Assembly (NCBI GenBank): GCA_000091205.1
Contig: AP006484.2
Direction: 5' to 3' (one strand)
DNA: 64,000 nucleotides
From: Cyanidioschyzon merolae
Taxonomy: Eukaryota
This document shows, one piece after another, positions 1 to 64,000 of this stretch. The notes beneath the pieces are model-generated. The model was given only the letters and a program-made list of their open reading frames with translations, ran no database searches and was not told the DNA's origin. How positions within the stretch are numbered: position 1 is the stretch's first letter; the number at the start of each line of letters is the position of its first letter. The position numbers were made by a program, and so were the translations under genes.

Positions 1-842
1 TCCTTTCAACGACGAAACGAACGTCGAAGACTGCCTCGGTCCGTTGAGAGCGACTTGCTGTTCCCGCTGCTTTTCTGTATAGTTCTTAACGGAAGCGCTG
101 CTGCCAGCTCCTCGAGAACGCGCCGCAAGCGCACGTCCCGAACGACTCTCGAGACTCTTCAAGTCCGGAAGCTTTCTCCTCAATGGGTCTAGTACAGGGC
201 TTTGGCTCGGGTATTCTGTTGTAGAGCTCCGAACACCTTCTACGAGCTGCTTTGTAGACACTCGTTTGTACGAGCTCGTCCCGGGTCGAGCGAAACAAGG
301 TACGGGTGCTGCCTTTCGCAGAAGCGCCTTTTACGAGCTGTTCTCGTGACACCGTGAGGCTTGTTTCGCTGGATCCAGCTCAAGCAAAACAAGTTCAGAA
401 CGCTTGCAGCGGAATATCCCGCGGGACACCTCGATCGCTGCAGCAACTGCCTAGTCGGGTAGCTTCACATAAAACATACCAACTTGTAGGACGACAACGT
501 TCTGACCCGAACTATTCTTTCAGGCGATAGGAAGCGTGTCGAGCTCGCCAGGCGCCTGAAGTACCAAGTGCCTGTGCCGGCTTCCCGCGGGACCAGGAAG
601 ACACCGAGCGCACGCGCCAGTATATGCGCTACTCGTTTAGACATGATCCCCAGAAAAACAGCACCTGACGCGACACATATTCGCCAAGCGTCGGACTCGC
701 AGTGAAAACGCTTCGACCGACCAGCAGCAGACTCCCTCAGCTGACCGCATCACACGTCAGGACTTGTAGACTGCTATAACGCATGGTATGTGGTCGAGCA
801 TCTCGCCGCTATGCCTGCCATATGAAGATACAGGCGCATCGC

Positions 843-3173
843 TCAAGGTTTCCAGCCCCAGACTTCGAGCACGACACATTCAAACTCGCCAAGGGATACC
901 TCATTCGCGGGCGCATCGAGACAGAGCGGCGGGTTATCGAAGGTTTCGCTGTACCCCGAAGTTCCGGATAGCAACGCGTCATCCAGTGAGAGCGCGAAGT
1001 GGGCGCCCCCGCCAACGGCGATGAAACGCGGTCCCGAATACTGGAAGAATGTATTCTTGCCGGTCCAGGGATAAGGTTCAACGTGTCCCTGAGCATCTGC
1101 TCGGAAGACGAAACACTCACCGGTCCCGTAGAAGGTGCTCGCGTTCGATCGCCAAGTCTCTGTGACGAAGGCCCCGAAAACATGACCAGCACGATCCCGC
1201 ACAGCAACAACGCTCTGCGAAGCGTGCTGGGTACGGTGGTAAAACGTATAGAGCGATGCCCCATGAATCGCGGTGGAGTACACGAGACACCAGACCGCGT
1301 CTCGATAGCGATGTGGCAGTGCGTTTCGTAGGGACTCGAAATGATCAGGCGAGAGCACTTGCGAGTGAAAATTCGCCGCTAATGTCACTGTGGCTGTTGC
1401 TGGAGCAGTGACAGCGGTAGTGGCGCCTGCTGGAGGCAGCGCGACCAATGACGACGACGACGTCGACGACACCACTCTTGACGTATGCATTCGAGACGAT
1501 CCCTCAGGTGCTTCTGAGCATGTATGCGCGGGATACGCAGCGACGTCGCAAGTCGATGACGTCCTCGTTCTAGCCGGACTCTCAGATGCCTCCCCGGATA
1601 CATGCGCACGGTCCATAGCCGAGTCGTGCGCTTCAGGCGCTCCGCGTGTCGCAAGAGGCGCAGACTTGTCTGCTGCGGTGCTTCTTGTCTCTAAAGCCGG
1701 CGAAGATGCCGCAGCACGCATTGCGCTCGAGTGGACGCGAGCATGGGCACTTCCATCATCGGCCGATTCCCGCTCTAATGATGGAACCGGGAAAGCGTCT
1801 GTCGTCGCTTTAGCAGCTGGCTGGCTCGGAGGCCATGCATCGACTCCACTCGCTGGGCTCCATTGGCTACTGATGTTGTCGTCGTCGTCGTCGGGAGCCG
1901 AAGCCTGCGACCATACCCACCGGCTTAGCATCCGACCAAAACTGCCCCAGAGATCATTTCCCGTTCCAGCGTCTTTCGTCGACTGCTCCGATCGGGCAAT
2001 GTCGATCGGATTTGTTGAGACATTCGCAGCCGAGGCAGCGCTGGGAGCTTGCCTCTCTTCCAGCTCATCGACGGTGCGCTGCTGGACAGTGATCTGCTCC
2101 AATAAAGCCGATATGGTCGTATTGCGGCAGAGAAACGCAAGTCTCTCCGTATCTGCTCCAGAATCCGTTTGAGCATCTGCTCGAGGTGTGCACGGCGAGC
2201 AGTCCACCTCCAGCCATGCCCATTCCGCGGGATTGATGAGCTGCTGGAAATCCTCAGCACAAGCCGGACGAATCTTCCAGCGTCTTCGAGTTGGTCCCAA
2301 TGGAAGTGTGATGTTATTCGCCTTATTGTCGTCGTCGTCGTCGGTATGAAGCGCGTCGGCTCCCAGCTGCCGCTCCAGGATGCACTGCAACACTGCAAAA
2401 GCCGACGGATTCGTGGGCGGAACAAGGTTGACAGAGCCTTCAAACGTAGCGTTGCCTACCCGAATCCAACCCACAAGGCTTTGTTGATGGCTGTTCGATG
2501 AATGATGATCCGCATGACTCGTGGCAGAACGTGCTGAGGTCGCTGGAGACGCGCTCCGGCCACTACTCTGTGGTGTGGCCGGCTGGATCGTGCACCAAGT
2601 TTCTGGACCTGCTTCTCTCACCGCGTCCTGCAAATAACGCTGGAGCAATTTTTGGAGCCGAACAATGTCAGCACGCAGGCTCTCTACTTCTCTTTCCACT
2701 AGTCTCCGACTGAAACGCATCTGGTCTACCTGGGTTCGCATCGCGGCGAGCTCCGCTTCCCAGCGATGTCTTTCCCAGGAACGACGTTGGTCGTCCATAC
2801 ATCCAGCAGCTTCTAAAGCTGCATCTGTGCGGATAACAGGTGATTGTTCGGGTGTCCGCTGCTGTTGTTTCTGCCCCACTGATACCCGCGGTTGCGTACC
2901 CGGTGGTGACAGTTGCTGGTCGGCGGAAGCGTCGGGTTGCTGCGGGTCAGGTCGAGTCCCTTTTCCTGCCTCCGAACGCGACGAGGCTTGCGGCTCCTTT
3001 CGATTATCGAGCACAAGAGCGCTCTTGCCCGAGTTCGTGTAGTTCAGGGGCGCTTGCTGCACGAAGCGGAACGGCTGTTCCAGGGAGACGCGTTCGCGCT
3101 CGTTCACAGTACCAGCAGCAGCAGCAGTTGCTGCTGCTGCTGCTGACTGCCTGGTACGTTCGTCCACATCCAT
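843..3173 (-). CDS. TLDc-domain protein (Oxr1/NCOA7-like), 776 aa. N-terminal region is low complexity and coiled coil with poly-A, poly-D and poly-Q runs. TLDc domain is C-terminal.
   Basis: Long ORF on the minus strand. The C-terminal 160 aa match the TLDc consensus (WCLVYSTAIHGASLYTFY...VFGAFVTETW...FYGTGECFVFR...WTGKNTFF...AVGGGAHFALSLDDAL...SETFDNPPL...LEVWGW). Confidence 0.8.
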   Translation of the reverse strand: MDVDERTRQSAAAAATAAAAGTVNERERVSLEQPFRFVQQAPLNYTNSGKSALVLDNRKEPQASSRSEAGKGTRPDPQQPDASADQQLSPPGTQPRVSVGQKQQQRTPEQSPVIRTDAALEAAGCMDDQRRSWERHRWEAELAAMRTQVDQMRFSRRLVEREVESLRADIVRLQKLLQRYLQDAVREAGPETWCTIQPATPQSSGRSASPATSARSATSHADHHSSNSHQQSLVGWIRVGNATFEGSVNLVPPTNPSAFAVLQCILERQLGADALHTDDDDDNKANNITLPLGPTRRRWKIRPACAEDFQQLINPAEWAWLEVDCSPCTPRADAQTDSGADTERLAFLCRNTTISALLEQITVQQRTVDELEERQAPSAASAANVSTNPIDIARSEQSTKDAGTGNDLWGSFGRMLSRWVWSQASAPDDDDDNISSQWSPASGVDAWPPSQPAAKATTDAFPVPSLERESADDGSAHARVHSSAMRAAASSPALETRSTAADKSAPLATRGAPEAHDSAMDRAHVSGEASESPARTRTSSTCDVAAYPAHTCSEAPEGSSRMHTSRVVSSTSSSSLVALPPAGATTAVTAPATATVTLAANFHSQVLSPDHFESLRNALPHRYRDAVWCLVYSTAIHGASLYTFYHRTQHASQSVVAVRDRAGHVFGAFVTETWRSNASTFYGTGECFVFRADAQGHVEPYPWTGKNTFFQYSGPRFIAVGGGAHFALSLDDALLSGTSGYSETFDNPPLCLDAPANEVSLGEFECVVLEVWGWKP
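3113..3145. repeat. 33-nt perfect palindrome (CAG)5-TTG-(CTG)5 at the 5' coding end of the TLDc gene
   Basis: Read directly in the sequence: cagcagcagcagcag ttg ctgctgctgctgctg. It can form a hairpin and encodes the Ala/Thr-rich N-terminus in the gene frame. Confidence 0.9.
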
Positions 3174-3872
3174 GAGTGGGCAGCAGAGCGCGCTTCAGCG
3201 TAACCTGCGTGGACGCTCACGGCATCCAGCTCTGTCGAGCGCTGTTTGCTCGCTGGTCACGAAACGCTCGAGCGCTTGCGCCTTACGGCGACTCGCGGGT
3301 CTCGAGCTTCGGTAGTCACTGTGATAGCGTTCAGACAAAAACCTGATGAAAAACTTGCACACCGATCTGGTCGAAGCGGAGAAGCTCAGCGGCGTTATGA
3401 GGGAGAGGAATCCCGTCTGTAAAGTCAGGTACGATGCGGATGGTGAGCCATTCTGGTCTTTCAAGTAAATTTTATTGCACCATTGCTGCAGTGTATAGCC
3501 GGAGATCGAAACCACGATGCAACGTACCGTATCGAAAACGAACAGACACGAACTTTTACATGGTAACGAGATAACAATTTCGTTCGACCTGTGCGGTAAA
3601 CGTTAGAGGGGAAAGCTTTCCGAATCGTCGAAAGTTTGCGTTCAGAGCGAAAGGTCCCTAGAACTGTACGAGTCTGCAGGGCTAGTGCTTCATGCTCTCA
3701 CAAGTGGCTGGTGCTTTGGCGAGACGTAAGCAAATCGTCCGCAACAAAGGTTATTCTGGGACTAGGAGGGGGTAGGCTGTGTCGGGGCGTCGCCCTGGTC
3801 GCAGTGGACTCCTAGTACATCGCTTCGGGCTACAGGCAGTAGGTCTGTCTCCGCAGCTTCCTGGCTCCCGGC

Positions 3873-4085
3873 ATGCTTATGTACTTCGACCCTCTGTCCG
3901 GTGAGCCACGCCACGCGGAGATGCCCGCAGTGGTATGGCAACGCCGTACAGTGTCCTTGATGCATCCGCTCCAGCGGCATAACTGCTATTACGAATGCAG
4001 CAGGGGAGGTACTCGGTGCAAGATAGAACGTATGGAACAACCAGTACATCCGAAAGGAAGTATACACAATGGGAATTGCAGCTAG
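3873..4085 (+). CDS. Small conserved ORF, family 1 copy A (70 aa), hypothetical
   Basis: The 70-aa ORF has a same-length paralogue at 20695-20907. Residues are conserved along the full length (M..DP..AVWQ..MH..QR..CS.GGTR..I.R..P..PKGS..N..C). Several codon differences are synonymous (gac/gat, cct/ccc, ggg/gga). Confidence 0.3.
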   Translation: MLMYFDPLSGEPRHAEMPAVVWQRRTVSLMHPLQRHNCYYECSRGGTRCKIERMEQPVHPKGSIHNGNCS

Positions 4086-4138
4086 GGTGCAGCATGATAG
4101 ACACTTTCCCCAAAGCCAATACCCATGCATTCCGCATC

Positions 4139-4179
4139 CTGGAATCCAAGGTCAACGTAAACGTTCTGTCATCGGCAAA
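4139..4179 (+). promoter_or_regulatory. Conserved ~40-nt motif copy A (ctggaatccaaggtcaacgtaaacgttctgtcatcggcaaa). Candidate cis-element upstream of the bromodomain gene.
   Basis: The same motif recurs at 20957-20996 and 63355-63394, each 190-480 bp upstream of a plus-strand gene and in the same orientation. Confidence 0.3.
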
Positions 4180-4200
4180 TAATCCGTTGCGGTCTTATCC

Positions 4201-4627
4201 ATCCTGTCTATGATATCCAATATTATACGTTTTCAGAATCTTCCTCGATGCAGCGTGTCCATAGAGCTCACTGCCATCCTGTCTATAATGTCCAATATTA
4301 ATCGTTTTCAGAACCTTCCTCGTTGCAGCGTGTCGATGGCGCTCACTGCCATCCTGTCTATAATGTCCAATATTATCCCTATTCAGAACCTTCCTGAATG
4401 CAGCGTGTCGATGGCGCTCACTGCCACCCTGTCTATAATATCCAATATTATCCCTATTCAGAATCTTCCTCGATGCAGCGTGTCGATGGCGCTCACTGCC
4501 ATCCTGTCTATAATATCCAATATTATCCCTATTCAGAATCTTCCTCGATGCAGCGTGTCGATGGCGCTCACTGCCATCCTGTCTATAATATCCAATATTA
4601 TCCCTATTCAGAACCTTCCTCGATGCA
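4201..4627. repeat. 75-bp tandem minisatellite, about 5.7 copies
   Basis: The unit atcctgtctataatatccaatattatccctattcagaatcttcctcgatgcagcgtgtcgatggcgctcactgcc repeats head to tail. The unit length is a multiple of 3, so ORFs stay open on both strands. Each unit contains two ATGs. Confidence 0.95.
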
Positions 4628-6632
4628 AGTCCCCGCGCCATTCCCGCATACTCCGCTGCGCCCTCTGGTTCGTATTTGCGACGTGCAGCGCACCAGTTCC
4701 ACCTGGATGCGTCGTACCCGCCAGCATGCACCCTTTGCTGGTAACAGTATATCCTATAGCGCTCGGGAAGATGACGGTTTCCCCGATAGAGAGGATCCCG
4801 GCGATCTCGCCCTCCCGGACGACAGCTGGTCGGCGACGGGCGACGACACCGAGTCCAGTGCAGCGACGACTCGGCGCCAGCGGGTAACGCGGCGGCGAGG
4901 TCGGGCTTCGTCTCCGAGCACCGACACCAGTGAGCCTGCGCGTCAACGACAGCGACGCTCGCGCACCTCTCACATCAGTGTCGGTGACGAGTCCGGACAA
5001 CGACCGACTATCCGGACGCGCTCGGCATCGTCGCTAGAAGCAGGCGGCGTGCCCCGAGCCACTTCATCTGATCAGGATACGTTTCGGAATACCGTGGCTA
5101 TTCTCATTGAGCAGGTACGGCAGCATGATCGTTATGGGTTCTTCTGTGCCCCGGTTGATCCGGAGGAGGCGCCTGACTATCACGAAGTGATCCCAGAGCC
5201 GATGGATCTCGGTACCATGCAGAGGAAGCTCGAGACAGGCAAATATCGGCGCCTCGACGAAGTTGAGCGTGACCTAGATCTTATCTGGCGCAACTGTTTC
5301 ACATATAATCCAACAAATAGCATTTACTACCGCGAGGCGGCACGAATGCAAAAGTGGGCGCTGAAACGGGTCCAGTGGGCGCGTCAGCGACTCTGCGGCA
5401 TTACGGGAGCGCCCAGTCCCGCCGAAGGACAAAGCTTCAGTACGTCAACGCATTCTCGTGATGAAAAGGTACAGCACACCCATTCGAGGATGGTGAAAGG
5501 CGTATCGCGTGGGTCCGCGGTGGCTCTGGACTCGGCACCGCGGATGACGGTACGACTCCAGACAGAACGTCATCGGGACCCGGCTGCAGTGCCCGGCACG
5601 AGCTCGGAGCTGCCTACCGCAACCGAAACTGAAGGCAAACCGAAACCCGTTGCCGAAATGGATGTTGTTCTGGATGAGGCGCTGGACCCAGAGGCATCGT
5701 ATGCGGTGGCAGCGCAGGACCCTGGCGCCTTTATCGAGCGCGTATGGCGAGCGTTCGTGACTCGCCAAGAGCGCTTGCGTATCGAGAAGGAGCACGAACG
5801 ACTGTATCACTATCCGCGTCACAGTTCGGAGGGCGAGCGTGCTGCTGCTGACCTAGCCAGGACGATGCTTTCGCAATGGCTCGGGAAAACGATCAAACGG
5901 GCTCCGAACGATGCGGAGAAATATTTGCTGGAAATTCTTTCCGCTGCAGAGCTACCCGCCGAAACTCTCCAGCGAATGGCAACAGCATTCACGAGTCAGC
6001 AGCAGAACGGAGCAACTGCAGCAGCATCTGTTGAGGAAAACCCGTCTTTGAAGTCGAGGCCTACAGTCGGACGTGGTACACATGCAGCCGCTTCGCATGA
6101 CGATGCCCAGACCCGAGGAGCGAGTGCTTCAGCAACGGACGACTCGCCCGAGACATCAAAGGACGCGTTCATCGCCTCGCGTTGGTATGCCTTGCGACGC
6201 TCTCTTGCAGCGCTCCGGTTGGCCCAGATACAGAACGCACCCCTTTCCGAGCAACTCCGCCGCTATGATACGGTGCTCGCGCTCCTAGCACGCCAGTTGG
6301 AGACCATCCCGCCACGATTGCTCTTAGCCGAGGGTGGAGTCGAGAGCATCCGCGCATTTGCGCAGCGCCTTGTCCAATATGAAGATTCTCGTGCCGAAGA
6401 CGCAACGCCAAATGCTGAGAGTTCTGGACAAACACCGATGGCGAGTGATCCAGATGCGACGCAGCCGCAAAAGGGTGCTACAGATGGCCATAGCGTCGGT
6501 CATCACCCGGCAGCGACACCAGGAGCCGCTCATGCAAACGATGGGGGCGCTCAGACGGATCGCCCGCATGACATCAAAGTCGACGGCGTTTTTTCTGCGG
6601 GGAACGCAACTATGCTCAGACCGCAGGTTTAG
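4398..6632 (+). CDS. Bromodomain-containing protein (744-aa ORF). True start uncertain: ORF-initial ATG at 4398 lies inside repeat unit 3; the 4623 ATG (partial unit 6) or a later ATG is also possible.
   Basis: Bromodomain signature FFCAPVDPEEAPDYHEVIPEPMDLGTMQRKLETGKYRRLDEVERDLDLIWRNCFTYNPTNSIYYREAARM. The first ~230 nt of the ORF are tandem repeat, encoding MQRVDGAHCHPVYNIQYYPYSESSS three times. Confidence 0.75.
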   Translation: MQRVDGAHCHPVYNIQYYPYSESSSMQRVDGAHCHPVYNIQYYPYSESSSMQRVDGAHCHPVYNIQYYPYSEPSSMQVPAPFPHTPLRPLVRICDVQRTSSTWMRRTRQHAPFAGNSISYSAREDDGFPDREDPGDLALPDDSWSATGDDTESSAATTRRQRVTRRRGRASSPSTDTSEPARQRQRRSRTSHISVGDESGQRPTIRTRSASSLEAGGVPRATSSDQDTFRNTVAILIEQVRQHDRYGFFCAPVDPEEAPDYHEVIPEPMDLGTMQRKLETGKYRRLDEVERDLDLIWRNCFTYNPTNSIYYREAARMQKWALKRVQWARQRLCGITGAPSPAEGQSFSTSTHSRDEKVQHTHSRMVKGVSRGSAVALDSAPRMTVRLQTERHRDPAAVPGTSSELPTATETEGKPKPVAEMDVVLDEALDPEASYAVAAQDPGAFIERVWRAFVTRQERLRIEKEHERLYHYPRHSSEGERAAADLARTMLSQWLGKTIKRAPNDAEKYLLEILSAAELPAETLQRMATAFTSQQQNGATAAASVEENPSLKSRPTVGRGTHAAASHDDAQTRGASASATDDSPETSKDAFIASRWYALRRSLAALRLAQIQNAPLSEQLRRYDTVLALLARQLETIPPRLLLAEGGVESIRAFAQRLVQYEDSRAEDATPNAESSGQTPMASDPDATQPQKGATDGHSVGHHPAATPGAAHANDGGAQTDRPHDIKVDGVFSAGNATMLRPQV

Positions 6633-9600
6633 GGAAGCGCGGAAAAATGTCGCCAATTCGTGCATTCGCTTTCCTGAGGCGTAACGTTTGTCGCCCAACG
6701 CGCTTCGTGATCGGCAGTGATGGCTCCTCACTTCACCAGATACGTCTCTGAAAGCCGCATGACTCACGATAAACGCCTTGTTTGCTTCCGAAGAGTTGCG
6801 AGCGGCACTTGTGTAGCACCGAGGCGGCGTCCATGTGCGAATGCTTTCAGCGACACGCGCCGGCTTGCTACTGTGTCCGAAGCTCATTGCGCAGCTGCGG
6901 TGGTTTCGTGAACGTCACCACCTAGACGCGCGTGGCAAGTGCGCTGGAGGTGTCGTGGAGGTCCCTTTGGTTATCGCCGTTGTGTTTGCTGGCGAAGCAG
7001 ATGGATGAACCGAGGATTGCCCGCTGTCTGGTGGGTATGCTGGGGCTCCACCGCGCTTCGGCATCGGAACGCTGATGGAGAACATTGCACTGAAACCGCT
7101 TCCAAGAAAGACACGGCGTCATCGGACTCCAACATGGAAAGGCACCGACACGCTGGGAAGACTAACCGGATTGAAACCGCTTCCACGAGAGATGCGGCCC
7201 CGTCCATGACTGTCTTTGGGGAACTCTCCATATGGGCAAGTCCTCACTGAACAGGACACCTACGCAAATATACTCTGATGACGAGCTCGCCATATGTCAT
7301 GCGTGGTCGGATCCAGTAACACCATTGCCCTCTGGATGCCGGTTCAACATCCTTGCGCCCCAATAGAAGACCAGATATGGACAGGGAATAGACTCCGGGT
7401 GTACATCCACGGCAGAAAACTCGGATGTGCACGCTAAAGCTGGGGTCTCTCGTATGCGTTATCATCAACACCAGCCGTTGCAGGCATTCTTCGTTGGATA
7501 CTTGCTCATCCTCCACTGTCCTCGGGTTTCAATACGCCGGTCGCGACTGCTCCCGGAGGTCCGTTGTCAGCGGTCGAAACGTGTTCATTGCTGGGAGTGA
7601 GTCCCGATCTCTCTGCTTCCGCTTGTTATTGTGGAGTTTCATGTACACGTAAAAGTCGCGATCTGCGTTTCGCTTCCCGTTGTTGTCTTCTTCCTGTACA
7701 GCCTCGTCGTGCACATCGCAACGGTGAAACTTGACTGTGGTCAGGTGCTTCCAAGAGTCGGCTACACACCATGCTCCGAAGGCGGAGCTGTATCGCGTGA
7801 ACGCTTGGTTCATCGCTCGACTCGGGCGCTCGAAGGGAACAAGAGGCCCCGCTCAATGTCGTAATCCGGTTTCACGCCAGATACCATACCCGACGATCCG
7901 GGGCTTTTTCTTCCAGGTATTATTGTCGCCGAGTAGTCTGTCTGCTGCACAAGTAGATGCAGGCGGTTCCATTCGGCAGAGGATTTGTGGTGCGCGATAA
8001 TGCCCACCATGAAACATGTACCGGAAGCAGCATCCAGTTTGGAGAAGAATCCGAAAATCTTGGATCCGTCTACGCTTGCTTCGTGGAAACCGGTGACGCG
8101 CTCTCCACTGGAAGCGAATGTTGCGGTGGCTAAATTACGAGTCCAAGACTTTTTTCCATGCAAACAGAAGAGACTCTGCACTCAACCAGCATATCCGGTT
8201 AGAGGGATCGTGTCGCTGCTGCATTCAGTTTCGCGGATGGCCATCGGAAAGCCTAGGATTTGTATTTCGAACGGATTCCTTTCATGGATGTCGAAAATAA
8301 GGGGTTTTTCGACATGAGCTTGCACGCAAGCAGTCAAGTAACGACGTCTACCGTATTGATTGCCGCCTATCCAGCGGCGTTGATCGCCACACACATACAT
8401 ACACACACACGAGTTGCCTTGAAAGAGAAAGATCGAAACGTTAAACACAGCGTAATTCGAGCATGCTACGTGTAACGAAAACAGAATAATGGAGGCTTGA
8501 ACATATGACCTGGAAGAGAATGTCAGTTGTTGAACGAACCCGTATTCAAGTTCGTCGCAGATCATCTTTATTCCGATCACGGAACGTATCCCAGTGGTAA
8601 AAGTTCGACACTGCATTTTGTGAAACACGTCCAGGAATCTCCATAAAAGTACCACTATATTTGCATCCGGCAGCATTGAGTACTGCACGTCGACTGTCCA
8701 CGCTGCACATTTATGAACAATTTCGGAACGAAAAACGAATACGGCGGGATGAGGTCGAGCAGTTCGGCGTTCCTTGTGCATCTGACACTTGTTTTATGAT
8801 TGCGTGACAAGACGCGAGACTTTGCACCACCTGGTCCTGGTTTATGATGTAGTATTCGTCTTACAAGCAACGTGAGCAACCTCCTATCCTGGAGACCACA
8901 CCATCACGCTATTGAATATTCGAACATGCACTGGAAGGTATACTCTTCAACGTCTTCATTGTTTGAAGCTCAGTACTAGGCGAGTAAAGTCTCTGGCTGT
9001 GGAGCGCAAGACACAGAGTTCCGGTGTCAGTGAATCGCTGGCCATCGCCTTGCTCTCGGTGCTGGCCTCAGGAGTACACGCGTACGCTCAGCGATACTGT
9101 CAAATATCAAACGCTGATCACGGAATGCAATGATGGACTGCTCTGGCTACCATGGATCATTATCATGATCATTGGGTCAATGGTTCCTGAAAAAACCGCA
9201 CAATAGATATCGCTGAACTTGCATGCGATCGAGTCTCCTATGAATTCCTTGAATAGACCGAATACACACGAAATACATTTCTCTATCCCGCGAAACGAGC
9301 ACCCATGCGACGATTCCAAGGACTTGTTCGGTAAACGAAAGCACACACACACACACATACACACGGAATGCCTTTTATGTCGTGCTGAACTGGCCTGTAA
9401 TCGGGCTCGAAGGGAACAAGCTCCCCGATGAGGTTATCGTCTAGGCGACCTCGACTCTCGTGCAGCCGGGTTCGCCCATGAAACCAGTGGATAAAACCCC
9501 CGTCGACGCACGGAACTATCAACGAGATGACAGCACCGGCTTTATCATGAAGACACCGTCTCATGGCATATGCTCGCCAGGGACTGCGCGTTCACTCCGC

Positions 9601-9674
9601 AATCATCATTGCAGTCATGTGTGGCGTCTGTTATCATGCACAGAGTCACGAGCAGTCTCCAAGTGGTATATCCA

Positions 9675-12446
9675 TCACGACATCGACGACGAAGCGTTCG
9701 GTCTGCCCGGTGCATTCAAGGGATCCCCGCTCGCGCCGCCTGCGCCTTGCGAGTTCTTCTGTACGCGTGAGGTGTGACGCCACAAATTCGGAGGCCGCTG
9801 CCGCTTATATTTGACCCAGAAGAGGCCACAGGCGTTGCAGAGCCGCTGCTCCTTGTTCTCTCCCTGACGCCACCCCGGTGTCTCTGTCGTACCGCAGTTG
9901 GCACAGCTCAGGGGCATCTCGGGTGTCGCGCTTTTAGCCCAGGTTGCACTGGATGACGGGCGCATGCCCTTCAGCGCAGAGCTCACCGCAACTTTCAAGT
10001 TGCCTGCACTCGCGGACGTTCTTGGTATCGCTGTTCGTCCTGTGGATGCCGGGGCAGCAACCCGGCCTAAACCGTCAAGCGGGCGTTGCATCGCGGCCGT
10101 CAACGGGTGCAGTGGTCTGCTGTGTACCAGAGCTTGGGCAGACGACGTCGATGTGGTCGTTATCGCCCCCGCTGGCGCTACTTTGCCAGGCATTGCCCGG
10201 GCGAGGGTCTCCTCGTAGGACCCGTCCATAGCCGCAGCAACAAGCCGTCTGGGTAACGCTGCGGCACCGGCCGTGGACGCCTGTTCCGTCACCTGAATCA
10301 TCGACTCTAAATAGGGGATACGCTTCCCGCGCGTATTCGTGCGTTCCCATAGATAGTCTCGAAGTGCGCGCAGCTCTGCAGCAGCCACTCCGTAGGGCAA
10401 GTCTTCGCGCAACGAGTCCAAAGGCACCGCTTCGACCTGTTCAGCAAGCTCCGGATCCAAGACAGTATCCAGTAACCAGTCTAGGTCGAGACCGTCGTGT
10501 TGCAGTTGCTGTACTTTGGCACGGAACGCTCCATAACATCGCTCAAATTGTGCTAAGCGAGCTTCCTGCTCATCTTCAAGCTTTCTCTCCCAGGCAAGCA
10601 CATCATTTTTCCACTGTTGAAGTAGTCGCTCGTGCTCCTTCTCCGGTGATAGCAGCTCATCCACGATTCGATGCGCCATGAGGCCAGCATCCGTCACATA
10701 GCGACGCAACGAGTTTGCGTAAGCATCCAAGGCTAAAAAGGTGCGTCCCTGCAGAGGTCGACAGGGATTCGCCCTGTACAGACTCGCTGCTCCGACCGAA
10801 TCTCCGTGCAGATGCTCCTCATGAGGGCATTGTGAACGCGACGATTCCTTGGTTGCCTGATCTGTTGGGCGCACCGTGAACGGCGCTGTCGTTATCGACG
10901 TAAGCGGACGCTCTCGAAGCGACCATCCGGGCCGTTTCCGCGAGATCTGACTCAGCAGGTGCCGAAACGAAACAGCCGAACGAGGCGCTGGTCCAGCCAC
11001 CAGACCAGTATTCGTATCCTTCAACGCAGCAGAGCGCGAATAGCGTTGCCGCAGCCACTCTTTGGCCATCACCTCTTGGAGATGCAGATACGAGGAGGAG
11101 ATCCGACTGAGGAGAGACGGCCACCATCGATGCTGCTGTTGCACGAGTTCGAGCCAGAGCGGCTGGCGAGCGCCACCGCTCCCTGAACTAGATTCATTTT
11201 TGGCATAACGAGGCCCGCCGGCACCCGCTTCCGTCCCTTGAACATCATTCACCGCAGACGCTTCGCTCCGCGTCAGGTTGGTTTGGTTCCCGCCATCGCT
11301 TTGAGAGGCAATGTTTCGCGAGGCTACGGTAACTGATCCCTGCTCGAGAAGTGAGATGCGAATCGCTAGCATCGACGGCTGACCAGTCGTAGAATGCTCA
11401 CGGTCCGCAGGCACGAGTGCGGTTGAGGCGGCAGTTCGACGAGGCTGCTCCGCTGACGACTCCCCCGGACTCGAGTCCTCGCTAGGAAGACAGCTCGCTC
11501 GAAAGCGCACCGTCGATGGCCACGTGCTCGTATCGGAACGTTCAGGGACTACCGAAGCACGTTGGGTATACGAGCTGACTGCAGCGTCGCCAGTTAACTG
11601 CCGCTCATTGCTCCCGACTGGAGCCTGTTGTGACTCATTCAAGGATGAAGCATCACTTTTGGCATGTGCTCGAGGGCGACTCTGCCGTGGATGCGAACGC
11701 AGAAAGCGCTCGACGGCTTCTCGCAAGGTCGGCTCGTTCCGCAGGCGAAGAAGCCGTTCTCGGGCATTTTTCCAGGCTTTCCGTGCTTCCTGTTTACAAG
11801 CCTTGCCAGCTTGATAAAAAATGGAGTCTGGTGGGTTAAACTGGAAACAGTTACGCCAGACCAAGTCGCAGTCATGCAGCACTTGGCTGAAGCTCGTATA
11901 CGCCGCGCTCTCGATCCGCTGTCTAATCGTTCCCAGGTCCATGGGCTCTTTGATGATATCTAGATAGGCGGGAACGGCTACCGGGTCGACGGGCTCCGCA
12001 AATATTCGATGTATGTCACGCCTTTGGATGCCATCGATCGCTTTCAACAGAATGGCTTTAATGGAAGGCCAAGCGTTTCCGAGTTCTCGCTCGGAAATCG
12101 TCACGACAGCACTGCGGGGACGTTTCCGCTGTCGAGTTCGCTCGACGGTGCCGCTGTTGATCCTCTTGGACCTGGACTCGCCAGGCGGTTCGTAGGATGT
12201 GTTTGTCTCTGTCAAGTTCGATGCAGATAATCCTCCAAATGAAACATTCGGTGTCGCTTGAGGCCCGTGTGCCATCGATGCATCTTGGTTGCCAGCTACC
12301 GACAGTGTACGGTTTTCGCTCCCCAGCTCGGTAGCACTGGGCACAATTGTTTGTGTGGCACCAGTTGCAGCTGTACTTGTCGTTGCGTCGACTTTGGTAG
12401 TCGAGTGCGTTGCGCTTCCAGAGATCTCCATCAAAACCCACGACAC
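9675..12446 (-). CDS. Bromodomain plus GATA-type zinc-finger protein (923 aa). Paralogue of the 4398-6632 bromodomain gene.
   Basis: Bromodomain: IFAEPVDPVAVPAYLDIIKEPMDLGTIRQRIESAAYTSFSQVLHDCDLVWRNCFQFNPPDSIFYQAGKACK. C-terminal GATA finger: CANCGTTETPGWRQGENKEQRLCNACGLFWVKYKRQRP. Confidence 0.8.
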   Translation of the reverse strand: MSWVLMEISGSATHSTTKVDATTSTAATGATQTIVPSATELGSENRTLSVAGNQDASMAHGPQATPNVSFGGLSASNLTETNTSYEPPGESRSKRINSGTVERTRQRKRPRSAVVTISERELGNAWPSIKAILLKAIDGIQRRDIHRIFAEPVDPVAVPAYLDIIKEPMDLGTIRQRIESAAYTSFSQVLHDCDLVWRNCFQFNPPDSIFYQAGKACKQEARKAWKNARERLLRLRNEPTLREAVERFLRSHPRQSRPRAHAKSDASSLNESQQAPVGSNERQLTGDAAVSSYTQRASVVPERSDTSTWPSTVRFRASCLPSEDSSPGESSAEQPRRTAASTALVPADREHSTTGQPSMLAIRISLLEQGSVTVASRNIASQSDGGNQTNLTRSEASAVNDVQGTEAGAGGPRYAKNESSSGSGGARQPLWLELVQQQHRWWPSLLSRISSSYLHLQEVMAKEWLRQRYSRSAALKDTNTGLVAGPAPRSAVSFRHLLSQISRKRPGWSLRERPLTSITTAPFTVRPTDQATKESSRSQCPHEEHLHGDSVGAASLYRANPCRPLQGRTFLALDAYANSLRRYVTDAGLMAHRIVDELLSPEKEHERLLQQWKNDVLAWERKLEDEQEARLAQFERCYGAFRAKVQQLQHDGLDLDWLLDTVLDPELAEQVEAVPLDSLREDLPYGVAAAELRALRDYLWERTNTRGKRIPYLESMIQVTEQASTAGAAALPRRLVAAAMDGSYEETLARAMPGKVAPAGAITTTSTSSAQALVHSRPLHPLTAAMQRPLDGLGRVAAPASTGRTAIPRTSASAGNLKVAVSSALKGMRPSSSATWAKSATPEMPLSCANCGTTETPGWRQGENKEQRLCNACGLFWVKYKRQRPPNLWRHTSRVQKNSQGAGGASGDPLNAPGRPNASSSMS

Positions 12447-12937
12447 TCAGGATAGTACAGTCTTGTGTGGCTTGCTTCGAGCGCTCTCGCGCCCACTGTT
12501 CAGCGTTCGGGCTGGAGAGGCGGCGCGGCTCAGGTGTGATGCCCCGAGGTCGCCACGCTGCCTCTCCCTGCAGGAGAGTAACTCCGTTCGAAGGGTTTCG
12601 AGCCTTCAATTGCCCTGCAAATCAAAAGCAAAGTCCTGCCCCGCGCCAGAGACGCTGCAGTGAAACGTCTGCGCCGCGTCCTGGAAGCTCACCGGCGGGA
12701 GACACCGAGCGCACGCGCGTTGGCGCCTAGTCCAACGATGAACCCTAATCTTGTTCGACGCTGGCGAAGAACTCTCCAACACTTTAGCGCTCCAGCAAGC
12801 GAACTTGCCGCCGTTTGCCTCTGAAAGAAACGTCCTAGTAGTGAGCTCGTGGAGCACGATTGCTATGAAAGTCGACGTTGGCCAGCACGACTGATACGGA
12901 TCCAGCCTCGCGTTCGGGTCAGCCAAGTAACCCGGAT

Positions 12938-13101
12938 GCGATAAACTGTATACATAGGGATGAAATGGGACAGAATTCTCCTCTTCGTCACCTGAACGCC
13001 AACTTGATTGCTAAACGATGCGATAAACTGTATACATAGGGATGAAATGGGACAGAACTCTCCTCTTCTTCACCTGAACGCCAACTTGATTGCTAAACGA
13101 T
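12938..13101. repeat. 82-bp direct tandem duplication (2 copies, 2 mismatches) in the divergent promoter between the GATA-bromodomain gene and the WD40 gene
   Basis: gcgataaactgtatacatagggatgaaatgggacagaattctcctcttcgtcacctgaacgccaacttgattgctaaacgat is repeated immediately. Confidence 0.95.
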
Positions 13102-13792
13102 ATTGGCCAATCTTGTTACCCGAAAACCTTTTCTTATTTCGTTAGCGTGCCATCCGAGTTGTCTTTGGCGTGCGTAACAACCGGTGGACACAATTTGCTG
13201 TGGTGCGCTAATAACTGCTCGGAAACCTGGTCCAGTGCACTTGTTTTGTGCGGAACGCGTCGGGGTACAGCGCTACCTAACGGACCCGTGTTCGCTGGTG
13301 GGCGTGTGTGTGTGAAGCGGCCAGGTTTCCAGAAACGAGCGTTCGGAACTCTTCACGATATCGAGGCGTTTTTTCGAGGCATTCGAGTGGTGGCGCAACC
13401 TCGTTCAATACCGAGAAAGGAAGCACGCTGTGTGTCCTGCGAACGCGCTTCCAGCAACTTGCGTCGTTCGAGTGCTCCGTCCGCTCTGCATCTAAACGAC
13501 TGCACACGCTTTAGCTCCCGCTTGAGGAGGTATTTGGACACTTCGCACTAGTCAGCAATTGCGCTGCTGGCACGCAACCGAGCCGAAGTAGCCGACTACT
13601 GCAACTCGCGGAAGAACCGGGTCAAGTGTGCAGGGCTCGCTCGCGAGTCTCCGAGACGCGTCTGAGCTCACAAAGGTGAGCGCCTCAAGGCACTGCCTTG
13701 AAAACCGGTGCCCATCTTTGCCATGGCGGGGTGCTGTCATTGCACCCGCCCAGCAACCTCGTCGCTGAAGCACGACACAGGCAGCACACAGC

Positions 13793-15979
13793 TTGCCAGT
13801 GCTTGACGCTCTGCACGAACCTGTGAACCTGAGATCTGGACCTTGGGTATCCCCCGAAGCAATGAACGACTCGATTTGTGCTCAGTTGGCTGCCCAAGAG
13901 TGCGGCGCAGCGGGTAGCTCCGCCCGCTTGCAAAGCATTTTTAAGACCTTTGCCCAGAAACAGATGAAAGCGGATCGATTCCGACGCCTCAAGATGCCAC
14001 TACAGGCTCCTCTAGGCTCGGCACTGGCTCTGGATCATGTGGAGTCGCGGTGGCTGCTGAGTGCTTTCAGTGACGGCCGCAGCGGACGTCTCGTGCTCTT
14101 CGACGTCCAGCCAGATGCGGGATGGACGATTGAACGACACTCCACTCGCTCAAACGTTTACCCTCGGTCGGATACATCCGTACAGTGTACCGCCCTGTCA
14201 TCAGAGCAAAACGTGGAGCGCTTACCTATCATGGAAACTACGGTTGCAGGCGAACAACTCAGACAGCGTCATGCCGTCGCGTCGGTGCAGGTCCGGGAGC
14301 CATCTTTCTCGGACGGTGGCGGACGCGTGGCGCAGGCAGCATATCGCCATCTGTGGACAGGACTGGCCTGGTACCCGCTCGATAACGGACTTTTCGTGAG
14401 TGCCGATGCACAAGGCCTTGTTTACGTTTTCGACGCGGCGACGTTTCGTTCAGTCTCGAGATTCGCGTTCGGCCCACCGGTTCGCTCCATAGACTGGAAT
14501 CGAGGCCTGCGACAGGTACCCGCTCAAGCGTCACAAACTGGGAGCGCGCTTCCTGGATCGAACTTCCGCGGCAGTGCCGCGAGTCCGTACTTGCTTGCGG
14601 TTGCGTCTGCGGAACCCGAACATCAGTTGCGACTGCTTGACTTGGTGAGCGGAGCTACAACGCATTCATTACTGGGTCACTCGGCTGCGATCACATCGGT
14701 GCGTTGGTTTCCATTTCACGAGTACTGGCTGGTAAGCGGCTCCCTGGACAGTAGTATTCGTCTCTGGGATATTCGCAAAGGTGGACGAGCCGCATGTTTT
14801 GCGATCCTCGATGCTGACAAGCAGGTTCCTGTGACATCCACTGAGGTTGGTGGCAGGCGCCAGTACGCCGCCTCGAATGAGGCAGCGTCGGAGAGTGCGT
14901 ACCTGCTTCCACGGCACGACGCAAGAGGCCATTTCTTGCGCCAGTCACGCCCTGTGGACGCTGATCATTGCCTGGGGTATCGATGCTGGTCTGATTCGTG
15001 CTTCGCTGGCATTCCAGAGGGTATTCCCGCAGCGCCCGAGCACGACGCTGTGATCTATGACGAAGCACAGTTTCTGTCGCTACCTCAGACGCCGCGGCAA
15101 CGAGACCCCAGCGGCAAGAGGGCGCACCACTGGCACAAGCAAACGAGCAGGACACGCGTCTCAAGGCGTCCTCTGGCATGGGCCAAGCGCGCCCAGTTGA
15201 CCGGCCCCGAATCGAGTCATCGTGCCGAGGACTGGATCTATCTGGAACCGGCTGCACCGGCTCCGCAGCAGTCTGATCAGTTGCCAACGCTTCGGTCTTG
15301 CCGAGCGCATCCCGCGTCCGAGAGAGGCATCTTGAGTGTGCGCTTCTCCGCCGATGGTCGATACCTCGTGTCCCGCTGCGAGCGCATGCTTCTGGTCTGG
15401 GACGCGCTCACTGGTCATCGTTATCGCCGTGCGGCGCTTGAGCTCTCCGAGCACTTTGGTGTGGAGGCTCGTGCCGGGGAGCTTCATGCTCCCTGGCGCA
15501 GTGCGCGGAGTAACAGGCGACGACCTGGCGAAACACTTGGACGCCGCATGGCGATCTACTGTTGGGACTTGCCGGACTTGCCTTTTTATCTGGGTGACCA
15601 GCGCATCGCAACTGGCGCTGGGACGGATGCTTCCGGATGCTGTTGGCTCGCTCGTGATGCCACGGTGTATGCGGTGCGGTGCTCGCCGGCACTGGCAACC
15701 AGCGACGGTCGCCAACCGCTGGTGAGGTTCGCTGGCCCTATCCGCAGCTCGGTGTATGCACTGGAAACCCATCCGTCGCGCATCGAAGTCTACACAACCG
15801 GTGCTGGTGGTCTCGTTCAGGTATGGAGCGGCCTCACATTGCCAGCCAGGTGTGTGTCTCGTTCATTGGCGGAATGCCCGCTGTCGTTGTCGCAGGATCT
15901 GCCGAGTGCTGCCGCCTCCGAGCGTCTGCAACCGGATGTAGATACGTGGCTCACCGAAATGGAGTTTCCCGCTGACTGA
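13793..15979 (+). CDS. WD40-repeat protein, CSA/ERCC8-like (728 aa) with a long low-complexity C-terminal extension
   Basis: The N-terminal layout resembles CSA: LALDHVESRWLLSAFSDGRSGRLVLFDV ... WTGLAWYPLDNGLFVSADAQGLVYVFD ... LLGHSAAITSVRWFPFHEYWLVSGSLDSSIRLWDIRKGGRAACFAILD. The WD40 GH/WD dipeptides are present. Confidence 0.5.
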   Translation: MPVLDALHEPVNLRSGPWVSPEAMNDSICAQLAAQECGAAGSSARLQSIFKTFAQKQMKADRFRRLKMPLQAPLGSALALDHVESRWLLSAFSDGRSGRLVLFDVQPDAGWTIERHSTRSNVYPRSDTSVQCTALSSEQNVERLPIMETTVAGEQLRQRHAVASVQVREPSFSDGGGRVAQAAYRHLWTGLAWYPLDNGLFVSADAQGLVYVFDAATFRSVSRFAFGPPVRSIDWNRGLRQVPAQASQTGSALPGSNFRGSAASPYLLAVASAEPEHQLRLLDLVSGATTHSLLGHSAAITSVRWFPFHEYWLVSGSLDSSIRLWDIRKGGRAACFAILDADKQVPVTSTEVGGRRQYAASNEAASESAYLLPRHDARGHFLRQSRPVDADHCLGYRCWSDSCFAGIPEGIPAAPEHDAVIYDEAQFLSLPQTPRQRDPSGKRAHHWHKQTSRTRVSRRPLAWAKRAQLTGPESSHRAEDWIYLEPAAPAPQQSDQLPTLRSCRAHPASERGILSVRFSADGRYLVSRCERMLLVWDALTGHRYRRAALELSEHFGVEARAGELHAPWRSARSNRRRPGETLGRRMAIYCWDLPDLPFYLGDQRIATGAGTDASGCCWLARDATVYAVRCSPALATSDGRQPLVRFAGPIRSSVYALETHPSRIEVYTTGAGGLVQVWSGLTLPARCVSRSLAECPLSLSQDLPSAAASERLQPDVDTWLTEMEFPAD

Positions 15980-16923
15980 CGAGAGCAGGAATCTGCCGTC
16001 TTTTCCCGATACAGTGTATGGAATACTGATCAGCATACCTGTGATGCATCAGATTTCGGTCTGAATCCCGTTGACGATAGCGGTGTAGAAACTCAATCAT
16101 GGTTACCGGTCGCCAGGGCCTGCTCTTGTGGTGTGATGAACCTGCGCTTGGCCGTTTCGGGAATTATCACCGATGCACCTGTGTGTGTTTGTGTGCAAAG
16201 TACGAAACGCGTACCTCCGAAGCTGTGTCCAGGCACTCGCCTTCGTTGAGCAGAACCTGGCAGCGGGTATGGTAGGCGTCTAGGAAACGCTGGTTGTCGT
16301 TCGGGAGCGGTCCATACCACTTGTCGCCACTCGGGAGATCATCCAGCTGGTAGACTCAGTTGTATTTCGGGCGCGCTTCCACCGACGGGTTTCTTTACTG
16401 AGATAGATTCCCGACGCGGGTATATACTTCCTGGATGCTCAAAGATGAATTTTATGTATAAACGCACAAGTGAATCCTCCTTATACGTTCTTGAAATGAA
16501 TCCTCTCGATACACTCATAGATCGCGGGGAGCGGCTTGGCGCAGGGCACCTGCTCGGGCGAGAAATCCTCTGCGATCCACGTGTTTGCATCGGCTGCTGC
16601 TCTTTCTCCGTTATATTAGGAAACACTTGTGCGTATTTGTTTCTCAAATGGATTTGTTGCTGGCGTTCTCACTGCCAATCACGTCCTCTGTACAGCGTGT
16701 CCCTGTATCGAGTCTCAGGGCTTGTTGTGCTGAGCGAACAGGGCCGCGTTTCCGGGGGCTTTACCAAACCACCCGACACGTGGCCGTGCCTCGTGGTGAA
16801 CGCCACGCCCCGGGTTTTTGCGGTGCACCAGCGCCATGTGCTTCTTGTGGGCTATCGAGTCTCAAGCTTTCGAGCGGTGCGCAGCGGTCAACGCGCGAAG
16901 ACGCTGTGCTTCTTCGAGTTGCG

Positions 16924-18438
16924 ATGATAGGCACAGGCTACGTGGGGTTGGTGTCAGGTGCGTGCTTCGCGGACGCCGCGCACTGCTGTGTCGTCTGCGT
17001 GGACTCGAACGCTCAGAAGATCGACGCGCTCAAGCGGGGTGAAATGCCGATTTTCGAGCCAGGCCTCGCCGACCTGGTTCGAAGGAACGTTCAAGAAGGA
17101 CGTCTGAGCTTCTCGACTGACCTCGCTGCAGCCGTTCGCGACGCGCAGATCGTGTTCATCGCTGTTGGAACGCCATCTCGTCGAGGTGACGGTCACGCCG
17201 ACCTCAGTTACGTATTCCGTGCTGCAGAGGCGATTGGGAAAAGCCTCCGATCGCCAGGTTTTACCTTGATTGTGAACAAGTCGACGGTGCCGGTGGGCAC
17301 TGCACGACGCGTACGCGAACTCGTTCAGCGAAACTGCGCCCCTGGCGCGAGCTTTGAGGTTGTCAGCAACCCAGAATTCCTACGTCAGGGTACAGCGGTT
17401 CAGGATTTCATGTACCCGGAACGTGTGGTCATTGGCATGTGGGAAAACCGGTTTCAACGGCAGCATGAATGCACTGCGTTTAGGTCAGCGCCGCTCCATC
17501 TTCATGAGCGTCGTTTCGTGGCGGATACAGAGCCCGGGTTCGATACACGCAAAAACGCGCAGACGCTCATGACACAGCTGTATACGCCCATTGCGCGAAT
17601 CAGTGGAGCACCCGTTCTTTTCACGAATGTGGAGGAAGCCGAATTGGTCAAGTACGCTGCAAACGCTTTCCTGGCTATGAAACTCGAGTTCGCGAATGAA
17701 ATTGCGGACTTGTGTGAGGTTGCCGGTGCCGACATCAGCGTGGTCACGCATGCCATTGGCCTCGATGCTCGCATCGGACCAGACTATCTGCAGGCTGGGC
17801 CGGGCTTCGGTGGCTCATGTTTGCCAAAGGACACACGAGCCTTAGCGCGGATCGCACAGGAGTTGTGGCGTCCGTGTCGCCTCGTGGAGACAGTCATCGA
17901 GGGCAACGAGGCGCGAAAACGGCGGATTGCCCAGAGAATTGCCCTCGCAGTCGTTGGTAACAGCGCTGACATGAATCACGTCTACGGGCGATGTATTGGG
18001 GTGCTCGGTCTGACATTCAAGGCACACACGGACGATACTCGTGACTCACCTGCAGTGTTTATTGTGCGAGAGCTAGTGGAACTTGGGGCCAAGGTGCGAG
18101 CATACGACCCCCAAGCGAATCATCGAGAAGTGCATCAAATACTGGGGGAAGATGTCGAACTCGTCTGCAGTGCACAGGAAGCAGCCCGAGGCGCCGATGT
18201 GCTCGCGGTCCTCACAGAGTGGCCCGAAATTCGTCAAGCTTGCGACGCGCTCGGGCCAGAAGGACTAGGGAGCCTGATGCGTCACCGTGTTATCTTCGAC
18301 GCACGAAACCTCTGGAGACCAGAGGACTGGCTCCATAGCGGCTTTACCTACCATTCCATTGGGCGTCCCACTATTTATGCCGACACCGCTGCCTCGTTCG
18401 CAGACGCCTCCGTACATACGACTCAACGGTTGCGCTGA
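16924..18438 (+). CDS. UDP-glucose 6-dehydrogenase, bacterial type (about 504 aa from ATG 16924; the listed ORF continues upstream in frame to 16585)
   Basis: MIGTGYVGLVSGACFADAAH...GEMPIFEPGL...VFIAVGTPSRRGDGHADLSYV...NKSTVPVGT...SNPEFLRQGTAVQDF...KYAANAFLAMKLEFANE...GPGFGGSCLPKDTRAL...GLTFKAHTDDTRDSPA. This is closest to proteobacterial UGDH. There is a roughly 60-aa insertion after the PERVVIG motif. Confidence 0.85.
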   Translation: MIGTGYVGLVSGACFADAAHCCVVCVDSNAQKIDALKRGEMPIFEPGLADLVRRNVQEGRLSFSTDLAAAVRDAQIVFIAVGTPSRRGDGHADLSYVFRAAEAIGKSLRSPGFTLIVNKSTVPVGTARRVRELVQRNCAPGASFEVVSNPEFLRQGTAVQDFMYPERVVIGMWENRFQRQHECTAFRSAPLHLHERRFVADTEPGFDTRKNAQTLMTQLYTPIARISGAPVLFTNVEEAELVKYAANAFLAMKLEFANEIADLCEVAGADISVVTHAIGLDARIGPDYLQAGPGFGGSCLPKDTRALARIAQELWRPCRLVETVIEGNEARKRRIAQRIALAVVGNSADMNHVYGRCIGVLGLTFKAHTDDTRDSPAVFIVRELVELGAKVRAYDPQANHREVHQILGEDVELVCSAQEAARGADVLAVLTEWPEIRQACDALGPEGLGSLMRHRVIFDARNLWRPEDWLHSGFTYHSIGRPTIYADTAASFADASVHTTQRLR

Positions 18439-18743
18439 GTCGCCTGTCGCGCTCGTTGCTTCTGCAACGCCGTCCGTCGCAGTCGCTTCTCCGTGTTGCT
18501 TTCGAAGAACTGTCGACGCTTCACTTCCTGCAGGATGCCGGCTTTCACCACCTCCTTCTTAAACCTTCTCAGCGCACTATCGACGGGTTCTCCCGGGTTC
18601 ACGAGCACCCGAACCCGCATCTCAATTGACGTGTCACTCGCCGGTCGCTGACATGTCGGAGCACAGGTGCCGACCCCACGCCCCGCGACAAACGAATGAT
18701 AGGGCACAGCAGCTATCTTGGAAGCAGTTAACGTAACGAACAT
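18423..18743 (-). CDS. Ribosomal protein bS21, organellar (probably mitochondrial), with an N-terminal presequence
   Basis: MRVRVLVNPGEPVDSALRRFKKEVVKAGILQEVKRRQFFESNTEKRLRRTALQKQRARQ matches the bacterial S21 family. It is preceded by about 40 aa of presequence. It overlaps the UGDH stop codon by 16 nt in convergent orientation. Confidence 0.6.
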   Translation of the reverse strand: MFVTLTASKIAAVPYHSFVAGRGVGTCAPTCQRPASDTSIEMRVRVLVNPGEPVDSALRRFKKEVVKAGILQEVKRRQFFESNTEKRLRRTALQKQRARQATQRNR

Positions 18744-18917
18744 GGGTTTAATCTTTGAAAACTCGTCGCTTGTAATGCGGTGCCAACGACGAACGCTTCA
18801 GAAGTCGAAAGCAGTCGCCGTCACGGGTACAGTAGTGGCGGCGAACGCGCCTTGGACAAATTGGCTCCAAATGACGTGCAGATGCTTCCTAGGCTTTCTC
18901 GCCCGGCCACCTCCAAC

Positions 18918-20140
18918 TTATTCCAACTGTTTCTCATATAGTTCCACTTTTAATGATTGTCTAACAAAGTTCTCTCTTGTCCATTCTGAAGGTCTTCTCT
19001 CCAGCACCGCGCTTGTCTTTACATTGATAAGGGCGTTCAAGTTTCGATTTGCAAACTCCATACGGTTGTAGCCGTTGGGAGTTGTCCTCATCAGTGCAAG
19101 CAAACCTCGAACTTTCGCACTCCTTTCCATTTGCTCTACCGTCAGCGGTCCGTACTTTGCTAGTTCCTCAGGGCTCCGTTGGCACTTTTCCATCTCCTCC
19201 CTCTGAGGTGTACACCCCAGTTCATGGTGTGTATACGATGTTCGGAACTCGTCTACAGGTATTGTGGCAAAACGCCTCGGGCACTGCTTGTACGTTCTCG
19301 TCGTTGGAGCTGGAGTAGTCCCTTTTTGTGTCTTCCATCGGCCTGCTCCGTACGCTACAACGAGCCTTTGACCCTCGTCCTCCTTCGGGGCGCTCAACTG
19401 ATTGAAAAAGTTGGCGAACGCCCGCTGCTTACCGCAATACAGATTTATTCGCAAACGAGCCCACCGGGGCTTGGTATACTCCTCCCACAGCGCATCCCAA
19501 TGGGCAACACGAACTTCCATGAATTTCCGAAAAGCTGTAAAGTCCGCCCCGCGGCTCGTCACCTCGCTCAAAGCTTCCAGGTGATCCTTCATTCCTGCAT
19601 TCCATGTCTCGATTTTTTCCTCGCATTCATTATAACGGATTCGCGGTAATGTCTCTATCTTTAGAACTGAAAAAGACGCATGTCGTTCTGACGTAAGTTG
19701 CCGTCAGTACCATCTTCCCCACATTTGGGTGCTGCAATGGCTATGATATTTGTGTTCCCGGGGTCTGCGTCAACGATAAACTCGTTATCCTCTACCTACT
19801 GCGTCGCAGGATCCTCCTCCTTCTCATCTTCATGCTTCGCCGAAGGCAAAGCCGCGGGCGGAACATGGCGATCCGCCTTCAACCGCCGATAGCGTACACA
19901 CGTTGCCACTCCATCGGTTTCGATCATCCCAGTGAATGCCTTTTGTTTGCTCGCTTTCAGAAGTTTGAAACTGAAGATGTTCTTCCAGTACGTCTCCCGG
20001 TTTTCGCCGGTGAACTCCTCCCTGTTCACATCGAACTCCGGACAGATAACCCTCATGATGCCATAAAGGACTCTGGAATCGATAGTCATAAAATGTGACT
20101 TGATATTGCACATTGGAAACATGTTGCAGCGCTTACCCAT
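18918..20140 (-). pseudogene. Degenerate TnpB/Fanzor-like (RuvC-like) transposon-derived ORF in an AT-richer island. It has an in-frame TAG and a frameshift, or alternatively one roughly 112-nt intron.
   Basis: RuvC-I-like [18 protein letters not shown] immediately after the TAG at 19796. Degenerate zinc-finger position IPVDEFRTSYTHHELGCT, with Cys replaced. RuvC-III-like NRNLNALINV, with D replaced by R. Candidate intron 19797..19686 with donor GTAGGT, branch TACTGAC and acceptor CAG restores the frame between the two ORF blocks. Confidence 0.3.
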
Positions 20141-20694
20141 TACGAAAGCCTTCCGTCTCTCCCACTCTTCATTTTTTCCTCACTCAGCTTCATCTTCGCA
20201 TTGCGTTCGAGTTCTCGGTCCAGATACTCGAAATACCGCAGGATGAGATAATAGTATCTTTCCGTATCTTTTTCCAAGTATGATATCTTTTCTGCTGGAT
20301 TCGCCAGCCCCAAGTCTGCGCGATGCTCTTGTCTAACTGCACGGATCTCAGAAGCTTCATTATTTCTCCTGTGTCATGTCTTCTTGTCGACAAATTCGAT
20401 CTTTCCTTCGTTCTTACTATCGTTCGTGATGCCATTGATGATGGCCGATCTCTTTCCTCTGGAGAGAGACCTCGGTACCGTGCAAACACGGTGCGTATCA
20501 TGATATGTTTCAGGTTCACAATCACACTGAGCTTCAGGCTCATGAGGTACTGCATCGCCCCGTCACAGTTGATTCTGGGACTCGGAGCGGGTAGCCTGCG
20601 TCTTGGCGTCGAGCTGGTTCATTTGGAATCCCAGGACCTCGTTTCGTGCAGCCACATCAAGTATGTCTGTCTGCACAACTTGTAGGCTCTCAGA

Positions 20695-20907
20695 ATGATC
20701 ATCACCCCCGATCCCGTATTGAATGCATCAAGCCTCCAGCCGACGTCTGCAGCGGTATGGCAAAGCTATTTTGCCGCTGTGATGCATTGGCATCAGCGGT
20801 GTAGGCGCTACGGCGGGTGCAGCAACGGAGGTACTCGGCGCATGATACAACGTACAAAACCACCAATAGATCCGAAAGGAAGTGAAACTAATGCAACTTG
20901 CAGGTAG
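20695..20907 (+). CDS. Small conserved ORF, family 1 copy B (70 aa), hypothetical
   Basis: Paralogue of 3873-4085, with the same length and conserved residues. Confidence 0.3.
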   Translation: MIITPDPVLNASSLQPTSAAVWQSYFAAVMHWHQRCRRYGGCSNGGTRRMIQRTKPPIDPKGSETNATCR

Positions 20908-20956
20908 AGTGAAGAATAATGAGCGTTTTCATTGATTTCAATATCCATCCTGCAAA

Positions 20957-20996
20957 CTGGAATCCCAGGTCAACGCAACGATATTGTCATCGAAAG
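20957..20996 (+). promoter_or_regulatory. Conserved ~40-nt motif copy B, 170 bp upstream of the DJ-1/PfpI gene
   Basis: ctggaatcccaggtcaacgcaacgatattgtcatcgaaaga aligns with copies A and C. Confidence 0.3.
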
Positions 20997-21162
20997 AAAT
21001 CGGACGACCAGCGTAATATGCGCCGCCGCCATGGTCGACACGCATTCGGGCCTTTTTTGATCAATCCTATAATTATCTTGAATAATTTGTAGGAAGTAGA
21101 TCAAACGATCCTAGGGCGCGCCATGTGCCGCTCCGGAAAAGGCGGGTATTTCAAAATTCCCC

Positions 21163-23301
21163 TTGTACTGGGGTGTTTGCGAGCCCATAGCCATGTCGGA
21201 CCTGAAACCGATCTCCGTACGCGACCGATTAGCTTATTTCAACCAAAGCTCGTTTATAGACGATGATTCTGGTCGGCAGCGGGCAGTTTACGCGGCTGAA
21301 CGACAGGAACAACGCTTGGCTGGTCCGTTGATCGCGCCCGACACTTTGCATTACGAAGCGAACGACTGGGGGACGCTACGGGCGCCGCCTCGGATGGCGC
21401 CCCCACCGACGCCACCGTCGATGACGGCTACACCGCTTTCTCAACAACGGGAGGTATGGCGGGAAGCGTCGTCCACGGGAAACACTCAGACTGGTTCAAC
21501 GAGACAGGGCTTCACGGGACTTGATTCGAGCGGGCGTCCGAACGGAGCCGGGCGCTCCACGCGGAAACCGGCAATCATTCGCACACCAGTTCCTCAGACA
21601 CCAAGCCCACCTACACCATGGAGTTCGGAGAATGCGCGCTCACAGTCATCACAATCAGTGAGAGGCCCCACGGAAGACGTCACCCGGTCCACCGATTACC
21701 AGGGACACGTCTCGGAACGACGCACGCCGCCTGCCATGCGCGTGCTCTGCATCGTTTATGACTATGTGGAGGACACGGAGTTCTTCGTCGCTGAAGCGGC
21801 GCTACGTGCCGTAGGCATCGACGTAGATGTGGCATCGCCGTCCGCGACCCGAGCGGGTTCCGTGGTTCGCTCTGTGGTGCGCGTCAGTGACGACACCGCC
21901 GGTGAGGCAGTGCTCCGTGCTGCAGATCTCGACGGGCATCGAATAAGAACCAACTTAGGCTTCTTGCAGGCAACGCAGACGCATCATGCTCGGGAGAGCG
22001 GGCAGCGTCAGTCGTCTGTCCCAGATGCCAAAACTGCGTCTTGTCTGGCCCCAGCAGAAGAAGCCATCATTCGGGAGTGGTCGGAACGGTACGCGGCACT
22101 GATTCTACCGGGAGGTCGCCTGAGCGGCGCACTCGCCGTAGCCCACCGGTACCCTTCACTGCTGCGCCTTATCCAAGCGTTTCATGAACGAGGTCGTATC
22201 ATCGCCGCTATCTCGACAGCGCCAGTGTTGCTTTCCGCTGCAGGTCTGACCGTCACCGGTGAACTAGGAGTCTCCTTGACTGCACATCCTCTGGTCAAGG
22301 ACGACATTTACCCGCCCTCTGCCTACTTGCAGCGAATAGACTGGGAGCCGGACGAGCTCGAGCAGCAGCGGTGCGACTCGGGTGCGGCACGGAACGAGCC
22401 GCCTGCCTCCGTCGCGGTCGCAGACGCCAATGTGGTGACGGCGGCTTGCTGGCAGGGGCACCCCCAGTACCTCTCTCAGGTTTTGTGCATGCTGGGTGTC
22501 ACTGTCAGAGGCAACGACCTCCGCGTCCTGGTGCTTACCGAGTCCGGCTGCGAGCTCACTGAAATCCTCGCAAGCGTACAGGTCTTGCAGACGCTGGGTC
22601 TTACCGTGGACGTTGGCCTACCACCACCGCCGCAGCCAGCGGGTTCGGGAGAGGCTTCAGCAACTAGACGCCGCCGCTTCTTTACCGTGTTGCGCGAGTA
22701 TGAGGCAAGGCCTGCTGTCCAGGGCGAACCCTCGACCGATGAGGAGCCACTTATTTACCACGAACGCCCATGTCGTTCGTTTGAGGCCAGTATTTCAGAC
22801 GTTACCAGCGTCTCTCCGTATGAATACGATGGAATCCTCATCACTGGTGGAAGCTCTGCGTGGCGAATACGCAGCCATGAGCGCGTACTCCAGTGGATTG
22901 CAAAGCCGCTGTTGCGTCCGACGCGGAAGCGCGAAACGCATATAGAGACGCATACGGCAGCGGGTAGCACTGCGGCCGTTGCAGGAACGCGCACCACCTC
23001 ATGGACGCAACAACAACAGCAACAGCAACAGCAACAGATGCTTCCAGGTGCACCTGTGATCGGTGCGATCGGTGAGGGTGCCCTGGTGCTGCTCGCAGCA
23101 ACGCGCTTCGTCGGTGCAAACACGTGTCGAGAGGTGACTGGCTTTCCTGGGTATGTGCCGCCCGGGAGCGGCTTTGTGATGCCTCGCACACCCTTCGATA
23201 TTCATTGGGATGGACATGTGGTGACTTGTGCTTCTTGGCTAGCGGTACCGGAGTTTCTTCGGACATTCCTCGAGGCCATGGGTTGCGAAACACACGTGTG
23301 A
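21163..23301 (+). CDS. Tandem DJ-1/PfpI-domain protein (712 aa) with a poly-Q tract. The nucleophile cysteine appears to be missing in both domains.
   Basis: Two class-I glutamine amidotransferase-like segments: MRVLCIVYDYVEDTEFFVAEAALRAVGIDVDV ... RIIAAISTAPVLLSAAGL, and RVLVLTESGCELTEILASVQVLQTLGLTVDV ... VIGAIGEGALVLLAATRF. Q10 run at about 23005-23040. Confidence 0.55.
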   Translation: MYWGVCEPIAMSDLKPISVRDRLAYFNQSSFIDDDSGRQRAVYAAERQEQRLAGPLIAPDTLHYEANDWGTLRAPPRMAPPPTPPSMTATPLSQQREVWREASSTGNTQTGSTRQGFTGLDSSGRPNGAGRSTRKPAIIRTPVPQTPSPPTPWSSENARSQSSQSVRGPTEDVTRSTDYQGHVSERRTPPAMRVLCIVYDYVEDTEFFVAEAALRAVGIDVDVASPSATRAGSVVRSVVRVSDDTAGEAVLRAADLDGHRIRTNLGFLQATQTHHARESGQRQSSVPDAKTASCLAPAEEAIIREWSERYAALILPGGRLSGALAVAHRYPSLLRLIQAFHERGRIIAAISTAPVLLSAAGLTVTGELGVSLTAHPLVKDDIYPPSAYLQRIDWEPDELEQQRCDSGAARNEPPASVAVADANVVTAACWQGHPQYLSQVLCMLGVTVRGNDLRVLVLTESGCELTEILASVQVLQTLGLTVDVGLPPPPQPAGSGEASATRRRRFFTVLREYEARPAVQGEPSTDEEPLIYHERPCRSFEASISDVTSVSPYEYDGILITGGSSAWRIRSHERVLQWIAKPLLRPTRKRETHIETHTAAGSTAAVAGTRTTSWTQQQQQQQQQQMLPGAPVIGAIGEGALVLLAATRFVGANTCREVTGFPGYVPPGSGFVMPRTPFDIHWDGHVVTCASWLAVPEFLRTFLEAMGCETHV

Positions 23302-23877
23302 TGCACGATGCGACGCACTGGTTCCTCCAAAACGCTGCGCAATAGGTGTTCATGGCGGTATGAAAGCGCGCGAACGACACCGGTGCTCACGGTGCTGCTG
23401 TGCAGGAAGAGTGCGTAGTAGCGCGGCTGCGGATCGTATGATGCAGCTGGGGATGGTGCAGGTGCACGGCCTCGGTGGGTTCCGACTCCAATGGCTCTGG
23501 GAAGTGCGTACCAGAGCACTCGATGGAGATTGTTTTTGGTGCATTTGCGAGGAGCCGGTTTTGCGGCAGCCGACAGCGGTGTTGCGTGCTTGGTATGAGA
23601 CTTGTTTTTCGGCTTGTGATAGAGCGCAGCCCAGCTCAGGTAACGCGCTGGCTTTCGTTCGAGCATTTTTTCTTTAAAGTCTACTGTGCGCATGGGTAGC
23701 GCTCGATAGCATATCGCGGGCGTGTACAACTGCGATCTGGTTTGTGCTGGAGCTCGAGAAACTGTAAACGCGCGGGTCTCGTTACTGCAAGTCGCAGCGC
23801 CCGACTCGACTCGACCGAACCGAATAGAGCGCGATGATGAATCCGAGCACCCGCGCATCACTGGTGATGAATGCACT

Positions 23878-26037
23878 CTAACGTGCTGCAGCGTGGCTGT
23901 GTCGAGTTCGCTTCGTGCGTGGTGTCCTCGTTCGTTGACGAGCGCTTCGATTTGCACGGGCAGATGCGTTACGTTGCACATTCCCGCTGTTGGCTGAGGT
24001 TCGCTGGCGTGCCCGTCCCTGCGACCGCTCGTTCAGCACTTCAGGATCGCTCGAATCGCCCAGTGACGTTGACGTTGACGGTGATGTTGTGCAGCTGCGA
24101 GTCATGATGCCCCCATGGCTATGTGTTTCCGACCACTGCCGATCATCATCGAGCATTTCGAATCCAGCGGTTGACGGCACTGAGGCATTCGTGCTCCGGA
24201 CACCGGGCTCAGTGTCCGTTGGATGCTCATTCGGCTCACGCAGGAGCGCCTCGAGTAGACGCAGTTTGTTTGGTGATAAATACGACGATCTGCGGTGGAT
24301 CCATGAACAAGTCGAAGCAGCTGTCCTTGTATTCGCTGTGAGCTCGTCATTCGTCGACGGACCGGCCGATGAGGAGACACCAGCTCCGGCGTCTGACACC
24401 CGGAAACCGGCCCTGTTTGCCTGCTGCTGGGCGAAGCGCCGCGTTTCCTGCAGGAGCTCTTCCTGGTCAGTGATCGGCGCGTTACGATGCCGTTTCTCGA
24501 GATGATCAATAAGGCGGGCAATCCAAATCTCCACATGATCGGAGACAGCCCGTATCTCACCCTTGTTCACAAAATGATCGACTGCCTCAGCGATTTTCCA
24601 GTCAGGAAGGATGCTCATCTGTTGCTCGGTGTGCGATAGCAGGAAATTCGCCAGGTCGAGCACTGATATACTCGCCCACGGGTCGTTCTCCGCAGTCTCC
24701 TCGGATCGAAGCGTGGTCGCATTTGGCGCATGTCCACCGGCTATGGCACATATCCCTGCCGAAGGATCGCCTCCAGACGTTCGCCCAGTTGCATCCGCCT
24801 TGTGCGAGGGCGCTCGCGGTCGGCGGTGGAAAGCAACCATATCTGACGGGTTCGCAACTCGACCGAGAAAGTTTCTCCCGAACCGAACGGGGCCTAGTGG
24901 AGTAAAGCCCTCATCGTACTCGATCCGAAGTCGCATCAACGGCTGTCGCAACTGGTCGGGCACGAGATCCGCACCGTAAACGTGCTGTCGCCGGGTAAAT
25001 TCCTCGTCGAGTTTCCGAAGACGCCCCTCGACGTGCTCGCGAAGGTACCGTTCCAAAACCACGGGATCCCTGTAGACCTCATGCGTCGAGCGTGCCAGAT
25101 GCAATTCTTCATAATGAAACGGGCGAACGCTCCGGAGCGGTAGCGGCTTCCAGCGCCAGCTGGTGCCTTGGATTTCCAGCAAACCCACGTGTTTCTCGAG
25201 CGCTTCTCCTTGCGTCAAAGCAGTCGCTACCGTCGAGCCGGGCTGCGTGATCGCGGGCTGCATTCCATCCAGTTCGATATGACAGGGATGCTCGTGCCCC
25301 CAAATAACCAAATCTAACCACGGCGGGAGCAGGTCGCGAGTGACAGCCTTGGTATGGCCGCGGCGTTCCCGATTCTGATGCAAGACGAAGACGTGGACAT
25401 ACTCTCCCTGTTCGGAATCGCTCTCAAGACTTGGTGGTTCCACAAAGACAAGGCGCTTCTCGACTTGCCACGTTGCATAGAGCCGTTCCTCGCGGACGTG
25501 ACCGAGGCCATAGAGCGCAACGCTCGACACGCCTTTCCGCAAGATGAGCGGCAGAACGCGAATGGTGTCATTGTCGGTGGTGCCGCCCCAGTAGTACAGC
25601 AACCCAGCCGCTTGTAGAATATCCAGTGGCGAGAGGCTAAGGCGTGCGCTAACCACGGGATCGTCGTGGTTGCCGTGGATGGCAAACACCGGGGGTGCAG
25701 CCCTGCGCTGCATATGCCAGCTGGCGCTCGTCCGGTTGGCTTTTGCCGAGTGCTCACCGTCCTCAATGGTTTCTAATACTACACGAGAGCTCATCGCCTC
25801 GCGATTATATTCCTGCAAAAGCTTCATGCAACGATACAGGCACTCGCGTGACGGTTTGTTATCGTGAAATAGGTCTCCGCCCAGGAGAACGAGGTCGACC
25901 GCCTCAGAACGCGCAATGGAGAGCACCTCCGCGAACGCCAGGAACGAGTCGTCTCCACGAATCGCATCTCGCTCTTCAAACCCCAGATGATTATCTGTGG
26001 TGACCAGGATTCGCAGAGGTGCCACGTCCTGCACCAT
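23878..26037 (-). CDS. MRE11: Mre11 double-strand-break repair nuclease (719 aa)
   Basis: Phosphoesterase motifs: ILVTTDNHLG, DLVLLGGDLFHDNKPS, FAIHGNHDDP, VIWGHEH. Acidic and basic low-complexity C-terminus. Confidence 0.9.
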   Translation of the reverse strand: MVQDVAPLRILVTTDNHLGFEERDAIRGDDSFLAFAEVLSIARSEAVDLVLLGGDLFHDNKPSRECLYRCMKLLQEYNREAMSSRVVLETIEDGEHSAKANRTSASWHMQRRAAPPVFAIHGNHDDPVVSARLSLSPLDILQAAGLLYYWGGTTDNDTIRVLPLILRKGVSSVALYGLGHVREERLYATWQVEKRLVFVEPPSLESDSEQGEYVHVFVLHQNRERRGHTKAVTRDLLPPWLDLVIWGHEHPCHIELDGMQPAITQPGSTVATALTQGEALEKHVGLLEIQGTSWRWKPLPLRSVRPFHYEELHLARSTHEVYRDPVVLERYLREHVEGRLRKLDEEFTRRQHVYGADLVPDQLRQPLMRLRIEYDEGFTPLGPVRFGRNFLGRVANPSDMVAFHRRPRAPSHKADATGRTSGGDPSAGICAIAGGHAPNATTLRSEETAENDPWASISVLDLANFLLSHTEQQMSILPDWKIAEAVDHFVNKGEIRAVSDHVEIWIARLIDHLEKRHRNAPITDQEELLQETRRFAQQQANRAGFRVSDAGAGVSSSAGPSTNDELTANTRTAASTCSWIHRRSSYLSPNKLRLLEALLREPNEHPTDTEPGVRSTNASVPSTAGFEMLDDDRQWSETHSHGGIMTRSCTTSPSTSTSLGDSSDPEVLNERSQGRARQRTSANSGNVQRNASARANRSARQRTRTPRTKRTRHSHAAAR

Positions 26038-27239
26038 AAGCGAGGCGCTCCTCCAGACGCCGAAGAAGCACTGTAGAAACCCGATCGAACTGGTTGGGAA
26101 ATGGCGCGCACTGCGTGCACGCTTAGGTGTTTTCCCTTATATTTTTCTTGATGCTTTCATTCACGTACTTGATCATAAATAAATCAGCACCGAACAAATC
26201 TTTGCTTTCGATTCGATATAGGATAGCGTTGCGATGGGTTTCAGGGCACTTGTATCTCTGCCAAGCGAGTTGTGCAGCGTATGCATCGTTTGGGACCTTT
26301 CAGGTGTGGCATGCAGGGCAACGTCATGGACACGATGCATCCGTTAGCGGTAGCGTTGCGCTAACGGGACAGTGCATCATGCCTTCTTTCACGTTCCCGT
26401 GGCGGGTTCTGTTGCACGGGCTACAAGTTTGCTCGCAATTGCAGTTCCTGGTCAGTCGTTGTTTCCCGCTGGTGCGACGTGCTGGCGCTGCTTTCCGGAA
26501 TAATAGTGTGCCCGCGACAACGTCGGCCCCAACGACGAATCCCAAGTCGAGGCGTGCGCAGGCCCTGTGGGCGTTTTTGCGCTGTCACAAGTCGCTTCTT
26601 CGGTGGGGTGACGGCTTGCGTACAGAAGCCGCGAACACCTGTCCGAAAACTTATACAGCGTTGATGTTCGTCCCAATCAGAGAGACTGAGTCGCATCGCG
26701 GAAGTAGGTGTTGTCAGGTCGTTGACGTTGCAACACTCGTTACGATCAATGCGGAGGCAATCGTCGAGGCTGGCGTTGCAGCTGCAAGGGTGAATAAACA
26801 ATGCTACGACGGATAAATCTTGCAATGTTGAGTCGCTCCGAAACCATCGAGGAACAGCTCGCCAACGACCTGCGCGATCAGATTCGCACTATGAGTTGTG
26901 AGGTGCTCGCCCAGGAGGAGAATACACCGTCAGTAGAGTTTTCGCACAGATGCAACGTTTGACTGCTTCTGGAGCTCTACCATGACCTCAGGCTGGATTT
27001 GAGCCGTGCCCAAGACGGCTGGCAGTCGCTGGGGCGGCAGAAACCTGGATCCCTGCCAATGCAACGAATCCATTCTACATTGCTGTACTTTTCTGAATAT
27101 TATTAGAAGAAACTAGAACGGGCAATACCGGAGGGCGCTGGCGATCGACGCCCGGGGACGCATCTGCCGACAAGACTGCCTAGACGTTCGTTCAAGCGTG
27201 CTGGGCTATCGGTATTGATCGGGGTCAGCGAGGTCGCTC

Positions 27240-28055
27240 ATGTTTGTGCAACAGTTCTTTCTTCATAAACGACCAGGTCGACGAAAGCTGCCTCATGACG
27301 TAGGTCACAAGAGCATCTTTTGCTGTTCCATGTCGCAACATAACGCCTGTGCTGCGCGTAACGACTTTGTAGAGCACTACGTTCGTCAGGTGCGAGCGTG
27401 GGAGTCCAGACCTTCGCGTGCTGGGTTCTTCAACGGTCGTCAAGTTCCTGCTCCTAGACCAAGAGGAGCCGTCCGAGCGGCCCGACACATCACTTCGAAC
27501 GCAACGGCTACTGGTCGCCAGACACATGTAGCGCGAGCGCCGTACTTTAGTGAATCGAACCTGTGGGGCGGCGACGGCTGTGCCCAACAGCGAAACCTAT
27601 ATTTGGCGTGGCGGGAGACACTGGAGGCCAGTGAGCTTTGGCGGAGTTCAGAATCGAGCGATGATCTGTACGCGGAGTTCCTTTCCTGGTGGATCCGATT
27701 CGAAGAGGCCTACAAGGGGCGTTCATGTGCCGAGCAACAGGCTGGAAGCGAACACAGCGAGCGACAGCGTGCCGCTGGGGACCACACCGATGCAGCTCAC
27801 GAAGAGTTGGATCCGTATGCCGTGCTTGGAGTTGCCGAGGATGCAACGCTTGAAACCATTCGTGCCGCGTACCGCCTCGAGGTCAAACGATGCCACCCCG
27901 ATGCGTTGGGAACCGGTGTGAGCGGCACCACGGATCCGGCTGCACTTGCTCGTTTCATAGCAGTTCAGGAGGCCTGGCAGGTTCTGTCGGACTCGGACTT
28001 GCGTCGGCAGTATGACCTGAGTCGTCGTCTGCAGAAGAAATCTGGATACAGATAA
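27240..28055 (+). CDS. J-domain (DnaJ) protein with a C-terminal J domain. Start codon uncertain.
   Basis: DPYAVLGVAEDATLETIRAAYRLEVKRCHPDALG...FIAVQEAWQVLSDSDLRRQYD, including the HPD tripeptide. Confidence 0.6.
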   Translation: MFVQQFFLHKRPGRRKLPHDVGHKSIFCCSMSQHNACAARNDFVEHYVRQVRAWESRPSRAGFFNGRQVPAPRPRGAVRAARHITSNATATGRQTHVARAPYFSESNLWGGDGCAQQRNLYLAWRETLEASELWRSSESSDDLYAEFLSWWIRFEEAYKGRSCAEQQAGSEHSERQRAAGDHTDAAHEELDPYAVLGVAEDATLETIRAAYRLEVKRCHPDALGTGVSGTTDPAALARFIAVQEAWQVLSDSDLRRQYDLSRRLQKKSGYR

Positions 28056-29696
28056 GCAGTCAAAAACCTCGAGCTAGACGGTGCTGCAGGTGGTTGTCTC
28101 GAAGTCTCGGAGCAGCAGGTCACTGCCTGAGGAGCCCTGGCTGTAGGAACGAAACGCTGCCCAAAATGTTACCAACGCGCAGTTTACCTTGAGTCGCTGG
28201 CGCCGAAGCAGGTAACCTCGAAAGTTGTTCGCTTCACCTAAGTTTTCTGTGTTGCTGTTCGAGATTCAAAATCATGGATGACGCAGTGCCGGTGGCGCGA
28301 GGCTCGTCTCCGTTGACCAGGTCTACACGAGTGCTTGCATTGGGCGGCGGCGGCGGAGGCACAGCTTGTTGACCGATGTCCCGACAAGATCGGCTGCTAA
28401 TGAGACACGGTTGCGCCGTTCCATCCACTGGCGGACCATGGGTGCTCGCAAGGCAGCGATCCAGCTGATCAGGACGCTCTCGAGCATCTTGCAACCGCCC
28501 CTGAATGCTGGTTGCATCACATGCTAGAGCAATGTGCCGTGCGGTATATCGCATGCTCTCACCAGAGACGCACGCGTTATGGTGAGCCTTATCTTGACCA
28601 TGCGTCGGCACGCTGCGAAGCGTTTCGTAGAGTAAGCGCTTGTCACTGGACATTGCGCAACCAGCACTTGACTGAGCACGGGTCGGGAACGGGATCTTGC
28701 GCACAAACTTGGGTCAAGCACACAGCGAACATCATGACGACATCAATACCATACAAGGACGCATGTTGCACAGGATCATGTTCATAGGAAAAAATCTGGA
28801 AAGTCGGAACAATCGGGGTTGCGCAAGCTCAGCTGCCTAGCGCACCACGTACACAAGCAGACAGTGAGCGACCTCTTGGTTCCGTGTAGCGCAGCGGAAT
28901 GCTTGTGCTTGGATGCATCCTAACACGGAGGTATGATGCAGGACAGATTTCCTTGTTTCGGCATTCGCGTCTACGTTCGTTGACGCACGACCATACAAAC
29001 GACGTGAATCAATCTGTTCTGCAAGTGCGAACGCGACTGGTAATAGGGGCTCTGACCTCAGCTCGTCTGGGGACGCTCGCACTCGCCGCAGTTTTCAGAG
29101 CCGTGTATTCCTAAACAGTACAGGCTGAATCTATTCACCGACTCGTCGTACACTCAGAAACACCATATATCGGAATGCCATGATCGTTCACCAGTTGCTG
29201 AGGAAGATCGTTCCCAGTGTGTCGATATGGCGCTTGAGCCTTGCCGGATTGCTGAACCGCACCGTACAAGTGTCGTATACGTGGCGAGAATCCATTGCCT
29301 CCTGTTTTGGGCGCTTCGTTTTTTCACCACAAGTCGTTCGCGTTTCAGGCCAATGCACTCACAAAGAATCCAACGATTCGCTGGAAAGTTCGCGTTACAG
29401 AAAAATCTTGAGCACTCCAGATGCTCGACTCATTTCCGGACGTTGCTCAAGGCGTTCAAGTCCTGGTGCACCACGTGCTTGCGTGCCCGGTTGTTGGTGA
29501 AGTCACAGCGCAGCGAACCCGTCACCTGCGACTGCTCGCCATTGGACGTTCGATCCGCTTCTTGTACACCGTTTTTGGTGCACCTGTCCAGGGTTCAAAC
29601 GCTTCATGTTTGCCAGTTTCAACCTGCACCTGCGCGTATGACACCTGCATGTCATCTGGAACGCATCGATAGATATCGTGGAGAATCGAGTTTCGC

Positions 29697-29763
29697 ATGC
29701 ACGCACAAATGCACGCACAAATGCACACAAATGCACACAAATGCACACAAATGCATGCACAAA
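29697..29763. repeat. Microsatellite (gcacgcacaaat / gcacacaaat)n, about 6 units
   Basis: Direct repetition seen at 29697-29763, in the region where the 3' end of the 1699-aa gene lies. Confidence 0.8.
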
Positions 29764-29901
29764 CTCTACGCTCTTGTCGAAGGATCACGAGTGCAACCTT
29801 TGCATGCTACAGCATCACGTCAGTTTTCGATGGAGGCGGTTCATTGCTCTGAACGCGTCGCAGCAACATGCTCACCTCTGAACAAACGCAGCATCGACCG
29901 G

Positions 29902-32900
29902 CTACTGCGGATGCGCGAGCACTGCAAAGCAGCTGGCCAGTTGCACGAGGCGAACAACCAGTTCGCTTGTCTGGTCCGCTGCGAACGCTGCCAAAGCCTC
30001 TGTAACCGAGAACCATATGGACCAGTCTTGGATGCATGGATGCTCTGTTGCGCAGTGCTCTGCGTCTCTCTGCATCCAAGCAAACACTTCGCCTGATACC
30101 GCGAGTCGAAGAAGCGCCGAGCGTTCCGGCTGCTCGCGGATCGCCAGGGCCAGCTGCGCTCGCGCGATACGCACCAGCTCGACAAGATCATCATCCGCGA
30201 TGGTCATGGGCAGCTTTGCCGTATCAAGGTGCCGCAGCAACGCTAACGCAACGCGCACATCATGACCCATCGCCAGACGTAGACTGATGCCCAGAGCTCG
30301 GTGCATCGCGTCTCTGGTTTCCGCGACGTAGACAGCATCTCCCCAGTGCGCCGTTCCCGAACGCAACGCGGCAGGCGAGTTACCGCACCCGGCCTCATCG
30401 CTTCGATCATCGATATGCCCGGGCGCTTTGGCGGCTTTCCATCGATCGCAATCATCATGCAATGGTAGAACGGGCCCACCGAAGCACGTGTTCCACCGAA
30501 ATACACTCCAGTCATCAACAAGCCAGACGTGCTCGTGATCGAGAAACGGACGGAGCAATTGCTGTGCTGCAAACCAGCTGCAAAACGCCCATTCGACTAC
30601 GTCGTGTAGCTTTTGCATCCACAGCACTGAAACGCCGCGTGCACTGCCGCGTGGCGCTATCGACGCTGCGGTGCGTGTCAACGGGTCATGGCCGCGCACC
30701 ATCGAATACAGGATATGGAGCGCTGTAGCACCTGGGATCGGCGGGTTATGCAGTATCGCATCAAAGAAGAGCGTATCCATCGTGGACGGAGCGTGAAGCA
30801 TCGGTACTGCTGCGCTTTCCGCCCAGAACGTTTGCCATATTCGTTGCATCGGGTGTAGCCAGGTGTCCTGAACGAAGCCCTCGAGGGCGTGCCGCATACG
30901 AAGCGCATCGCCCCCGCTCAACGTCCTATCCACATCTGTACCGTATCGAAATGGTGCGCATCTGCGTTGTGAACGGGTCCGTGATCCTTCCAGAAATGTC
31001 TGAAAAATTACACGAATGACAAGAAAGGCAACATCGACGGTGCTCAGGCCGGTAGCCAGCAACGCCTCCGCATCAATTCCAGGTACAGGGGTATGCCCTG
31101 CATTCGTCGTCATTGTTGTCATATTGTGTACTTGTCGGTTTGCATCGTTAGGAACAAGTGCGCTTGCGAGAGCCGTTTCAATCCAACGGGTTTCAGGTAA
31201 GGCGGATTGCCACTTCTCGCGATGCAACATGAGAATGAGAGAGGCGCCCGGGGCTGGCGCAGTGCTCCACCTTATCTCGAAGGTCTCAAGAACCTGATGA
31301 AATGTGGGTATTGTGTCAGGTGCCGAAGAGGCGTGCCCAGGGTTTTTGTCCAGGAAGCGTAACGTCCCGTGAACGCGTACCGCAGACGCTTTTGTAAGCG
31401 AAGCGTACCAGAGCGCTAGCGCTTCCACGTACTCCGCTTGTCGCCAGAAAAGGATCCAGGAGCGAGGCCAAGCGTCGTTCAGGTGCTCGTGAACGAGTGC
31501 TTCCCAGCGAATCCAGGCTCGGTTAACTGTGGTGGCCACGATTTCCGCGAGAGCGCGTTTGTCAATGCTGTCCCATGCACAAGGAAGCCATTCGGTTGCA
31601 GTGATGAGTTCCCATAGCAGCAAATGAATGCGCTCGAGCCAGCAGGTCAGCGATGGGGGTGTTCGGTGTCCTGTCGCATCGCCGACGGCCTCGAGGCCTG
31701 ACTGCTTTGCGTCGGAGTGCGCTTCCAAGGTGCTCGGTAAAGAATCCCGCTCTTCCTTCGCATCCTCCAGCGACACCAGGATTGCGTCTATAGTCTGGGA
31801 AAGATGCTCTGCCTTGGACATCGACTCGTTGCATGCACCATCATGTGCTCGTTCCGAACATAATATTACTTCTGGTGGAGATGCGGTTTCCATCGGTGCT
31901 GCTGTGGCAGCTTCTGGTGCTTGTTTCTCCAAGAGTCCCTGCAGCTGCAGTTGACCTCGTTTTTGCTCAATCATTTTCATGACGTACTCGGGTAGCACGG
32001 ATCGAAGCCAAGCTCGAGCGGACAGCGCTGGAGAACGCTCGTGCGATTCACGAGTCCCGTCTTTCGAACTTACCGACCGCATTGGCGATACAGCATCTGG
32101 AACGTCGTTCTCTGGCCCGAACGGCAGTGCGCTTGGCAGATCGATGGTGGTGGTACGGGCCTGTGCGAACGTCCCGGGGATTACGCTGTCCCCTGGTGTT
32201 GCAGTGCGCCCGGGCATTTGGTTCACGACCAGGGGCCCTTTCGCTGCCGACGAGGCTGTCTCCTGTGCCCGTGCCTCAAAAGACACTACGGATTCCTGCT
32301 CAGACAGCGGGTGTGGTGCCGAGTCTTTTGCTCTTCTAGACAACTTGTGCCAGACGACAAGCCCCCCATCAGGCATCAGCAGCGTACCTCCCGGGAGTAG
32401 CCGTGCATCGCGCGGCACCTGCCAGGAGGCCACCCGTCGAACCCAGGGACGAGGTAAACCCGAGCGTCGACGGTTACTAGATCGTTCTGGAGAGGGCGTT
32501 TCCGGCTCTCCAAGGGCAAACAGAGATAGCAATCCCCGCTGCGCACTGAGTGTGAGAAATCTAGGCGTTCGACTCGGTACAGCGATGATATCCGCCTGCG
32601 TCTTGGTTCCATCGGACCCCTGCAGGCGTTCTGGAGACTCCACTACAACATGCTCTATCCACGCGACATGCACGGCGGGCACCGCTTTATGCAAGTAGAT
32701 CGGGTAAAGCGCCCTGTCACTTGCATAAAAGACGAGCACCCGTCCAGCTCTGTCGACAGCCAGCAACCAGGAAACACCACCGGCCCGCCGACGATTACTC
32801 CATCTCGCACACTGCACCACATGATGCGAACCATTATCGTCAAAGGCGCGCTCCAAACGAAGCGTTTCTCGCTGTGGGACCCATTCCAGAAAGCGTTGCG

Positions 32901-35001
32901 AATGGTACATCGCACGATGGTGTTCTCGCGGCCGCTGTATAAGCGCTGGATGATACACCAGCGAAAAGTCCGCAGGAGCAGTCTTCAAATCGACCTGCTC
33001 TGCACAATCTGTACCTGAGAAATGATGCCCGTGATGTGAGCCCATTCTCATCGACGTATCCAGAGTCTCTGGATCAACAGCACCAGTGGAGGTCCCCGGT
33101 GCACCTTGAGAGGACGCTGCTGCCGGCAACTGCTCGTTCTTCGAGAACATAGCTCGTATGCCGGCATCCGGCCCTGGTCCTTGCACTCTCGAGTCCGCTG
33201 GACACCGCGTTCGTTGCCCAGTGCTCCCTAGTTGGAGCGCTGCGTTCCGATCCCAGTGCCACTGGTATGGAAGGTTCTTGATCAAGCGCTTCGCCTGCTG
33301 TTGCCATTTTTTCGCGAGCTTGTAGGCGGTGGCTGCGGCGCGAGCACCACGACTCGGACATGGAGCAGCCCAGACACCCACTGCAGGAGAGCGACCAGCT
33401 GTGATCACGTAAAATCTCGACGCCCCTGCTCCGTCACTGCGAGACTGCTGGCCTTGCTGCACCGTGTCGGGTAGATGAGCGATCCAGTGCGCGCTGATCC
33501 AGGTTGATCTAGCCTTTTGCGGTAACGACCATTCGTGAACCCAAGCGGTTGCCGTATCACAGGCGTCCGTCGAATCTGGAACGTCACCCACAGTCGTCAC
33601 GAGCGCAATGGTATCCAGCACTAGAACGGAGCCGTCGGGATGCGAAACGCTTACGAGACCTTTGGCAGAGGCGTTGAGGGCGCAGCGGTCCTCAGTCCAG
33701 GCCGCTGTCTGGCCTTGATCAGCATTCGGGACACGGTGATACGTATCTCGACCCCAGAGGTGAGCTTGCACGCTTGCAACGCCGCCTATAGAGCTGGATG
33801 TGCAAGCTTCGTTTGAATGGATCAAGGTAGAGAGCAACGCTCCAGTTTCCAGCGCCGGTACTCTGAAGCAAGCTAGTATGCCTTGCTCATAAGCTATCCA
33901 GAGCCAGTGCGTTGCAACAGCAGTGGCAGGAGAAGTAGTAGTAGAAATCAAGTCCATTTCCTGCTGCTCATCAACAGACGCTGGTGCCTTTTGCAGCGCT
34001 GATGCATCCGCCGTCTGCCCACTGGGAACAAAGCAAGCATCCCAAACTGGCCTCGGGGCAGCAGCAACAGCAGCAGCAGCAGAACAATCAGCAGCCGTGA
34101 ACACCCTACCACTGGAGGAACTCTCCATCACCGACTGCGTCTGTGCTTCACAGGAGGCCCCTGGAGACGAGTGCACATGCAACGGCGCCGCAGATGCGGA
34201 AGATACCCTCTTCCCGTGCATGTGCGCTGGTGTCTGCTGGTCCCTCGGCGATATCTGGGATACCCGTTGCAAATTCGAAGCATCGGCTTCTTCGAAGGCA
34301 GGCTGTTCGAGTAGCCACCATCGGGACGCAGCCGCCGAAGCAATCGACACTGCAACTAGGATTGCGCGCTGATTCCACCTACAGACCATGTAGAGTGTAG
34401 ATGTTCCAGGCTCGAGCAGCTCTGGTCCCGCCAACACCTCCAGAGACAGATGAAGCTGGGCTGCCTCGTTCGGTTCCCGCTGCGACACGACTGAAGCGCT
34501 CCAGGGCAGAATCGGACCCAGTGATGCAGCGGATGATGCTGTCGTTGGATTCAAAATCTGTTGCATCGCTCCGTAAGCATTGTTCGGTATTCTTGATATC
34601 GGACGAGTCTGAGGCGGCATAACTGCAAGCGAGCCGGTTTCAGCTTGCGATACGTTTCGTCGCGTCCAAGCAGGAGCAGTTCCTACCTCGCCGTTCTCAT
34701 CAGCGTATGGACGCAAGGCACCTCGAGGTGACGCGTCCAAGCGCGAAGAATCTGTCTCAGCAGGTCCGCGCAGTTCGCTTGGCAGCGTGCATAGCAAAAA
34801 AGGAACAGGATCCGTTTGCCCTTGGCATGGCGTATGCATTCTTTTGCGAGAATGGAGCGTCCACGCGTTTCCGTCCGCTCGAAAATCGTATTGAATGCGT
34901 TTTCCCCACCGGTGGCACGGAATGCAGTCGAACTTGGTGTTCGTCTGGGTTTGCCAGTTGTGCCGCGCCCAGCGTTCTGTTGCTTGTCGCACAGGTGGCA
35001 A
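29902..35001 (-). CDS. Large uncharacterised protein (1699 aa). No family confidently recognised.
   Basis: A 5.1-kb uninterrupted ORF in GC-rich DNA with gene-like composition. It has low-complexity linkers and possible beta-propeller-like segments. Confidence 0.5.
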   Translation of the reverse strand: MPPVRQATERWARHNWQTQTNTKFDCIPCHRWGKRIQYDFRADGNAWTLHSRKRMHTPCQGQTDPVPFLLCTLPSELRGPAETDSSRLDASPRGALRPYADENGEVGTAPAWTRRNVSQAETGSLAVMPPQTRPISRIPNNAYGAMQQILNPTTASSAASLGPILPWSASVVSQREPNEAAQLHLSLEVLAGPELLEPGTSTLYMVCRWNQRAILVAVSIASAAASRWWLLEQPAFEEADASNLQRVSQISPRDQQTPAHMHGKRVSSASAAPLHVHSSPGASCEAQTQSVMESSSSGRVFTAADCSAAAAVAAAPRPVWDACFVPSGQTADASALQKAPASVDEQQEMDLISTTTSPATAVATHWLWIAYEQGILACFRVPALETGALLSTLIHSNEACTSSSIGGVASVQAHLWGRDTYHRVPNADQGQTAAWTEDRCALNASAKGLVSVSHPDGSVLVLDTIALVTTVGDVPDSTDACDTATAWVHEWSLPQKARSTWISAHWIAHLPDTVQQGQQSRSDGAGASRFYVITAGRSPAVGVWAAPCPSRGARAAATAYKLAKKWQQQAKRLIKNLPYQWHWDRNAALQLGSTGQRTRCPADSRVQGPGPDAGIRAMFSKNEQLPAAASSQGAPGTSTGAVDPETLDTSMRMGSHHGHHFSGTDCAEQVDLKTAPADFSLVYHPALIQRPREHHRAMYHSQRFLEWVPQRETLRLERAFDDNGSHHVVQCARWSNRRRAGGVSWLLAVDRAGRVLVFYASDRALYPIYLHKAVPAVHVAWIEHVVVESPERLQGSDGTKTQADIIAVPSRTPRFLTLSAQRGLLSLFALGEPETPSPERSSNRRRSGLPRPWVRRVASWQVPRDARLLPGGTLLMPDGGLVVWHKLSRRAKDSAPHPLSEQESVVSFEARAQETASSAAKGPLVVNQMPGRTATPGDSVIPGTFAQARTTTIDLPSALPFGPENDVPDAVSPMRSVSSKDGTRESHERSPALSARAWLRSVLPEYVMKMIEQKRGQLQLQGLLEKQAPEAATAAPMETASPPEVILCSERAHDGACNESMSKAEHLSQTIDAILVSLEDAKEERDSLPSTLEAHSDAKQSGLEAVGDATGHRTPPSLTCWLERIHLLLWELITATEWLPCAWDSIDKRALAEIVATTVNRAWIRWEALVHEHLNDAWPRSWILFWRQAEYVEALALWYASLTKASAVRVHGTLRFLDKNPGHASSAPDTIPTFHQVLETFEIRWSTAPAPGASLILMLHREKWQSALPETRWIETALASALVPNDANRQVHNMTTMTTNAGHTPVPGIDAEALLATGLSTVDVAFLVIRVIFQTFLEGSRTRSQRRCAPFRYGTDVDRTLSGGDALRMRHALEGFVQDTWLHPMQRIWQTFWAESAAVPMLHAPSTMDTLFFDAILHNPPIPGATALHILYSMVRGHDPLTRTAASIAPRGSARGVSVLWMQKLHDVVEWAFCSWFAAQQLLRPFLDHEHVWLVDDWSVFRWNTCFGGPVLPLHDDCDRWKAAKAPGHIDDRSDEAGCGNSPAALRSGTAHWGDAVYVAETRDAMHRALGISLRLAMGHDVRVALALLRHLDTAKLPMTIADDDLVELVRIARAQLALAIREQPERSALLRLAVSGEVFAWMQRDAEHCATEHPCIQDWSIWFSVTEALAAFAADQTSELVVRLVQLASCFAVLAHPQ

Positions 35002-35781
35002 TGCGTCCAGCCTGAACCTGGTGGGTACCTCTCCCGAAATAACCGATACAGTGATTCGCTTCTGGGCAAGTCCGAAGCAACCCTGTGAGTTGGCTCAATA
35101 AGCCTGCACTGTATAGGCGGGAAACAGGTGTCCATGTAACTTTTTCTGGCGTCGACGTCTTGGAGTCAGGAGGTAACGCGCACACGAGGGCACTCTTTGC
35201 GTTTTCTCACGCAAGCAATCACAGCAGTCCACAGCACGCCGGCTTGCCGACGTCTTGCTGCCAGCGATTTACGCTTACAAGGGAGCACCCGCAGAGTTTC
35301 TGAGTAAGCAAGCAAGGGTCAACCGAGAAGTCCAGTTCCCAGGTACAACAGTCCACCGCGTTCGCTCAGCAGCAAACTTTGTTGCGCGGCAACTAAGAAA
35401 TCCTATCGAGTCCTCAAACTTACGGAAACAAAGCAACTTTCACCCCTCGAGATCCAGTGCTTCTTCTAAGCCATACCTTGGTCCTCCTTTGACGGTTGCA
35501 CGAGGTCTCCAGGGCCCTCTGTACGCAGTAGCAACTCGCCTTGGAGAACATTTCGCGTAACGTATGGCGCGCAGGATTGATGTTCCGCAGGGACGTCTGT
35601 GGGGCACTCGCTCCGCCTCTGAGGCGGACAACGTTCCATAGGCCACTGACTGAACGAAATCGCTCGTGGCGGGGGTTGGGCGTCTTGCGTAGGACGTAAC
35701 CCCGGAGGCGAAGAGGGCCTCAGCGCTAACTGGCTCTTAAGCGGTGCCTCAGGCTTACATGGAGCCTGACGCGTTACAGCA

Positions 35782-37983
35782 ATGGCTGAGCGGCAGCGTT
35801 GGTGTCTCCAGCGACGGCACCTGTGTCTCGTTTTACGTCCAGAAGCCGGACAACGCTTACGCGAATACCTGGAGCACCCAGACGTTGTTCCAGACTGGAA
35901 CGACGTTGAGTTTGTGGCCGAGCACTCGGATACCGACGTTCCGAGAGCAAACGCTCGAGCAAAGGCTCCCAACGGTGCACGAGACAGCGTAGCGGCGGTC
36001 CCAGAAGCACTGAAAGCGTTATCGTTAACAGACGACGTTGAAGGCCCCGTGGATCCGATCACGCTCGGCGTTTTGCGTGCTCCGTATACCACCCCATGTG
36101 GCCATGTGTATTCAGCGCTGGCGATTGTGCGACACCTGCTCGTAACGTTCGAACGAGCCCGCCCAAGGGGCGTCGAAGACAACACTTGTCAGGTTGGAGA
36201 CGCGCTGCAGTTACTCGCACGGTGCCCCGTATGCACCGACTGGTTCTCTTTTGATGATCTTCGTCCCTATGTTTCCTGGCACAGTCCGACACCGCTAACC
36301 CTGCATTCCCGCATCCGAATGCGTCTGTTGTGCCGCCCTCGGGGTTGTGCGTCCCGTATCATGCTACCTCGAGACTGGATCGACACAACAGAGGCCAAAC
36401 TGTTGTGGTCGGTCGGCGCCAGCACCAAGGCTTCGGAGAAACAGCACGCGCCTGCAGCCATAGCGGATCCCGACCGTACTCAGTGGCATACTGACCAAAC
36501 GCAGTCTACGACAATCAAAGCGTTAGCAGATACGTTTTGCCAGCGTATGATGACTACACCGGTAGCGGAGGACGGAGACGAGCAGCTACTTCCCTCGAGG
36601 AAAAACGGGCGCTTCTATCGGGTCTTGCTCGGGGAACCTGATTTTGTAGAGGAGCTCTTCGTCAGCCGGGAAGCGGAGTTGCAACAGCATCTAATGGAAG
36701 ATGAAACGATGGAGCTGGCGCACACGCTGGTGATGCATCGCGAGCGCGCTCGCAGAGCGACCGTGAAGCGAATAACCCAGCAGATAGAGACCGCTTCATG
36801 GTCGAAGCAGGAACCCTTCGAACCTTTCCTGGCAAACGAGATCGCTCCGTCGCAGTCGAAACGCTTACCGGCTGAAGTGGCCGCTCGGGCAACCGTTGAG
36901 GACCCGCTGGACCTTCCACAGCGGCAAGCGATGCCTCCGGCACGCACTGACGCTTGCCCTGCACCCGAGAAAGCGTCGATTGCCGTAGAGTACGTCGGAC
37001 TGTACCAGATTGCAGATGGTCGACAAGTTTACATGCATCCGCAAAACTATCGAGCACTGCTCCAACAGTACGGATCGGTGGAAAAGCTTCCGCTTTGGAT
37101 CCAGGGTAGCCTTCTCAGCTGCTATGAATGTCGCACCGAAGAGAAGAAGGCGCGCGCCTGGAGAGGCCGCAGCGCCCATGCAAGTTTCCCGAGAGATCCA
37201 GAGGCATCCAATTGTCGTCAGTTTCACTTACCCGTACCGCTACCGCCGGGCTGTGTGTACTTTGTATGCAAACTGGCATTCGGAGATACGGAAACACCGC
37301 GATGTCGCCGCTATCGTCAGCGAGGAGGTGGAAACGTTCATCCGTCGCACGCATCAGGCGCTGTGCAGCAGCCGCCAGCATTTGCTAGCCGAGAAACCGG
37401 TTCAGAAAACCCTTTTAGCACTTCAAGCGCGCATCGTTCGGTGCCTATGTCGAGACAGACGAAGGCACACCGCAACCGACCTGTGCCCAAACCACAAAAA
37501 GAGGTATCTCGTGGAGCGGAACATGTTCAAACCCCAAGAGAGCGACAGCGCGGGCAACCGCGTCTACGCAGCTCAGAACCGTCGCTGCGGGAAGTCTTCG
37601 AACAAGAGCGTCAGCATATCATCGAAGCGCACGGTGGTGCGCAATTATTCTTCCGTGATCCAAGTCGGGAAGCACTGGATCACACTCGACCCTTTTCGCG
37701 AGCAGTTTCTCATCAGCATCCACCGCCGGCTAGCGAGCGGCACGAAATTGCAGAGCGCGCTTCTACCTGGCCTGCGCTGAGCTCGACAATGCTGCCTGCA
37801 GTGGAGCAGGCACCACAGTCTACCGGGGAGCAAATCCAAGCATCTAATGTTTCCTACGCCCGCATTGCGCAAGTGCGGGGAGGATACTACCCCACCCTGC
37901 GCGACTTGTATGGTCATGCGGAATATGTGCGACCCGCAGCAACATCTGCATCCGAGAGCAAAGATAACCACAAGCCGAACTAG
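35782..37983 (+). CDS. Protein with a RING/U-box/SP-RING-like N-terminal module (733 aa), otherwise low complexity
   Basis: DPITLGVLRAPYTTPCGHVYSALAIVRHL...ARCPVCTDWFSFDDLRP resembles a degenerate RING/SP-RING. The start may be a downstream Met. Confidence 0.4.
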   Translation: MAERQRWCLQRRHLCLVLRPEAGQRLREYLEHPDVVPDWNDVEFVAEHSDTDVPRANARAKAPNGARDSVAAVPEALKALSLTDDVEGPVDPITLGVLRAPYTTPCGHVYSALAIVRHLLVTFERARPRGVEDNTCQVGDALQLLARCPVCTDWFSFDDLRPYVSWHSPTPLTLHSRIRMRLLCRPRGCASRIMLPRDWIDTTEAKLLWSVGASTKASEKQHAPAAIADPDRTQWHTDQTQSTTIKALADTFCQRMMTTPVAEDGDEQLLPSRKNGRFYRVLLGEPDFVEELFVSREAELQQHLMEDETMELAHTLVMHRERARRATVKRITQQIETASWSKQEPFEPFLANEIAPSQSKRLPAEVAARATVEDPLDLPQRQAMPPARTDACPAPEKASIAVEYVGLYQIADGRQVYMHPQNYRALLQQYGSVEKLPLWIQGSLLSCYECRTEEKKARAWRGRSAHASFPRDPEASNCRQFHLPVPLPPGCVYFVCKLAFGDTETPRCRRYRQRGGGNVHPSHASGAVQQPPAFASRETGSENPFSTSSAHRSVPMSRQTKAHRNRPVPKPQKEVSRGAEHVQTPRERQRGQPRLRSSEPSLREVFEQERQHIIEAHGGAQLFFRDPSREALDHTRPFSRAVSHQHPPPASERHEIAERASTWPALSSTMLPAVEQAPQSTGEQIQASNVSYARIAQVRGGYYPTLRDLYGHAEYVRPAATSASESKDNHKPN

Positions 37984-38468
37984 TTCGGAGGCAATCCCTT
38001 GGAACGAGTCCAAATCTCTGGAAGCGCTCCGCATTCGGTGCGCTGTGGCTCGATGCAGCGCTCCAGTGTCGCACCAAATCTTGCATCTATCTTTGAAGAC
38101 ATAGACGCATCGGGTACAGTGCCTGGATCAATATTCTATGGTTTCGCTGCGTTGGTCAGCACGCAAGCGCTTTCGATACCGAATGCGGAAGCAATGATCT
38201 GGCCCTAGGCGGAACGCTTCGGTTCCCGAAACATTCGCCTCCTGGGATGCGCAGCTGGAAATCATTCAACGCTACGCCCCGCTGCTTCATACGCCTCGCG
38301 ATGAAGCACTTGAGCAGTGCATCAGACTTGGCGGTCGGTTACAGCCCTAACTGCGGATCCGGAGGCAGATCTCCTGCTCACAGCTGCGTCTGCGGTGGTT
38401 GGTCTCGGTCACCAGCTCCGCGTAGACACTGACCATACGGTCTGGTTTGGCCCCAGCAATGTGCTGCG

Positions 38469-39623
38469 CTAGTGTGCCTGCTCAGTTTCTGCGTTCGCGG
38501 AAAAATCACAGAGTCGAGGTCGTGTCCACAGGTACCAAGCAACACCGAAGAACGGTATCCATCGGGCTACGCCCAACATACGTGTTCCCTTCTGACTCTG
38601 TGGGTTTAAGCCTCGTCGACGCATATCGTCGGGCACCAGCTCAGCCTGGAACAGCGCAAAGACCAGCATATCAATTGGAAAGGACACTGCTAGACGATCT
38701 TTCTGTAGAAATGCCTGCCAATAGAGCTGGAAACGCTCTAGCGTAAATGGTGGTGCCGCTGGGTACTCTGGACGACCCGCGAACGCCCAGAGCATTGCAA
38801 ACAAGGCCACAACGCAGAGGATCAGGGGTAAGCCGCGGGACTCGGCTATCCGCAGCAGCATATCAGCTTCGCTGTGCCTCGCTGCTACCGTTTTTTTCGT
38901 AGATGTGAATGGTCGCAGCGAATGCTCTGATGAATCCGTGTCTACGATGGTTGCAAGGCTGCTGGGGTTCTGGCGCAGCACCAGGTACGGCAAGTAGAAG
39001 ACATTGGTGAGCAGTGCGGAGCCTACCAGGAAGACCCACATGGGCAGTATTTGTTTTTGTACTTGCTTTTGAGCGGTGCGGCAATGCCGGCTAATGTCAT
39101 CGCTGAGAAAGCCGATAAAGAGTAACGCCCAGCATACGACAATCTGGAAGGTGCTCTCCAGAACCGGGTGCAAAACTGGGGCCTGGCTAGGACTTAAAAG
39201 CGGAAGGATGAAAAAAAAGTTCATAGATAGGTCCAGAGCCTCATGAATGGTCTCGCTGTCGATACGGAAAACACTAGACCCCGGTAAAAGGTCTGAACAG
39301 AGCACGACACCCACGTACACGAGCCAGCAGACAAAGATTAAGGCCTTGCGGTGCGTCGGCTTTGCCTGCTTCATCACTAGCTGGTGTAGGCGACTTGTTG
39401 TCGCGCTCGCTGTTCGTTTCAGAGCATAGACGGCAAAGGGTTTTCCCTGGGAAAACAAACGATGCGCGCAGTTGATGAACGGGTAAGCAACGGTGAGCTT
39501 TGCGTGGACGCTCCCGCGTCTCGAGGCAGCACTGCATACGACGCTGCGGTTGCGCGAGCTCAAGCACAATGATAGCGTCCTCCGAGTAACGTGACTGCAA
39601 CCTGAGCCCAAAAACAACAGCAT
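38469..39623 (-). CDS. Multi-pass membrane protein (384 aa), uncharacterised
   Basis: Five or six hydrophobic helices: LIFVCWLVYVGVVLC, FQIVVCWALLFIGFL, ILPMWVFLVGSALLTNVFYLPYLVL, LPLILCVVALFAMLWAFAG, IPFFGVAWYLW. Confidence 0.4.
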   Translation of the reverse strand: MLLFLGSGCSHVTRRTLSLCLSSRNRSVVCSAASRRGSVHAKLTVAYPFINCAHRLFSQGKPFAVYALKRTASATTSRLHQLVMKQAKPTHRKALIFVCWLVYVGVVLCSDLLPGSSVFRIDSETIHEALDLSMNFFFILPLLSPSQAPVLHPVLESTFQIVVCWALLFIGFLSDDISRHCRTAQKQVQKQILPMWVFLVGSALLTNVFYLPYLVLRQNPSSLATIVDTDSSEHSLRPFTSTKKTVAARHSEADMLLRIAESRGLPLILCVVALFAMLWAFAGRPEYPAAPPFTLERFQLYWQAFLQKDRLAVSFPIDMLVFALFQAELVPDDMRRRGLNPQSQKGTRMLGVARWIPFFGVAWYLWTRPRLCDFSANAETEQAH

Positions 39624-41348
39624 TCAGAGGACTTGAGTAATCTAGTTCCGTCGTGTTCCCCGTCACCTCCGCGAGACCAGCCCGGTGAGCGCACCGTACC
39701 CGCACCAAGACCAGTCATAGCCGCGGTCATGGTTATATGGACTTGTCGGGGCTGGTTGCATCCGATGCAGCGCTATTGGAAAGCAGCCCCCAAACATAGC
39801 GGTGTCATCGACTGGTCCAACTTGCATGTGAAGCGATCGCTCCTGTTGCCCTAAAATAAAGTCTTTCAGCCGATTAACCTTCATGGTAGAAAAACGGAAC
39901 TGGTCGTCTAGTTCGGGCGTACACGCGAAAGTTTAGGCACTTCCATGATCATCATATATACCAGTCTTGACGAATTTTTCTGTGACTAGTGCCTTGTCTC
40001 TCCGTTGATCTGTAGCTCTAAGTACGCCGATCTTTCCTCTCCCTCTGGCTGCGTTTCCAGCAGCAGAAGCATGTGTTGATGACAGCGTTCGAGTCCCGAT
40101 TTCTCCGCTTCTGCTTGTAGGCTACGCATTTCGTGCACAGGCGGTCGTTGCGATCTGAGCTTCGTATACCATATTCTTTTTCTCGTGTATGCACAGCCTC
40201 GGTGGGTCCATCGCAGCTGCGAAACTTGACAGCGGTACGTTGTATCCATCCGTCCGCCATAGGTTTTCGTCCTCCGACGGTCGTCCTGTGCCGCAAAAGC
40301 ATTCGCTGCATCGCTCGGTTCATGCCCTTGACAAGCATAGAAGGCTCCCTCGATACCCGTCTCCGTACCCAGCGATGATGATGTGCTTTGTATGAAAGAT
40401 CCGCACGGTGAGTACGCTCTACGCCGCGTATGGCAGCGCATGCTGTTCCAGTCGATGTGCGATTTCTGGACCGCTATGTTAGCCATGATGATGAGACAAG
40501 CACCGGAGGTGAAATCCAGGTATGAAAAGAGATCGAGAAGTTCCGAGTCTACGACCCTATTCTGTGTCAATAGAGGAGACGTTAGCGTATATGATCGTGT
40601 ATCATGAAGCGTGACACGCTGGTGAGGCATGCGCGTTTGCGGATGCGCACAGAGCGAGGACGATTCTCGTTTCGCATGAAATAGATAACTCGACAAGTTC
40701 AGCGAGCGTTCGTTATGAGCATATGCAAAAGTCATCAAGGGACGACGTCGTGTGCAGTTCCTTGATCATCAAGCAGTGCGCATTGCATTGCGTACAGGCT
40801 GCCCCGAAACAAAAACAGATAGAGAACTTGAAGAAACTGTGATTCGAGCATGCGACACGTAAGTAAATCAGAGGTGTTCTGGCTTGTACGTATGAAGTGT
40901 ATCACGACATCGTTTATTTTATCGACCTGGTTCGAGGATGGTGCGAAGCATCCTGATGCCCATGACGTAACGAATTCAAGCGACTAGAACGCAAAGGAGT
41001 CGTTTAGAAACCCCAACGGAGAAATCCAGAATAACGTATGCATCCATAAGCCCTAATTGCTGCACTTGGAGTATCGATGCTGTAAGTGTAAGAATAAGTT
41101 CGGAAAAGAATTGCAAGGCGCGTACAGAGCGACCGGTTCCGTGCTCCATTCCAATCTGAGGAAGGCCAGGAACACCACGTCAGGGACGTGGCGACTTGTA
41201 CGCGTGACTGTCGACAGTTCTCACTGGGTGCCACAGGAACTGCGCGAATCAGTCCAGGAACTGTACGTGTTTTCGTTTCGCTGGGGCATAGCAGGGCCGG
41301 CGTGGATAGCGCACCACGCTCGCTTCCATAGCAGGAACGGAGGCGAGC

Positions 41349-42140
41349 ATGGGTCTCCTGAGCGTTATTCGCAAGCAGAAACGCCGTGATCGAGAAGTCC
41401 GCGTTCTCGTGCTCGGTCTCGATAACGCTGGTAAGACCACCATAGTGCGAAGGCTGCTTGGAGACGACGAAGCTGCCGTGAGACGAACAGCGCCCACTGA
41501 AGGTTTTTGTATTCGAACACTCGTACTGAAAGGCGGGTATCGTTTCCACTTTTGGGATATCGGTGGTCACCGGGCGCTCCGATCCTACTGGCGAAACTAT
41601 TTTGAGCGGACGGATGCGATTATCTGGGTAGTCGACGCAACGACGCCGCATCGAATTAAGGGAGAAGCTGCTCAGGAGCTAGCCGCCCTGCTGTCGGAGC
41701 CGAGTCTGTACCAGGTGCCTCTCTTAATCATCGCAAATAAGATGGACTTGCTAGCCGCGGAACCTGTCTCATCGGTGCGCAAAGCGCTTGGCATCGATGC
41801 CTTCTGCGTTGCAGGAGCAGCAGCAACAATAGCAACAGCAACAATAGCAACTCCGACGAGCCGAAGAACCCCGTTAGAGGCGAATCAGCAGACCGCCTCT
41901 GACACGATGGCTTCGACATGGGCACAGGCTTGGCCTGCTGATGAACTCAGTCAACTGGATGGACGACGACCCATCCATGTCATGCCATGTAGTGCCTACA
42001 CTGGCGAGGGACTGTCGAATGCCCTGGATTGGCTTGCTCAGCAGGCTATCCAGCGCCTGTATCGTTTCGATACCAGAGGCGATTTACGATCATCACCGTC
42101 ATGTGTTCTTTCCGAGCAGCAGCATTCGGTGGCGCTCTAA
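41349..42140 (+). CDS. ARL2: ADP-ribosylation factor-like GTPase Arl2 with a low-complexity insert. Switch II has His in place of the catalytic Gln.
   Basis: MGLLSVIRKQKRRDREVRVLVLGLDNAGKTTI...FWDIGGH...LRSYWRNYFERTDAIIWVVD...IANKMDL...CSAYTGEGL matches Arl2 along the full length. DIGGH is read where DxGGQ is expected. Confidence 0.85.
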   Translation: MGLLSVIRKQKRRDREVRVLVLGLDNAGKTTIVRRLLGDDEAAVRRTAPTEGFCIRTLVLKGGYRFHFWDIGGHRALRSYWRNYFERTDAIIWVVDATTPHRIKGEAAQELAALLSEPSLYQVPLLIIANKMDLLAAEPVSSVRKALGIDAFCVAGAAATIATATIATPTSRRTPLEANQQTASDTMASTWAQAWPADELSQLDGRRPIHVMPCSAYTGEGLSNALDWLAQQAIQRLYRFDTRGDLRSSPSCVLSEQQHSVAL

Positions 42141-43445
42141 GAAAGACGCGCATAGCGACAGCGCTGGAATCTGCACGTGCAGATCCTGACGATTACCTCC
42201 GAGGTATGCTGTAGTAGAGTTTGCAGTTGTACTTCGTAATTCGACCCACATTATCCCCAAAGCTCGGAAACTTGCACTGTAGATCGCAAATGCGTTGCAT
42301 GTGAGCGTGAGCAGTAGGATGCAAACCAGAAAGTTTCAGGTGCAACTCGACGGTAACCAGAGGACCTGGTCAGTTGCCTGAATCTACCGTCTCGCAGCAT
42401 GCCTTGTCCAGGGAAGACTAAGTGTTTCGATGGGAGCTGCATCGGAAAGCAACCTTGGCGCCCTTGTTGCGCAGTAAACATGTATCAGAGACTGCTGTCG
42501 AGGGTAGCGCGGAGAGGGCACCCGCTTCGCGTGGCCGTGTCCGAGACCTGCGTTGGTTTAGAATGGATGAATGAACTGCCCGTCCTACTCCTGCCTTTCA
42601 GTTGTGTTTCAAATGTTTTACAGGCTTCCAGAGTCAGTATTCGAGGTGCAGGAATAAAGGCTGAAGGACTCAGATGCAGGTTTGGGACTCTCGAGCGTAG
42701 TTTTGGGGTAGTTCCTTCAACGCTTTCATGCTAGTTTTCGTTACATCTTTGGAATTAAGATAACTCTCGCCGCGCTCGTCCAAGGTCTCGTGGAGTAACC
42801 GGAATCATTACAGAAACGATACGTATAAGCCTCCATTCGTTTCCTTTCCTCACGTTCACCTCGCTCAAACCACGGATTCTTCAGGTTTCCGATGTTTGTT
42901 TTTCAAGGCACCTCCTGGAAGCAGAAATTCGCGCCACTAGATTGACCACGGACGAGACTCGACCTCGTACCAAGACGACGTGTTCAAATGCAGATGCCGC
43001 AAGATCACTGAGCCTGTCACGCCGAATACTCTATTCCCTTCGAAAGAGAAATCCCGATTTCTTTTGTGGCCAAGGAAGAAACAGCATTCTACAACGGCAT
43101 GATATCTCTCATGGGGTATGCCCCGAGAGGCTCCCGTCGTTTCTTTTGGCATAGATCGCGGTCGTGGATTCGGAATGGGGTCATCATAAATATCGCGCCC
43201 AATGAAATGTAGGTCATCGCTTGGCAAGCAGAGAACATAGATGCGTGAGGATTCCTCGACTTGTTCTGCAACCTGGATTCGCCTTTCAGTACTCTATTAC
43301 TCATGAACAACATCACGTTCCGCCAGTCCTCCATCAAATGGAAAACCATGCGCTTACCTGTGCAGCAGACGCAGTAGTCAACGACGGGATCATCCAAAAG
43401 AAGCTCGTACTCGTAGAGTGCGTCATCTGATGCGGAAACGGAGCT

Positions 43446-43781
43446 GTGCATCAAGCGGAGTATTTTGTACCCAACAAGGACATGGACCATGCCATGGAGC
43501 AATCGTTCGAACACCATAGCGCGGTGCTCGGCGGAGTCGGTTTCACAGGCATGCGACAGCCCCTGAACACTGTCGGAGGTCGCCGCTTCGAAAGGTGCAC
43601 CGACGCTGAGTACAAGCAAGAAGATGAACACGGCAAGCGAGGTGTAGATCGCAACTTCCGTTTGTCCCTGAAGTACGTCAACAATATCCAGAAGCGGCCA
43701 CACCGATACATGAAAGCTACCATCAACAAGCTTCGCATGCTCACAACGGAGCAGGAGGTAATGGAGAGACCGGCGCACTGA
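43446..43781 (+). CDS. Small conserved ORF, family 2 copy 1 (111 aa), hypothetical
   Basis: Paralogue at 47146-47482. The shared block DEHGKR..NRNF...V..IQKR..AIN is conserved, with synonymous third-position changes in the plus frame (gaa/gag, cac/cat, ggc/ggg, aag/aaa, ttc/ttt, cgg/cgc, gct/gcc). Confidence 0.35.
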   Translation: MHQAEYFVPNKDMDHAMEQSFEHHSAVLGGVGFTGMRQPLNTVGGRRFERCTDAEYKQEDEHGKRGVDRNFRLSLKYVNNIQKRPHRYMKATINKLRMLTTEQEVMERPAH

Positions 43782-44688
43782 ATACCAGAGATAAACATGA
43801 CATAAAGGAAGCAGCAGCTACAGAGAAAGCCCACAGAGGCTGGTACCGACGATCATCGAAAGCACCCCATTTTTCGAAAATACACTCCAGTTTGTGGCCC
43901 TGTACCATCTCACTCCAGCATGAGCGTTCGACGATGACGCCTACAACACCTGGAATACCCGGATGTGCGGGTATCCTGCCAACCGCAGTCGCGCATGAAA
44001 AACTTGTTCATGGGATAGGGATCTGTGTCTGGTACCAGACTCGACTGAGGCGTGGAGACTCATTTTGATACTTGACGAGTATCGCAAAATGGAATTTGGA
44101 GGCCTTGGTCTCTGAACCGAGCGTACTCGCGTCGACAAAAACCCAAAAGTCTTTTTTTGGAGCGGGAAGGCCGTTTCAACGCAGCACGCTCAACCCGTAC
44201 TGTCTGGCGTCACGTTCGGTCGTGCCAGGCTTCCAGCACGGAACACACAAGCCGCCAAAACTTCTGTTGCGTTCTGTTTTCTGATTATCTGTTCGTGTTT
44301 ATCGCTAGCGGTGCAAGCAGGGTTTTCTCACTGGTTGTGTTTACGTTTTGAGGCTGCTTTTACCTCGCCCTGTACCAAGGAAAGAGTCTTTTCTAGTGGT
44401 GCGGCGCGCTTCCGCCTCACGAGTGCTACGCTGGTCTCGGGGACAACGAAAGCGCAGGCTCCGGTACCTCTGTAAATTGCTCACAAGCCGGTACCGTGCT
44501 CCATCAACGGAGGCTCTAGGCACCGAGTAGTTCCGGGAGTGCCCGAGAAGGCGCCCGGTCTTGCGTGAGCTCTGCTGATCGAAAGGCAACGCTCTCGACT
44601 CCCTTTGGCAGGTTGACAGCGGTATCAAACCAGAGCAATCGGTATTCAGAGGCTCTGTCCAAGTTCTAAGCTTCGCCCTGCAAACAAG

Positions 44689-46017
44689 ATGGCAGAGCGC
44701 AGCGTGCAAGAAGCGCTCGAAGACATCTTCGGTTCCGACGAAGAAAACGAGCAAGTTACCGCACCGTCGGGGACTGTCGATGAGCAGACCACCACCTTGG
44801 ATGTTGCAGCGAGCAGGGGTCTGCATGATCACCTTAGCAAGCAGCCTAGCGATACGCACGAGCCGAGCGTACCCCAGGTTGACGCTTCTGGGGATACTGC
44901 ATCCCGTACCGATGACTTCATCGACGTCTCTGCTGCCGATCCGGAGCTGCTCCGTGAGGACCCCGATGACGTGATTCGAACCGAGGGTGGATGGTCATCC
45001 CGCTCTGCAAGTGAGGACGAGGATCAGTTGAGCGATGAGGGTGCTCGCCATCCATTGACCGCATTCGATCGCACCATGCGGCAGATCCAGTCTCGTAGGC
45101 AAAGAAAGCAAATCACCAACCGGGAAAGTGAAAGGGATGCAGAACGAATCCTGGAAAAGATGCGCTCTGCTTACGATGCGGATCTCATTATGGCGAGGTT
45201 GGGCCGCCCAGCGCTCGCAAAACTTCGCCTTTTGCCGGAAGTGGATACTGAGCTGCGGCGGAAAGAGATCCGAACAACACTCATCCGCCGCGGGCTCTTT
45301 GAGGTGCTTCGACGCTGGTTGGATCCGTTGCCAAACGGGGCGCTACCCTCGATTGACGTCCGCTCAACATTGATGGATATTCTGCTTACGTTTCAGACGA
45401 GAGTGAGCGATTCAGAGGATGAACTCGAGGAAGAAGAGACCGCAACCGAGTTGCAACGCTCTTCGGCACGACGTGCAGGAACCAGAGCGTGGGAGCGCGC
45501 GCTCCTGAACTCCGGCCTTGGGCGTTGTATTCACTACTACAAGCTATATGATCCAGACCCCGCTTGTCAGCTCAAAGCAGAGCGTCTGGTGATGCGCTGG
45601 GCAGCTGCAGTGCTGCACTCCGATACAAACTATCGCAACGCCTTGCATAAGCGTTACGAAATGGTGCCGGCTCGGAGCGGCTCGCAAGCGCAACGTCGAG
45701 AAACACCGAACAGAACCTCTGGTGCAACTGACTTGCCGGCAAAGCACGAAACTGCGAGCAACGCTCCAGGTTTACCGGCCACCGCGACGCCGGATCATTT
45801 CACAAACCCGATGAAGTCAAGCGCACCTGCGGTGTTAGCCGCGGCGCTTCCCGAACGTCCATCAGGCGACTGGAAGCGGATCCCACAGGTTGGAGAGTTA
45901 CCTGCTGTTCCCCGGATGCGCTCCGTTCGAGAGAAACAAATGAGCAAACACTTGAAACGGATTCGCGATACGGTTCAGATGAGCGGATTCGAGCGCGGGG
46001 TCTCGACAACGAGGTAG
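44689..46017 (+). CDS. IWS1: IWS1/Spn1 transcription elongation factor (TFIIS N-terminal-like domain), 442 aa
   Basis: PALAKLRLLPEVDTEL...WLDPLPNGALPSIDVRSTLMDIL...SGLGRCIHYYKLYDPDP...LVMRWAAAVL matches the conserved IWS1 C-terminal domain. The N-terminus is acidic. Confidence 0.75.
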   Translation: MAERSVQEALEDIFGSDEENEQVTAPSGTVDEQTTTLDVAASRGLHDHLSKQPSDTHEPSVPQVDASGDTASRTDDFIDVSAADPELLREDPDDVIRTEGGWSSRSASEDEDQLSDEGARHPLTAFDRTMRQIQSRRQRKQITNRESERDAERILEKMRSAYDADLIMARLGRPALAKLRLLPEVDTELRRKEIRTTLIRRGLFEVLRRWLDPLPNGALPSIDVRSTLMDILLTFQTRVSDSEDELEEEETATELQRSSARRAGTRAWERALLNSGLGRCIHYYKLYDPDPACQLKAERLVMRWAAAVLHSDTNYRNALHKRYEMVPARSGSQAQRRETPNRTSGATDLPAKHETASNAPGLPATATPDHFTNPMKSSAPAVLAAALPERPSGDWKRIPQVGELPAVPRMRSVREKQMSKHLKRIRDTVQMSGFERGVSTTR

Positions 46018-47145
46018 CATTCGGAACACGCTGCTCTAAACGGTCTCTATGTGTTGGCCATCTGCAAGAATGTGCATGAAAGTGCCTCAGTCTCCTGACA
46101 CGCTTCTAGAGATGCCAGGTGAAGGTAGCGCACGCTGTTTCTGTAGGAGAAACGACAAGGCGCTGCATTGCATTCGCTGGACCTCGTGGAATACCTGCAG
46201 CCTGGAAGCCTGGGGCGAGGCTCCCCGAGCATGCGGCTTCGTATGCTGCGGGCAACGTCTCAGAGGACCTGATTCGTTCCTCTATATCAGTTTGAGATGA
46301 AAATGGACCGATGACCTGCTCGCGCTGTCCCGACTATTTGAGTTTTTTCCTGACCTTTTTCTGTAGATGCAGCGTTGGCATTCACAGTGTGGCGATAACG
46401 ATTTATGGATATATAGGCAGGTTTTGGATCCACAGTCTTCATTACCGAGCGGGTTCTTCGACGCCATGCTACTGGAATTCGTCTCTTCATTAAAATCAAG
46501 AATATCCTGCACACCCTCGGATAAGCGTGTCTAAAATAACTGGAACCATCGCTCGGTTCGTACCTATATGTCTTCACGTTTCTTCATTCTTTACCTTACG
46601 CAAGCGCAAAGCAGGTGTTCTTCAACTGTGCTAGCTTTGTATTTCTATGCAACATACGGGTGCAGCAATTCGTTCCGTTGGATTGACGAAGAAAAAGGCT
46701 CGAGGCCAACGCTTTCCGACCTGTTCACAAGTTCGTGTCGAAAGCTCTCAGAGGATTTCACGATACGAAGTTATAGATTCCGTTCGAGACAACAATCCCT
46801 CTCTGTTTCCAGTCCTTGACGGATCTGTACTGAACAGCAGCAGCAGCAGCTCCATATCTGACACGCAAAATGCTTCCAGCAGCTGCCGTCCCTTCGGTGT
46901 TCATGAAAAATCGCTGCAGACACTAGTCATTGGCACGATCGTTTCCAGTGGATTGCATGGCAGAGCTTTCTGTAAAGTGGGCGTGGATGGATCGAATTTT
47001 CTCGACTTGCTCTCCATCTTGGGTTTTTTTCGAGAGCCTGTTTCAAGCCGGATCAATACCGCGTTCCATAAACCCTCTATAGAATAGAACAGCATGCGTT
47101 TAGGCGTGCAGCGGATAGCATTCTTGCCGGGATATCGCCCAGGAG

Positions 47146-47482
47146 ATGCCCGTGATCCTACTGGACAAAACCAGACCGGTAAAGGGAAGCTTGCATCGTG
47201 CGAAGCCTTCTGTACCCGTCAAGGGTATGCATCAAGCGATGAGGCAAGCGTTCACTTGCCACAGAGCCGATTGTGGACGTAGACATACGGGAACACCTGA
47301 TCATATTCAAACGCGATCACTGCGACGAGTCCACCGAGGCAGGACACAAAACTGATGAGCATGGGAAACGAAAGGAGAATCGCAACTTTTGCTCGAGCAT
47401 GACCAGCGTGAAAAGCATCCAGAAGCGCAGCAATTGGGACTTTAAATTTGCCATCAACATCGTTCTGCTGCTGACAATGTAG
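47146..47482 (+). pseudogene. Family 2 copy 2. Frameshifted relative to copy 1, with about 36 nt missing. Possible pseudogene.
   Basis: MHQAMRQAFTCH, from the ORF starting 47146, aligns to copy-1 MHQA..MEQSFEHH. The conserved DEHGKRKENRNF...IQKR...AIN block lies in a different frame, in the ORF from 47273. Confidence 0.25.
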
Positions 47483-47981
47483 CTGGAGTGGCAAAAGAAA
47501 CGGAAGTATTGAAAATTGGAAATGACATAGGAGAAAAGGAAGCTGTCGCGGAAAAACCCCGCAAAGGCTGATTTCGATGACACTCGGAAGACACCACAAT
47601 TTGGGTGCATACGCCCGAGTTGACCTGTAGGACCCGCACCTTTCTCGCGTGGCATGGATGCAACCTGCATCAAAATGAGCAACGTGAAATTCGCCCTCGG
47701 AACGTGGGTGGATGCCCACATGCACCTGTTCCGCGCGCTGTGGAATGCTGGACGAAGGCAGCATCGGCAATGCAGTATCGTTTCGTAGCTGCGCCTCGAA
47801 ACCGTACAATCTATTCCATGGATGCAGAATGCTTTATGTCCGAGTGTTCTGAGAATCAGTTCCAGCGTCGGGGCTCTTCCAACAGATACCATCCCCGCTG
47901 CAGAGCGGCTCCAGCTGCTGTATGGGCGCACGTTGCGGGCTGCAGCCGGCATGTCGCTCTTGAACCCCGTCGCGGATATGC

Positions 47982-50129
47982 TCACTGGGGTACAGACACC
48001 AAGTCGGGCGGTTTGACAGGCAAATCGCCAGCTGCTGGCTCCGATTCGCCCTCCGGACGCCAGTCATGCTTCGTATAGACCTCCTCAAGGAGCGTTCTGC
48101 AGGGAATATTTGCCTGCAGTCGCATACAAGTCAAGAACGCTCCGCTCAAACGACGATGGAGGGAATAGGCCTCACGCGGAGGCGGACACAATCGATGCTG
48201 CAACATAACCTGCCCGAAACGTGCCGCCCGCACTGCAATATTACTAGAGGCAAATTCGTAACTCTTGGCAAAGGCAGCAGAGAAGGGCTCTCCAACCACG
48301 AATGCGGCCTCACAATGGGCGTCCAGCATAAGCCTGGACTCTTCTCCGGTGAGAAATCCAAGCTGCTGAGACCACTCAAGGATGCCGGCGCGGTCACGAT
48401 TCGCACAGGCCATCACGAGGTGCAAGTACGCGTCGACGAACGCTTTCGGATAGGAACGCGCTGCACCAAAGTCCAAAAGGTGAAGCGTATCTGATTCGAT
48501 TTCGTAGAGGAAATTGCTGAAATTGGGATCCGTTTGCATGAATCTTTTCTCAAATAGCTCATGCAAAGTAAGGCGAAGCATGCGCACCGCTAGTTTGTTT
48601 CTCTGTGCCGCAGGCACGCCGAGGCTAACGAGTCGATCAAGCGGCTCGCCGTCTACCCATTCAGTGGTAAGGACGTTCCTTGTCGAGAGCGACGCAAGTA
48701 CTCTCGGTATGTGCACGTGGCCCTGGTCGAATCCCTGAAAGAGCGCAGCAAAGCGTACTTGATTAGCTGCTTCAAGCTCATAGTCGCATTCGCAGAGCAA
48801 CTCCTCACGCGCTACGCGAATAGCCTCGTCGAGGTAGAGACCTCTGGGGATCAAATTCGTGTAAGTAAGAAGACGCTTCAGATTCTTCAGGTCCGACTCT
48901 ATTGAAGCTGCAACTCCGGGGTACTGGACTTTGACGGCAATGGGTCGCTCATGATTCTGCTCTCTAACGGAAGCACGATGTACCTGGCCGATGCTTGCCG
49001 CTGCAACCGGTTCAAAATTGAAGGAGTGAACGCGCTGTTGCCAGTCGGGTCCCCATTCTTGCCGCAAAACTCGCTCCAGCTGACGTCGCGGCATGAAATC
49101 TGCACCCTGACGGGCCCGTTCCAGTGCTTGCAACAGAATTGGAGGCACGGTTCGCTCATCCTGCATGGAGAGCATCTGTCCCAGTTTGAGGGCGGCGCCC
49201 CGCATACGGCAGAGTGTTCGAGCTATGCGGTCGGCATTCTCCGGAGACAGGTATCGCTCCAGTCCAGAGCGTTCTTTGGTAGGAGCTGCACTCAGCAGGG
49301 AGCTCTTGGCTGCGTTCCACACAATGCCGAGCGCTAAGTTTCCGAACCCGAACATCCGTTCCACAGTCGTTGCTGGGACGCGACGCGCTTCTCCAACCGA
49401 GCGTCTCGGGGCCGAATTTCTCACGTCGCGCTCGGTGAATGCATTTGTTGTTTGCTCCTCCTCCTGGCCGACACGATGATGCACAGTCTGTACAGCAGGG
49501 TCTGGTGTGGTATCGTAGGAGCTGCCTCTGCGTGATCGCAGCTCGGGTCCAACATCATTCTCACTTATCGTCGATGCATTTGCTTCTCTCGCCAGTGGTG
49601 GCGGGCGACTGCTATGCTCCAAGTTGGCAGGTGCCGCGTTTTCGTTGCTAGGAGTCACCGCATCCCCTGTGTTGTAAGGTCTCCCAGTGACCAGGGTTCC
49701 TGGCAATGCACTCGATTCTCGTCCCGTTGCTGCCACGTTCGCGTACTGTGCAGGCTGCTGCAAGTTTCGAACGACTTCCGAAGCAGCTGCATCCGCTTCC
49801 CTCGCCGTGACAGCGGCCTCCTGTAGTGTACTTGTGCGCTGCGTTCGTGCTCCAGCAGTTGCAAGCGAACCTTTTGGTTGCTGTATTGCTTGCTTCCCCG
49901 AAACAGCAAGTACGACCTCAGTTGACCAGTCTCTTACTCGGCGAGCGAGCCCATGCTGCATCAGAGCTAAGCTTCCTCCTACAGGTGCTGCATTCGAGAC
50001 AGCAACTCCGACTTGCGGTATGCTTTCCGCTCGGAACGCCAACCAGACCGAGCGCACACCTTGAGCGATTATCGCCCAATCGGCTAAACGAAAAAGCGTG
50101 CTTTGATCCGGAGCCACGGGTACCTTCAT
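47982..50129 (-). CDS. COQ8: ABC1/ADCK atypical kinase, COQ8/ADCK3-like (ubiquinone biosynthesis), 715 aa
   Basis: KLGQMLSMQDERTVPPILLQALERAR...AAASIGQVHRASV...IAVKVQYPGVAASIESDLKNL...ECDYELEA...VLTTEWVDGEPLD. Confidence 0.85.
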   Translation of the reverse strand: MKVPVAPDQSTLFRLADWAIIAQGVRSVWLAFRAESIPQVGVAVSNAAPVGGSLALMQHGLARRVRDWSTEVVLAVSGKQAIQQPKGSLATAGARTQRTSTLQEAAVTAREADAAASEVVRNLQQPAQYANVAATGRESSALPGTLVTGRPYNTGDAVTPSNENAAPANLEHSSRPPPLAREANASTISENDVGPELRSRRGSSYDTTPDPAVQTVHHRVGQEEEQTTNAFTERDVRNSAPRRSVGEARRVPATTVERMFGFGNLALGIVWNAAKSSLLSAAPTKERSGLERYLSPENADRIARTLCRMRGAALKLGQMLSMQDERTVPPILLQALERARQGADFMPRRQLERVLRQEWGPDWQQRVHSFNFEPVAAASIGQVHRASVREQNHERPIAVKVQYPGVAASIESDLKNLKRLLTYTNLIPRGLYLDEAIRVAREELLCECDYELEAANQVRFAALFQGFDQGHVHIPRVLASLSTRNVLTTEWVDGEPLDRLVSLGVPAAQRNKLAVRMLRLTLHELFEKRFMQTDPNFSNFLYEIESDTLHLLDFGAARSYPKAFVDAYLHLVMACANRDRAGILEWSQQLGFLTGEESRLMLDAHCEAAFVVGEPFSAAFAKSYEFASSNIAVRAARFGQVMLQHRLCPPPREAYSLHRRLSGAFLTCMRLQANIPCRTLLEEVYTKHDWRPEGESEPAAGDLPVKPPDLVSVPQ

Positions 50130-50544
50130 AAAGCGCTAGCGTCTTCGTCAACGATCCTCATACAGCTGTTGAGATAAGGTGTCTCTGCAGCAACAATCAA
50201 TGAAAACGTGTGTCGTTATACTAAGCGATTCCGTTCACGACCAGGTGAATCGATGAGGCCTAGGGCGGCGTTTCTGCGACACGATCAGAAATCCCGCAAC
50301 AGCAACTGCTAAAGTGCGTTCGTATCGTTCGGGGTACTTTCGTGTAAACGCATCTTTTACACGGAAACGTATCGGGATTTTCGTTCCAAGGTACTAAATG
50401 AATGGTCTACAGCATAGATAAAAACCTAAAAATGGAAAGTCGATCAAGCACCGAAGGAAATCTGCAAGGCGATCGCTCCTAAATGCCTGTACCGGTCTAG
50501 TGGATACACCAGCTGCACCCTTGCAAACATCCCGCAGATGCTCG

Positions 50545-52266
50545 CTAGTCCGTGGGGTTGGCGTCTTCGGTAGCGTCGGCTGCTCCTGTGGCGGTGCCGC
50601 TGCCCTCTCGCTTACGAACAGCGCTCAGAATGTCGTCAATACGCAGAAGCATGCACGCAGACTCCACTGCGGTCTTAAGTGCTTGCGCTTTCACAGCGTA
50701 GGCGTCCACAATACCCGCTTCAATCATGTCGATGAGCTCGCCACTTGTACCGTCTACGCCAATGTTCGAGTGGCCGGCTTCTGCGTGCTCTGCGCGAAGC
50801 CGCGTAAGGAGCCGGACCACAGAGGTGCCGCAGTTCTCGGCAAGCGTTCGAGGGATCACCTCAAGTGCCTCAGCTGCCTGTCGATAAGGCCACTGCGCAG
50901 CGCCTTCGACGAGCGCAGAGCGCTGCAGCAGAGCCCGGCTGAGCGCCATCTCGGTGGCACCACCACCGGCAACGACGCGACGGTCACCATAGAGGCTGCG
51001 TAGGACGCACAGTGCATCGTGCAGGTTGCGCTCGAGCTCATTCAGCGTGTCTTTACTGCCGCCCCGCAGCAGAACGGTGCACGCGCCTGGTGCTGTGCAC
51101 TGCTCAATGAAACTGTAGTACTCCTCGCCGAGGCGTCGAACCTCGAAGAGGCCCGCTCCCGTCCCGATATCCTGTTGGCTGGCCTCCTCGATACGCGACA
51201 CGATACGCGCACCGGTTGCTCGCACGAGCCGCTCGTTGTCGGTCTTTCGCACACGTCTGAGGGCGCTAATGCCCGCCCGCATCAGCAGGTAAGCGGCCAA
51301 GTCGCTGATACCCTTCTCGGTGATAACCAAGTCGGGGCGCAGTGCCGCGATGCGCTCGCACTGCTGGCGTACAACGGCCTCCTCGGACTGCAGGAGCGCC
51401 TCCCAGTCGGCCTCGCGTGTCACCTCAACGGTGAGCTGGGACTCGCCCTTGCGGTACTCCAGCGGGCAGTCCAGGAGAAGCAGGCGCGGATTCTCAATGC
51501 GTCGCCGCATCTGCGGATGCACAATGTCCTTGTTGAGGACGACACCGCGGATGACCGCGGAATCATCGAGGTCGCCACCGGGGATCTTCTCGACTCGGAC
51601 CAGGTTCTTGATATCGAGCGGACGCTGGGTGCCGGCTCCTGCGGTGGTAGCAGGCGCGCTGCTTTCTGCAATGAGCTTCACCGCTGCGAGTGACCAGGCG
51701 GCAACGCGCTCACGGTAGACAGCAGCCACCTTGGTGCCGAGGCAGGCACGCAAGACGCGCTGCAGCTGCACCTCATCGTTCCAGTCCACTGCAATTGCAC
51801 ACCGCTGCTCCAGCTCTGAGAGCGCATCCTGGAGCGCCCGCATGTACGCTCCAACGATGACACTAGGATGGACGCCCGCCTCTAGGCACGGCTCCGCGGC
51901 CTGGAGAAGCGCCCCCGCCAGCACAATGACGCTGGTCGTTCCGTCACCGACTTCCTCGTCCTGAGTGCGCGACAGCTCCAGCATCGCCTTGGCCGCCGGG
52001 TGCCCCACATCGATCTCTCGCAGGATCGCGTTCCCGTCTGAAGTGATGACCACACCTCCGATAGCGTCGAGGATGAGCTTGAGCATCGCTCGCGGCCCCA
52101 GCGTCGTCCGCACCACGTCCGCTACCGCTTTAGCCGCTGCAATGTTCGCAAGCTGGGTGTCGCGACCCCGCTTGTGCTGCGACTTGGTGTTCACAACATA
52201 CACTGGTGTTGCGTTTTTCAGCATGAGAAGTGTCGCAATCCTTGCAGCCTCCGCTTCGAAGGGCAC
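50545..52266 (-). CDS. CCT3: T-complex protein 1 subunit gamma (CCT3), 573 aa
   Basis: NIAAAKAVADVVRTTLGPRAMLK...GNAILREIDVGHPAAKAMLELSRTQDEEVGDGTTSVIVLAG...ITEKGISDLAAYLLMRAGISALRRVRKTDNERLVRATGARIV...VVAGGGATEM...LEVIPRTLAENCG. Full-length match to the CCT gamma pattern. Confidence 0.9.
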   Translation of the reverse strand: MPFEAEAARIATLLMLKNATPVYVVNTKSQHKRGRDTQLANIAAAKAVADVVRTTLGPRAMLKLILDAIGGVVITSDGNAILREIDVGHPAAKAMLELSRTQDEEVGDGTTSVIVLAGALLQAAEPCLEAGVHPSVIVGAYMRALQDALSELEQRCAIAVDWNDEVQLQRVLRACLGTKVAAVYRERVAAWSLAAVKLIAESSAPATTAGAGTQRPLDIKNLVRVEKIPGGDLDDSAVIRGVVLNKDIVHPQMRRRIENPRLLLLDCPLEYRKGESQLTVEVTREADWEALLQSEEAVVRQQCERIAALRPDLVITEKGISDLAAYLLMRAGISALRRVRKTDNERLVRATGARIVSRIEEASQQDIGTGAGLFEVRRLGEEYYSFIEQCTAPGACTVLLRGGSKDTLNELERNLHDALCVLRSLYGDRRVVAGGGATEMALSRALLQRSALVEGAAQWPYRQAAEALEVIPRTLAENCGTSVVRLLTRLRAEHAEAGHSNIGVDGTSGELIDMIEAGIVDAYAVKAQALKTAVESACMLLRIDDILSAVRKREGSGTATGAADATEDANPTD

Positions 52267-54062
52267 AGCGTTGCCAGCACGTCTCCTCAGAGAGGCGCAC
52301 TGTGGATTCCATCGATCGATACGGAGCTTTCCGGGGCGATCCGTCTACGGGGCAGCGCCTCGACGAGCTACGAACTAGGGAGGCAATGCCCGCTACTATT
52401 TGTGTCGTTTGCAGCTTGCTATCTATCTCGTGAGGAGACCGGGTTTGGGGTTAGCCGAACGTAGAGGTATCTGGAGAGCAACGGTGGTCTTTTGCCTGGT
52501 TATAAGCAGGAATTGTGCGCACAGGGGGGTTCTGGTTAGAATTATCCGTTTTATAGGGTTTAAAAACGCTTGCTGCGGGAGACCTAGCCGTAGCAGAAGC
52601 TGCGTCGGTAGCGTAGACGACTGTAGCAGCGGCTGCTGCAGTCTTGCATGGGGTAAGGCTGGTAATACAGACGACGACAACGGCTGTGACAGTCGCAAGC
52701 ACGTGTCGAGCAGAGCCTAGCGAAAGTGAGCGCCTCGGCTTGTACAGACGTCCACCAGGGACGCGACAGTCGTCTAGTGAGTCGAATCTTCGATCAAACC
52801 GACTGAGTTTGAGGGCAGGCCTACGTATCTGTGAGAAGGAAGCAGGGCCGCTCGGCGCCTTATATACTGTGCGAATCCAGCGCGGCCTTTGTTTTCAAAC
52901 AAAGGTACCCCTGAGTGGTACCCAGTTGTGTGTGCGCTGAAACGCCCTCGACAGCAGCGTCCACCACGAGAACGTCGGGGGTGTGCAGTTTGCGAAGGAG
53001 TGCAGGCCTGTCTGCGACGAACTGAGGTCGTTTCCGGGCAGCTACAGGCCGGTCTTGCTGCCAAGCGTTGGCTGCATCAACTCGGAGGACTCCGCCTCAG
53101 TATTGGACGCTGGGCGCAGAATAACCATAAGGTGGAGTTTTCGGACGAGTGTCGCAGTGGCAACGGAGGCTCCAGCGCCTCTCAGAACAAATCGAGGTCG
53201 CGACAGGCCCACAGCGTCCTCGTTGCTCGTCTACGTCGCACGAGACCCGACCAATTGAGTAGTTCTGGTTCCACGGAGGGAATTACACTGCGGAGCTGCT
53301 GGCCACGCGACCCCGCATCACATCTCCTGAACACTGACGGCAGGGCGCTGGCTCTTGTCGTTTGTTTGGCTCCAGAGTTCCGCAGCAAGTATAGAGCTCG
53401 CACTAGGAAATAAGCGGGTACTGCGCTGGTACCCTGACATCTTGGACTGTACAGAAGAGCGCAGTGTGGAGCTGCGTTTCCGACTTGCGTACTGGACCGA
53501 CGCAACGCCCCCGAGTGTGTGCCTGCGATCCCATGCACAGGGTGTTATCCTTGTGTTCGTTTGTTTCTGCCGCGCTAGACGTGACTTGTTTGCATATCGA
53601 CCCATAACTGAGCCCACTACGCGGAACGCCGCCAGACGCAAAATTATCTGCGCCAAGACTGCATTTTCCCCACGTCTTCGCAGCCGCTTGCAGGAACGAG
53701 CACGTCAACCGTCGCGAACGAAGCATCTTTACCTGGACGCATCGCGGACGGAGTGCGCTGGACTGCACGCGCTCACAGCCTCTAGACTGCAAACCTGACG
53801 GATCAGAGGCGCTGCGCCACTCCAGCGCTTCCGAGGCGGCAGGGGTCAGCTCCCGGTGAATACAGGCCAGTAGCTACGATTAAGGTACCCACGCATCTAC
53901 ATAGCAAGCGAGGAAGGGAGACTTCCGAGCAGTTAAGAATTGAGATTAGGCAAGCGTAGATTTCGTGAAACCCCATCACTGCACCAAGGCGGGCATCCAG
54001 ACGATCAGACAGGTACGCATTGACACCAGACACGTGTAGGCAGGGCGCTGCGGGCGCACCCA

Positions 54063-56267
54063 ATGATGGCGGAGCGTTCACCAATCATCGACGCCATCGA
54101 GGATGCGCAGCGGCCGCTTGTGACCTCCGATTCCGAGATGCGTGCTCGTGACGTGTCAGCGCACGCATGCAGACAGCACGGACACGTGCTGCGGCATACG
54201 ATGCAACGTGTCCCTGCTCGTGTTGAGCTTCCCGAAATGCCGATAGGTGCGAACGACGCATTTACAGCTGCTGAAATATATATAACACCATCATCCATAT
54301 CCGAAAGCGTACCAAGTTCGTGCACATCCTGCGCGACAGCGTCAGCGTGCGACGCAGAGACGCGAAGGCTCGCCGCTATCGCGAAAAGAGGGCGCGCTAC
54401 AAGCCCCTGCGGTGAGCGCTCTTCACAGATGCTCCCGGCGGGTAGAATGCCAGCGAGTAGTGCGGCACCAGCAGCGCCCGAGACGCTCGACTCGATGCCA
54501 TCGTATCCACCCGATCCCGGTCCCGATCCACGGAGCGCTGCGAATAGCATTGGTGCTTCCACCAATGTCGCATCTCACAGCGAGCACAGCGCTTGCGGGT
54601 GCTTGGCTACAGATCAGGACACGAAACCTGAAAACCAGCGCACCACCAGTACGCGGTTCTGCATATGTCGCCAGCCGTACGACGCGCGCCGCAACGGCAT
54701 CATGGTAGCGTGCGACAACCCGACCTGCGCGTACGGCTGGTTCCACATCTCTTGTCTATTTCTGGACGTTTCACGTGTGCGGGCATCTAAGACCTTTATT
54801 TGTCGGTTCTGCTCCGGGACAGGGACGGACCTATTCACTCCAGTGCAGCGACCGAAACGCCCGCGGAGCCAGCATGGACGTCCGGCCGTCACCGATTACG
54901 CCCGCCTCCATGAGGGCGATATAGGCGGTGCCCTGCGGGGCGGCACCTGCGCCGGCGCTCTGAGCGAGGCGGCACGAGCGGCCGCTGAACGCCGGGCTCA
55001 GAGCTGGGCGAAGAACGCCACCAGCGACGCTGGCGGGCTAGCGGCGCATCTGGGGATACTCGTCTACGGCACCGGTGGCGAATTGCAGCGCATGCCCGAT
55101 GCGCCCTGTGTCGTGCTCGATCCCGACGGGCTCGACATGCACATTCCACATCGTGCTTACCATCCCGAGGAGGTCGGGCGCGAGTACGGACTTGAGCGTC
55201 ATTGCGAAGTGCTGGATGTCGCGAGCCAGAGTGAGCTGCATCCCCGCTGGAGCCTGGGGCAGTACCTGGATTACCTGGCAACCGCGCCAGCGTTACGTCA
55301 GCGGGTGCTGAACCTCATCTCCTTGGAGATATCACGAACACCGACAGGGCGAGCGTTCGTGGTGCCGGCGCTGATTCGCCGAGCGGACTGGGCGTCGCTG
55401 TATCCGGAGCCGCGCCCGCATGTTGATAAGTACTACCTTCTGAGCGGCACTGGATCGTGGACCTCGTGGCATATAGACTTTGGCGGATCGACGGTGTTCT
55501 ATCACGTGCTGCGCGGGAAGAAGCGCTTCTACATGTCACCGCCTACAGAGCGCCATCTGCAGCTCTACGAGCGGTGGCAGCGGGATCCGCAACAGGCGCT
55601 GCGTGAGCTAGACTTTGTTGAGGAGCTGAGCCCTATTGCCGTCATTGACCTCGACGCGGGAAACACGTTGTTCATTCCGGCGGGATGGCTGCATGCTGTG
55701 TACACCCCAGCGGACAGCGTTGTGCTGGGAGGCAACATTCTCCACCTGGGCGGCGTTGTCATGCAGCACCGCGTGTTCCAGATGGAGAACCGTCTACGCG
55801 TCTTACCCAAGTACCAGTTCCCGCTGTTTCGAGAGCTTCACTGGCTAGCGCTCCGACAGTATGCCCTTGCACTGCGAGAGGCGCGCACTCCCGGAGCGGT
55901 TTTCCAGACGAGTGCTGTGCACAGCGAACGCCAGCACCTGCGCTGGCTAGTGAAGCACTTGCGAGATCAGTTACATAACGCCTTGACCAGCGCGCCCGCT
56001 GAGTCTCCGAACCCAACCGAACTGCATACGCTGTTGCGGGACCGCATCGGGCTCCCCAGGAGGGTCCAGCTCGCGGACGTGCAGCGCTGGCTGGGCGTTT
56101 TGGAGGAGGCACTGGATACGGCCCACGAGCACGCACCCGAGTCGACAAAGGCCGAACGGAAGCGGACAAGGCGGTTTGAGAAACAACTCCGCCCGAGTCC
56201 CAGCGCTGACGCACTGGACGCGGCGCCCTGTCGCTCGACTCGGATTCGTTCAGAAAAGCGCGTCTGA
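54063..56267 (+). CDS. PHD-finger plus JmjC-domain histone lysine demethylase (JHDM1/KDM7-like), 734 aa
   Basis: PHD: CICRQPYDARRNGIMVACDNPTCAYGWFHISCL...CRFCSG. JmjC: YYLLSGTGSWTSWHIDFGGSTVFYHVLRGKKRFYMSPPT...NTLFIPAGWLHAVYTPADSVVLGGNILH, with Fe(II)-ligand H..D...H spacing. Confidence 0.85.
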   Translation: MMAERSPIIDAIEDAQRPLVTSDSEMRARDVSAHACRQHGHVLRHTMQRVPARVELPEMPIGANDAFTAAEIYITPSSISESVPSSCTSCATASACDAETRRLAAIAKRGRATSPCGERSSQMLPAGRMPASSAAPAAPETLDSMPSYPPDPGPDPRSAANSIGASTNVASHSEHSACGCLATDQDTKPENQRTTSTRFCICRQPYDARRNGIMVACDNPTCAYGWFHISCLFLDVSRVRASKTFICRFCSGTGTDLFTPVQRPKRPRSQHGRPAVTDYARLHEGDIGGALRGGTCAGALSEAARAAAERRAQSWAKNATSDAGGLAAHLGILVYGTGGELQRMPDAPCVVLDPDGLDMHIPHRAYHPEEVGREYGLERHCEVLDVASQSELHPRWSLGQYLDYLATAPALRQRVLNLISLEISRTPTGRAFVVPALIRRADWASLYPEPRPHVDKYYLLSGTGSWTSWHIDFGGSTVFYHVLRGKKRFYMSPPTERHLQLYERWQRDPQQALRELDFVEELSPIAVIDLDAGNTLFIPAGWLHAVYTPADSVVLGGNILHLGGVVMQHRVFQMENRLRVLPKYQFPLFRELHWLALRQYALALREARTPGAVFQTSAVHSERQHLRWLVKHLRDQLHNALTSAPAESPNPTELHTLLRDRIGLPRRVQLADVQRWLGVLEEALDTAHEHAPESTKAERKRTRRFEKQLRPSPSADALDAAPCRSTRIRSEKRV

Positions 56268-56535
56268 GCATGTATGAACGTTGCATATACGTGAAAGAGA
56301 CAAATTGTTGGACGGGTGTGCCTGTGACCGCGAGGCAGGCCTTTGCGAGCAAAAAGCGAATAAAGGATAGCGTCGAATAGGCTGCGGAAGCAACGCGGCC
56401 GTATCGCGAACATGCTTCACGGTATCGCAGTCATGGAATGCACAGCATACAATCTACGCAGCGGCGTACCACGGATCAAAGATCGAATTCTCACTCAACT
56501 TGTCCCACGCATGCGGTTCTTATTCACCAATGCCA

Positions 56536-57994
56536 AAAAATGGAACTTGTGAAGGTCACCATTAGCCAAGTACAACCGTTCCCACTTTCTATAGACGAAA
56601 TTCCAGCCTCACTGGATACCTGATCGCAGCATACCAGTCCCGTGATTCGGACGGGAATCCAATGCCTTCTCTCCCGGCAATTGACTTTCGCATCGCATGT
56701 CGCTAGCCTTCCAGCGCACTGCCTGCACACACGGAGTACTGAACGGCTCTTTTCGATACTCGCTCAACACAGCGACGCTGGACGCTCCGCAGGCACAAGA
56801 CGTTTCCCGATGCTGATCGAGGCGCTCGAGTCCGCTGCATCGCGTGCTTGCGTGCTTTGTTCTTGCCGGTGGATTCACAGCCAGGCAAGCCGCTCGCCTT
56901 CGATCGTCTCGCCATGTGATGATCAACCAGCGTACCGAGCGCCAGCTCGTGTATCTGGCTCTGTTTCTGCACGCTTCCTCTTCACGTGTAGTTGCGAGCC
57001 CCAGTGCCTGTGATGCGTGTACGCCGTCCAGAACGCTTCGCTGGGAATCACACAGAATCGCTTCCTGTTCTCGATAAAGTGCCCAGGGCGTCGAGACCGA
57101 TCCCGAAGGCGTCCTTCCACCTGTCGCGATGCCTGCTGGCGTCCACCAAGCCCGACGCCAGACGAGACCGAGTAATGGCGACGCTGAGCCGCCCCATCAT
57201 GTCTCCGCTCAGGTCTCTGGCTTCGTCCTGTCCCACTGCTTGGCCGCTCTTGTGTTCGGGGCATCGACGCTGTCGATGAGCAGTGCAGAAGCGTATGAGA
57301 TGAAGAAGCCGCATCGTTTGCCCGACGGAGGATGGTGTTTCATACAATTCTATCGACTTGGCGATTTGTAGGCGACCGCACGCGTGACCTGTCGCGGGGT
57401 CCGCTGTTGTCGCTGGTCATGTTCGATTCTTCTTCACGAGCCGCAGTCTTGGCAGGCATCGGGTACCCTTGTACAGTTCTGCAATGCAGTCCGAACGAGG
57501 TCTCATCGCGTGAGACAAGGGCTCGTCGCTCCTGCTACAAGCTGTTGCGTTTCAGTACGAAGTGAGTCATGTTTTGTTCGGCGCGCGACACGCTCGCCCA
57601 GAAGCACGTTTTTCCGTTGGCCACTCACATCCCTTTATCACAGCTCGTATAAACGGTACGGAAACACGAGACCCTTTGGAGGCTTTGGTAGCATTTGGCA
57701 GCGTATGTGTGGAGTAGAATGGACTGAGGGGACCGACGTCGTGCAAGCAGAGTCTGATACTTTCTTTTTCGGATACATGACGTTCTGAACGAGGACTAGG
57801 AAGAGAATAGCCTATGCACCTGCCGACAGCAGAGTGAGTGACTTGACGAGACCGCGGTCCGTTTTTCGCGAGCGATCAGTAAAAGTATCGAGTCTTTTTG
57901 CAACCTTTCTCCTTGTTACAAGACGTATTCGTTTTATTGAAAGCTTTCGATGAAAATCGAACGAAAACAAGAGCGGTTTGCCGGTACTAGTGTT
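56536..57994. repeat. Inverted repeat, left arm (1459 bp). About 99% identical to the reverse complement of 60314-61772.
   Basis: Mirror-image ORF pairs with identical translations lie at coordinates summing to 118308 (57384..57788 with 60520..60924; 56609..56926 with the 3' end of 61133..61699). Boundaries were read directly at 56536/61772 (outer) and 57994/60314 (inner). Confidence 0.95.
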
Positions 57995-60313
57995 ACCTAA
58001 ATACTGTTCTGGATAAGACAATAGCGCCACAGTGGATCCACGGGGAGACTCATCAATCGTGAACCATGGTAAGCAAAAGGCGTCCACAATGTTTGTGCCA
58101 GAGATGTTCTTCCATGGCCAGCGCATTTATCGACATTGCAGCGAACGCCTCGAAGAGGCTCGACATGCAGCTTTTCCCTGAATGCAGCGATCCTTCAATC
58201 CTGATGGGAAGCATGGTTCACGCTCATCAGTTGGAAAGGCCTCCCTAGCGACGCGATCGTCGTTGTCCCAACCACTGGCGGTAGCCGCGCACGCCATGCG
58301 GTGGAACGCACAGAGACTCAATGGATTGATGCCATGAAAAATAACTACAGCAAACCCACTAAGGCGTTCAGTCGAGATACTATAAGTTTTGTATTGAGAA
58401 GATCAAACGTGTACATAACCATGAATGTAAAACCGAATAATGTTGTGTACTGTCTTGGATCCGAGCGAGACCAATCGATTCGCGGAAACGCCGCCAAACA
58501 GAATAAGAGCGTCAGCCAAGCCCAGCTCCGTGCTCGAGTCAGGAGCGCGAGCGCTCCGAAAAACGTCGCCAACAGGCTATAGACTGCAGGCGGCGGCGCT
58601 ACAGTGTGTTCGCGTCGAAATATAACTAGTTCGCTTGGTCTTCTGGGGTCGTCTCTACTCGGCATTCTGTGAAAACAAAAAGTTGCTTTGCTGAGGCACT
58701 GGGAGGAATGCACGCTCAGAGACGCTCACACGCAGAACGGGCCTCAGTGGAAATCGTCTTGTTTCGTGCACGGTGTACAAAAGCCTACCAGCGTCTCCCT
58801 GAAGCGCAAAAGCTGCCGGCTCTGAGGGTATAAAACGTCACGGTTTCCGCGGACGCGTCCCCGTTGCACTGCCTGCAGAGCGACATCCGACCGCACTCCT
58901 GCGGATACGAATGCGCGCGCGCTAGCGCCTGTCCACCGCGTGCTCTGGATGGGAAACGGTGTTCAGTGAGCGAGCGATCGCTGACGTCCGTAGATCGTTT
59001 TTCCTCATAGGTGCGGGATCAATGCATTTAGACCGATTCCCTGCGGATTTTCAATTGATGGGGGCCAGCACGGAAGGTACCTTCTTTCTTGTGCAGGCAC
59101 TCCGAGATTCCATGGACCCGGACCTCTCTTCCAGTCGCTGAAGGGGTTTCGCGTGATCCAGCGACTCAGCGGGTGAAGAGCCTTCATGAAGCGCTTGATG
59201 CAACTCCAAGTGTGCCATGACGGCTACTCTTGCCGTAAGCAAACAAAAATATTTTATGGTGATCATGCAGTGTCGGTTAGAGGCGTCGCAGCTTCTGCAC
59301 AAGTGCAGCATTGCCGAAAAAGCGCTGCTCCCGGAAGAAACCTTTATCACTGCGCTAGTGAATTCATTATTCGGACGAGCGCAGGTGACCTACAGATGAC
59401 CACGTAATACACATCTGAGACTTTATATCGGCATCGGGTTAGAAGAAACCGTTGTATTTCGTTGCATCAGGTATTGGGGCACCTCCAGAGTGCAATGCAC
59501 TGCTTCATGCGGGTGCGATTACGGAGGACGGCGCTCCTCTACACAATAAGCCCGCATTTGCTTATCAGAGAAAGTGCTGGATGATGCCCAGGACTGGCAA
59601 AGCTATGCCATCAAATACGGAACGAGGGTTTATGCTACATTTCTAACTTTCCCATTTGGGCAAGCCTGCATGCAGACCGATAGTGCAAGCGCCCGAAATT
59701 TCTGCGTTGATAGCCGGTACTTGCTTTCGATCCCATTCTATGCATAGAAGCCCTGAACCGCACTCTTTGGGTTTGGCATTCGCTAGAGTGGAGTTCTTGA
59801 TGAGATTCTATCAATAGACCTGCTCCAGCGGTAGTGGACTGGACGAATATACAGAATAGAATGAATCGTGGCACCCTAATAGCGAAGCATGACAGGGTAT
59901 TTTTTCCTCCGTTTTGCTTCGAATCAGCAAAGAAGCATATTCCCAGCTGTCTGAGGTATATTTCAGAGACGGTATTCTGCCGTGCTCACGTGGACACATC
60001 TTCTACAATGGAGAACGCACAGTGATCACCGATTCGGACCTGTCGATAGCTGTTTCACTGGACCACAACAGATCAAATGGCAATTCACAAATATGCTTTG
60101 GCATCAAAATAATTATCAGTGCATGCTTTCCGCCCGAATGGACGGCCTCGCATCAGAACTTCGGCCGGAAGATGGTGCTTGATGTTGTTCGCATTAATGG
60201 GAGCATTGCTGGCCCTAGTATGCATTCGCAAAAGGAACCTTGCCTGGTAGCTGTACTTAAGTCACGCATGCGACGGTCAGTTTGCAGCTGGGACTCAGAA
60301 AAGTGATTGCAGG

Positions 60314-61772
60314 AACACTAGTACCGGCAAACCGCTCTTGTTTTCGTTCGATTTTCATCGAAAGCTTTCAATAAAACGAATACGTCTTGTAACAAGGAGA
60401 AAGGTTGCAAAAAGACTCGATACTTTTACTGATCGCTCGCGAAAAACGGACCGCGGTCTCGTCAAGTCACTCACTCTGCTGTCGGCAGGTGCATAGGCTA
60501 TTCTCTTCCTAGTCCTCGTTCAGAACGTCATGTATCCGAAAAAGAAAGTATCCGACTCTGCTTGCACGACGTCGGTCCCCTCAGTCCATTCTACTCCACA
60601 CATACGCTGCCAAATGCTACCAAAGCCTCCAAAGGGTCTCGTGTTTCCGTACCGTTTATACGAGCTGTGATAAAGGGATGTGAGTGGCCAACGGAAAAAC
60701 GTGCTTCTGGGCGAGCGTGTCGCGCGCCGAACAAAACATGACTCACTTCGTACTGAAACGCAACAGCTTGTAGCAGGAGCGACGAGCCCTTGTCTCACGC
60801 GATGAGACCTCGTTCGGACTGCATTGCAGAACTGTACAAGGGTACCCGATGCCTGCCAAGACTGCGGCTCGTGAAGAAGAATCGAACATGACCAGCGACA
60901 ACAGCGGACCCCGCGACAGGTCACGCGTGCGGTCGCCTACAAATCGCCAAGTCGATAGAATTGTATGAAACACCATCCTCCGTCGGGCAAACGATGCGGC
61001 TTCTTCATCTCATACGCTTCTGCACTGCTCATCGACAGCGTCGATGCCCCGAACACAAGAGCGGCCAAGCAACGGGACAGGACGAAGCCAGAGACCTGAG
61101 CGGAGACCTGATGGGGCGGCTCGGCGTCGCCATTGCTCGGTCTCGTCTGGCGTCGGGCTTGGTGGACGCCAGCAGGCATCACGACAGGTGGAAGGACGCC
61201 TTCGGGATCGGTCTCGACGCCCTGGGCACTTTATCGAGAACAGGAACCGATTCTGTGTGATTCCCAGCGAAGCGTTCTGGACGGCGTACACGCATCACAC
61301 GCACTGGGGCTCGCAACTACACGTGAAGAGGAAGCGTGCAGAAACAGAGCCAGATACACGAGCTGGCGCTCGGTACGCTGGTTGATCATCACATGGCGAG
61401 ACGATCGAAGGCGAGCGGCTTGCCTTGCTGTGAATCCACCGGCAAGAACAAAGCACGCAAGCACGCGATGCAGCGGACTCGAGCGCCTCGATCAGCATCG
61501 GGAAACGTCTTGTGCCTGCGGAGCGTCCAGCGTCGCTGTGTTGAGCGAGTATCGAAAAGAGCCGTTCAGTACTCCGTGTGTGCAGGCAGTGCGCTGGAAG
61601 GCTAGCGACATGCGATGCGAAAGTCAATTGCCAGGAGAGAAGGCATTGGATTCCCGTCCGAATCACGGGACTGGTATGCTGCGATCAGGTATCCAGTGAG
61701 GCTGGAATTTCGTCTATAGAAAGTGGGAACGGTTGTACTTGGCTAATGGTGACCTTCACAAGTTCCATTTTT
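60314..61772. repeat. Inverted repeat, right arm (1459 bp)
   Basis: Reverse complement of 56536-57994 with about 10-15 substitutions. Most cluster in the segment corresponding to 57000-57260. Confidence 0.95.
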
Positions 61773-63354
61773 CGGGACTCGTGAGATTATCCGCCAAAAG
61801 GGACTGCTGCCGCCGATGCGATGCGCTCTCGAGCCATGCACGTCAGCGAAGCGCGCGTTCCCTAGGCCCCACATTGCATCCGGGGTTTCTTTCTCTAAAC
61901 GCTTTGTCAAGGACATAAACCTCTCCGTTTATCTGTCTGGGCTCGACATACGAAGGAGATTTCGTCACCATTTGAAGCAAGAGACTGAAGCGCTATCGAG
62001 GTCGCCTCGGCGCATGCACTTCCAGGGCGCTCCGGCAGGGTCGGGGTCTCCGACCCGCTCAATGGTTTCACTGCCCAGGGTGTTTTCTTCTAGTAGAGAC
62101 CACGCTCAAGGTGTATTGTTTTGGATCTTTATTTTACTGATTGCCACTTTGGAGCGCTTGCGGTGCCTCGGTCGAGATCTTCGCCGACGCTGGCGAACCG
62201 CGCCGCTCAAGCACACGCAACTGCAATCGTTTCCGTCGCACGTCGCACTCCTCGGTAACGAAGCAGCGCTTGCGTCGATCACGAAACACCTAATAGGACG
62301 CGGTGTTCAGAGAGTTACTGTGTTTGATCCGGGCAAAAGGGAGCAGCGAGGGCGCCTTGGCAGGGCAAGCACTCCAGCGAGGCTTGTTCTGGGCCCTGCA
62401 GACGCCACACGTCGCCGTATTGTGGCCATGACGGTAGACCAGCGCGAGCGCATCAGCGATAACAGAGCCTTCTACGATGAACCAGACTTGCTACTCACCT
62501 TGGATGGGCATCTTCACGGGTATCCGGCCACGGCGCTGCGCGTTACGCACCTCCACCGGCTTGCGAATCCGAGTTTATGGGCGGTAGATGAGGCGCTTCG
62601 TCTCTACTTGACAACTGAACGTCGCCAAGGTCGATGAGAGGGCACCTGACTCGATCGCCAGCGCATCGTGCTGCCCGCAAGGTACCTGGCTATGCACTGC
62701 AAAGTATGAAACAACGTTTACTCAGCTTGGGGCTTCAGTGTCGTGTCACGAAGATTTTCACGATGAGCTTGCACGGATCACGAAAAAAGGGCGAACAATG
62801 CGCAATCACTGCGCCGAATTCTGGAATCCCTCGACCATGAACAAGGGCGACCTCCAGGCCCACCTATCAATGCAAAAGCTACAGGTCACCTGTCGTGCTC
62901 TGAATTCATATACAAGCGAGAAGCATTCTACGTGCGAGGGCATCAGCGCCCTAAGTATTCTTTAGCTATTGCTTGAATACAGAGGTCGCCGGGGAGCGCG
63001 CTAGCGAGGTCGCTGGACATCGCCATGCGGTGCAAGCCTCCTTCTACAATACGAATTCGATGCAGCTTCGCACACTCTGATGGAAGTGCACATGCTGCCG
63101 GAGATCGCACCTTCAACCTTACCTCTTCTGCGAACGCAACCATGTTTTATAAATCCGGGAGAAGCGTCCCTGAAAACAACGGAGGCTTGATCAATGCATC
63201 GACGCAGCGAACGTCGCACGGAGACAGGACGGTATGACGCCAAGGCCTCCAAAGACGTGAGCTACGGGGAACGCACGACGCTGTTCGGGACAGCGCTCGT
63301 TGTGCTGGTCTGTGCTCCGACATGCTGCGCACACAGAATACCCATCCCGCATTC

Positions 63355-63394
63355 TAGATTCCACGTACAACGTAAACGTGTTGTCATCGGAAAC
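63355..63394 (+). promoter_or_regulatory. Conserved ~40-nt motif copy C, about 320 bp upstream of the Mrt4 gene
   Basis: tagattccacgtacaacgtaaacgtgttgtcatcggaaaca aligns with copies A and B through the core CAACGYAAMCGW..TGTCATCGR. Confidence 0.3.
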
Positions 63395-63717
63395 AGAGCG
63401 CCGAATCGCCGCGTGGCGATCGCCCCGCCGCTACGCGTCCACTGGTGCGCGTCCAGGTGTGCCGTACGCTGGTCGGCACCTAACGTGACGACTGCTTGGG
63501 TGTCCGTCACGGACGACGTGGAGCAGGCGTTTCAGACGGGGATTCGAGAACTTGTCGCGAATTGCGAGCGATCAAGCGAAATACTGCTTCAGGGTGCCGG
63601 TAATACTGGGAACATCGTTACCAGGCGTGACCTGAGCGAATTATGCCTCGATCAAAGCGTGCACGCCGCTTGGCGTTGCACGGCACAACAACGAAGACGC
63701 GGCAAGAGAAAGCGAAA

Positions 63718-64000
63718 ATGATCGAGCTCGTTCGATCCTTTCTCCCGCCCAAGCATACCAAAATCTATGTTTTCGAATACGGTGATATTCGAAACCAATC
63801 GCTGAAAGAGTTTCGAGAGGAGGTGAAACGGCTTCCGGAGGGCGGTGGTCGGCTCTTTCTCGGTTCGAATAGAGTGTTGCAGGTGGCGCTGGGCCGTTCG
63901 CCTGAGGAGGCGCTGGCGCCCGAACTGCACCAATTAGGGGAAAAACTTCGGGGGAAACGCGGGCTTCTGTTCTGTAGTGCACCTCACGTCTTGGTCCAGG
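63718..64000 (+). CDS. MRT4: mRNA turnover protein 4 (Mrt4, ribosome assembly factor of the uL10/P0 family). 5' fragment, truncated by the window end.
   Basis: MIELVRSFLPPKHTKIYVFEYGDIRNQSLKEFREEVKRLPEGGGRLFLGSNRVLQVALGRSPEEALAPELHQLGEKLRGKRGLLFC parallels MRTO4 ([43 protein letters not shown]...LHQVSKRLRGEVGLLFT). No stop codon before the window ends. Confidence 0.75.
   Translation, partial: MIELVRSFLPPKHTKIYVFEYGDIRNQSLKEFREEVKRLPEGGGRLFLGSNRVLQVALGRSPEEALAPELHQLGEKLRGKRGLLFCSAPHVLVQ

Follow-up and report, generated by a model that had tools for sequence, protein, structure and literature searches.

A recurrent intergenic motif in Cyanidioschyzon merolae is very probably the left end of the catalogued CMe-1A/TE-N2_CMe transposable-element family

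The window analysed here, a 64,000-nt stretch of Cyanidioschyzon merolae contig AP006484.2, carries genes on both strands as long uninterrupted ORFs. A short motif recurs at positions 4139-4179 (copy A), 20957-20996 (copy B) and 63355-63394 (copy C). An earlier note, made from the sequence alone, had described this motif as a conserved stretch of about 40 nt, intergenic at each site and oriented toward the next plus-strand gene. We confirmed both the intergenic position and the orientation of all three copies. The downstream genes had been named as a bromodomain gene, a DJ-1/PfpI gene and Mrt4. Pfam agrees with the first two, and a Ribosomal_L10 match is consistent with the third. The window also contains an Mre11 ORF, which is 54% identical to Mre11 of Cyanidiococcus yangmingshanensis and 99% identical to a protein in JGI/Logan assemblies.

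We examined the extent of the motif with a repeat finder, which returned a direct-repeat family of three members, all on the plus strand (4128-4178, 20946-20996 and 63343-63393), with 73-80% identity over 51 nt. In blastn comparisons, copies A and C aligned over 51 nt (80.4%, E 2e-7) and copies B and C over 56 nt (71%, E 2e-4). The IUPAC core written in the earlier note is matched by copy A without mismatches and by copy B with two, and the number of matches expected in dinucleotide-preserving shuffles is 0.00. Copy C (GATTCCACGTACAACG...) has more than three mismatches to this core, which as written is slightly over-specified. The repeat finder, blastn and the shuffle expectation together bear out the presence of the motif at three loci. 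The three copies are real and chance is ruled out. Their conservation is at the nucleotide level and non-coding, as had been claimed. The repeat itself therefore stands, but its length of about 40 nt does not, since copies A and B are similar across approximately 440 nt (67%, E 4e-55, blastn). Copy C shares just the terminal 55 nt or so with the other copies.

CMe-1A is a Fanzor1 (eukaryotic TnpB-like) element of C. merolae (Bao & Jurka 2013, Mobile DNA 4:12, PMC3627910; Repbase), with about 150 genomic copies, each roughly 80% identical to a consensus of about 3 kb (PMC3627910). The non-autonomous element TE-N2_CMe is 635 bp long, has about 70 copies and is 95% identical over its full length to the 5' 635 bp of CMe-1A (PMC3627910). 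According to the same paper, CMe-1A has no terminal inverted repeats (TIRs), and its target-site duplications (TSDs) could not be determined. A 2024 paper on dispersed repeats in C. merolae (PMC11050394) mentions neither this family nor Fanzor. We used the CMe-1A consensus of 3169 bp from Additional file 2 of Bao & Jurka 2013 (PMC3627910). This consensus starts with CGATGACAAAACGTTTACATTGACCATGGATCCCAG, which is the reverse complement of the core of the motif, and the three intervals of the earlier note correspond to consensus positions 1-36 plus 4-5 flanking bases.

All three copies in the window lie on the minus strand relative to the consensus. The motif of copy A (4139..4179) is the reverse complement of consensus 1-36 plus 5 nt beyond its start, with consensus position 1 at window position 4174. 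The whole of copy A spans 3530..4174 and corresponds to consensus 1-644 (79.8% identity, 652 aligned columns, E 4e-153, blastn); its end probably extends to 4185 (GGATTATTTGC in element orientation). Copy B occupies 18797-20992 and matches consensus 1-423 and 1399-3164 by blastn. It consists of a 5' module at 20566..20992 (consensus 1-423, 76%) and a body at 18797..20563 (consensus 1399-3164, 85%), consensus 424-1398 being deleted. The copy B motif at 20957-20996 equals consensus 1-36 plus 4 nt of flank. Copy C is a fragment at 63337..63389 that aligns to consensus 1-53 only (81%, blastn) and overlaps the motif at 63355-63394. The earlier note had also proposed a longer dispersed unit, of about 300 bp, with the motif at its end. 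Such a unit exists, but its size ranges from 645 bp in the solo form to 3.2 kb in the Fanzor-bearing form.

The window contains further repeats. An inverted repeat of 1471 nt (56524-57994 and 60314-61784, 99% complementary) encloses a segment of 2.3 kb, which has the opposite orientation in metagenome contig L024. This segment is either invertible or an assembly ambiguity. An 82-bp tandem duplication, with two copies and 97% matches, lies at 12935-13101.

Additional copies of the element were present in metagenome assemblies. Hot-spring contigs carrying a window-like Mre11 were 99.2% identical to the window over 16 kb and were taken as the same species. When a degenerate version of the motif was used to scan metagenome contigs, 51 loci were obtained, 13 of which came from this organism. 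The remaining 38 had unrelated sequence at the match and were discarded as chance matches. The 13 loci represent sites A, B and C in several strains and a fourth copy, D, found on L009 and on three more contigs. Among the strains sampled, copies A, B and C are all fixed: copy A was present in two metagenome strains at 99.6-99.8% identity and the copy C fragment in four metagenome contigs. Copy D lies on the plus strand of L009 at 10581-11074 and 11078-13159, corresponding to consensus 1-494 (80%) and 1075-3166 (86%). It holds the full unit of about 500 nt, adjoined by a stretch of 1.76 kb with 80% identity to window 18817-20563. Correspondingly, the body of copy B is 79-80% identical to this second genomic copy (L009 11408-13181). 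Copy E is found about 3 kb past the end of the window, on contig L055 (also L041), where it runs on the minus strand from 5291 to 5166 and matches consensus 4-128 at 75%.

Searching with the CMe-1 consensus protein yielded 43 homologous ORF clusters in JGI and other (hot-spring) metagenome assemblies, and the contigs around eight of these were added to the copy survey. Contig L059 carries a full-length copy (consensus 1-3169). Another full-length copy is located on L061 at 5746-8893 (minus strand), head to head with a second copy that begins at consensus 660 (8917-11426, plus strand), the two being 24 nt apart. L063 contains a solo copy (consensus 5-639). The extra copies that start at consensus 1-5 thus number five: D, E, and those in L059, L061 and L063. 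Fragments lacking the terminus were seen in L063 (consensus 47-256), L069 (37-246) and L058 (84-534). Copies starting near consensus 650 in L063 and L065 share an upstream module that differs from TE-N2 (L063 3321-3401 and L065 1010-1090), which suggests that 5' modules can be exchanged between subfamilies of the Fanzor element. Near one Fanzor copy there is also part of a reverse-transcriptase (RVT_1) ORF (L063 814-1311), and retroelement remnants are thus present in the genome as well.

All eight occurrences of the motif are the start of a CMe-1A/TE-N2 copy. The 5' terminus of the consensus (CGATGACA...) is common to these eight independent copies, which start at consensus position 1-5. Most copies also have in common about 11 further nucleotides outside the published start, namely SGATT and a pyrimidine-rich run beyond TGTCATCG. 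This suggests either that the published consensus is slightly truncated or that the element has a target preference. No TIR pair spans the copies and no TSDs were found around five copies, where the longest k-mers shared between flanks were 5-6 nt. We saw no transposase associated with the CMe-1A/TE-N2_CMe family, nor was a TIR or TSD evident.

Compared with the published elements, copies B and D align to both ends of the CMe-1A consensus at 76-86% and encode CMe-1 as pseudogenes. They likewise lack TIRs and TSDs, as the paper reports. Unlike the CMe-1A consensus, both are internally deleted (424-1398 in B and 495-1074 in D). Copy A (consensus 1-644) and the solo copy in L063 (5-639) match the described extent of TE-N2_CMe, whereas copy C is merely a 53-nt stub. 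Copy A appears to be of the TE-N2_CMe type, judging from the 635 bp given in the paper and from its own end at consensus position 644. We conclude, with a probability of roughly 0.94, that the motif, read on the opposite strand, forms the extreme 5' (left) end of the old, unclassified CMe-1A/TE-N2_CMe transposable-element family. The motif is already known: it is catalogued, decayed repeat DNA and no new gene switch or RNA.

The ORF of the CMe-1A consensus covers positions 906-3110 and encodes 734 aa. Copy B carries a frameshifted, stop-ridden Fanzor1 (CMe-1) pseudogene that retains aa 166-734 in four frame pieces (frames -3, -1, -2 and -3; tblastn, 58-80% identity), and the RD of its RuvC-III motif is altered to RN. 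Read against the motif strand, copy D encodes a protein that is uninterrupted for 370 residues and has RuvC-like motifs of TnpB/Fanzor type (GADPGNTN, VDEFRTS and RDFNAAIN). Judged by the Fanzor1 pattern of D ... [TS][TS] ... zinc finger ... RD (Bao & Jurka 2013), the consensus and the L009 copy contain GADPG, VDEFRTS and RDFNAA, but HHELGC...C in place of the C4 zinc finger. Pfam gave nothing significant on the 734-aa consensus protein (TnpB/Cas12f profile PF07282, E 0.51), and phmmer of this protein against PDB sequences gave no matches. Pfam also found nothing in the small ORFs and the Fanzor ORF pieces of the window, and the precomputed DUF8286 label of the JGI ORFs was not reproduced.

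Contig L058 carries an uninterrupted Fanzor-family ORF of 752 aa (P0121; 10001-12259), which is 71% identical to the CMe-1 consensus over 92% of its length and may be an intact copy. An AF2 model of this homologue was of low confidence (pLDDT 48.8); its top seven Foldseek matches in the PDB were all Fanzor, with E-values from 6e-8 to 2e-3 and TM-scores of about 0.2. The predicted assignment to Fanzor draws on Bao & Jurka 2013, on the motif pattern and on these matches of the low-confidence P0121 model. A distant Fanzor-like ORF, 30% identical to CMe-1 aa 368-685, was observed in L009 at 5927-6840. An ABC transporter gene separates it from copy D, roughly 4 kb away.

Several features of the element recall the TnpB/Fanzor OMEGA systems (IS200/IS605-type; SpuFz1, GtFz and PpFz). 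The RuvC-like motifs GADPG, VDEFRTS and RDFNAA are present here too, the gene likewise sits within a multicopy mobile element, and the best matches of the predicted structure are Fanzor. In contrast to these systems, no canonical C4 zinc finger is visible, and the window copy is frameshifted and, going by the change of RD to RN, predicted to be catalytically dead. The motif is situated at the left (5') end of the element, whereas omega RNAs are encoded at the right one. At their right ends (window ~18800-18850, minus strand, and contigs L009, L058, L059, L061, L063, L065, L066 and L069), the Fanzor elements share a conserved ACTACTGTACAC flanked by GCCGCC/GGCGGC-type arms. A hairpin folds in six of 11 sequences, and RNAalifold gave no net covariation support for it. 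We regard this hairpin as a candidate omega-RNA or right-end feature.

We then considered where the copies lie relative to genes. In all cases with a measured distance, the 5' end of the element is divergent from the gene that it faces. It lies 224 nt from the first in-frame ATG of the bromodomain gene (copy A), 201 nt from the ATG of the DJ-1/PfpI gene (copy B) and 254 nt from that of the Ribosomal_L10-family gene named Mrt4 in the earlier note (copy C). The corresponding distances are 385 nt to an ABC transporter gene in L009 and 274 nt to an MFS transporter gene in L059. The other side of the element also faces gene starts, at 357 nt (TLDc), 48 nt (ribosomal S21) and 536 nt (DEAD_2 helicase). 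Hence all eight flanks abutting Pfam-supported genes (bromodomain, TLDc, DJ-1, S21, Ribosomal_L10-family, ABC transporter, MFS and DEAD_2 helicase) meet the gene at its 5' end, in what is a small sample.

Divergent gene pairs flank three of the five loci, namely A, B and the L059 copy, so that either orientation of the element faces a gene start there. That the motif points at the next gene would follow from where the relics are found: in the promoter-side spacers, most of them divergent, of a compact genome. This pattern fits insertion or survival in the promoter-side spacers of a gene-dense genome, and it shows no orientation rule. The head-facing bias of the eight Pfam-supported flanks could hide some exaptation.

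Two other features were observed close to these copies. The S21 gene whose start is nearest to the right end of copy B (18429-18749, minus strand; Pfam E 6e-16) overlaps at its 3' end the end of a UDP-glucose dehydrogenase ORF. Beginning 25 nt outside copy A, a tandem array of 75-bp units (4199-4627; 5.7 units, 93% matches) overlaps the first in-frame ATGs of the bromodomain ORF. The array is absent from the CMe-1A consensus; strain L056 has three units fewer and L033 the same number as the window.

The earlier note had taken the motif for a cis-regulatory element or a small structured RNA and had stated that the promoter reading would fail if the copies were embedded in a transposon consensus. 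They are, as every copy maps to positions 1-36 or 1-53 of the published one, and because of this embedding both the promoter and the small-RNA readings fail in the form in which they were put forward. A transposon end could still have been co-opted for host genes as a promoter-proximal binding site or as a sequence that positions the transcription start. Five copies with the 5' end 201-385 nt from the ATG of a divergent Pfam-supported gene would agree with such exaptation, as would copy C, which retains the terminal 53 nt alone upstream of Mrt4. However, the terminal 50 nt are not better conserved than the interior of the element: positions 1-50 are 77% identical to the consensus and bins 51-600 are 72-84% identical, with the interior at about 80%. 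The motif stood out only because the short fragment C keeps that part. Among the eight occurrences we found no case of a motif conserved above its surroundings or independent of the repeat element. Other fragments lack the terminus (L063, L069 and L058), the functions of the flanked genes are unrelated, and any orientation meets a gene start at the three divergent loci. We consider exaptation of the end very unlikely. A structured RNA, for example an omega-RNA-like guide scaffold made from the element end with the motif beside a flanking guide, is more doubtful again, at the level of a few chances in a hundred at best. Fanzor/TnpB systems do transcribe RNA from the transposon end (Saito et al. 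2023, PMC10432273), and a sharp boundary at the motif is common to all copies. In the described Fanzor systems, however, the omega RNA maps to the right end, either at the stop codon or directly behind it (PMC10432273). The motif occupies the other end, some 900 bp upstream of the consensus Fanzor start codon. RNAalifold predicted no pairs for the motif in eight copies on both strands, and when the 5' module of A, B and D was folded in full, again on both strands, the covariation terms came out positive, that is, penalising. No Rfam match at the gathering threshold and no tRNA or tmRNA (ARAGORN) was found in the whole window.

Two further readings concern the nature of the repeat unit. The module could be a retroposon read in reverse, with a SINE-like 5' module whose 3' end on the plus strand is the motif, copies C and E being 5'-truncated retrocopies. 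This would account for the same terminus at unequal lengths in C (53 nt) and E (125 nt) and for the A-rich flank after TGTCATCG in several copies (GCAAATAA, AAAGAAA, GAAACAG and AGAAAAC). Against it, no TSDs were found, and the flank is just loosely A-rich, a true poly(A) or simple-repeat tail being absent. The window, with three of the copies, holds no tRNA-like part, and the terminus is missing from some fragments. Moreover, both published termini of the 3.2-kb element survive in B, D and the L059 copy, and the internal deletions are of the kind usual in DNA elements. We find a retroposon origin slightly less likely than exaptation and somewhat less doubtful than a structured RNA. A kinetoplastid SIDER-like element was also considered and dropped, as genes lie on both strands and the Mre11 is cyanidiophyte. 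The least credible reading makes the motif the 3' UTR of a small protein gene family, a 70-aa ORF being the real gene. This 'family-1 small ORF' lies within the element on its antisense strand, at 3873..4085 in copy A (plus strand) with a twin at 20695-20907 in copy B, and the two ORFs are of equal length and in the same position. Yet about 39% of their residues are common (27/70, counted by eye) at 67% nucleotide identity, which we judged to be roughly neutral drift. Neither the consensus nor copies F and H preserve the frame, which is closed or different there. Several other frames of this G+C-rich DNA, on either strand, are just as open, and the 70-aa ORFs have no Pfam matches. The ORF is a chance open frame and not a gene, and a conserved antisense gene was ruled out by the loss of the frame in other copies. 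The idea that we hold to be improbable, though least so among the alternatives, gives the 5' module (TE-N2) a role of its own, as a site-preferring landing pad or TAM-bearing Fanzor target, or as an outward-firing promoter cassette adopted by host genes. It is raised because the extended terminus (SGATT, the pyrimidine run and CGATGACA) recurs about 200-390 nt head to head with host gene starts, because the 5' module appears exchangeable between Fanzor subfamilies (L063 and L065 carry a different one) and because the 5' module in L061 abuts the start of another Fanzor unit.

Returning to the reading of the motif as the left end of CMe-1A/TE-N2_CMe, we propose the following explanation. The family has two forms: CMe-1A, of about 3.2 kb, with a Fanzor1 gene for a putative TnpB-like RuvC nuclease, and TE-N2_CMe, of about 635 bp, which is the 5' module alone. 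In the window, A is a solo 5' module, B a CMe-1A that has lost an internal part and whose Fanzor gene is dead, and C a 53-nt terminal stub. The copies would have arrived by transposition and would since have decayed neutrally, to about 20% from the consensus, with presumably no host function. The relics would face gene starts through having inserted or survived in promoter-side, mostly divergent, intergenic DNA. By analogy with described systems, a nuclease with a guide RNA from the 3' end would have helped the element to be retained or to spread, and the 5' module would have provided the left end together with the promoter and 5' UTR of the Fanzor gene. The basis of this explanation is the identity to the consensus, the common start point, the pseudogenisation, and a motif with no extra conservation or RNA structure.

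For the annotation of C. merolae, the motif is to be masked as a CMe-1A/TE-N2_CMe repeat and not scored as a regulatory element, a non-coding RNA or a small-ORF family. There are small gains as well. The published consensus may be about 11 terminal bases short, and the relics lie almost exclusively in promoter-side intergenic DNA. Finally, the 5' module and the Fanzor unit can be separated, a property that may help to define the ends, the target site and the guide RNA of the C. merolae Fanzor.

Follow-up and report, generated by a model that had tools for sequence, protein, structure and literature searches.

Directly upstream of a bromodomain gene of the red alga Cyanidioschyzon merolae lies a tandem array of 75-bp units, which is a VNTR with a copy number that differs between natural populations. 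We consider it fairly likely that this VNTR is non-coding and confined to a single locus within the proximal promoter and 5' leader of this gene, and that it originated by tandem duplication of a segment of the gene's own core promoter.

A 75-bp minisatellite upstream of a bromodomain gene

The window, which is the whole 64-kb stretch of DNA analyzed, had previously been described from its letters alone (here called the sequence-only reading), and a 75-bp minisatellite had been noted at the 5' end of a bromodomain gene. Tandem Repeats Finder confirmed this array and placed it at 4199-4627 (Table 1), and the 75-nt spacing was also recovered by a separate repeat search. Five full units start at 4199, 4274, 4349, 4424 and 4499, followed by a partial unit of 54 nt (4574-4627). 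Only one base separates units 4 and 5; units 1 and 2 show the greatest divergence. Each unit carries TATAATATCCAATATTAT and a TATA-like, AT-rich quasi-palindrome that includes CCAATAT (TATAATAT-CCA-ATATTAT). An in-frame ATG had been reported for every unit; five of the six units indeed have this first ATG (cgATGcagcg), but unit 2 reads TTG at 4323. A second ATG (tcgATGgcgctc) is present in four of the five full units, its place being taken by CCATAGAGC in unit 1. The 75-bp unit occurs nowhere else within the window, and a scan of JGI metagenome contigs with a 27-nt pattern of the unit returned three contigs, all of them from this locus.

No known RNA gene is located within or adjoining the array. 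A search of the whole window against Rfam at gathering thresholds gave no match, ranking by E-value in the region 3174-4710 returned only a chance-level match to a bacterial sRNA (E 0.83), and ARAGORN found no tRNA. Folding of the array together with the leader yielded a z-score of -2.0 and a structure made up mostly of the weak 7-bp AU hairpin in each unit, which was unconvincing as evidence for an RNA structure. A scan for sigma-70 promoters and terminators was uninformative, being a bacterial-type scan unsuited to a eukaryote. A function as centromere or origin was also considered and set aside on composition and location: the array is not markedly AT-rich, and its location is a short divergent intergenic region. 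The window has a GC content of ~55% and contains long intron-free ORFs on both strands, as expected for the genome of C. merolae 10D, from which it comes.

Table 1. Coordinates of the array and of the features surrounding it (positions in the window).
Feature	Position	Strand	Remarks
Dispersed element, ~450 nt	3745..4197	+	Ends directly before the array at 4199
Antisense open frame through the array	4195..4731	-	178 aa
Minisatellite	4199..4627	+	Period 75, 5.7 copies, 93% matches, no indels, score 718 (Tandem Repeats Finder)
Second open plus-strand frame, whole array	4210..4887	+	225 aa; ATGs ('tcgATGgcg') at 4336, 4411, 4486, 4561
TAA stop in the annotated frame, inside unit 2	4299..4301	+	Same variant in allele L006
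TGA stop in the annotated frame, directly 5' of start codon 4398	4395..4397	+	
N-terminal extension, 103 codons, annotated but probably untranslated	4398..4706	+	In-frame ATGs at 4398, 4473, 4548, 4623; proposed promoter and 5' leader DNA
Last quasi-palindrome copy, proposed core-promoter element	4584..4601	+	CCAATAT at 4592
Unique leader between array and conserved start codon	4628..4706	+	Two cDNA-like 5' ends: 4683, 4689
Bromodomain gene as supported by conservation	4707..6632	+	641 aa and stop, begins MRRTRQH
Poly(A) site of the bromodomain mRNA, probable	7680..7683	+	L013 A10 after 7683, L015 end at 7680

The copy number differs between C. merolae populations

Variation in repeat length, for which the sequence-only reading had suggested looking, was found among populations: the contigs that span the array contain 2.65, 3.65 or 5.65 copies, as counted in short-read assemblies, which can collapse near-identical units. 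Such a collapse is disfavoured because most junctions of the short alleles are bracketed by unit-specific variants. The lowest number was found in L006/L011 (58.9-kb contig) and the intermediate one in L007 (55-kb ENA contig); 5.65 copies are present in 10D and also in L010 (72.7-kb contig), in which the unit variants follow another order. L008 and L009 have at least 3.65 copies and L001 at least 2.4, their contigs ending inside the array. The 75 nt directly 5' of the array are identical across all array-spanning contigs, and the flanks are overall ~99% identical.

A change in copy number had been expected to leave the reading frame intact, and this is what the alleles show: with a unit of 3 x 25, the longest possible ORF on the array-spanning contigs changes by multiples of 25 aa and has a length of 669, 744 or 794 aa. 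Gene calls in the 90%-identity protein cluster comprise 641, 649, 669, 694, 719 and 744 aa, and these lengths reflect the use of different gene callers as well as the differing copy number of the array in the fetched contigs.

A conserved start codon downstream of the array

The 744-aa ORF (4398-6632), whose first codon lies in unit 3, matches BAM78851.1/XP_005535137.1 of C. merolae 10D with 100% identity along all 744 aa; the database names this protein 'unknown bromodomain-containing protein' (record of 457,013 bp). The annotated ORF thus begins inside the array, as the sequence-only reading had noted, with the GenBank protein starting at 4398, the first ATG after the nearest in-frame upstream stop (TGA 4395). 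Comparison with Pfam identified a bromodomain (PF00439) at aa 237-315 of the 744-aa ORF (E 7e-25, 87.3 bits versus a gathering cut-off of 21.7) and nothing in the N-terminal extension.

Close homologues outside C. merolae are limited to a protein of 540 aa from Cyanidiococcus yangmingshanensis (50% identity) and one of 547 aa from related metagenomes (49%). Both orthologues (P0002 and P0003) start at a methionine that aligns with M104, which corresponds to nt 4707, and the aligned N-termini read MRRTRQH, MRRPRHQ and MQRYHRQ. At the Cyanidiococcus locus (L002) an in-frame TAG is located 111 nt upstream of the orthologous ATG, and there is no ATG between the two. The orthologue loci share the gene order TLDc(-)/Bromo(+)/Bromo-GATA(-)/WD40(+). 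We conclude that the database protein is probably ~103 residues too long and that ATG 4707 is probably the real start, giving a protein of 641 aa.

A motif with conserved position upstream of the orthologous start codons

Copies of CCAATAT are found in the array at 4217, 4292, 4367, 4442, 4517 and 4592, the last one 115 nt 5' of ATG 4707. Of the 8-mer TCCAATAT, six occurrences lie in the array and one more in the rest of the 64 kb, with 0.8 expected. In Cyanidiococcus (L002) the sole CCAATAT within 13.6 kb is located at -121 of the orthologous ATG, with ATATATAG after it. The related cyanidiophyte sequence L003 has three copies, of which one is found at -101 of the orthologous ATG, with AAATATATGT just before it. 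Since MAFFT left the motif unaligned when applied to the upstream regions of the three orthologues, a distance-anchored k-mer test with shuffles was used, in which both orthologues were searched for every 7-mer of the last unit and the leader, allowing its distance to differ by ±25 nt. CCAATAT was the only 7-mer to pass, and any such 7-mer was obtained in 6 of 5000 shuffles. In addition, 7-mers over GCGCCCTCT are common to C. merolae (-47 to -49) and L002 (-63 to -65); they lie downstream at similar distances, showing that the order of the blocks is preserved. Most simply, the 75-bp unit may be read as a duplicated piece of the gene's own proximal promoter, with the CCAATAT/TATA-like run as putative core-promoter element.

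Alternatively, the array could be a neutral minisatellite located between promoter and start codon, with a copy number that drifts and a likeness to CCAATAT that is coincidental or functionally irrelevant. We regard this as unlikely, yet as the alternative to be taken most seriously. It would agree with the range from 2.65 to 5.65 copies, in which constraint is not visible, and with the mutated motif in the last unit of several alleles, which reads CCACTAT in L007, L008 and L010 and CTAATAT in L015 and L016; the latter observation fits redundancy between the copies and a dispensable motif equally. Two-copy tandem duplications of ~70-100 bp are also found in intergenic DNA of the window and in L003, suggesting a general mutational process. 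For a neutral array, however, it would be mere chance that CCAATAT is found between -101 and -121 in two species whose intergenic DNA cannot otherwise be aligned, which is improbable given the 6 of 5000 shuffles. Moreover, at least two intact CCAATAT copies are retained in every fully assembled allele, and the array is present in all C. merolae populations sampled.

cDNA-like contigs with 5' ends near the 3' border of the array

Poly-A metatranscriptomes in which C. merolae predominates have been produced at JGI (PMC11662350). Three of the fetched contigs, L013, L014 and L015, look cDNA-derived, judged from untemplated poly(A) and coincident 3' ends. L013 (JGI sample 3300050748) matches 4689-7683 and continues with an untemplated A10, which represents a poly(A) tail because the genome reads TGTCTTC at this position. 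L015 (sample 3300050387) spans 4580-7680; its 3' end is 3 nt from the poly(A) site of L013, and its 5' end lies inside the last partial unit. From this probable poly(A) site a 3' UTR of ~1.05 kb would result. The 5' end of L014 (sample 3300050377) is located at 4683. A fourth contig, L016, has its 5' end at 4548 and is ambiguous with respect to DNA or RNA origin. No clearly RNA-derived contig holds a complete repeat unit; among the DNA contigs L006, L007 and L010 cross the array, and L001 and L008 break inside it. L013 carries a foreign 5' segment of 91 nt that joins directly after a genomic CAG. It was considered as an upstream exon but is absent from the window and from all fetched loci, and is treated as a probable assembly or template-switch chimera, an exon outside these sequences being conceivable.

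The 5' ends at 4683 and 4689 are located ~92-97 nt past the last CCAATAT and the one at 4580 before it, all of these distances being approximate, given the imprecision of contig ends and the tendency of assemblies to break off in repeats. These data suggest that transcription starts within or close to the 3' border of the array and not upstream of the annotated ATG. According to the sequence-only reading, a start downstream of 4627 would make the array promoter DNA; L013 (4689) and L014 (4683) begin there, but L015 reaches back to 4580.

These 5' ends also bear on a second alternative, in which transcription would start upstream of or inside the array, the array would be part of the 5' UTR with multiple upstream AUGs, and the copy number would tune translation of the bromodomain protein. 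L015 and L016 extend into the array and both contain the in-frame ATG 4623, L016 in addition ATGs 4548 and 4561, and thus some mRNAs may carry upstream AUGs. Up to two ATGs are available per full unit, and a 51-nt motif found in three gene-upstream regions (see below) is located 5' of the array. Against a 5' UTR array stand L013 and L014, which begin downstream of every upstream ATG and contain none, and the RNA-like contigs as a whole, which lack a full unit with the exception of L016, whose origin is uncertain. Furthermore, with as many as nine AUGs ahead of the start codon, and one of their frames extending 180 nt into the CDS, hardly any translation of this conserved gene would be left. 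Altogether, we judge this alternative to be distinctly unlikely.

Open frames and sequence variation in array and leader

Both strands stay open through the array, as had been stated in the sequence-only reading (Table 1), the antisense frame because the repeat unit is stop-free. The second plus-strand frame overlaps the start at ATG 4707 out of frame, and nothing indicates that it is a gene. The annotated frame itself is closed within the array by the TAA and the TGA listed in Table 1. A 25-aa module had been reported three times in this frame; two exact copies are present, but the third one has S>P (…SEPSS). Translation of the array in the annotated frame would yield peptides such as VDGAHCHPVYNIQYYPYSE.

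Variation between the units was analyzed with 18 full and 6 partial units (24 in total) from six alleles. Among the 75 positions of the unit 20 are variable, distributed over codon positions 1, 2 and 3 of the annotated frame as 10:3:7; an excess at third positions was searched for in these 24 units and is absent. The TAA and the ATG>TTG exchange (4323) of the 10D units are also found in allele L006. Comparison of the 84-nt leader from 4623 to 4706 in six alleles revealed four variable sites, which fall on first or second codon positions and are all non-synonymous, reading R>H, I>T, C>Y and T>A in the annotated frame. Within the 1926 nt of the CDS that begins at 4707, 12 sites vary in the same number of alleles, seven of them at third positions. 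The density of variable sites in the leader is ~8 times that in the CDS (Fisher p = 0.0035), and the intergenic DNA upstream has 10 variable sites in 1025 nt.

The sequence-only reading had taken the units for N-terminal modules of the protein, such that the repeat would be a coding minisatellite providing the bromodomain protein with a variable number of 25-aa modules. This would be in line with an ORF that is open from 4398, with a unit length of 3 x 25, with the start used by the GenBank annotation and with allele differences that comprise whole modules. The evidence obtained here nevertheless makes it extremely unlikely: the region is missing from the orthologues, which start at M104, stops are found in units 1-3 and in allele L006, as is the loss of an ATG, synonymous bias is seen neither in the units nor in the leader, two other frames are equally open, the extension has no Pfam match, and cDNA-like 5' ends are located at 4683 and 4689. 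The 744-aa protein is probably an artefact of choosing the longest ORF; such an ORF can exist only because the unit lacks stops in that frame and its length of 75 is a multiple of 3. We consider it likely that the array is non-coding and that translation starts at 4707.

A dispersed element adjacent to the array

A small ORF and a conserved motif neighbouring the array on its 5' side had been pointed out before, and both are real. The array is preceded by a dispersed element of ~450 nt, a paralogous copy of which is present at 20564-21015 (67% identity), and paired small ORFs of 70 aa are located at 3873-4085 and 20695-20907. A 51-nt core of the element (4128-4178) has other copies at 20946 and 63343-63393; this motif is common to three gene-upstream regions and here is located 5' of the array, ending 20 nt before it. 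Searches with nhmmer using the 450-nt element and the 51-nt core yielded no significant match in the syntenic loci of Cyanidiococcus, and no array was found next to the element copies at 20564-21015 and 63343-63393. An origin as terminal satellite of this element, brought in by a mobile element and not derived from the promoter, is the least credible explanation for the array and close to negligible. The element indeed ends at 4197, just before the array, and is repeated in the window, but its other copies are without an array, the metagenome scan found the unit pattern at this locus only, and the unit motif is positionally homologous to orthologous promoters of species without the element.

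A model for the origin and effect of the array

In the explanation we favour, duplication of the gene's own promoter, a 75-bp segment with the core-promoter element (the TATA-like AT run around CCAATAT) would have been duplicated in tandem, and copy number and unit sequence would then have changed, presumably by unequal exchange or replication slippage. With every unit the gene would gain a further such element. Transcription would be driven by the intact copies lying farthest 3' and would begin in the last unit or in the leader, where the RNA-like 5' ends are located (4580-4689), with initiation presumably downstream of the motif. Extra copies would give redundancy and may shift the choice of start site or the expression level. 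Expansion and contraction would change the number of promoter copies as well as the spacing to upstream DNA, including the 450-nt element. Occasional starts farther upstream would put AUGs into the leader, some in frame and others in the 4210-4887 frame. The functional part of this model, that additional promoter copies alter expression or start sites, is a tentative proposal based on sequence comparison, conceivable but somewhat short of likely.

A more far-reaching version would treat the array as a tandem-promoter cassette. Each unit would be a working core promoter, and start sites would differ between strains according to copy number and to which units are intact or mutated. Transcripts starting within the array would be read from in-frame AUGs, resulting in strain-specific modular N-terminal isoforms of a chromatin reader, or have their translation damped via out-of-frame AUGs. 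We consider this very unlikely; if true, it would constitute an evolvable switch of promoter plus N-terminus in one of the most reduced eukaryotic genomes.

Implications and comparison with known systems

The correction of the N-terminus, probably 641 instead of 744 aa, concerns a chromatin-reader gene of a widely used minimal model alga, and the corrected start matters for tagging, knock-in and localisation work that uses the annotated start. The array itself is a PCR-sized VNTR marker with which C. merolae populations can be told apart. The TATA-like/CCAATAT run at about -100 to -120 is a candidate core-promoter motif across cyanidiophyte genera, and the natural allelic series, in which the copy number ranges from 2.65 to 5.65 and both intact and mutated motifs are present, offers a test bed for promoter copy number versus expression. 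In the literature searched we found no earlier description of the array, of a C. merolae transcription-start map or of a core promoter.

Promoter minisatellites and longest-ORF artefacts are both already well known. Examples of promoter VNTRs are the human INS VNTR and MAOA-uVNTR, and tandem repeats in yeast promoters were reportedly described by Vinces and colleagues in 2009. Promoter tandem repeats are also a topic of at least part of PMC3516485. The array described here resembles promoter VNTRs in being a head-to-tail repeat just 5' of a gene with a copy number that varies among natural isolates, and it may likewise influence expression. It differs from them in its long unit of 75 bp, which appears to be a copy of a core promoter and is not a simple AT-rich or nucleosome-excluding tract.

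Duplications of similar size are known from viral promoters and enhancers, such as the 72-bp repeats of SV40, the 98-bp repeats of JC virus Mad-1 (each with a TATA box) and the 75-bp repeats of Moloney MLV. Shared features are units of 70-100 bp with promoter or enhancer motifs and a copy number and arrangement that vary between isolates; the array, however, belongs to a cellular gene in the nucleus and is unrelated in sequence to the viral repeats, so that the analogy is one of architecture only.

Coding minisatellites reportedly occur in cell-surface genes, namely yeast FLO1 and the ALS family, as Verstrepen and colleagues are said to have described in 2005. As in these genes, the unit length is a multiple of three, the frame is kept and the ORF length differs between strains. 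In contrast to FLO1 and ALS, units of the C. merolae array contain stops and lack synonymous bias, the orthologues start downstream, and translation of the repeat is unsupported. The annotated start resembles the over-extension of longest ORFs in the automated annotation of intron-poor genomes, in which the first ATG after a stop is taken. Unlike in the usual artefacts of this type, it is a polymorphic repeat that creates the extension here, and the apparent 'protein length' therefore differs between strains.

Putative ends of the bromodomain gene mRNA

The heptamer TGCAGCG is present once in each full unit of the 75-bp array (ATGCAGCG) and once in the unique leader between array and start codon (GTGCAGCG at 4683). 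Contig L016, whose DNA or RNA origin is unclear, and the cDNA-like contig L014 both have their 5' end at the base directly preceding this heptamer (4548 and 4683, respectively), and the match of the cDNA-like contig L013 begins just after GCAG (4689). The positions associated with the heptamer are 4548, 4623 and 4683-4690. This agreement may be a hint of an initiator-like start site or a coincidence.

The first 91 nt of L013 are a foreign, A-rich sequence (…GAAAAGAAAGAAAGAAGAAAAGAAAAAAAAAAA), with its junction to the bromodomain transcript placed exactly behind the genomic CAG at 4688. The likeliest explanation of this segment is a chimera, produced by template switching or during assembly, that marks the 5' end of an mRNA. 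The segment had no match in the window or in any locus fetched for comparison, so it could, less probably, be an exon located outside all of these.

At the other end of the transcript, L013 carries untemplated poly(A) (L013 3087-3096) after window position 7683, and the cDNA-like contig L015 ends at 7680, so that the 3' UTR would measure about 1.05 kb (6633-7683). This is long for so compact a genome. Gene callers placed two small ORFs within it, of 55 aa (+) and 164 aa (-).

A dispersed element and its core upstream of three genes

An element of roughly 450 nt was seen twice, and a 51-nt core from its 3' part (CATYCYGCA..CTGGAATCC..CAACGTAAACGT..TTGTCATCGG) occurs three times. All copies have the same orientation, each 5' of a + strand gene. 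The copy upstream of the bromodomain gene lies 529 nt from the ATG, or about 100 nt when the array is subtracted; the distance is about 170-200 nt for the DJ-1/PfpI gene and about 250 nt for the Mrt4-like gene (protein start 'MPRSKRARR').

Coordinates of the repeated features (window positions unless L003 is given)
Feature	Position	Strand	Remark
Dispersed element, ~450 nt	3745-4197 and 20564-21015	+	two copies, 67% identity
51-nt core	incl. 63343-63393	+	three occurrences in window; 3' part of element
Tandem duplication, 82 x 2	12935-13101		Bromo-GATA/WD40 intergenic region
Tandem duplication, 83 x 2	L003 12105-12266		equivalent Bromo-GATA/WD40 intergenic region
Tandem duplication, 69 x 2	L003 4930-5066		TLDc/Bromo intergenic region, same region as array
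Two-copy tandem duplications	L003 281-471 and 8442-8604		intergenic

Judged from sequence, the conservation of the element looks non-coding, because the paired 70-aa ORFs in the two copies (3873-4085 and 20695-20907) share only ~40% of their amino acids (estimated by eye) versus 67% of their nucleotides. No copy of the element was detected in the syntenic loci of Cyanidiococcus, and it has no Rfam match. Possible identities are a shared promoter module, an unannotated RNA and a decayed repeat.

Short tandem duplications and neighbouring genes

Further two-copy tandem duplications with units of 68-98 bp were found between genes, both in C. merolae and in L003, a metagenome sequence from a related cyanidiophyte with the orthologous locus. 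This suggests a recurrent mutational process yielding promoter-region duplications of ~70-100 bp in these compact genomes. The duplication of L003 in the TLDc/Bromo region is unrelated in sequence to the 75-bp array, despite the equivalent intergenic region.

On a larger scale, the window holds an inverted repeat (56524-57994 and 60314-61784) with arms of 1471 nt that are 99% complementary and 2319 nt apart. The bromodomain gene (4707-6632, +) adjoins a second one in convergent orientation (9675-12446, -), and one of the two combines its bromodomain with a fused GATA zinc finger (PF00439 plus PF00320). The convergent arrangement of this pair is also kept in Cyanidiococcus.

Follow-up and report, generated by a model that had tools for sequence, protein, structure and literature searches.

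A decayed, internally deleted copy of the Fanzor1-bearing transposon CMe-1A between the DJ-1 and chloroplast S21 genes of Cyanidioschyzon merolae

What occupies the spacer between the DJ-1 gene and the gene for chloroplast ribosomal protein S21 in Cyanidioschyzon merolae? In a window of 64,000 nucleotides (the whole stretch of DNA analysed here, from contig AP006484.2 of assembly GCA_000091205.1), an initial annotation, made from the letters alone, had pointed to a fall in GC content and to two minus-strand open reading frames (ORFs) with traces of a TnpB/Fanzor-like nuclease, and had left the choice between a decayed transposon relic and an intron-containing, catalytically dead domesticated derivative. 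Fanzor1 proteins are eukaryotic homologues of TnpB, an RNA-guided nuclease of bacteria. Our analysis identifies the flagged region as a dead, internally deleted and non-autonomous copy of the Fanzor1-bearing transposon CMe-1A, without an intron, a reading to which we assign a probability of about 95%.

The compositional drop between the two genes was borne out. The GC content is 49.7% across 18794–20992, compared with 55.8% for the window as a whole and 57.6–60.1% for the flanking genes (UDP-glucose dehydrogenase/S21 and DJ-1), and a value this low occurs in only 3 of 619 sliding windows of 2.2 kb. It follows from the composition of the element itself (consensus 52%), with decay lowering it further. 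Both ORFs, 20140–19796 and 19592–18918, exist on the minus strand. Five long ORFs of the window, among them Mre11 (BAM78857), match annotated proteins of C. merolae 10D exactly, as does the S21 ORF (chloroplast ribosomal protein S21 precursor, BAM78855), which has its ATG at 18743 and the same orientation as the element ending 50 bp upstream.

CMe-1A was described as a Fanzor1-bearing element of C. merolae by Bao & Jurka (2013, Mobile DNA 4:12; PMC3627910). [quoted passage not shown] The published consensus (supplementary file 2) is 3,169 bp long and encodes an intact CMe-1 protein of 734 amino acids. The comparison of this consensus with the window defined the following features of the relic:

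18794–20992, minus strand: whole element, a decayed CMe-1A copy of 2,199 bp (blastn against the published 3,169-bp consensus)
20566–20992, minus strand: 5' non-coding segment, equivalent to consensus 1–423, the part that CMe-1A has in common with TE-N2_CMe (76% identity)
20563–20566, minus strand: junction of a 975-bp internal deletion (consensus 424–1398); the blastn segments abut in the window and lie 975 bp apart in the consensus
18921–20563, minus strand: Fanzor1 ORF remnant, consensus codons 165–712, across three reading frames (codon-wise consensus alignment; tblastn with the relatives P0008, P0002 and P0013)
18794–18920, minus strand: 3' tail, with the last 21 ancestral codons and the 3' terminus with its hairpin-forming sequence (3'-end alignment)

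Under a Repbase-type family definition, copies are assigned to CMe-1A at a nucleotide identity of at least 80% to the consensus over a long stretch, and here consensus 1399–3147 corresponds to window 20563–18817 with 85.3% identity over 1,752 columns (blastn, E = 0). A second match links consensus 1–423 to window 20992–20566 (76% identity, 427 columns, E = 6e-83). The third blastn match in the window is a solo copy of the TE-N2_CMe type, in which consensus 1–644 corresponds to 4174–3530 at 80% identity. In both window copies the 5' end lies at consensus base 1 (CGATGACA...), and the 3' end of the relic, 18794, is the point at which homology among 57 independent copies stops; both relic termini coincide with the consensus termini. 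The element is thus longer than the stretch from 18918 to 20700 that had been proposed for it. Its divergence is typical of the family, with an average of about 80% to the consensus. TE-N2_CMe, a short non-autonomous C. merolae element, corresponds to the first 423 bp of the relic, but has no ORF, and its 3' third is missing in the relic. At the protein level, the stitched translation retrieved 186 close relatives, every one from a metagenome of hot-spring type, with E values as low as 1e-202.

The consensus encodes an intact protein of 734 amino acids, whereas the relic lacks positions 424–1398 and carries many stops and frameshifts. The main lesions are listed here; L001 is a metagenome contig with an orthologous allele.

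20374–20376, minus strand: in-frame stop TGA (consensus Ser227), from the consensus alignment; TGA also in L001
19796–19798, minus strand: in-frame stop TAG (consensus Glu420, GAG), a G-to-T change; polymorphic, with T in 3 of 8 alleles and G in 5 of 8
19655–19663, minus strand: two in-frame stops, TAA 19663–19661 and TAG 19657–19655, from the consensus alignment; common to L001
19615–19617, minus strand: 1-bp deletion (consensus 2345) at about 19616, from the global alignment to the consensus
18918–18920, minus strand: in-frame stop TAA (consensus Ala713), which ends the ORF 19592–18918, from the consensus alignment; polymorphic among alleles

The 975-bp deletion took the region upstream of the ORF, the ATG (consensus 906) and codons 1–164. 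According to the global alignment, single bases are also missing at about 20461 and about 20177, and 3 bp have been inserted at about 20455. An interruption by a stop and a frameshift had been recognized correctly, but the damage goes further and amounts to five in-frame stops, three 1-bp deletions and the 975-bp deletion. As had been seen, a shift of one base separates the frames of the two ORFs. Its cause is the 1-bp deletion at about 19616; between the ORFs, the ancestral frame also contains the stops at 19663 and 19657. Beyond the TAA at 18920, the ancestral ORF extended for another 21 codons, and L001 has GAA at this position and reads on. The middle base of the TGA stop (20375) varies in two other alleles. 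The indels are all common to L001, and the alignment of this contig with the window contains no gaps.

The three RuvC motifs are still recognizable in the remnant. Positions in the family refer to the alignment of 42 relatives introduced below.

19748–19771, minus strand: RuvC-I motif DADPGNTN, with the Asp codon GAC at 19765–19763; aligns to the invariant D318/G320 and to DPG of PpFz and SpuFz
19242–19256, minus strand: RuvC-II motif VDEFR, with the Glu codon GAG at 19250–19248; aligns to the invariant E490 of the family alignment
19020–19049, minus strand: RuvC-III motif NRNLNALINV, in which the family Asp is replaced by Asn (AAC, 19043–19041); the family has NRDFNAAINI, with the Asp kept in at least 90% of the 42 relatives

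Read-through of the TAG at 19798–19796 indeed gives a peptide containing RuvC-I, and the downstream block holds both VDEFRTSYTHHELGCT and NRNLNALINV. The matching motifs of the consensus protein are GADPGNTN, VDEFRTSYTHHELGC and NRDFNAAINI. In RuvC-III the catalytic Asp has been lost, as had been noted, but to Asn (NRD to NRN) and not to Arg, the Arg being the conserved preceding residue; L001 shares the Asp-to-Asn change. For RuvC-II, the middle base of the Glu codon (19249) is C in 5 of 8 alleles, giving GCG (Ala). The sequence YTHHELGC, which had been taken for a degenerate zinc finger, is identical in the CMe-1A consensus and in near-intact relatives. At this position the CMe-1 consensus reads YTHHELGC...EKC, with no second Cys pair, and the absence of CxxC...CxxC is therefore a property of the family and not a sign of decay in the window copy. 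A zinc-finger/TNB domain (CxxC...CxxC) between RuvC-II and RuvC-III was not found in the CMe-1 consensus (Pfam Cas12f1-like_TNB, E = 0.51), and the Cas12f1-like_TNB model matches only 5 of 42 wider relatives. Having neither an intact catalytic triad nor an uninterrupted ORF, the window copy cannot produce a nuclease and is a Fanzor1 member by descent only.

The Fanzor1 nature of the family itself was addressed with the relative P0008. An exhaustive HMMER search with this protein retrieved 1,200 relatives at E ≤ 1e-3, and 42 of them were aligned (alignment A1) and used for a family profile. In this alignment D318 (in DPG) and E490 (in VDEFR) are invariant and D559 (NRD.NAA.NI) is conserved to at least 90%. 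Among solved structures, the 42-sequence profile matched Parasitella PpFz (9cf0, 5.1e-20), Spizellomyces SpuFz (8gkh, 4.5e-12) and Guillardia GtFz (9cer, 4.1e-5), with all three RuvC motifs aligned. The AlphaFold2 model of P0008 (pLDDT 80.8, pTM 0.73) was compared with the PDB using Foldseek. Fanzor1 structures took the first seven places (E = 7.5e-12 to 2e-8, with TM reaching 0.62); TnpB 8h1j (1e-2) came next, ahead of Fanzor2 and Cas12 proteins. The family profile and the predicted fold thus independently confirm the published Fanzor1 assignment of CMe-1, and the Fanzor1 homology of the family rests on these two lines together with that assignment.

Standard profiles did not reveal this relationship. 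Scans with Pfam and NCBIfam, TnpB/OrfB models included, gave no significant match for the window copy, the near-intact relatives or the consensus protein, and a single-sequence phmmer search of the PDB with the consensus protein found nothing. The Pfam label DUF8286 (PF26935), precomputed on some relatives, was not reproduced with a local Pfam copy. As the homology is visible only by family profile or structure comparison, the profile search of the conceptual translation suggested in the initial annotation returned no match and would have misled. The decayed TnpB/Fanzor-like relic proposed there is nevertheless confirmed, by 85% identity to the CMe-1A consensus over 1,752 bp and by a profile and a predicted fold that match Fanzor1.

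Compared with the Fanzor1 nucleases SpuFz1 (8GKH), PpFz (9CF0) and GtFz (9CER), the CMe-1 family has the same predicted fold (Foldseek E = 1e-11 to 2e-8, TM up to 0.62), the same RuvC D...E...D order, a similar size class (about 600–730 amino acids) and the same occurrence in multicopy mobile elements. It differs from them in a sequence identity of only 13–16% and in the missing CxxC...CxxC zinc finger between RuvC-II and RuvC-III, and the window copy, in addition, is a pseudogene. With bacterial TnpB of IS200/IS605 (ISDra2 TnpB, 8H1J) the family has the RuvC core in common (Foldseek E = 1e-2, 270 aligned columns), and CMe-1A likewise lacks terminal inverted repeats and shows no evident duplication of its target site. 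However, CMe-1A has no associated TnpA transposase, its protein is much larger and carries a eukaryote-type N-terminal extension, and the Pfam OrfB/TNB models are not significant for the family.

To place the relic in time, we turned to metagenomic alleles of the same locus. Contig L001 shows the same DJ-1/relic/S21/UGDH order and is 99.28% identical to the window over 6,501 bp. Six further contigs (L084–L089) have the same arrangement, giving seven metagenome alleles of 99.2–99.5% identity that all carry the relic; an empty (pre-insertion) site was not found among these orthologous contigs. The 975-bp deletion, with the same junction, and the three frameshifting 1-bp deletions are common to all seven and are therefore ancestral. 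Of the stops, those at 20376, 19663 and 19657 are present in L001, whereas those at 19798 and 18920 are polymorphic. The polymorphism over eight alleles is given below; the counts are small (33 codon changes in the relic), and the metagenome alleles could include slight contamination by reads from other repeat copies.

Relic ORF remnant: polymorphic sites 2.07%, pN/pS 0.73
DJ-1 coding sequence: polymorphic sites 0.65%, pN/pS 0.26
UGDH coding sequence: polymorphic sites 0.63%, pN/pS 0.17
S21 coding sequence: polymorphic sites 0.62%, 0 synonymous changes and hence no pN/pS

Over the ancestral codon positions 1, 2 and 3, the polymorphic sites of the relic are distributed 18:7:8. The relic evolves near-neutrally, as a drifting pseudogene and not as a domesticated gene. 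In terms of its history, the insertion between the DJ-1 and chloroplast S21 genes predates the divergence of the C. merolae strains sampled. The copy lost 975 bp including the start codon, subsequently gained frameshifts, stops and replacements of catalytic residues, and is now drifting almost neutrally.

Among the alternatives, the one that survives best concerns the DNA and not the protein. In Fanzor1 systems studied elsewhere, the element encodes its guide RNA at the 3' end (PMC10530073). By analogy, CMe-1A would also carry its guide RNA there, and intact CMe-1 members would be RNA-guided DNA endonucleases using a guide from the element 3' end. One possible scenario is then that the protein is dead while the 3' end of the element has been exapted, either as promoter/5' UTR of S21 or as a guide RNA usable in trans by intact members, and this we consider unlikely. 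The position of the relic fits this idea, since it has the same orientation as S21 and its end at 18794 leaves 50 bp to the S21 ATG, with a 3' terminus that is complete to the last consensus bases. Moreover, all alleles recovered carry the relic, with no empty site among them. In a clonal alga, however, an old neutral insertion would be expected to be fixed in any case, and polymorphism within the locus peaks in the 3' tail, at 7 sites in 127 bp (5.5%).

The evidence from RNA structure also speaks against exaptation. A search for a conserved terminal element or an omega-RNA-like region had been suggested in the initial annotation. Across CMe-1A copies, conservation extends through about the last 120 nt and stops abruptly (...GAAAGGCG). 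Within these 3' ends, four hand-drawn hairpins pair in 75.9% of cells, compared with 40–50% when the partners are slid. An omega-RNA-like structure drew no clear support from the other tests: hairpin covariation among the CMe-1A 3' ends was not above shuffled or slid controls, RNAalifold predicted almost no structure for them, the 3' 267 nt of the window copy fold no better than shuffled sequence (z = +1.17), and Rfam gave no match. Still less probable, in our view, is the specific form in which the relic could serve as the S21 promoter/5' UTR, or could yield a Fanzor guide RNA with sequence upstream of S21 as its 'guide', an RNA that the rare intact CMe-1 proteins could use in trans. If true, a dead RNA-guided-nuclease transposon would have become wired into an organelle-ribosome gene.

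An expressed, intron-containing and catalytically inactive domesticated Fanzor derivative, in which a 112-nt spliceosomal intron would join the two ORFs and remove the stop, can be set aside with near certainty. C. merolae is a nearly intron-free red alga, which explains why the window is otherwise free of introns. The segment concerned is the following:

19688–19799, minus strand: proposed 112-nt 'intron', in fact ancestral coding sequence of codons 420–457, including RuvC-I (consensus alignment; frame arithmetic)

The sequence signals that had suggested splicing are all present, namely GTAGGT at 19799, a branch-point-like TACTGAC and a CAG ending at 19688, and the relic is kept in 8 of 8 alleles examined. 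Nevertheless, removal of exactly 19799–19688 does not restore the frame as had been claimed, because 112 equals 1 modulo 3 where 2 modulo 3 is needed, and the cut would take RuvC-I with it. The spliced product ends after 20 codons, running into ...TTCVFFSSKDRDITANPL (also given as ...DPATQTTCVFFSSKDRDITANPL) followed by two stops. From 19799, a clean join is possible with just one GT..AG removal, which spans 233 nt and would delete still more conserved sequence. In addition, 19799–19688 is colinear as codons with the consensus and with all relatives; the G-to-T change behind the TAG stop also produced the GT of the splice site, which just 3 of the 8 orthologous alleles carry, and strains differ at the G of the 3' AG as well. 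Even after splicing, the 'ORF' would be missing 164 or more N-terminal codons and would have two additional frameshifts and a stop in its upstream part. Frame arithmetic and colinearity with the relatives thus reject the intron, which is a coincidence of coding sequence and a stop-creating mutation. Domestication is rejected by the polymorphism in the eight alleles, with a pN/pS of 0.73, no excess of changes at third codon positions and, in 5 of 8 alleles, an Ala in place of the RuvC-II Glu. Finally, chance ORFs with a chance motif resemblance in an AT-richer intergenic spacer, for which only the empty Pfam and NCBIfam scans of the conceptual translation would speak, can be dismissed given the blastn match to a published repeat consensus at E = 0 and protein relatives reaching E = 1e-202.

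Altogether, the evidence identifies the locus as an ordinary pseudogene, one decayed copy among about 150 in an element family that was already known: Bao & Jurka named it, counted its copies and placed it in Fanzor1 in 2013. Most other copies are as decayed as the one in the window, in line with the earlier description (PMC3627910): across 80 metagenome loci with relatives, counted by anchoring on protein motifs, a full-length ORF was found in only one (747 amino acids, locus L014). The case has calibration value, as a TnpB/Fanzor relic was spotted from motifs alone although standard Pfam profiles fail on the CMe-1 family. Independently of the dead window copy, C. merolae is a thermoacidophile, so that any intact CMe-1 Fanzor would be a candidate for a heat-tolerant RNA-guided nuclease.

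Besides the relic, a decayed CMe-1A copy carrying a Fanzor1 ORF remnant, the following features were located in the window or in the family:

Window 3530-4174, minus strand: second repeat copy, independent of the relic; match to CMe-1A consensus 1-644, 80%
Window 18743-18423, minus strand: ORF encoding the precursor of chloroplast ribosomal protein S21
Window equivalent 18785-18793: loose T/G-rich 3' flank pattern of many family copies (columns 308-316 of A2, the alignment of the 3' ends of family copies)
Window about 19765-19845, equivalent to consensus 2117-2196: 75-80-bp tandem unit
Window 54063-56267: JEMMA-like / H3K36-demethylase protein BAM78866
Some relatives of the relic, and 5453-5932 of L001 (an allele of the relic locus): DUF8286 (PF26935) label, from precomputed Pfam annotation

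The second repeat copy and the relic share their first base, both beginning CGATGACA..., and the match of the former to the published consensus stops at position 644 with nothing past that point. This repeat fits a solo copy of TE-N2_CMe, the short element of Bao & Jurka. Many family copies start at consensus ~648-690 (metagenome loci L029, L032, L046, L053-L055, L069, L070 and many more); such copies either have no TE-N2-like 5' part or have it directly upstream but inverted. Consequently, the CMe-1A consensus as published may combine two separate elements with a tendency to adjoin each other.

Directly upstream of the RuvC-I motif, many family copies (loci L005-L083) carry two to five tandem copies of a 75-80-bp unit coding for ...KHEEKKEA.PATQEVQDNDFVV....; the relic contains a single unit. 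This stretch is predicted to be disordered in the structure model of the relative P0008 (residues 257-304, pLDDT <50). Part of the CMe-1A Fanzor1 family bears the precomputed label DUF8286, a domain of unknown function, but a separate Pfam scan did not reproduce this match.

Elsewhere in the window, BAM78866 forms one 90%-identity cluster with a second C. merolae protein, BAM78896. Both are listed on a 457,013-bp contig, which points to a recent duplication within this chromosome.

Just past the 3' boundary, many family copies have in common a loose T/G-rich pattern (TTTGTTGTC, TTGATGGTG, TTCGTCGTT), which could reflect a target-site preference. The 3' terminus of the relic is located only 50 bp upstream of the S21 start codon (spacer 18744-18793) in the same orientation, an arrangement identical in 8/8 alleles. 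The region just upstream of S21 is thus in large part transposon-derived.

Follow-up and report, generated by a model that had tools for sequence, protein, structure and literature searches.

A palindromic locus enclosing an Asterix gene on chromosome 2 of Cyanidioschyzon merolae: a probable inverted breakpoint duplication left by a small inversion

Palindrome, spacer gene and neighbours

The window analysed, a stretch of 64,000 nucleotides from chromosome 2 of Cyanidioschyzon merolae 10D, whose encoded proteins, wherever compared, proved identical to ones from that chromosome, contains a palindrome composed of a left arm (56536-57994), a unique spacer of 2319 bp (57995-60313) and a right arm (60314-61772). 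Inverted-repeat search and arm alignment give each arm a length of 1459 bp. Aligned to the reverse complement of the left arm, the right arm shows 99.25% identity without any indels, the 11 substitutions comprising 6 transitions and 5 transversions. Eight of these differences are located inside 57008-57236, and the remaining three at 56675, 56882 and 57755. The preliminary description of this DNA, which had reported 1459-bp arms free of indels with some 10-15 substitutions concentrated at 57000-57260, is in this respect confirmed. A 12-bp outward extension of the repeat (56524-56535) carries 4 mismatches and is considered noise; no comparable inverted match was present in a shuffled-sequence control. 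As had also been described, the palindrome follows closely on a JmjC gene (JmjC-A, 54063-56267, plus strand), beginning 268 bp downstream of it. JmjC-A and Asterix are convergent, with their 3′ ends on either side of the left arm; Asterix and CMB047C are divergent, and their 5′ sides border the right arm. CMB047C (62014-62637, plus strand; exact match to BAM78867) encodes a conserved hypothetical protein with orthologues in contigs L002, L005 and L008, and its annotated start lies 241 bp beyond the end of the right arm.

The spacer holds, on the minus strand, a gene for Asterix, the PAT-complex subunit of the WDR83OS family (58345-58665; 106 amino acids plus stop). Its product matches Pfam PF03669 with an E-value of 2.3e-8 and 34.3 bits against a curated cut-off of 22.7, the alignment covering profile positions 2-86 of 96, and its only PDB match is human Asterix (7tm3_5, E 0.19), likewise of 106 amino acids. 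Orthologues in two other cyanidialean lineages, 70-74% identical at the amino-acid level, bear the same precomputed Pfam domain. With a dN/dS of about 0.07 (0.06-0.09) between C. merolae and the outgroups, the gene is under purifying selection. The earlier statements that the locus lacks credible coding content and that none of its ORFs resembles a protein family are therefore wrong for the spacer, while the claim that every ORF has a mirror-image partner holds within the arms and fails within the spacer. Asterix is missing from the 10D reference annotation, in which BAM78866 and BAM78867 are consecutive, and no NCBI member was found in its protein cluster; the Asterix call is a useful correction to that annotation.

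Palindromes can be created by chimeric reads, and arms as nearly identical as these could reflect a false fold-back or a duplicated arm in the reference. Such an artefact is, however, extremely unlikely. The two arms are told apart by their 11 sites, the unique spacer holds a conserved gene, both outer junctions run into conserved syntenic genes, and the 10D genome is a finished Sanger assembly (PMC1955436). Moreover, the spacer is bounded by arm sequence on both sides in three independent metagenome assemblies, from several samples (L006, L030 and L031); L001 independently links the left flank, the left arm and the spacer; the junction from right arm to right flank is present in L007 and L031; and the flank-arm junctions were each recovered independently (L001, L007, L011).

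A further inverted segmental duplication of 5877 bp, separate from the palindrome and beyond what the preliminary description could see, stops 172 bp short of the left arm. Its copy A, a CCT3+JmjC block (50487-56363), includes CCT3-A (50545-52224, minus strand) and JmjC-A, and copy B lies in inverted orientation about 100 kb, or about 30 genes, away on chromosome 2 (BAM78865/66 versus BAM78896/97). Comparison with contigs L009 and L010, which carry copy B, set the extent of the homology; the proteins of the two copies differ at 4 of 559 and 9 of 734 amino acids. According to the orthology of the flanks, the ancestral neighbours on the JmjC side have stayed with copy A and those on the CCT3 side with copy B. 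The pair shares the topology of the palindrome, with about 100 kb enclosed between its copies, and is a precedent on the same chromosome.

Content of the arms

The arms are non-coding and non-transposon, and show no sign of an RNA family. Database searches with their ORFs of at least 85 amino acids gave no matches, the longest of them, used in an exhaustive HMMER search, returned only the same locus, and an Rfam search gave zero matches even at E ≤ 1; codon usage in the arms, a weak test, is not gene-like. Two near-identical copies of 1.46 kb with sharp ends, absent from the gap between Asterix and CMB047C in the outgroups (see below), might nonetheless reflect a composite or foldback-like transposon: a mobile element would have inserted twice in opposite orientation, and recombination between the two insertions, a classical path to inversion, would afterwards have reversed the gene they enclosed. 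This origin is very improbable. Target-site duplications were looked for in five configurations, direct and exchanged ones among them, and none of at least 2 bp was found exactly at the edges, nor any of at least 4 bp with offsets of up to 3 bp. No terminal inverted repeat was found inside an arm, and among the 37 ORFs of at least 60 amino acids from the spacer and the right arm Asterix was the one credible Pfam domain, with neither a transposase nor a reverse transcriptase found. Only two arm copies exist in the 64-kb window, and a metagenome-wide 24-mer scan returned this locus alone, though 39-kb contigs of the same genome were recovered; one weak 115-bp match was noted in addition. Mobile elements are reported to be few in 10D, with 26 of the non-LTR type and 8 of class II (PMC1955436), and MITEs to be absent (PMC3964958). 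The rejection of a classical TIR transposon in the preliminary description, argued from the lack of a target-site duplication at the outer edges and of a transposase in the spacer, was correct.

The same description had regarded the palindrome as a candidate hairpin-RNA or small-RNA locus. Plants and animals have inverted-repeat loci of this type, for instance IR71 and IR2039 of Arabidopsis. The likeness resides in a long, near-perfect inverted repeat capable of forming dsRNA if transcribed through: the arms, 99.25% complementary over 1459 bp, would pair on one transcript, for which read-through is conceivable at the left arm between the convergent JmjC-A and Asterix, and the resulting dsRNA of about 1.4 kb would be diced into siRNAs. 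However, Dicer and Argonaute are reported missing in C. merolae and all other Cyanidiophyceae, with a loss in the ancestor of the group, and RNAi is reported to be inoperative there (PMC11376382, PMC9812998), which makes a small-RNA function very unlikely. The locus also departs from IR71 and IR2039 in its spacer, 2.3 kb with a conserved protein-coding gene under purifying selection rather than a loop. A 5.2-kb spanning transcript is not known, Rfam offers no family, and the rearrangement described below fully accounts for the structure.

A core flanked by inverted repeats is likewise the arrangement of centromeres in fission yeast and in some Candida and Komagataella, and a 2.3-kb core of 51% GC between inverted repeats of 1.46 kb looks similar; the centromeres of C. 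merolae measure 2-3 kb with about 48% GC (bioRxiv 10.1101/096016). That the palindrome is a centromere is hardly credible all the same. The CENH3 ChIP peak of chromosome 2 is located at 212.6-213.5 kb (PMC3744952), whereas the palindrome lies at roughly 125-140 kb, an estimate made through the locus tags CMB038C and CMB047C and not an exact coordinate. Furthermore, the core holds a conserved gene under selection, the published C. merolae centromeres show 'no other apparent pattern', and further intergenic stretches in the window are just as AT-rich.

Gene order in the outgroups and origin of the palindrome

Synteny was compared with outgroup contigs from Cyanidiococcus (L008, L005) and from a third lineage (L002-L004). 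Asterix, CMB047C and P0 are co-oriented in both outgroups, and JmjC shares that strand in L008, the sole outgroup locus extending to JmjC, so that the outgroup order reads JmjC(+), Asterix(+), CMB047C(+), P0(+). In 10D, Asterix is on the minus strand between JmjC(+) and CMB047C(+)/P0(+). The segment between the arms is inverted relative to the outgroup order, the arms are placed exactly at both of its ends in inverted orientation, and the right flank is collinear with the outgroups over at least 10 kb. CMB047C would ancestrally have been placed directly downstream of Asterix.

The spacing of these genes bears on which arm is the older. In 10D, the interval between Asterix and CMB047C amounts to 350 + 1459 + 241 bp, compared with about 250-320 bp in the outgroups; once the arm is subtracted, the two are comparable. 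Since the outgroup interval leaves no room for an arm beside CMB047C, the right arm is probably the derived copy. On the other side, the outgroup gap between JmjC and Asterix is about 1.4 kb, which gives room for an ancestor of the arm, and the ancestral sequence runs on from JmjC into the left-arm region. The outgroup gaps fit, as a matter of spacing, one ancestral copy on the JmjC side; the left arm is probably this original, that is, ancestral JmjC-Asterix intergenic DNA. Synonymous differences from the outgroups have reached saturation (pS about 0.75), so that any homology between the arm and the intergenic DNA of the outgroups would be undetectable and spacing is what the assignment draws on.

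We propose, and consider probable, that the palindrome is a structural scar rather than a device, left by a small inversion that carries an inverted duplication at its breakpoints. This inversion, in the lineage of C. merolae, would have reversed about 3.8 kb beside JmjC, made up of 1.46 kb of JmjC-Asterix intergenic DNA and the Asterix gene region, and the 1.46 kb from one breakpoint would have been duplicated in inverted orientation so as to stand at both ends, converting X-D-S-Y into X-D-S(rc)-D(rc)-Y. The change could have occurred in a single event through staggered breaks and fill-in, following the model of Ranz et al., or in two steps, with an inverted duplication first and recombination between the copies afterwards; both routes would yield the identical product, and the break-and-repair mechanism is inferred. 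In Drosophila, inverted duplications of unique sequence accompany 17 of 29 inversions, their sizes ranging between 46 bp and about 1.9 kb and their source being often a single breakpoint (Ranz et al. 2007, PLoS Biol; PMC1885836). As in that set, formerly unique breakpoint sequence is found inverted at both ends of the inverted segment, the duplicate of 1.46 kb fits the size range, duplication from a single breakpoint, as here, is the commoner case there, and transposon features are absent from both (PMC1885836). The two cases differ in scale, the Drosophila inversions being mappable on polytene chromosomes whereas the segment here spans about 3.8 kb including one arm, and in the fate of the copies, which are on average about 88% identical and decaying in Drosophila whereas the C. 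merolae arms are 99.25% identical and seemingly concerted (PMC1885836). Unlike the Drosophila set, the present case comes from a red alga and has a second nested case, the 5.9-kb duplicate, at a distance of 172 bp. The feature is overall of an ordinary kind, well documented here. The arm might conceivably also act in the regulation of CMB047C or Asterix.

Exchange between the arms and orientation of the spacer

The divergence of the arms is not uniform. The outer half of the left arm (56536-57236, mirrored at 61072-61772) contains 10 of the 11 differences in 701 bp, and the inner half (57237-57994, mirrored at 60314-61071) a single one in 758 bp (binomial p = 0.004), a skew that stands out also against the between-strain distribution (Fisher p = 0.011). 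Across the inner half, most wild arm copies differ from 10D at 9-13 sites, and those of L006 at 4-5; in most wild copies, divergence between strains is not reduced in this half. The inner half has recently been homogenised between the 10D arms by conversion. Following the proposed inversion, the non-coding arms would trade sequence by gene conversion, which in 10D would have nearly wiped out the differences in the 758 bp closest to the spacer. At three sites, both 10D arms share a base that no wild arm copy has, and the comparison with wild strains shows the arms evolving in concert, with the caveat that metagenome contigs are liable to collapse arms. At 57127, 57173, 57185 and 57235, the arms joined to the right flank in L025, L026, L030 and L031 carry the alleles of the right arm; as arm-specific alleles are common to several strains, the duplication predates the strains. 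Beside the spacer, the wild haplotypes are mosaics with two alleles per site. Short-read environmental contigs may collapse or mix arms and strains, which weakens both the concerted-evolution and the mosaic arguments. These results support the suggestion in the preliminary description that a recent inverted duplication has been kept uniform by gene conversion, and refine it to a breakpoint duplication with direct signs of arm-to-arm conversion.

Palindromes of the human Y chromosome have a scale of 9 kb to 1.45 Mb, against 1.5 kb here. In P1-P8, the identity of the arms is upheld by gene conversion; as in C. merolae, inverted arms more than 99% identical surround a unique spacer, and both are potential substrates for inversion of that spacer (PMC8600007). 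In C. merolae, unlike P1-P8, the arms are non-coding and a single gene is situated in the spacer rather than in the arms, so that conversion here has no obvious gene-maintenance benefit.

Long, near-identical and inverted, the arms would serve as a substrate for homologous recombination, reversing the spacer back and forth. An invertible segment that is polymorphic today, in which recombination between the arms repeatedly reverses Asterix and possibly alters the expression of Asterix or CMB047C, is compatible with the inversion origin, to which it adds present-day behaviour. Among contigs crossing the whole arm, 10D-type linkage occurs in L001 and L031, as in the reference, and the flipped type in L006, L025, L026 and L030; L025 and L026, from separate data sets, agree on both the flipped linkage and the arm haplotype, and the mosaic arm haplotypes point to inter-arm exchange. 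Yet a collapsed inverted repeat in an assembly graph connects to both spacer ends, and mixed linkages are expected by chance because short reads are unable to phase a 1.46-kb repeat. The 5.9-kb repeat shows equal ambiguity (L016 versus L009/L015), and the complementary junction of left flank, arm and right spacer end is never seen among the contigs. We regard ongoing flipping as a tentative possibility, on balance doubtful.

Inversion by large inverted repeats is familiar from the isomers of the plastid IR, the yeast 2-micron plasmid and herpesvirus segments. In these systems, as here, inverted repeats flank a unique segment, and homologous recombination gives two orientation isomers, as it might here; they are, however, multicopy or extrachromosomal, with isomers coexisting in each cell and some using a dedicated recombinase, whereas the C. 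merolae locus is single-copy, nuclear and without a recombinase. Another parallel is the human FLNA-EMD region at Xq28, where 11.3-kb inverted repeats reportedly give a common inversion polymorphism (Small et al. 1997). Single-copy genes are there likewise enclosed by highly similar inverted repeats, and recombination reverses the segment leaving the genes intact; that polymorphism has been demonstrated, whereas ambiguous short-read contigs are what suggests one in C. merolae.

A published description of such a nuclear flip-flop in C. merolae was not found in a literature search. It is a doubtful proposition that in wild C. merolae recombination acts on the 1.46-kb arms and likewise on the 5.9-kb CCT3+JmjC pair. 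If true, wild populations would carry both orientations of the Asterix segment, and possibly also of the pericentric segment of about 100 kb, with arm haplotypes continually reshuffled by gene conversion. Nuclear DNA would then flip-flop in a eukaryotic genome that ranks among the simplest, and the expression of the flanking genes might change.

Structure and content of the palindrome

The repeat search of the window returned a single inverted pair between 54 and 64 kb. Base-by-base comparison places the left arm at 56536-57994 and the right arm at 60314-61772, each of 1459 bp, with a spacer of 2319 bp between them; their alignment is free of indels and shows 11 substitutions (99.25% identity), and the 12 extra outer bases added by the repeat search carry 4 mismatches and do not belong to the true arms. 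This comparison, together with an arm 24-mer found at exactly two places in the window and absent from shuffled sequence, bears out the geometry given in the preliminary description, as well as the clustering of differences noted there, since 8 of the 11 fall in 57008-57236. Both strands of the window carry large intronless ORFs, and its GC content is about 56%. Besides CCT3, eleven ORFs match exactly a series of consecutive strain 10D proteins of the 457,013-bp chromosome 2, CMB038C (35782-37983) and CMB047C among them; locus-tag spacing puts the palindrome at an estimated 125-140 kb, roughly, of that chromosome. Arm sequence lies on both sides of the spacer in three environmental contigs (L006, L030 and L031), and thus the palindrome exists in wild populations and did not arise as an error of the reference assembly.

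The arms gave no sign of coding content. Their ORFs matched nothing in Pfam better than chance, those of at least 85 aa had no match in a database of 5.8 billion proteins that includes the 10D annotation, and an exhaustive HMMER search with the longest recovered only this locus, from wild C. merolae, and one low-complexity match. No arm ORF appeared coding-like by codon-usage log-likelihood, a measure of low power under which the spacer gene described below scores only 0.02, and an Rfam search at the palindrome returned no match even at E ≤ 1. Target-site duplications were absent in direct, exchanged and whole-element configurations, no terminal repeats were found at the arms, and the arm 24-mer revealed no further copies elsewhere in the window; scanned across metagenomes, it retrieved two contigs only, both from this locus. 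A transposon is rejected for want of target-site duplications, terminal repeats, Pfam domains, database homologues and additional copies in the window and the metagenome scan; very few transposons have been reported in 10D (PMC1955436). Arm stretch 56803-56915 shows a weak but significant similarity to the intergenic sequence 29433-29542, 27 kb away (74% over 115 bp, E 1e-9), which could be the remnant of an old duplication or a shared motif.

The spacer, by contrast with the arms, contains a gene, and the earlier view that the locus lacks credible coding content holds for the arms and fails for the spacer. The product of the minus-strand ORF at 58345-58665, 106 aa long, scores above the curated cut-off of Pfam PF03669 (Asterix, a PAT-complex subunit; E 2.3e-8), and its sole PDB match is human Asterix, likewise of 106 aa. 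Orthologues in two further cyanidialean lineages are 70-74% identical, with dN/dS of 0.06-0.09 and synonymous sites saturated. The gene is missing from the 10D annotation, in which the flanking JmjC-A (BAM78866) and CMB047C (BAM78867) have consecutive accessions; its protein cluster has no NCBI sequence among its members, and in the Cyanidiococcus assembly it lies at 5103-5423 of contig L008, minus strand, and is not among the called genes. The record of a model genome is hereby corrected: both C. merolae 10D and Cyanidiococcus have a conserved gene of ER membrane-protein biogenesis that their gene sets lack.

Inversion of the spacer relative to the outgroups

Gene order was compared with Cyanidiococcus yangmingshanensis (L008, from GCA_026122185.1), a Logan contig (L005) and a third lineage (L002-L004). 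In L008 the order is CCT3(-), JmjC(+), about 1.4 kb, Asterix(+), 319 bp, the CMB047C orthologue(+), P0(+) and GDSL; in L005 and L002-L004 some 250-320 bp separate Asterix(+) from the CMB047C orthologue downstream, with P0 next in L002-L004. Strain 10D has the same neighbours and a right flank collinear over at least 10 kb, with Asterix inverted relative to the outgroups and one arm at either end of the inverted piece. Once the right arm is subtracted, the distance from Asterix to CMB047C in 10D amounts to 350 + 241 bp, which is similar to the outgroup spacing. Between Asterix and CMB047C the outgroups leave too little room for a 1.46-kb arm, while between JmjC and Asterix they leave enough. 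The arms have no blastn or tblastx similarity to the outgroups, a result to which no weight is given because neutral sites are saturated (pS ~0.75), so that the spacing argument alone counts. The three 31-kb contigs L002, L003 and L004, from three metagenomes, all end at one place about 1.5 kb upstream of Asterix, a hint that the third lineage, too, may carry a repeat or rearrangement at that point.

The gene to the right of the palindrome, CMB047C (62014-62637, plus strand), matches the 10D protein BAM78867 exactly. Besides the annotated start at 62014 (207 aa), the longest ORF, chosen by metagenome gene callers, starts at 61816 (273 aa), and the outgroups favour 62062 (191 aa). Its C-terminal ~50 residues are near-invariant in the three lineages (DEPDLLLTLDGHLHGYPATALRVTHL...TTERRQGR). 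A C-terminal RxG motif suggested a likeness to Nus1/NgBR that is unsupported by Pfam, PDB sequence or profile searches, with no match in Pfam or PDB; a single-sequence structure model was unusable (pLDDT 44).

We propose that the palindrome arose with the inversion. Staggered breaks around a segment D-S, inverted with fill-in of D, would convert it into X-D-S(rc)-D(rc)-Y, and the observed arrangement is exactly that predicted by this model; the same product would result if the sequence was first duplicated in inverted orientation and the copies then recombined. Inverted duplications of unique sequence accompany 17 of 29 Drosophila inversions, with duplicates of up to about 1.9 kb that often derive from one breakpoint only (Ranz et al., PMC1885836), and the C. 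merolae locus resembles them in being an inversion with inverted duplicates of putative breakpoint sequence at its ends. The palindrome is real and unremarkable in type, probably the scar of a rearrangement, with gene conversion keeping its non-coding arms alike, and it represents no new kind of genetic element. The proposal that it is a hairpin-RNA or small-RNA locus is not upheld and appears most improbable: C. merolae is reported to possess no machinery for RNA interference, neither Argonaute nor Dicer (PMC11376382), and DCL1 and AGO1 are reported lost in the ancestor of Cyanidiophyceae (PMC9812998); the supposed loop holds Asterix, a gene under selection; and the rearrangement is a sufficient explanation.

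Among contigs with a full arm, the 10D linkage is found in L001 and L031 and the opposite one in L006, L025, L026 and L030, a picture that resembles inversion polymorphism. Short reads cannot phase 1.46 kb, and a collapsed inverted repeat joins both spacer ends in the assembly graph; since this ambiguity predicts both linkages, their mixture is no proof of an inversion polymorphism. Linkages across the neighbouring 5.9-kb repeat are equally mixed (L016 versus L009 and L015). Active flipping of the spacer in nature is considered unlikely.

Evidence for sequence exchange between the arms

Of the 11 differences between the 10D arms, ten fall in the outer 701 bp, leaving one for the inner 758 bp (binomial p=0.004). 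In wild arm copies, taken from short-read metagenome assemblies that may collapse arms or mix strains, the inner half differs from 10D at 9-13 sites in most copies (4-5 in L006) and the outer half at 9-11, so the low inner divergence between the 10D arms is not due to constraint; the 10D inner and outer differences depart from the between-strain distribution (Fisher p=0.011). Across 13 wild arm copies, right-arm alleles of 10D at 57127, 57173, 57185 and 57235 reappear in wild arms linked to the right flank, and left-arm alleles in L001 and L027; arms thus carry specific alleles common to 10D and wild strains, and the duplication predates strain divergence. At three sites (56856, 57099 and 57620) the two 10D arms agree on one base and all wild copies on another, which requires transfer between the arms. 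In L031 the arms differ at 6 sites within the inner 281 bp, and therefore the inner-half identity of 10D reflects a recent, strain-specific homogenisation. Wild haplotypes adjoining the spacer, no more than one read length from unique sequence, are mosaics of two alleles per site, with all four allele combinations seen between sites 28-39 bp apart.

The adjacent CCT3+JmjC inverted duplication

Copy A, the CCT3-A and JmjC-A block left of the palindrome, was delimited at 50487-56363 (5877 bp) by homology with contigs of its inverted counterpart, copy B. The order on chromosome 2 of 10D is CCT3-A, JmjC-A ... JmjC-B, CCT3-B (BAM78865/66; BAM78896/97); CCT3 of the window is 100% identical to BAM78865, and the copies differ at 4 of 559 residues in CCT3 and 9 of 734 in JmjC. 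Homology of the environmental copy-B contigs L009, L010 and L015 to the window is limited to this block and ends 172 bp short of the left arm, which rules out that the arm is part of the duplication. In Cyanidiococcus, the CCT3-side neighbours (448-aa, 178-aa and WD40) are orthologous to genes of the copy-B flank, and the JmjC-side neighbours to genes of the copy-A flank. This flank orthology indicates an inversion spanning about 30 genes (~100 kb), with the block inversely duplicated at both ends; no description of it was found in the literature searched.

The CENH3-defined centromere of chromosome 2 is at 212.6-213.5 kb (PMC3744952), probably inside the ~100-kb segment, and the inversion is probably pericentric. 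The palindrome itself might be taken for an inverted-repeat centromere, as the orthologous locus is mid-contig in Cyanidiococcus and the chromosome 2 centromere likewise central; locus tags put it about 80 kb from the CENH3 peak, and this reading is therefore rejected.

In a 72.7-kb contig (L016, Ga0078972_1001924), positions 1-21680 link ANTH-JmjC-CCT3-ABC1, joining the copy-B flank to the copy-A flank across the 5.9-kb repeat, opposite to L009 and L015; either the contig was mis-joined at the repeat, or a wild strain has the ~100-kb segment in the other orientation. Downstream of JmjC-B, several wild contigs (L018, 5090-5677; also L019, L020, L021 and L010) have three 49-aa ORFs at even spacing, which suggests that the copy-B breakpoint carries a short tandem repeat. 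The final 65 bp of L011 (6477-6541), about 270 bp past the block boundary, repeat CCT3 sequence (50561-50625) exactly and in inverted orientation, probably because the assembler folded back where the repeat ends.

Two adjacent rearrangements of chromosome 2, of 3.8 kb and about 100 kb (the latter probably pericentric), share one signature, an inversion with inverted duplicates of putative breakpoint sequence on either side, and it matches a pattern worked out in Drosophila, here in a genome described as nearly free of repeats and transposons and famed for its simplicity. As a natural example of non-coding inverted repeats evolving in concert, the palindrome is compact and clean, and, C. merolae being genetically tractable with efficient homologous recombination, rates of conversion and inversion would be directly measurable.
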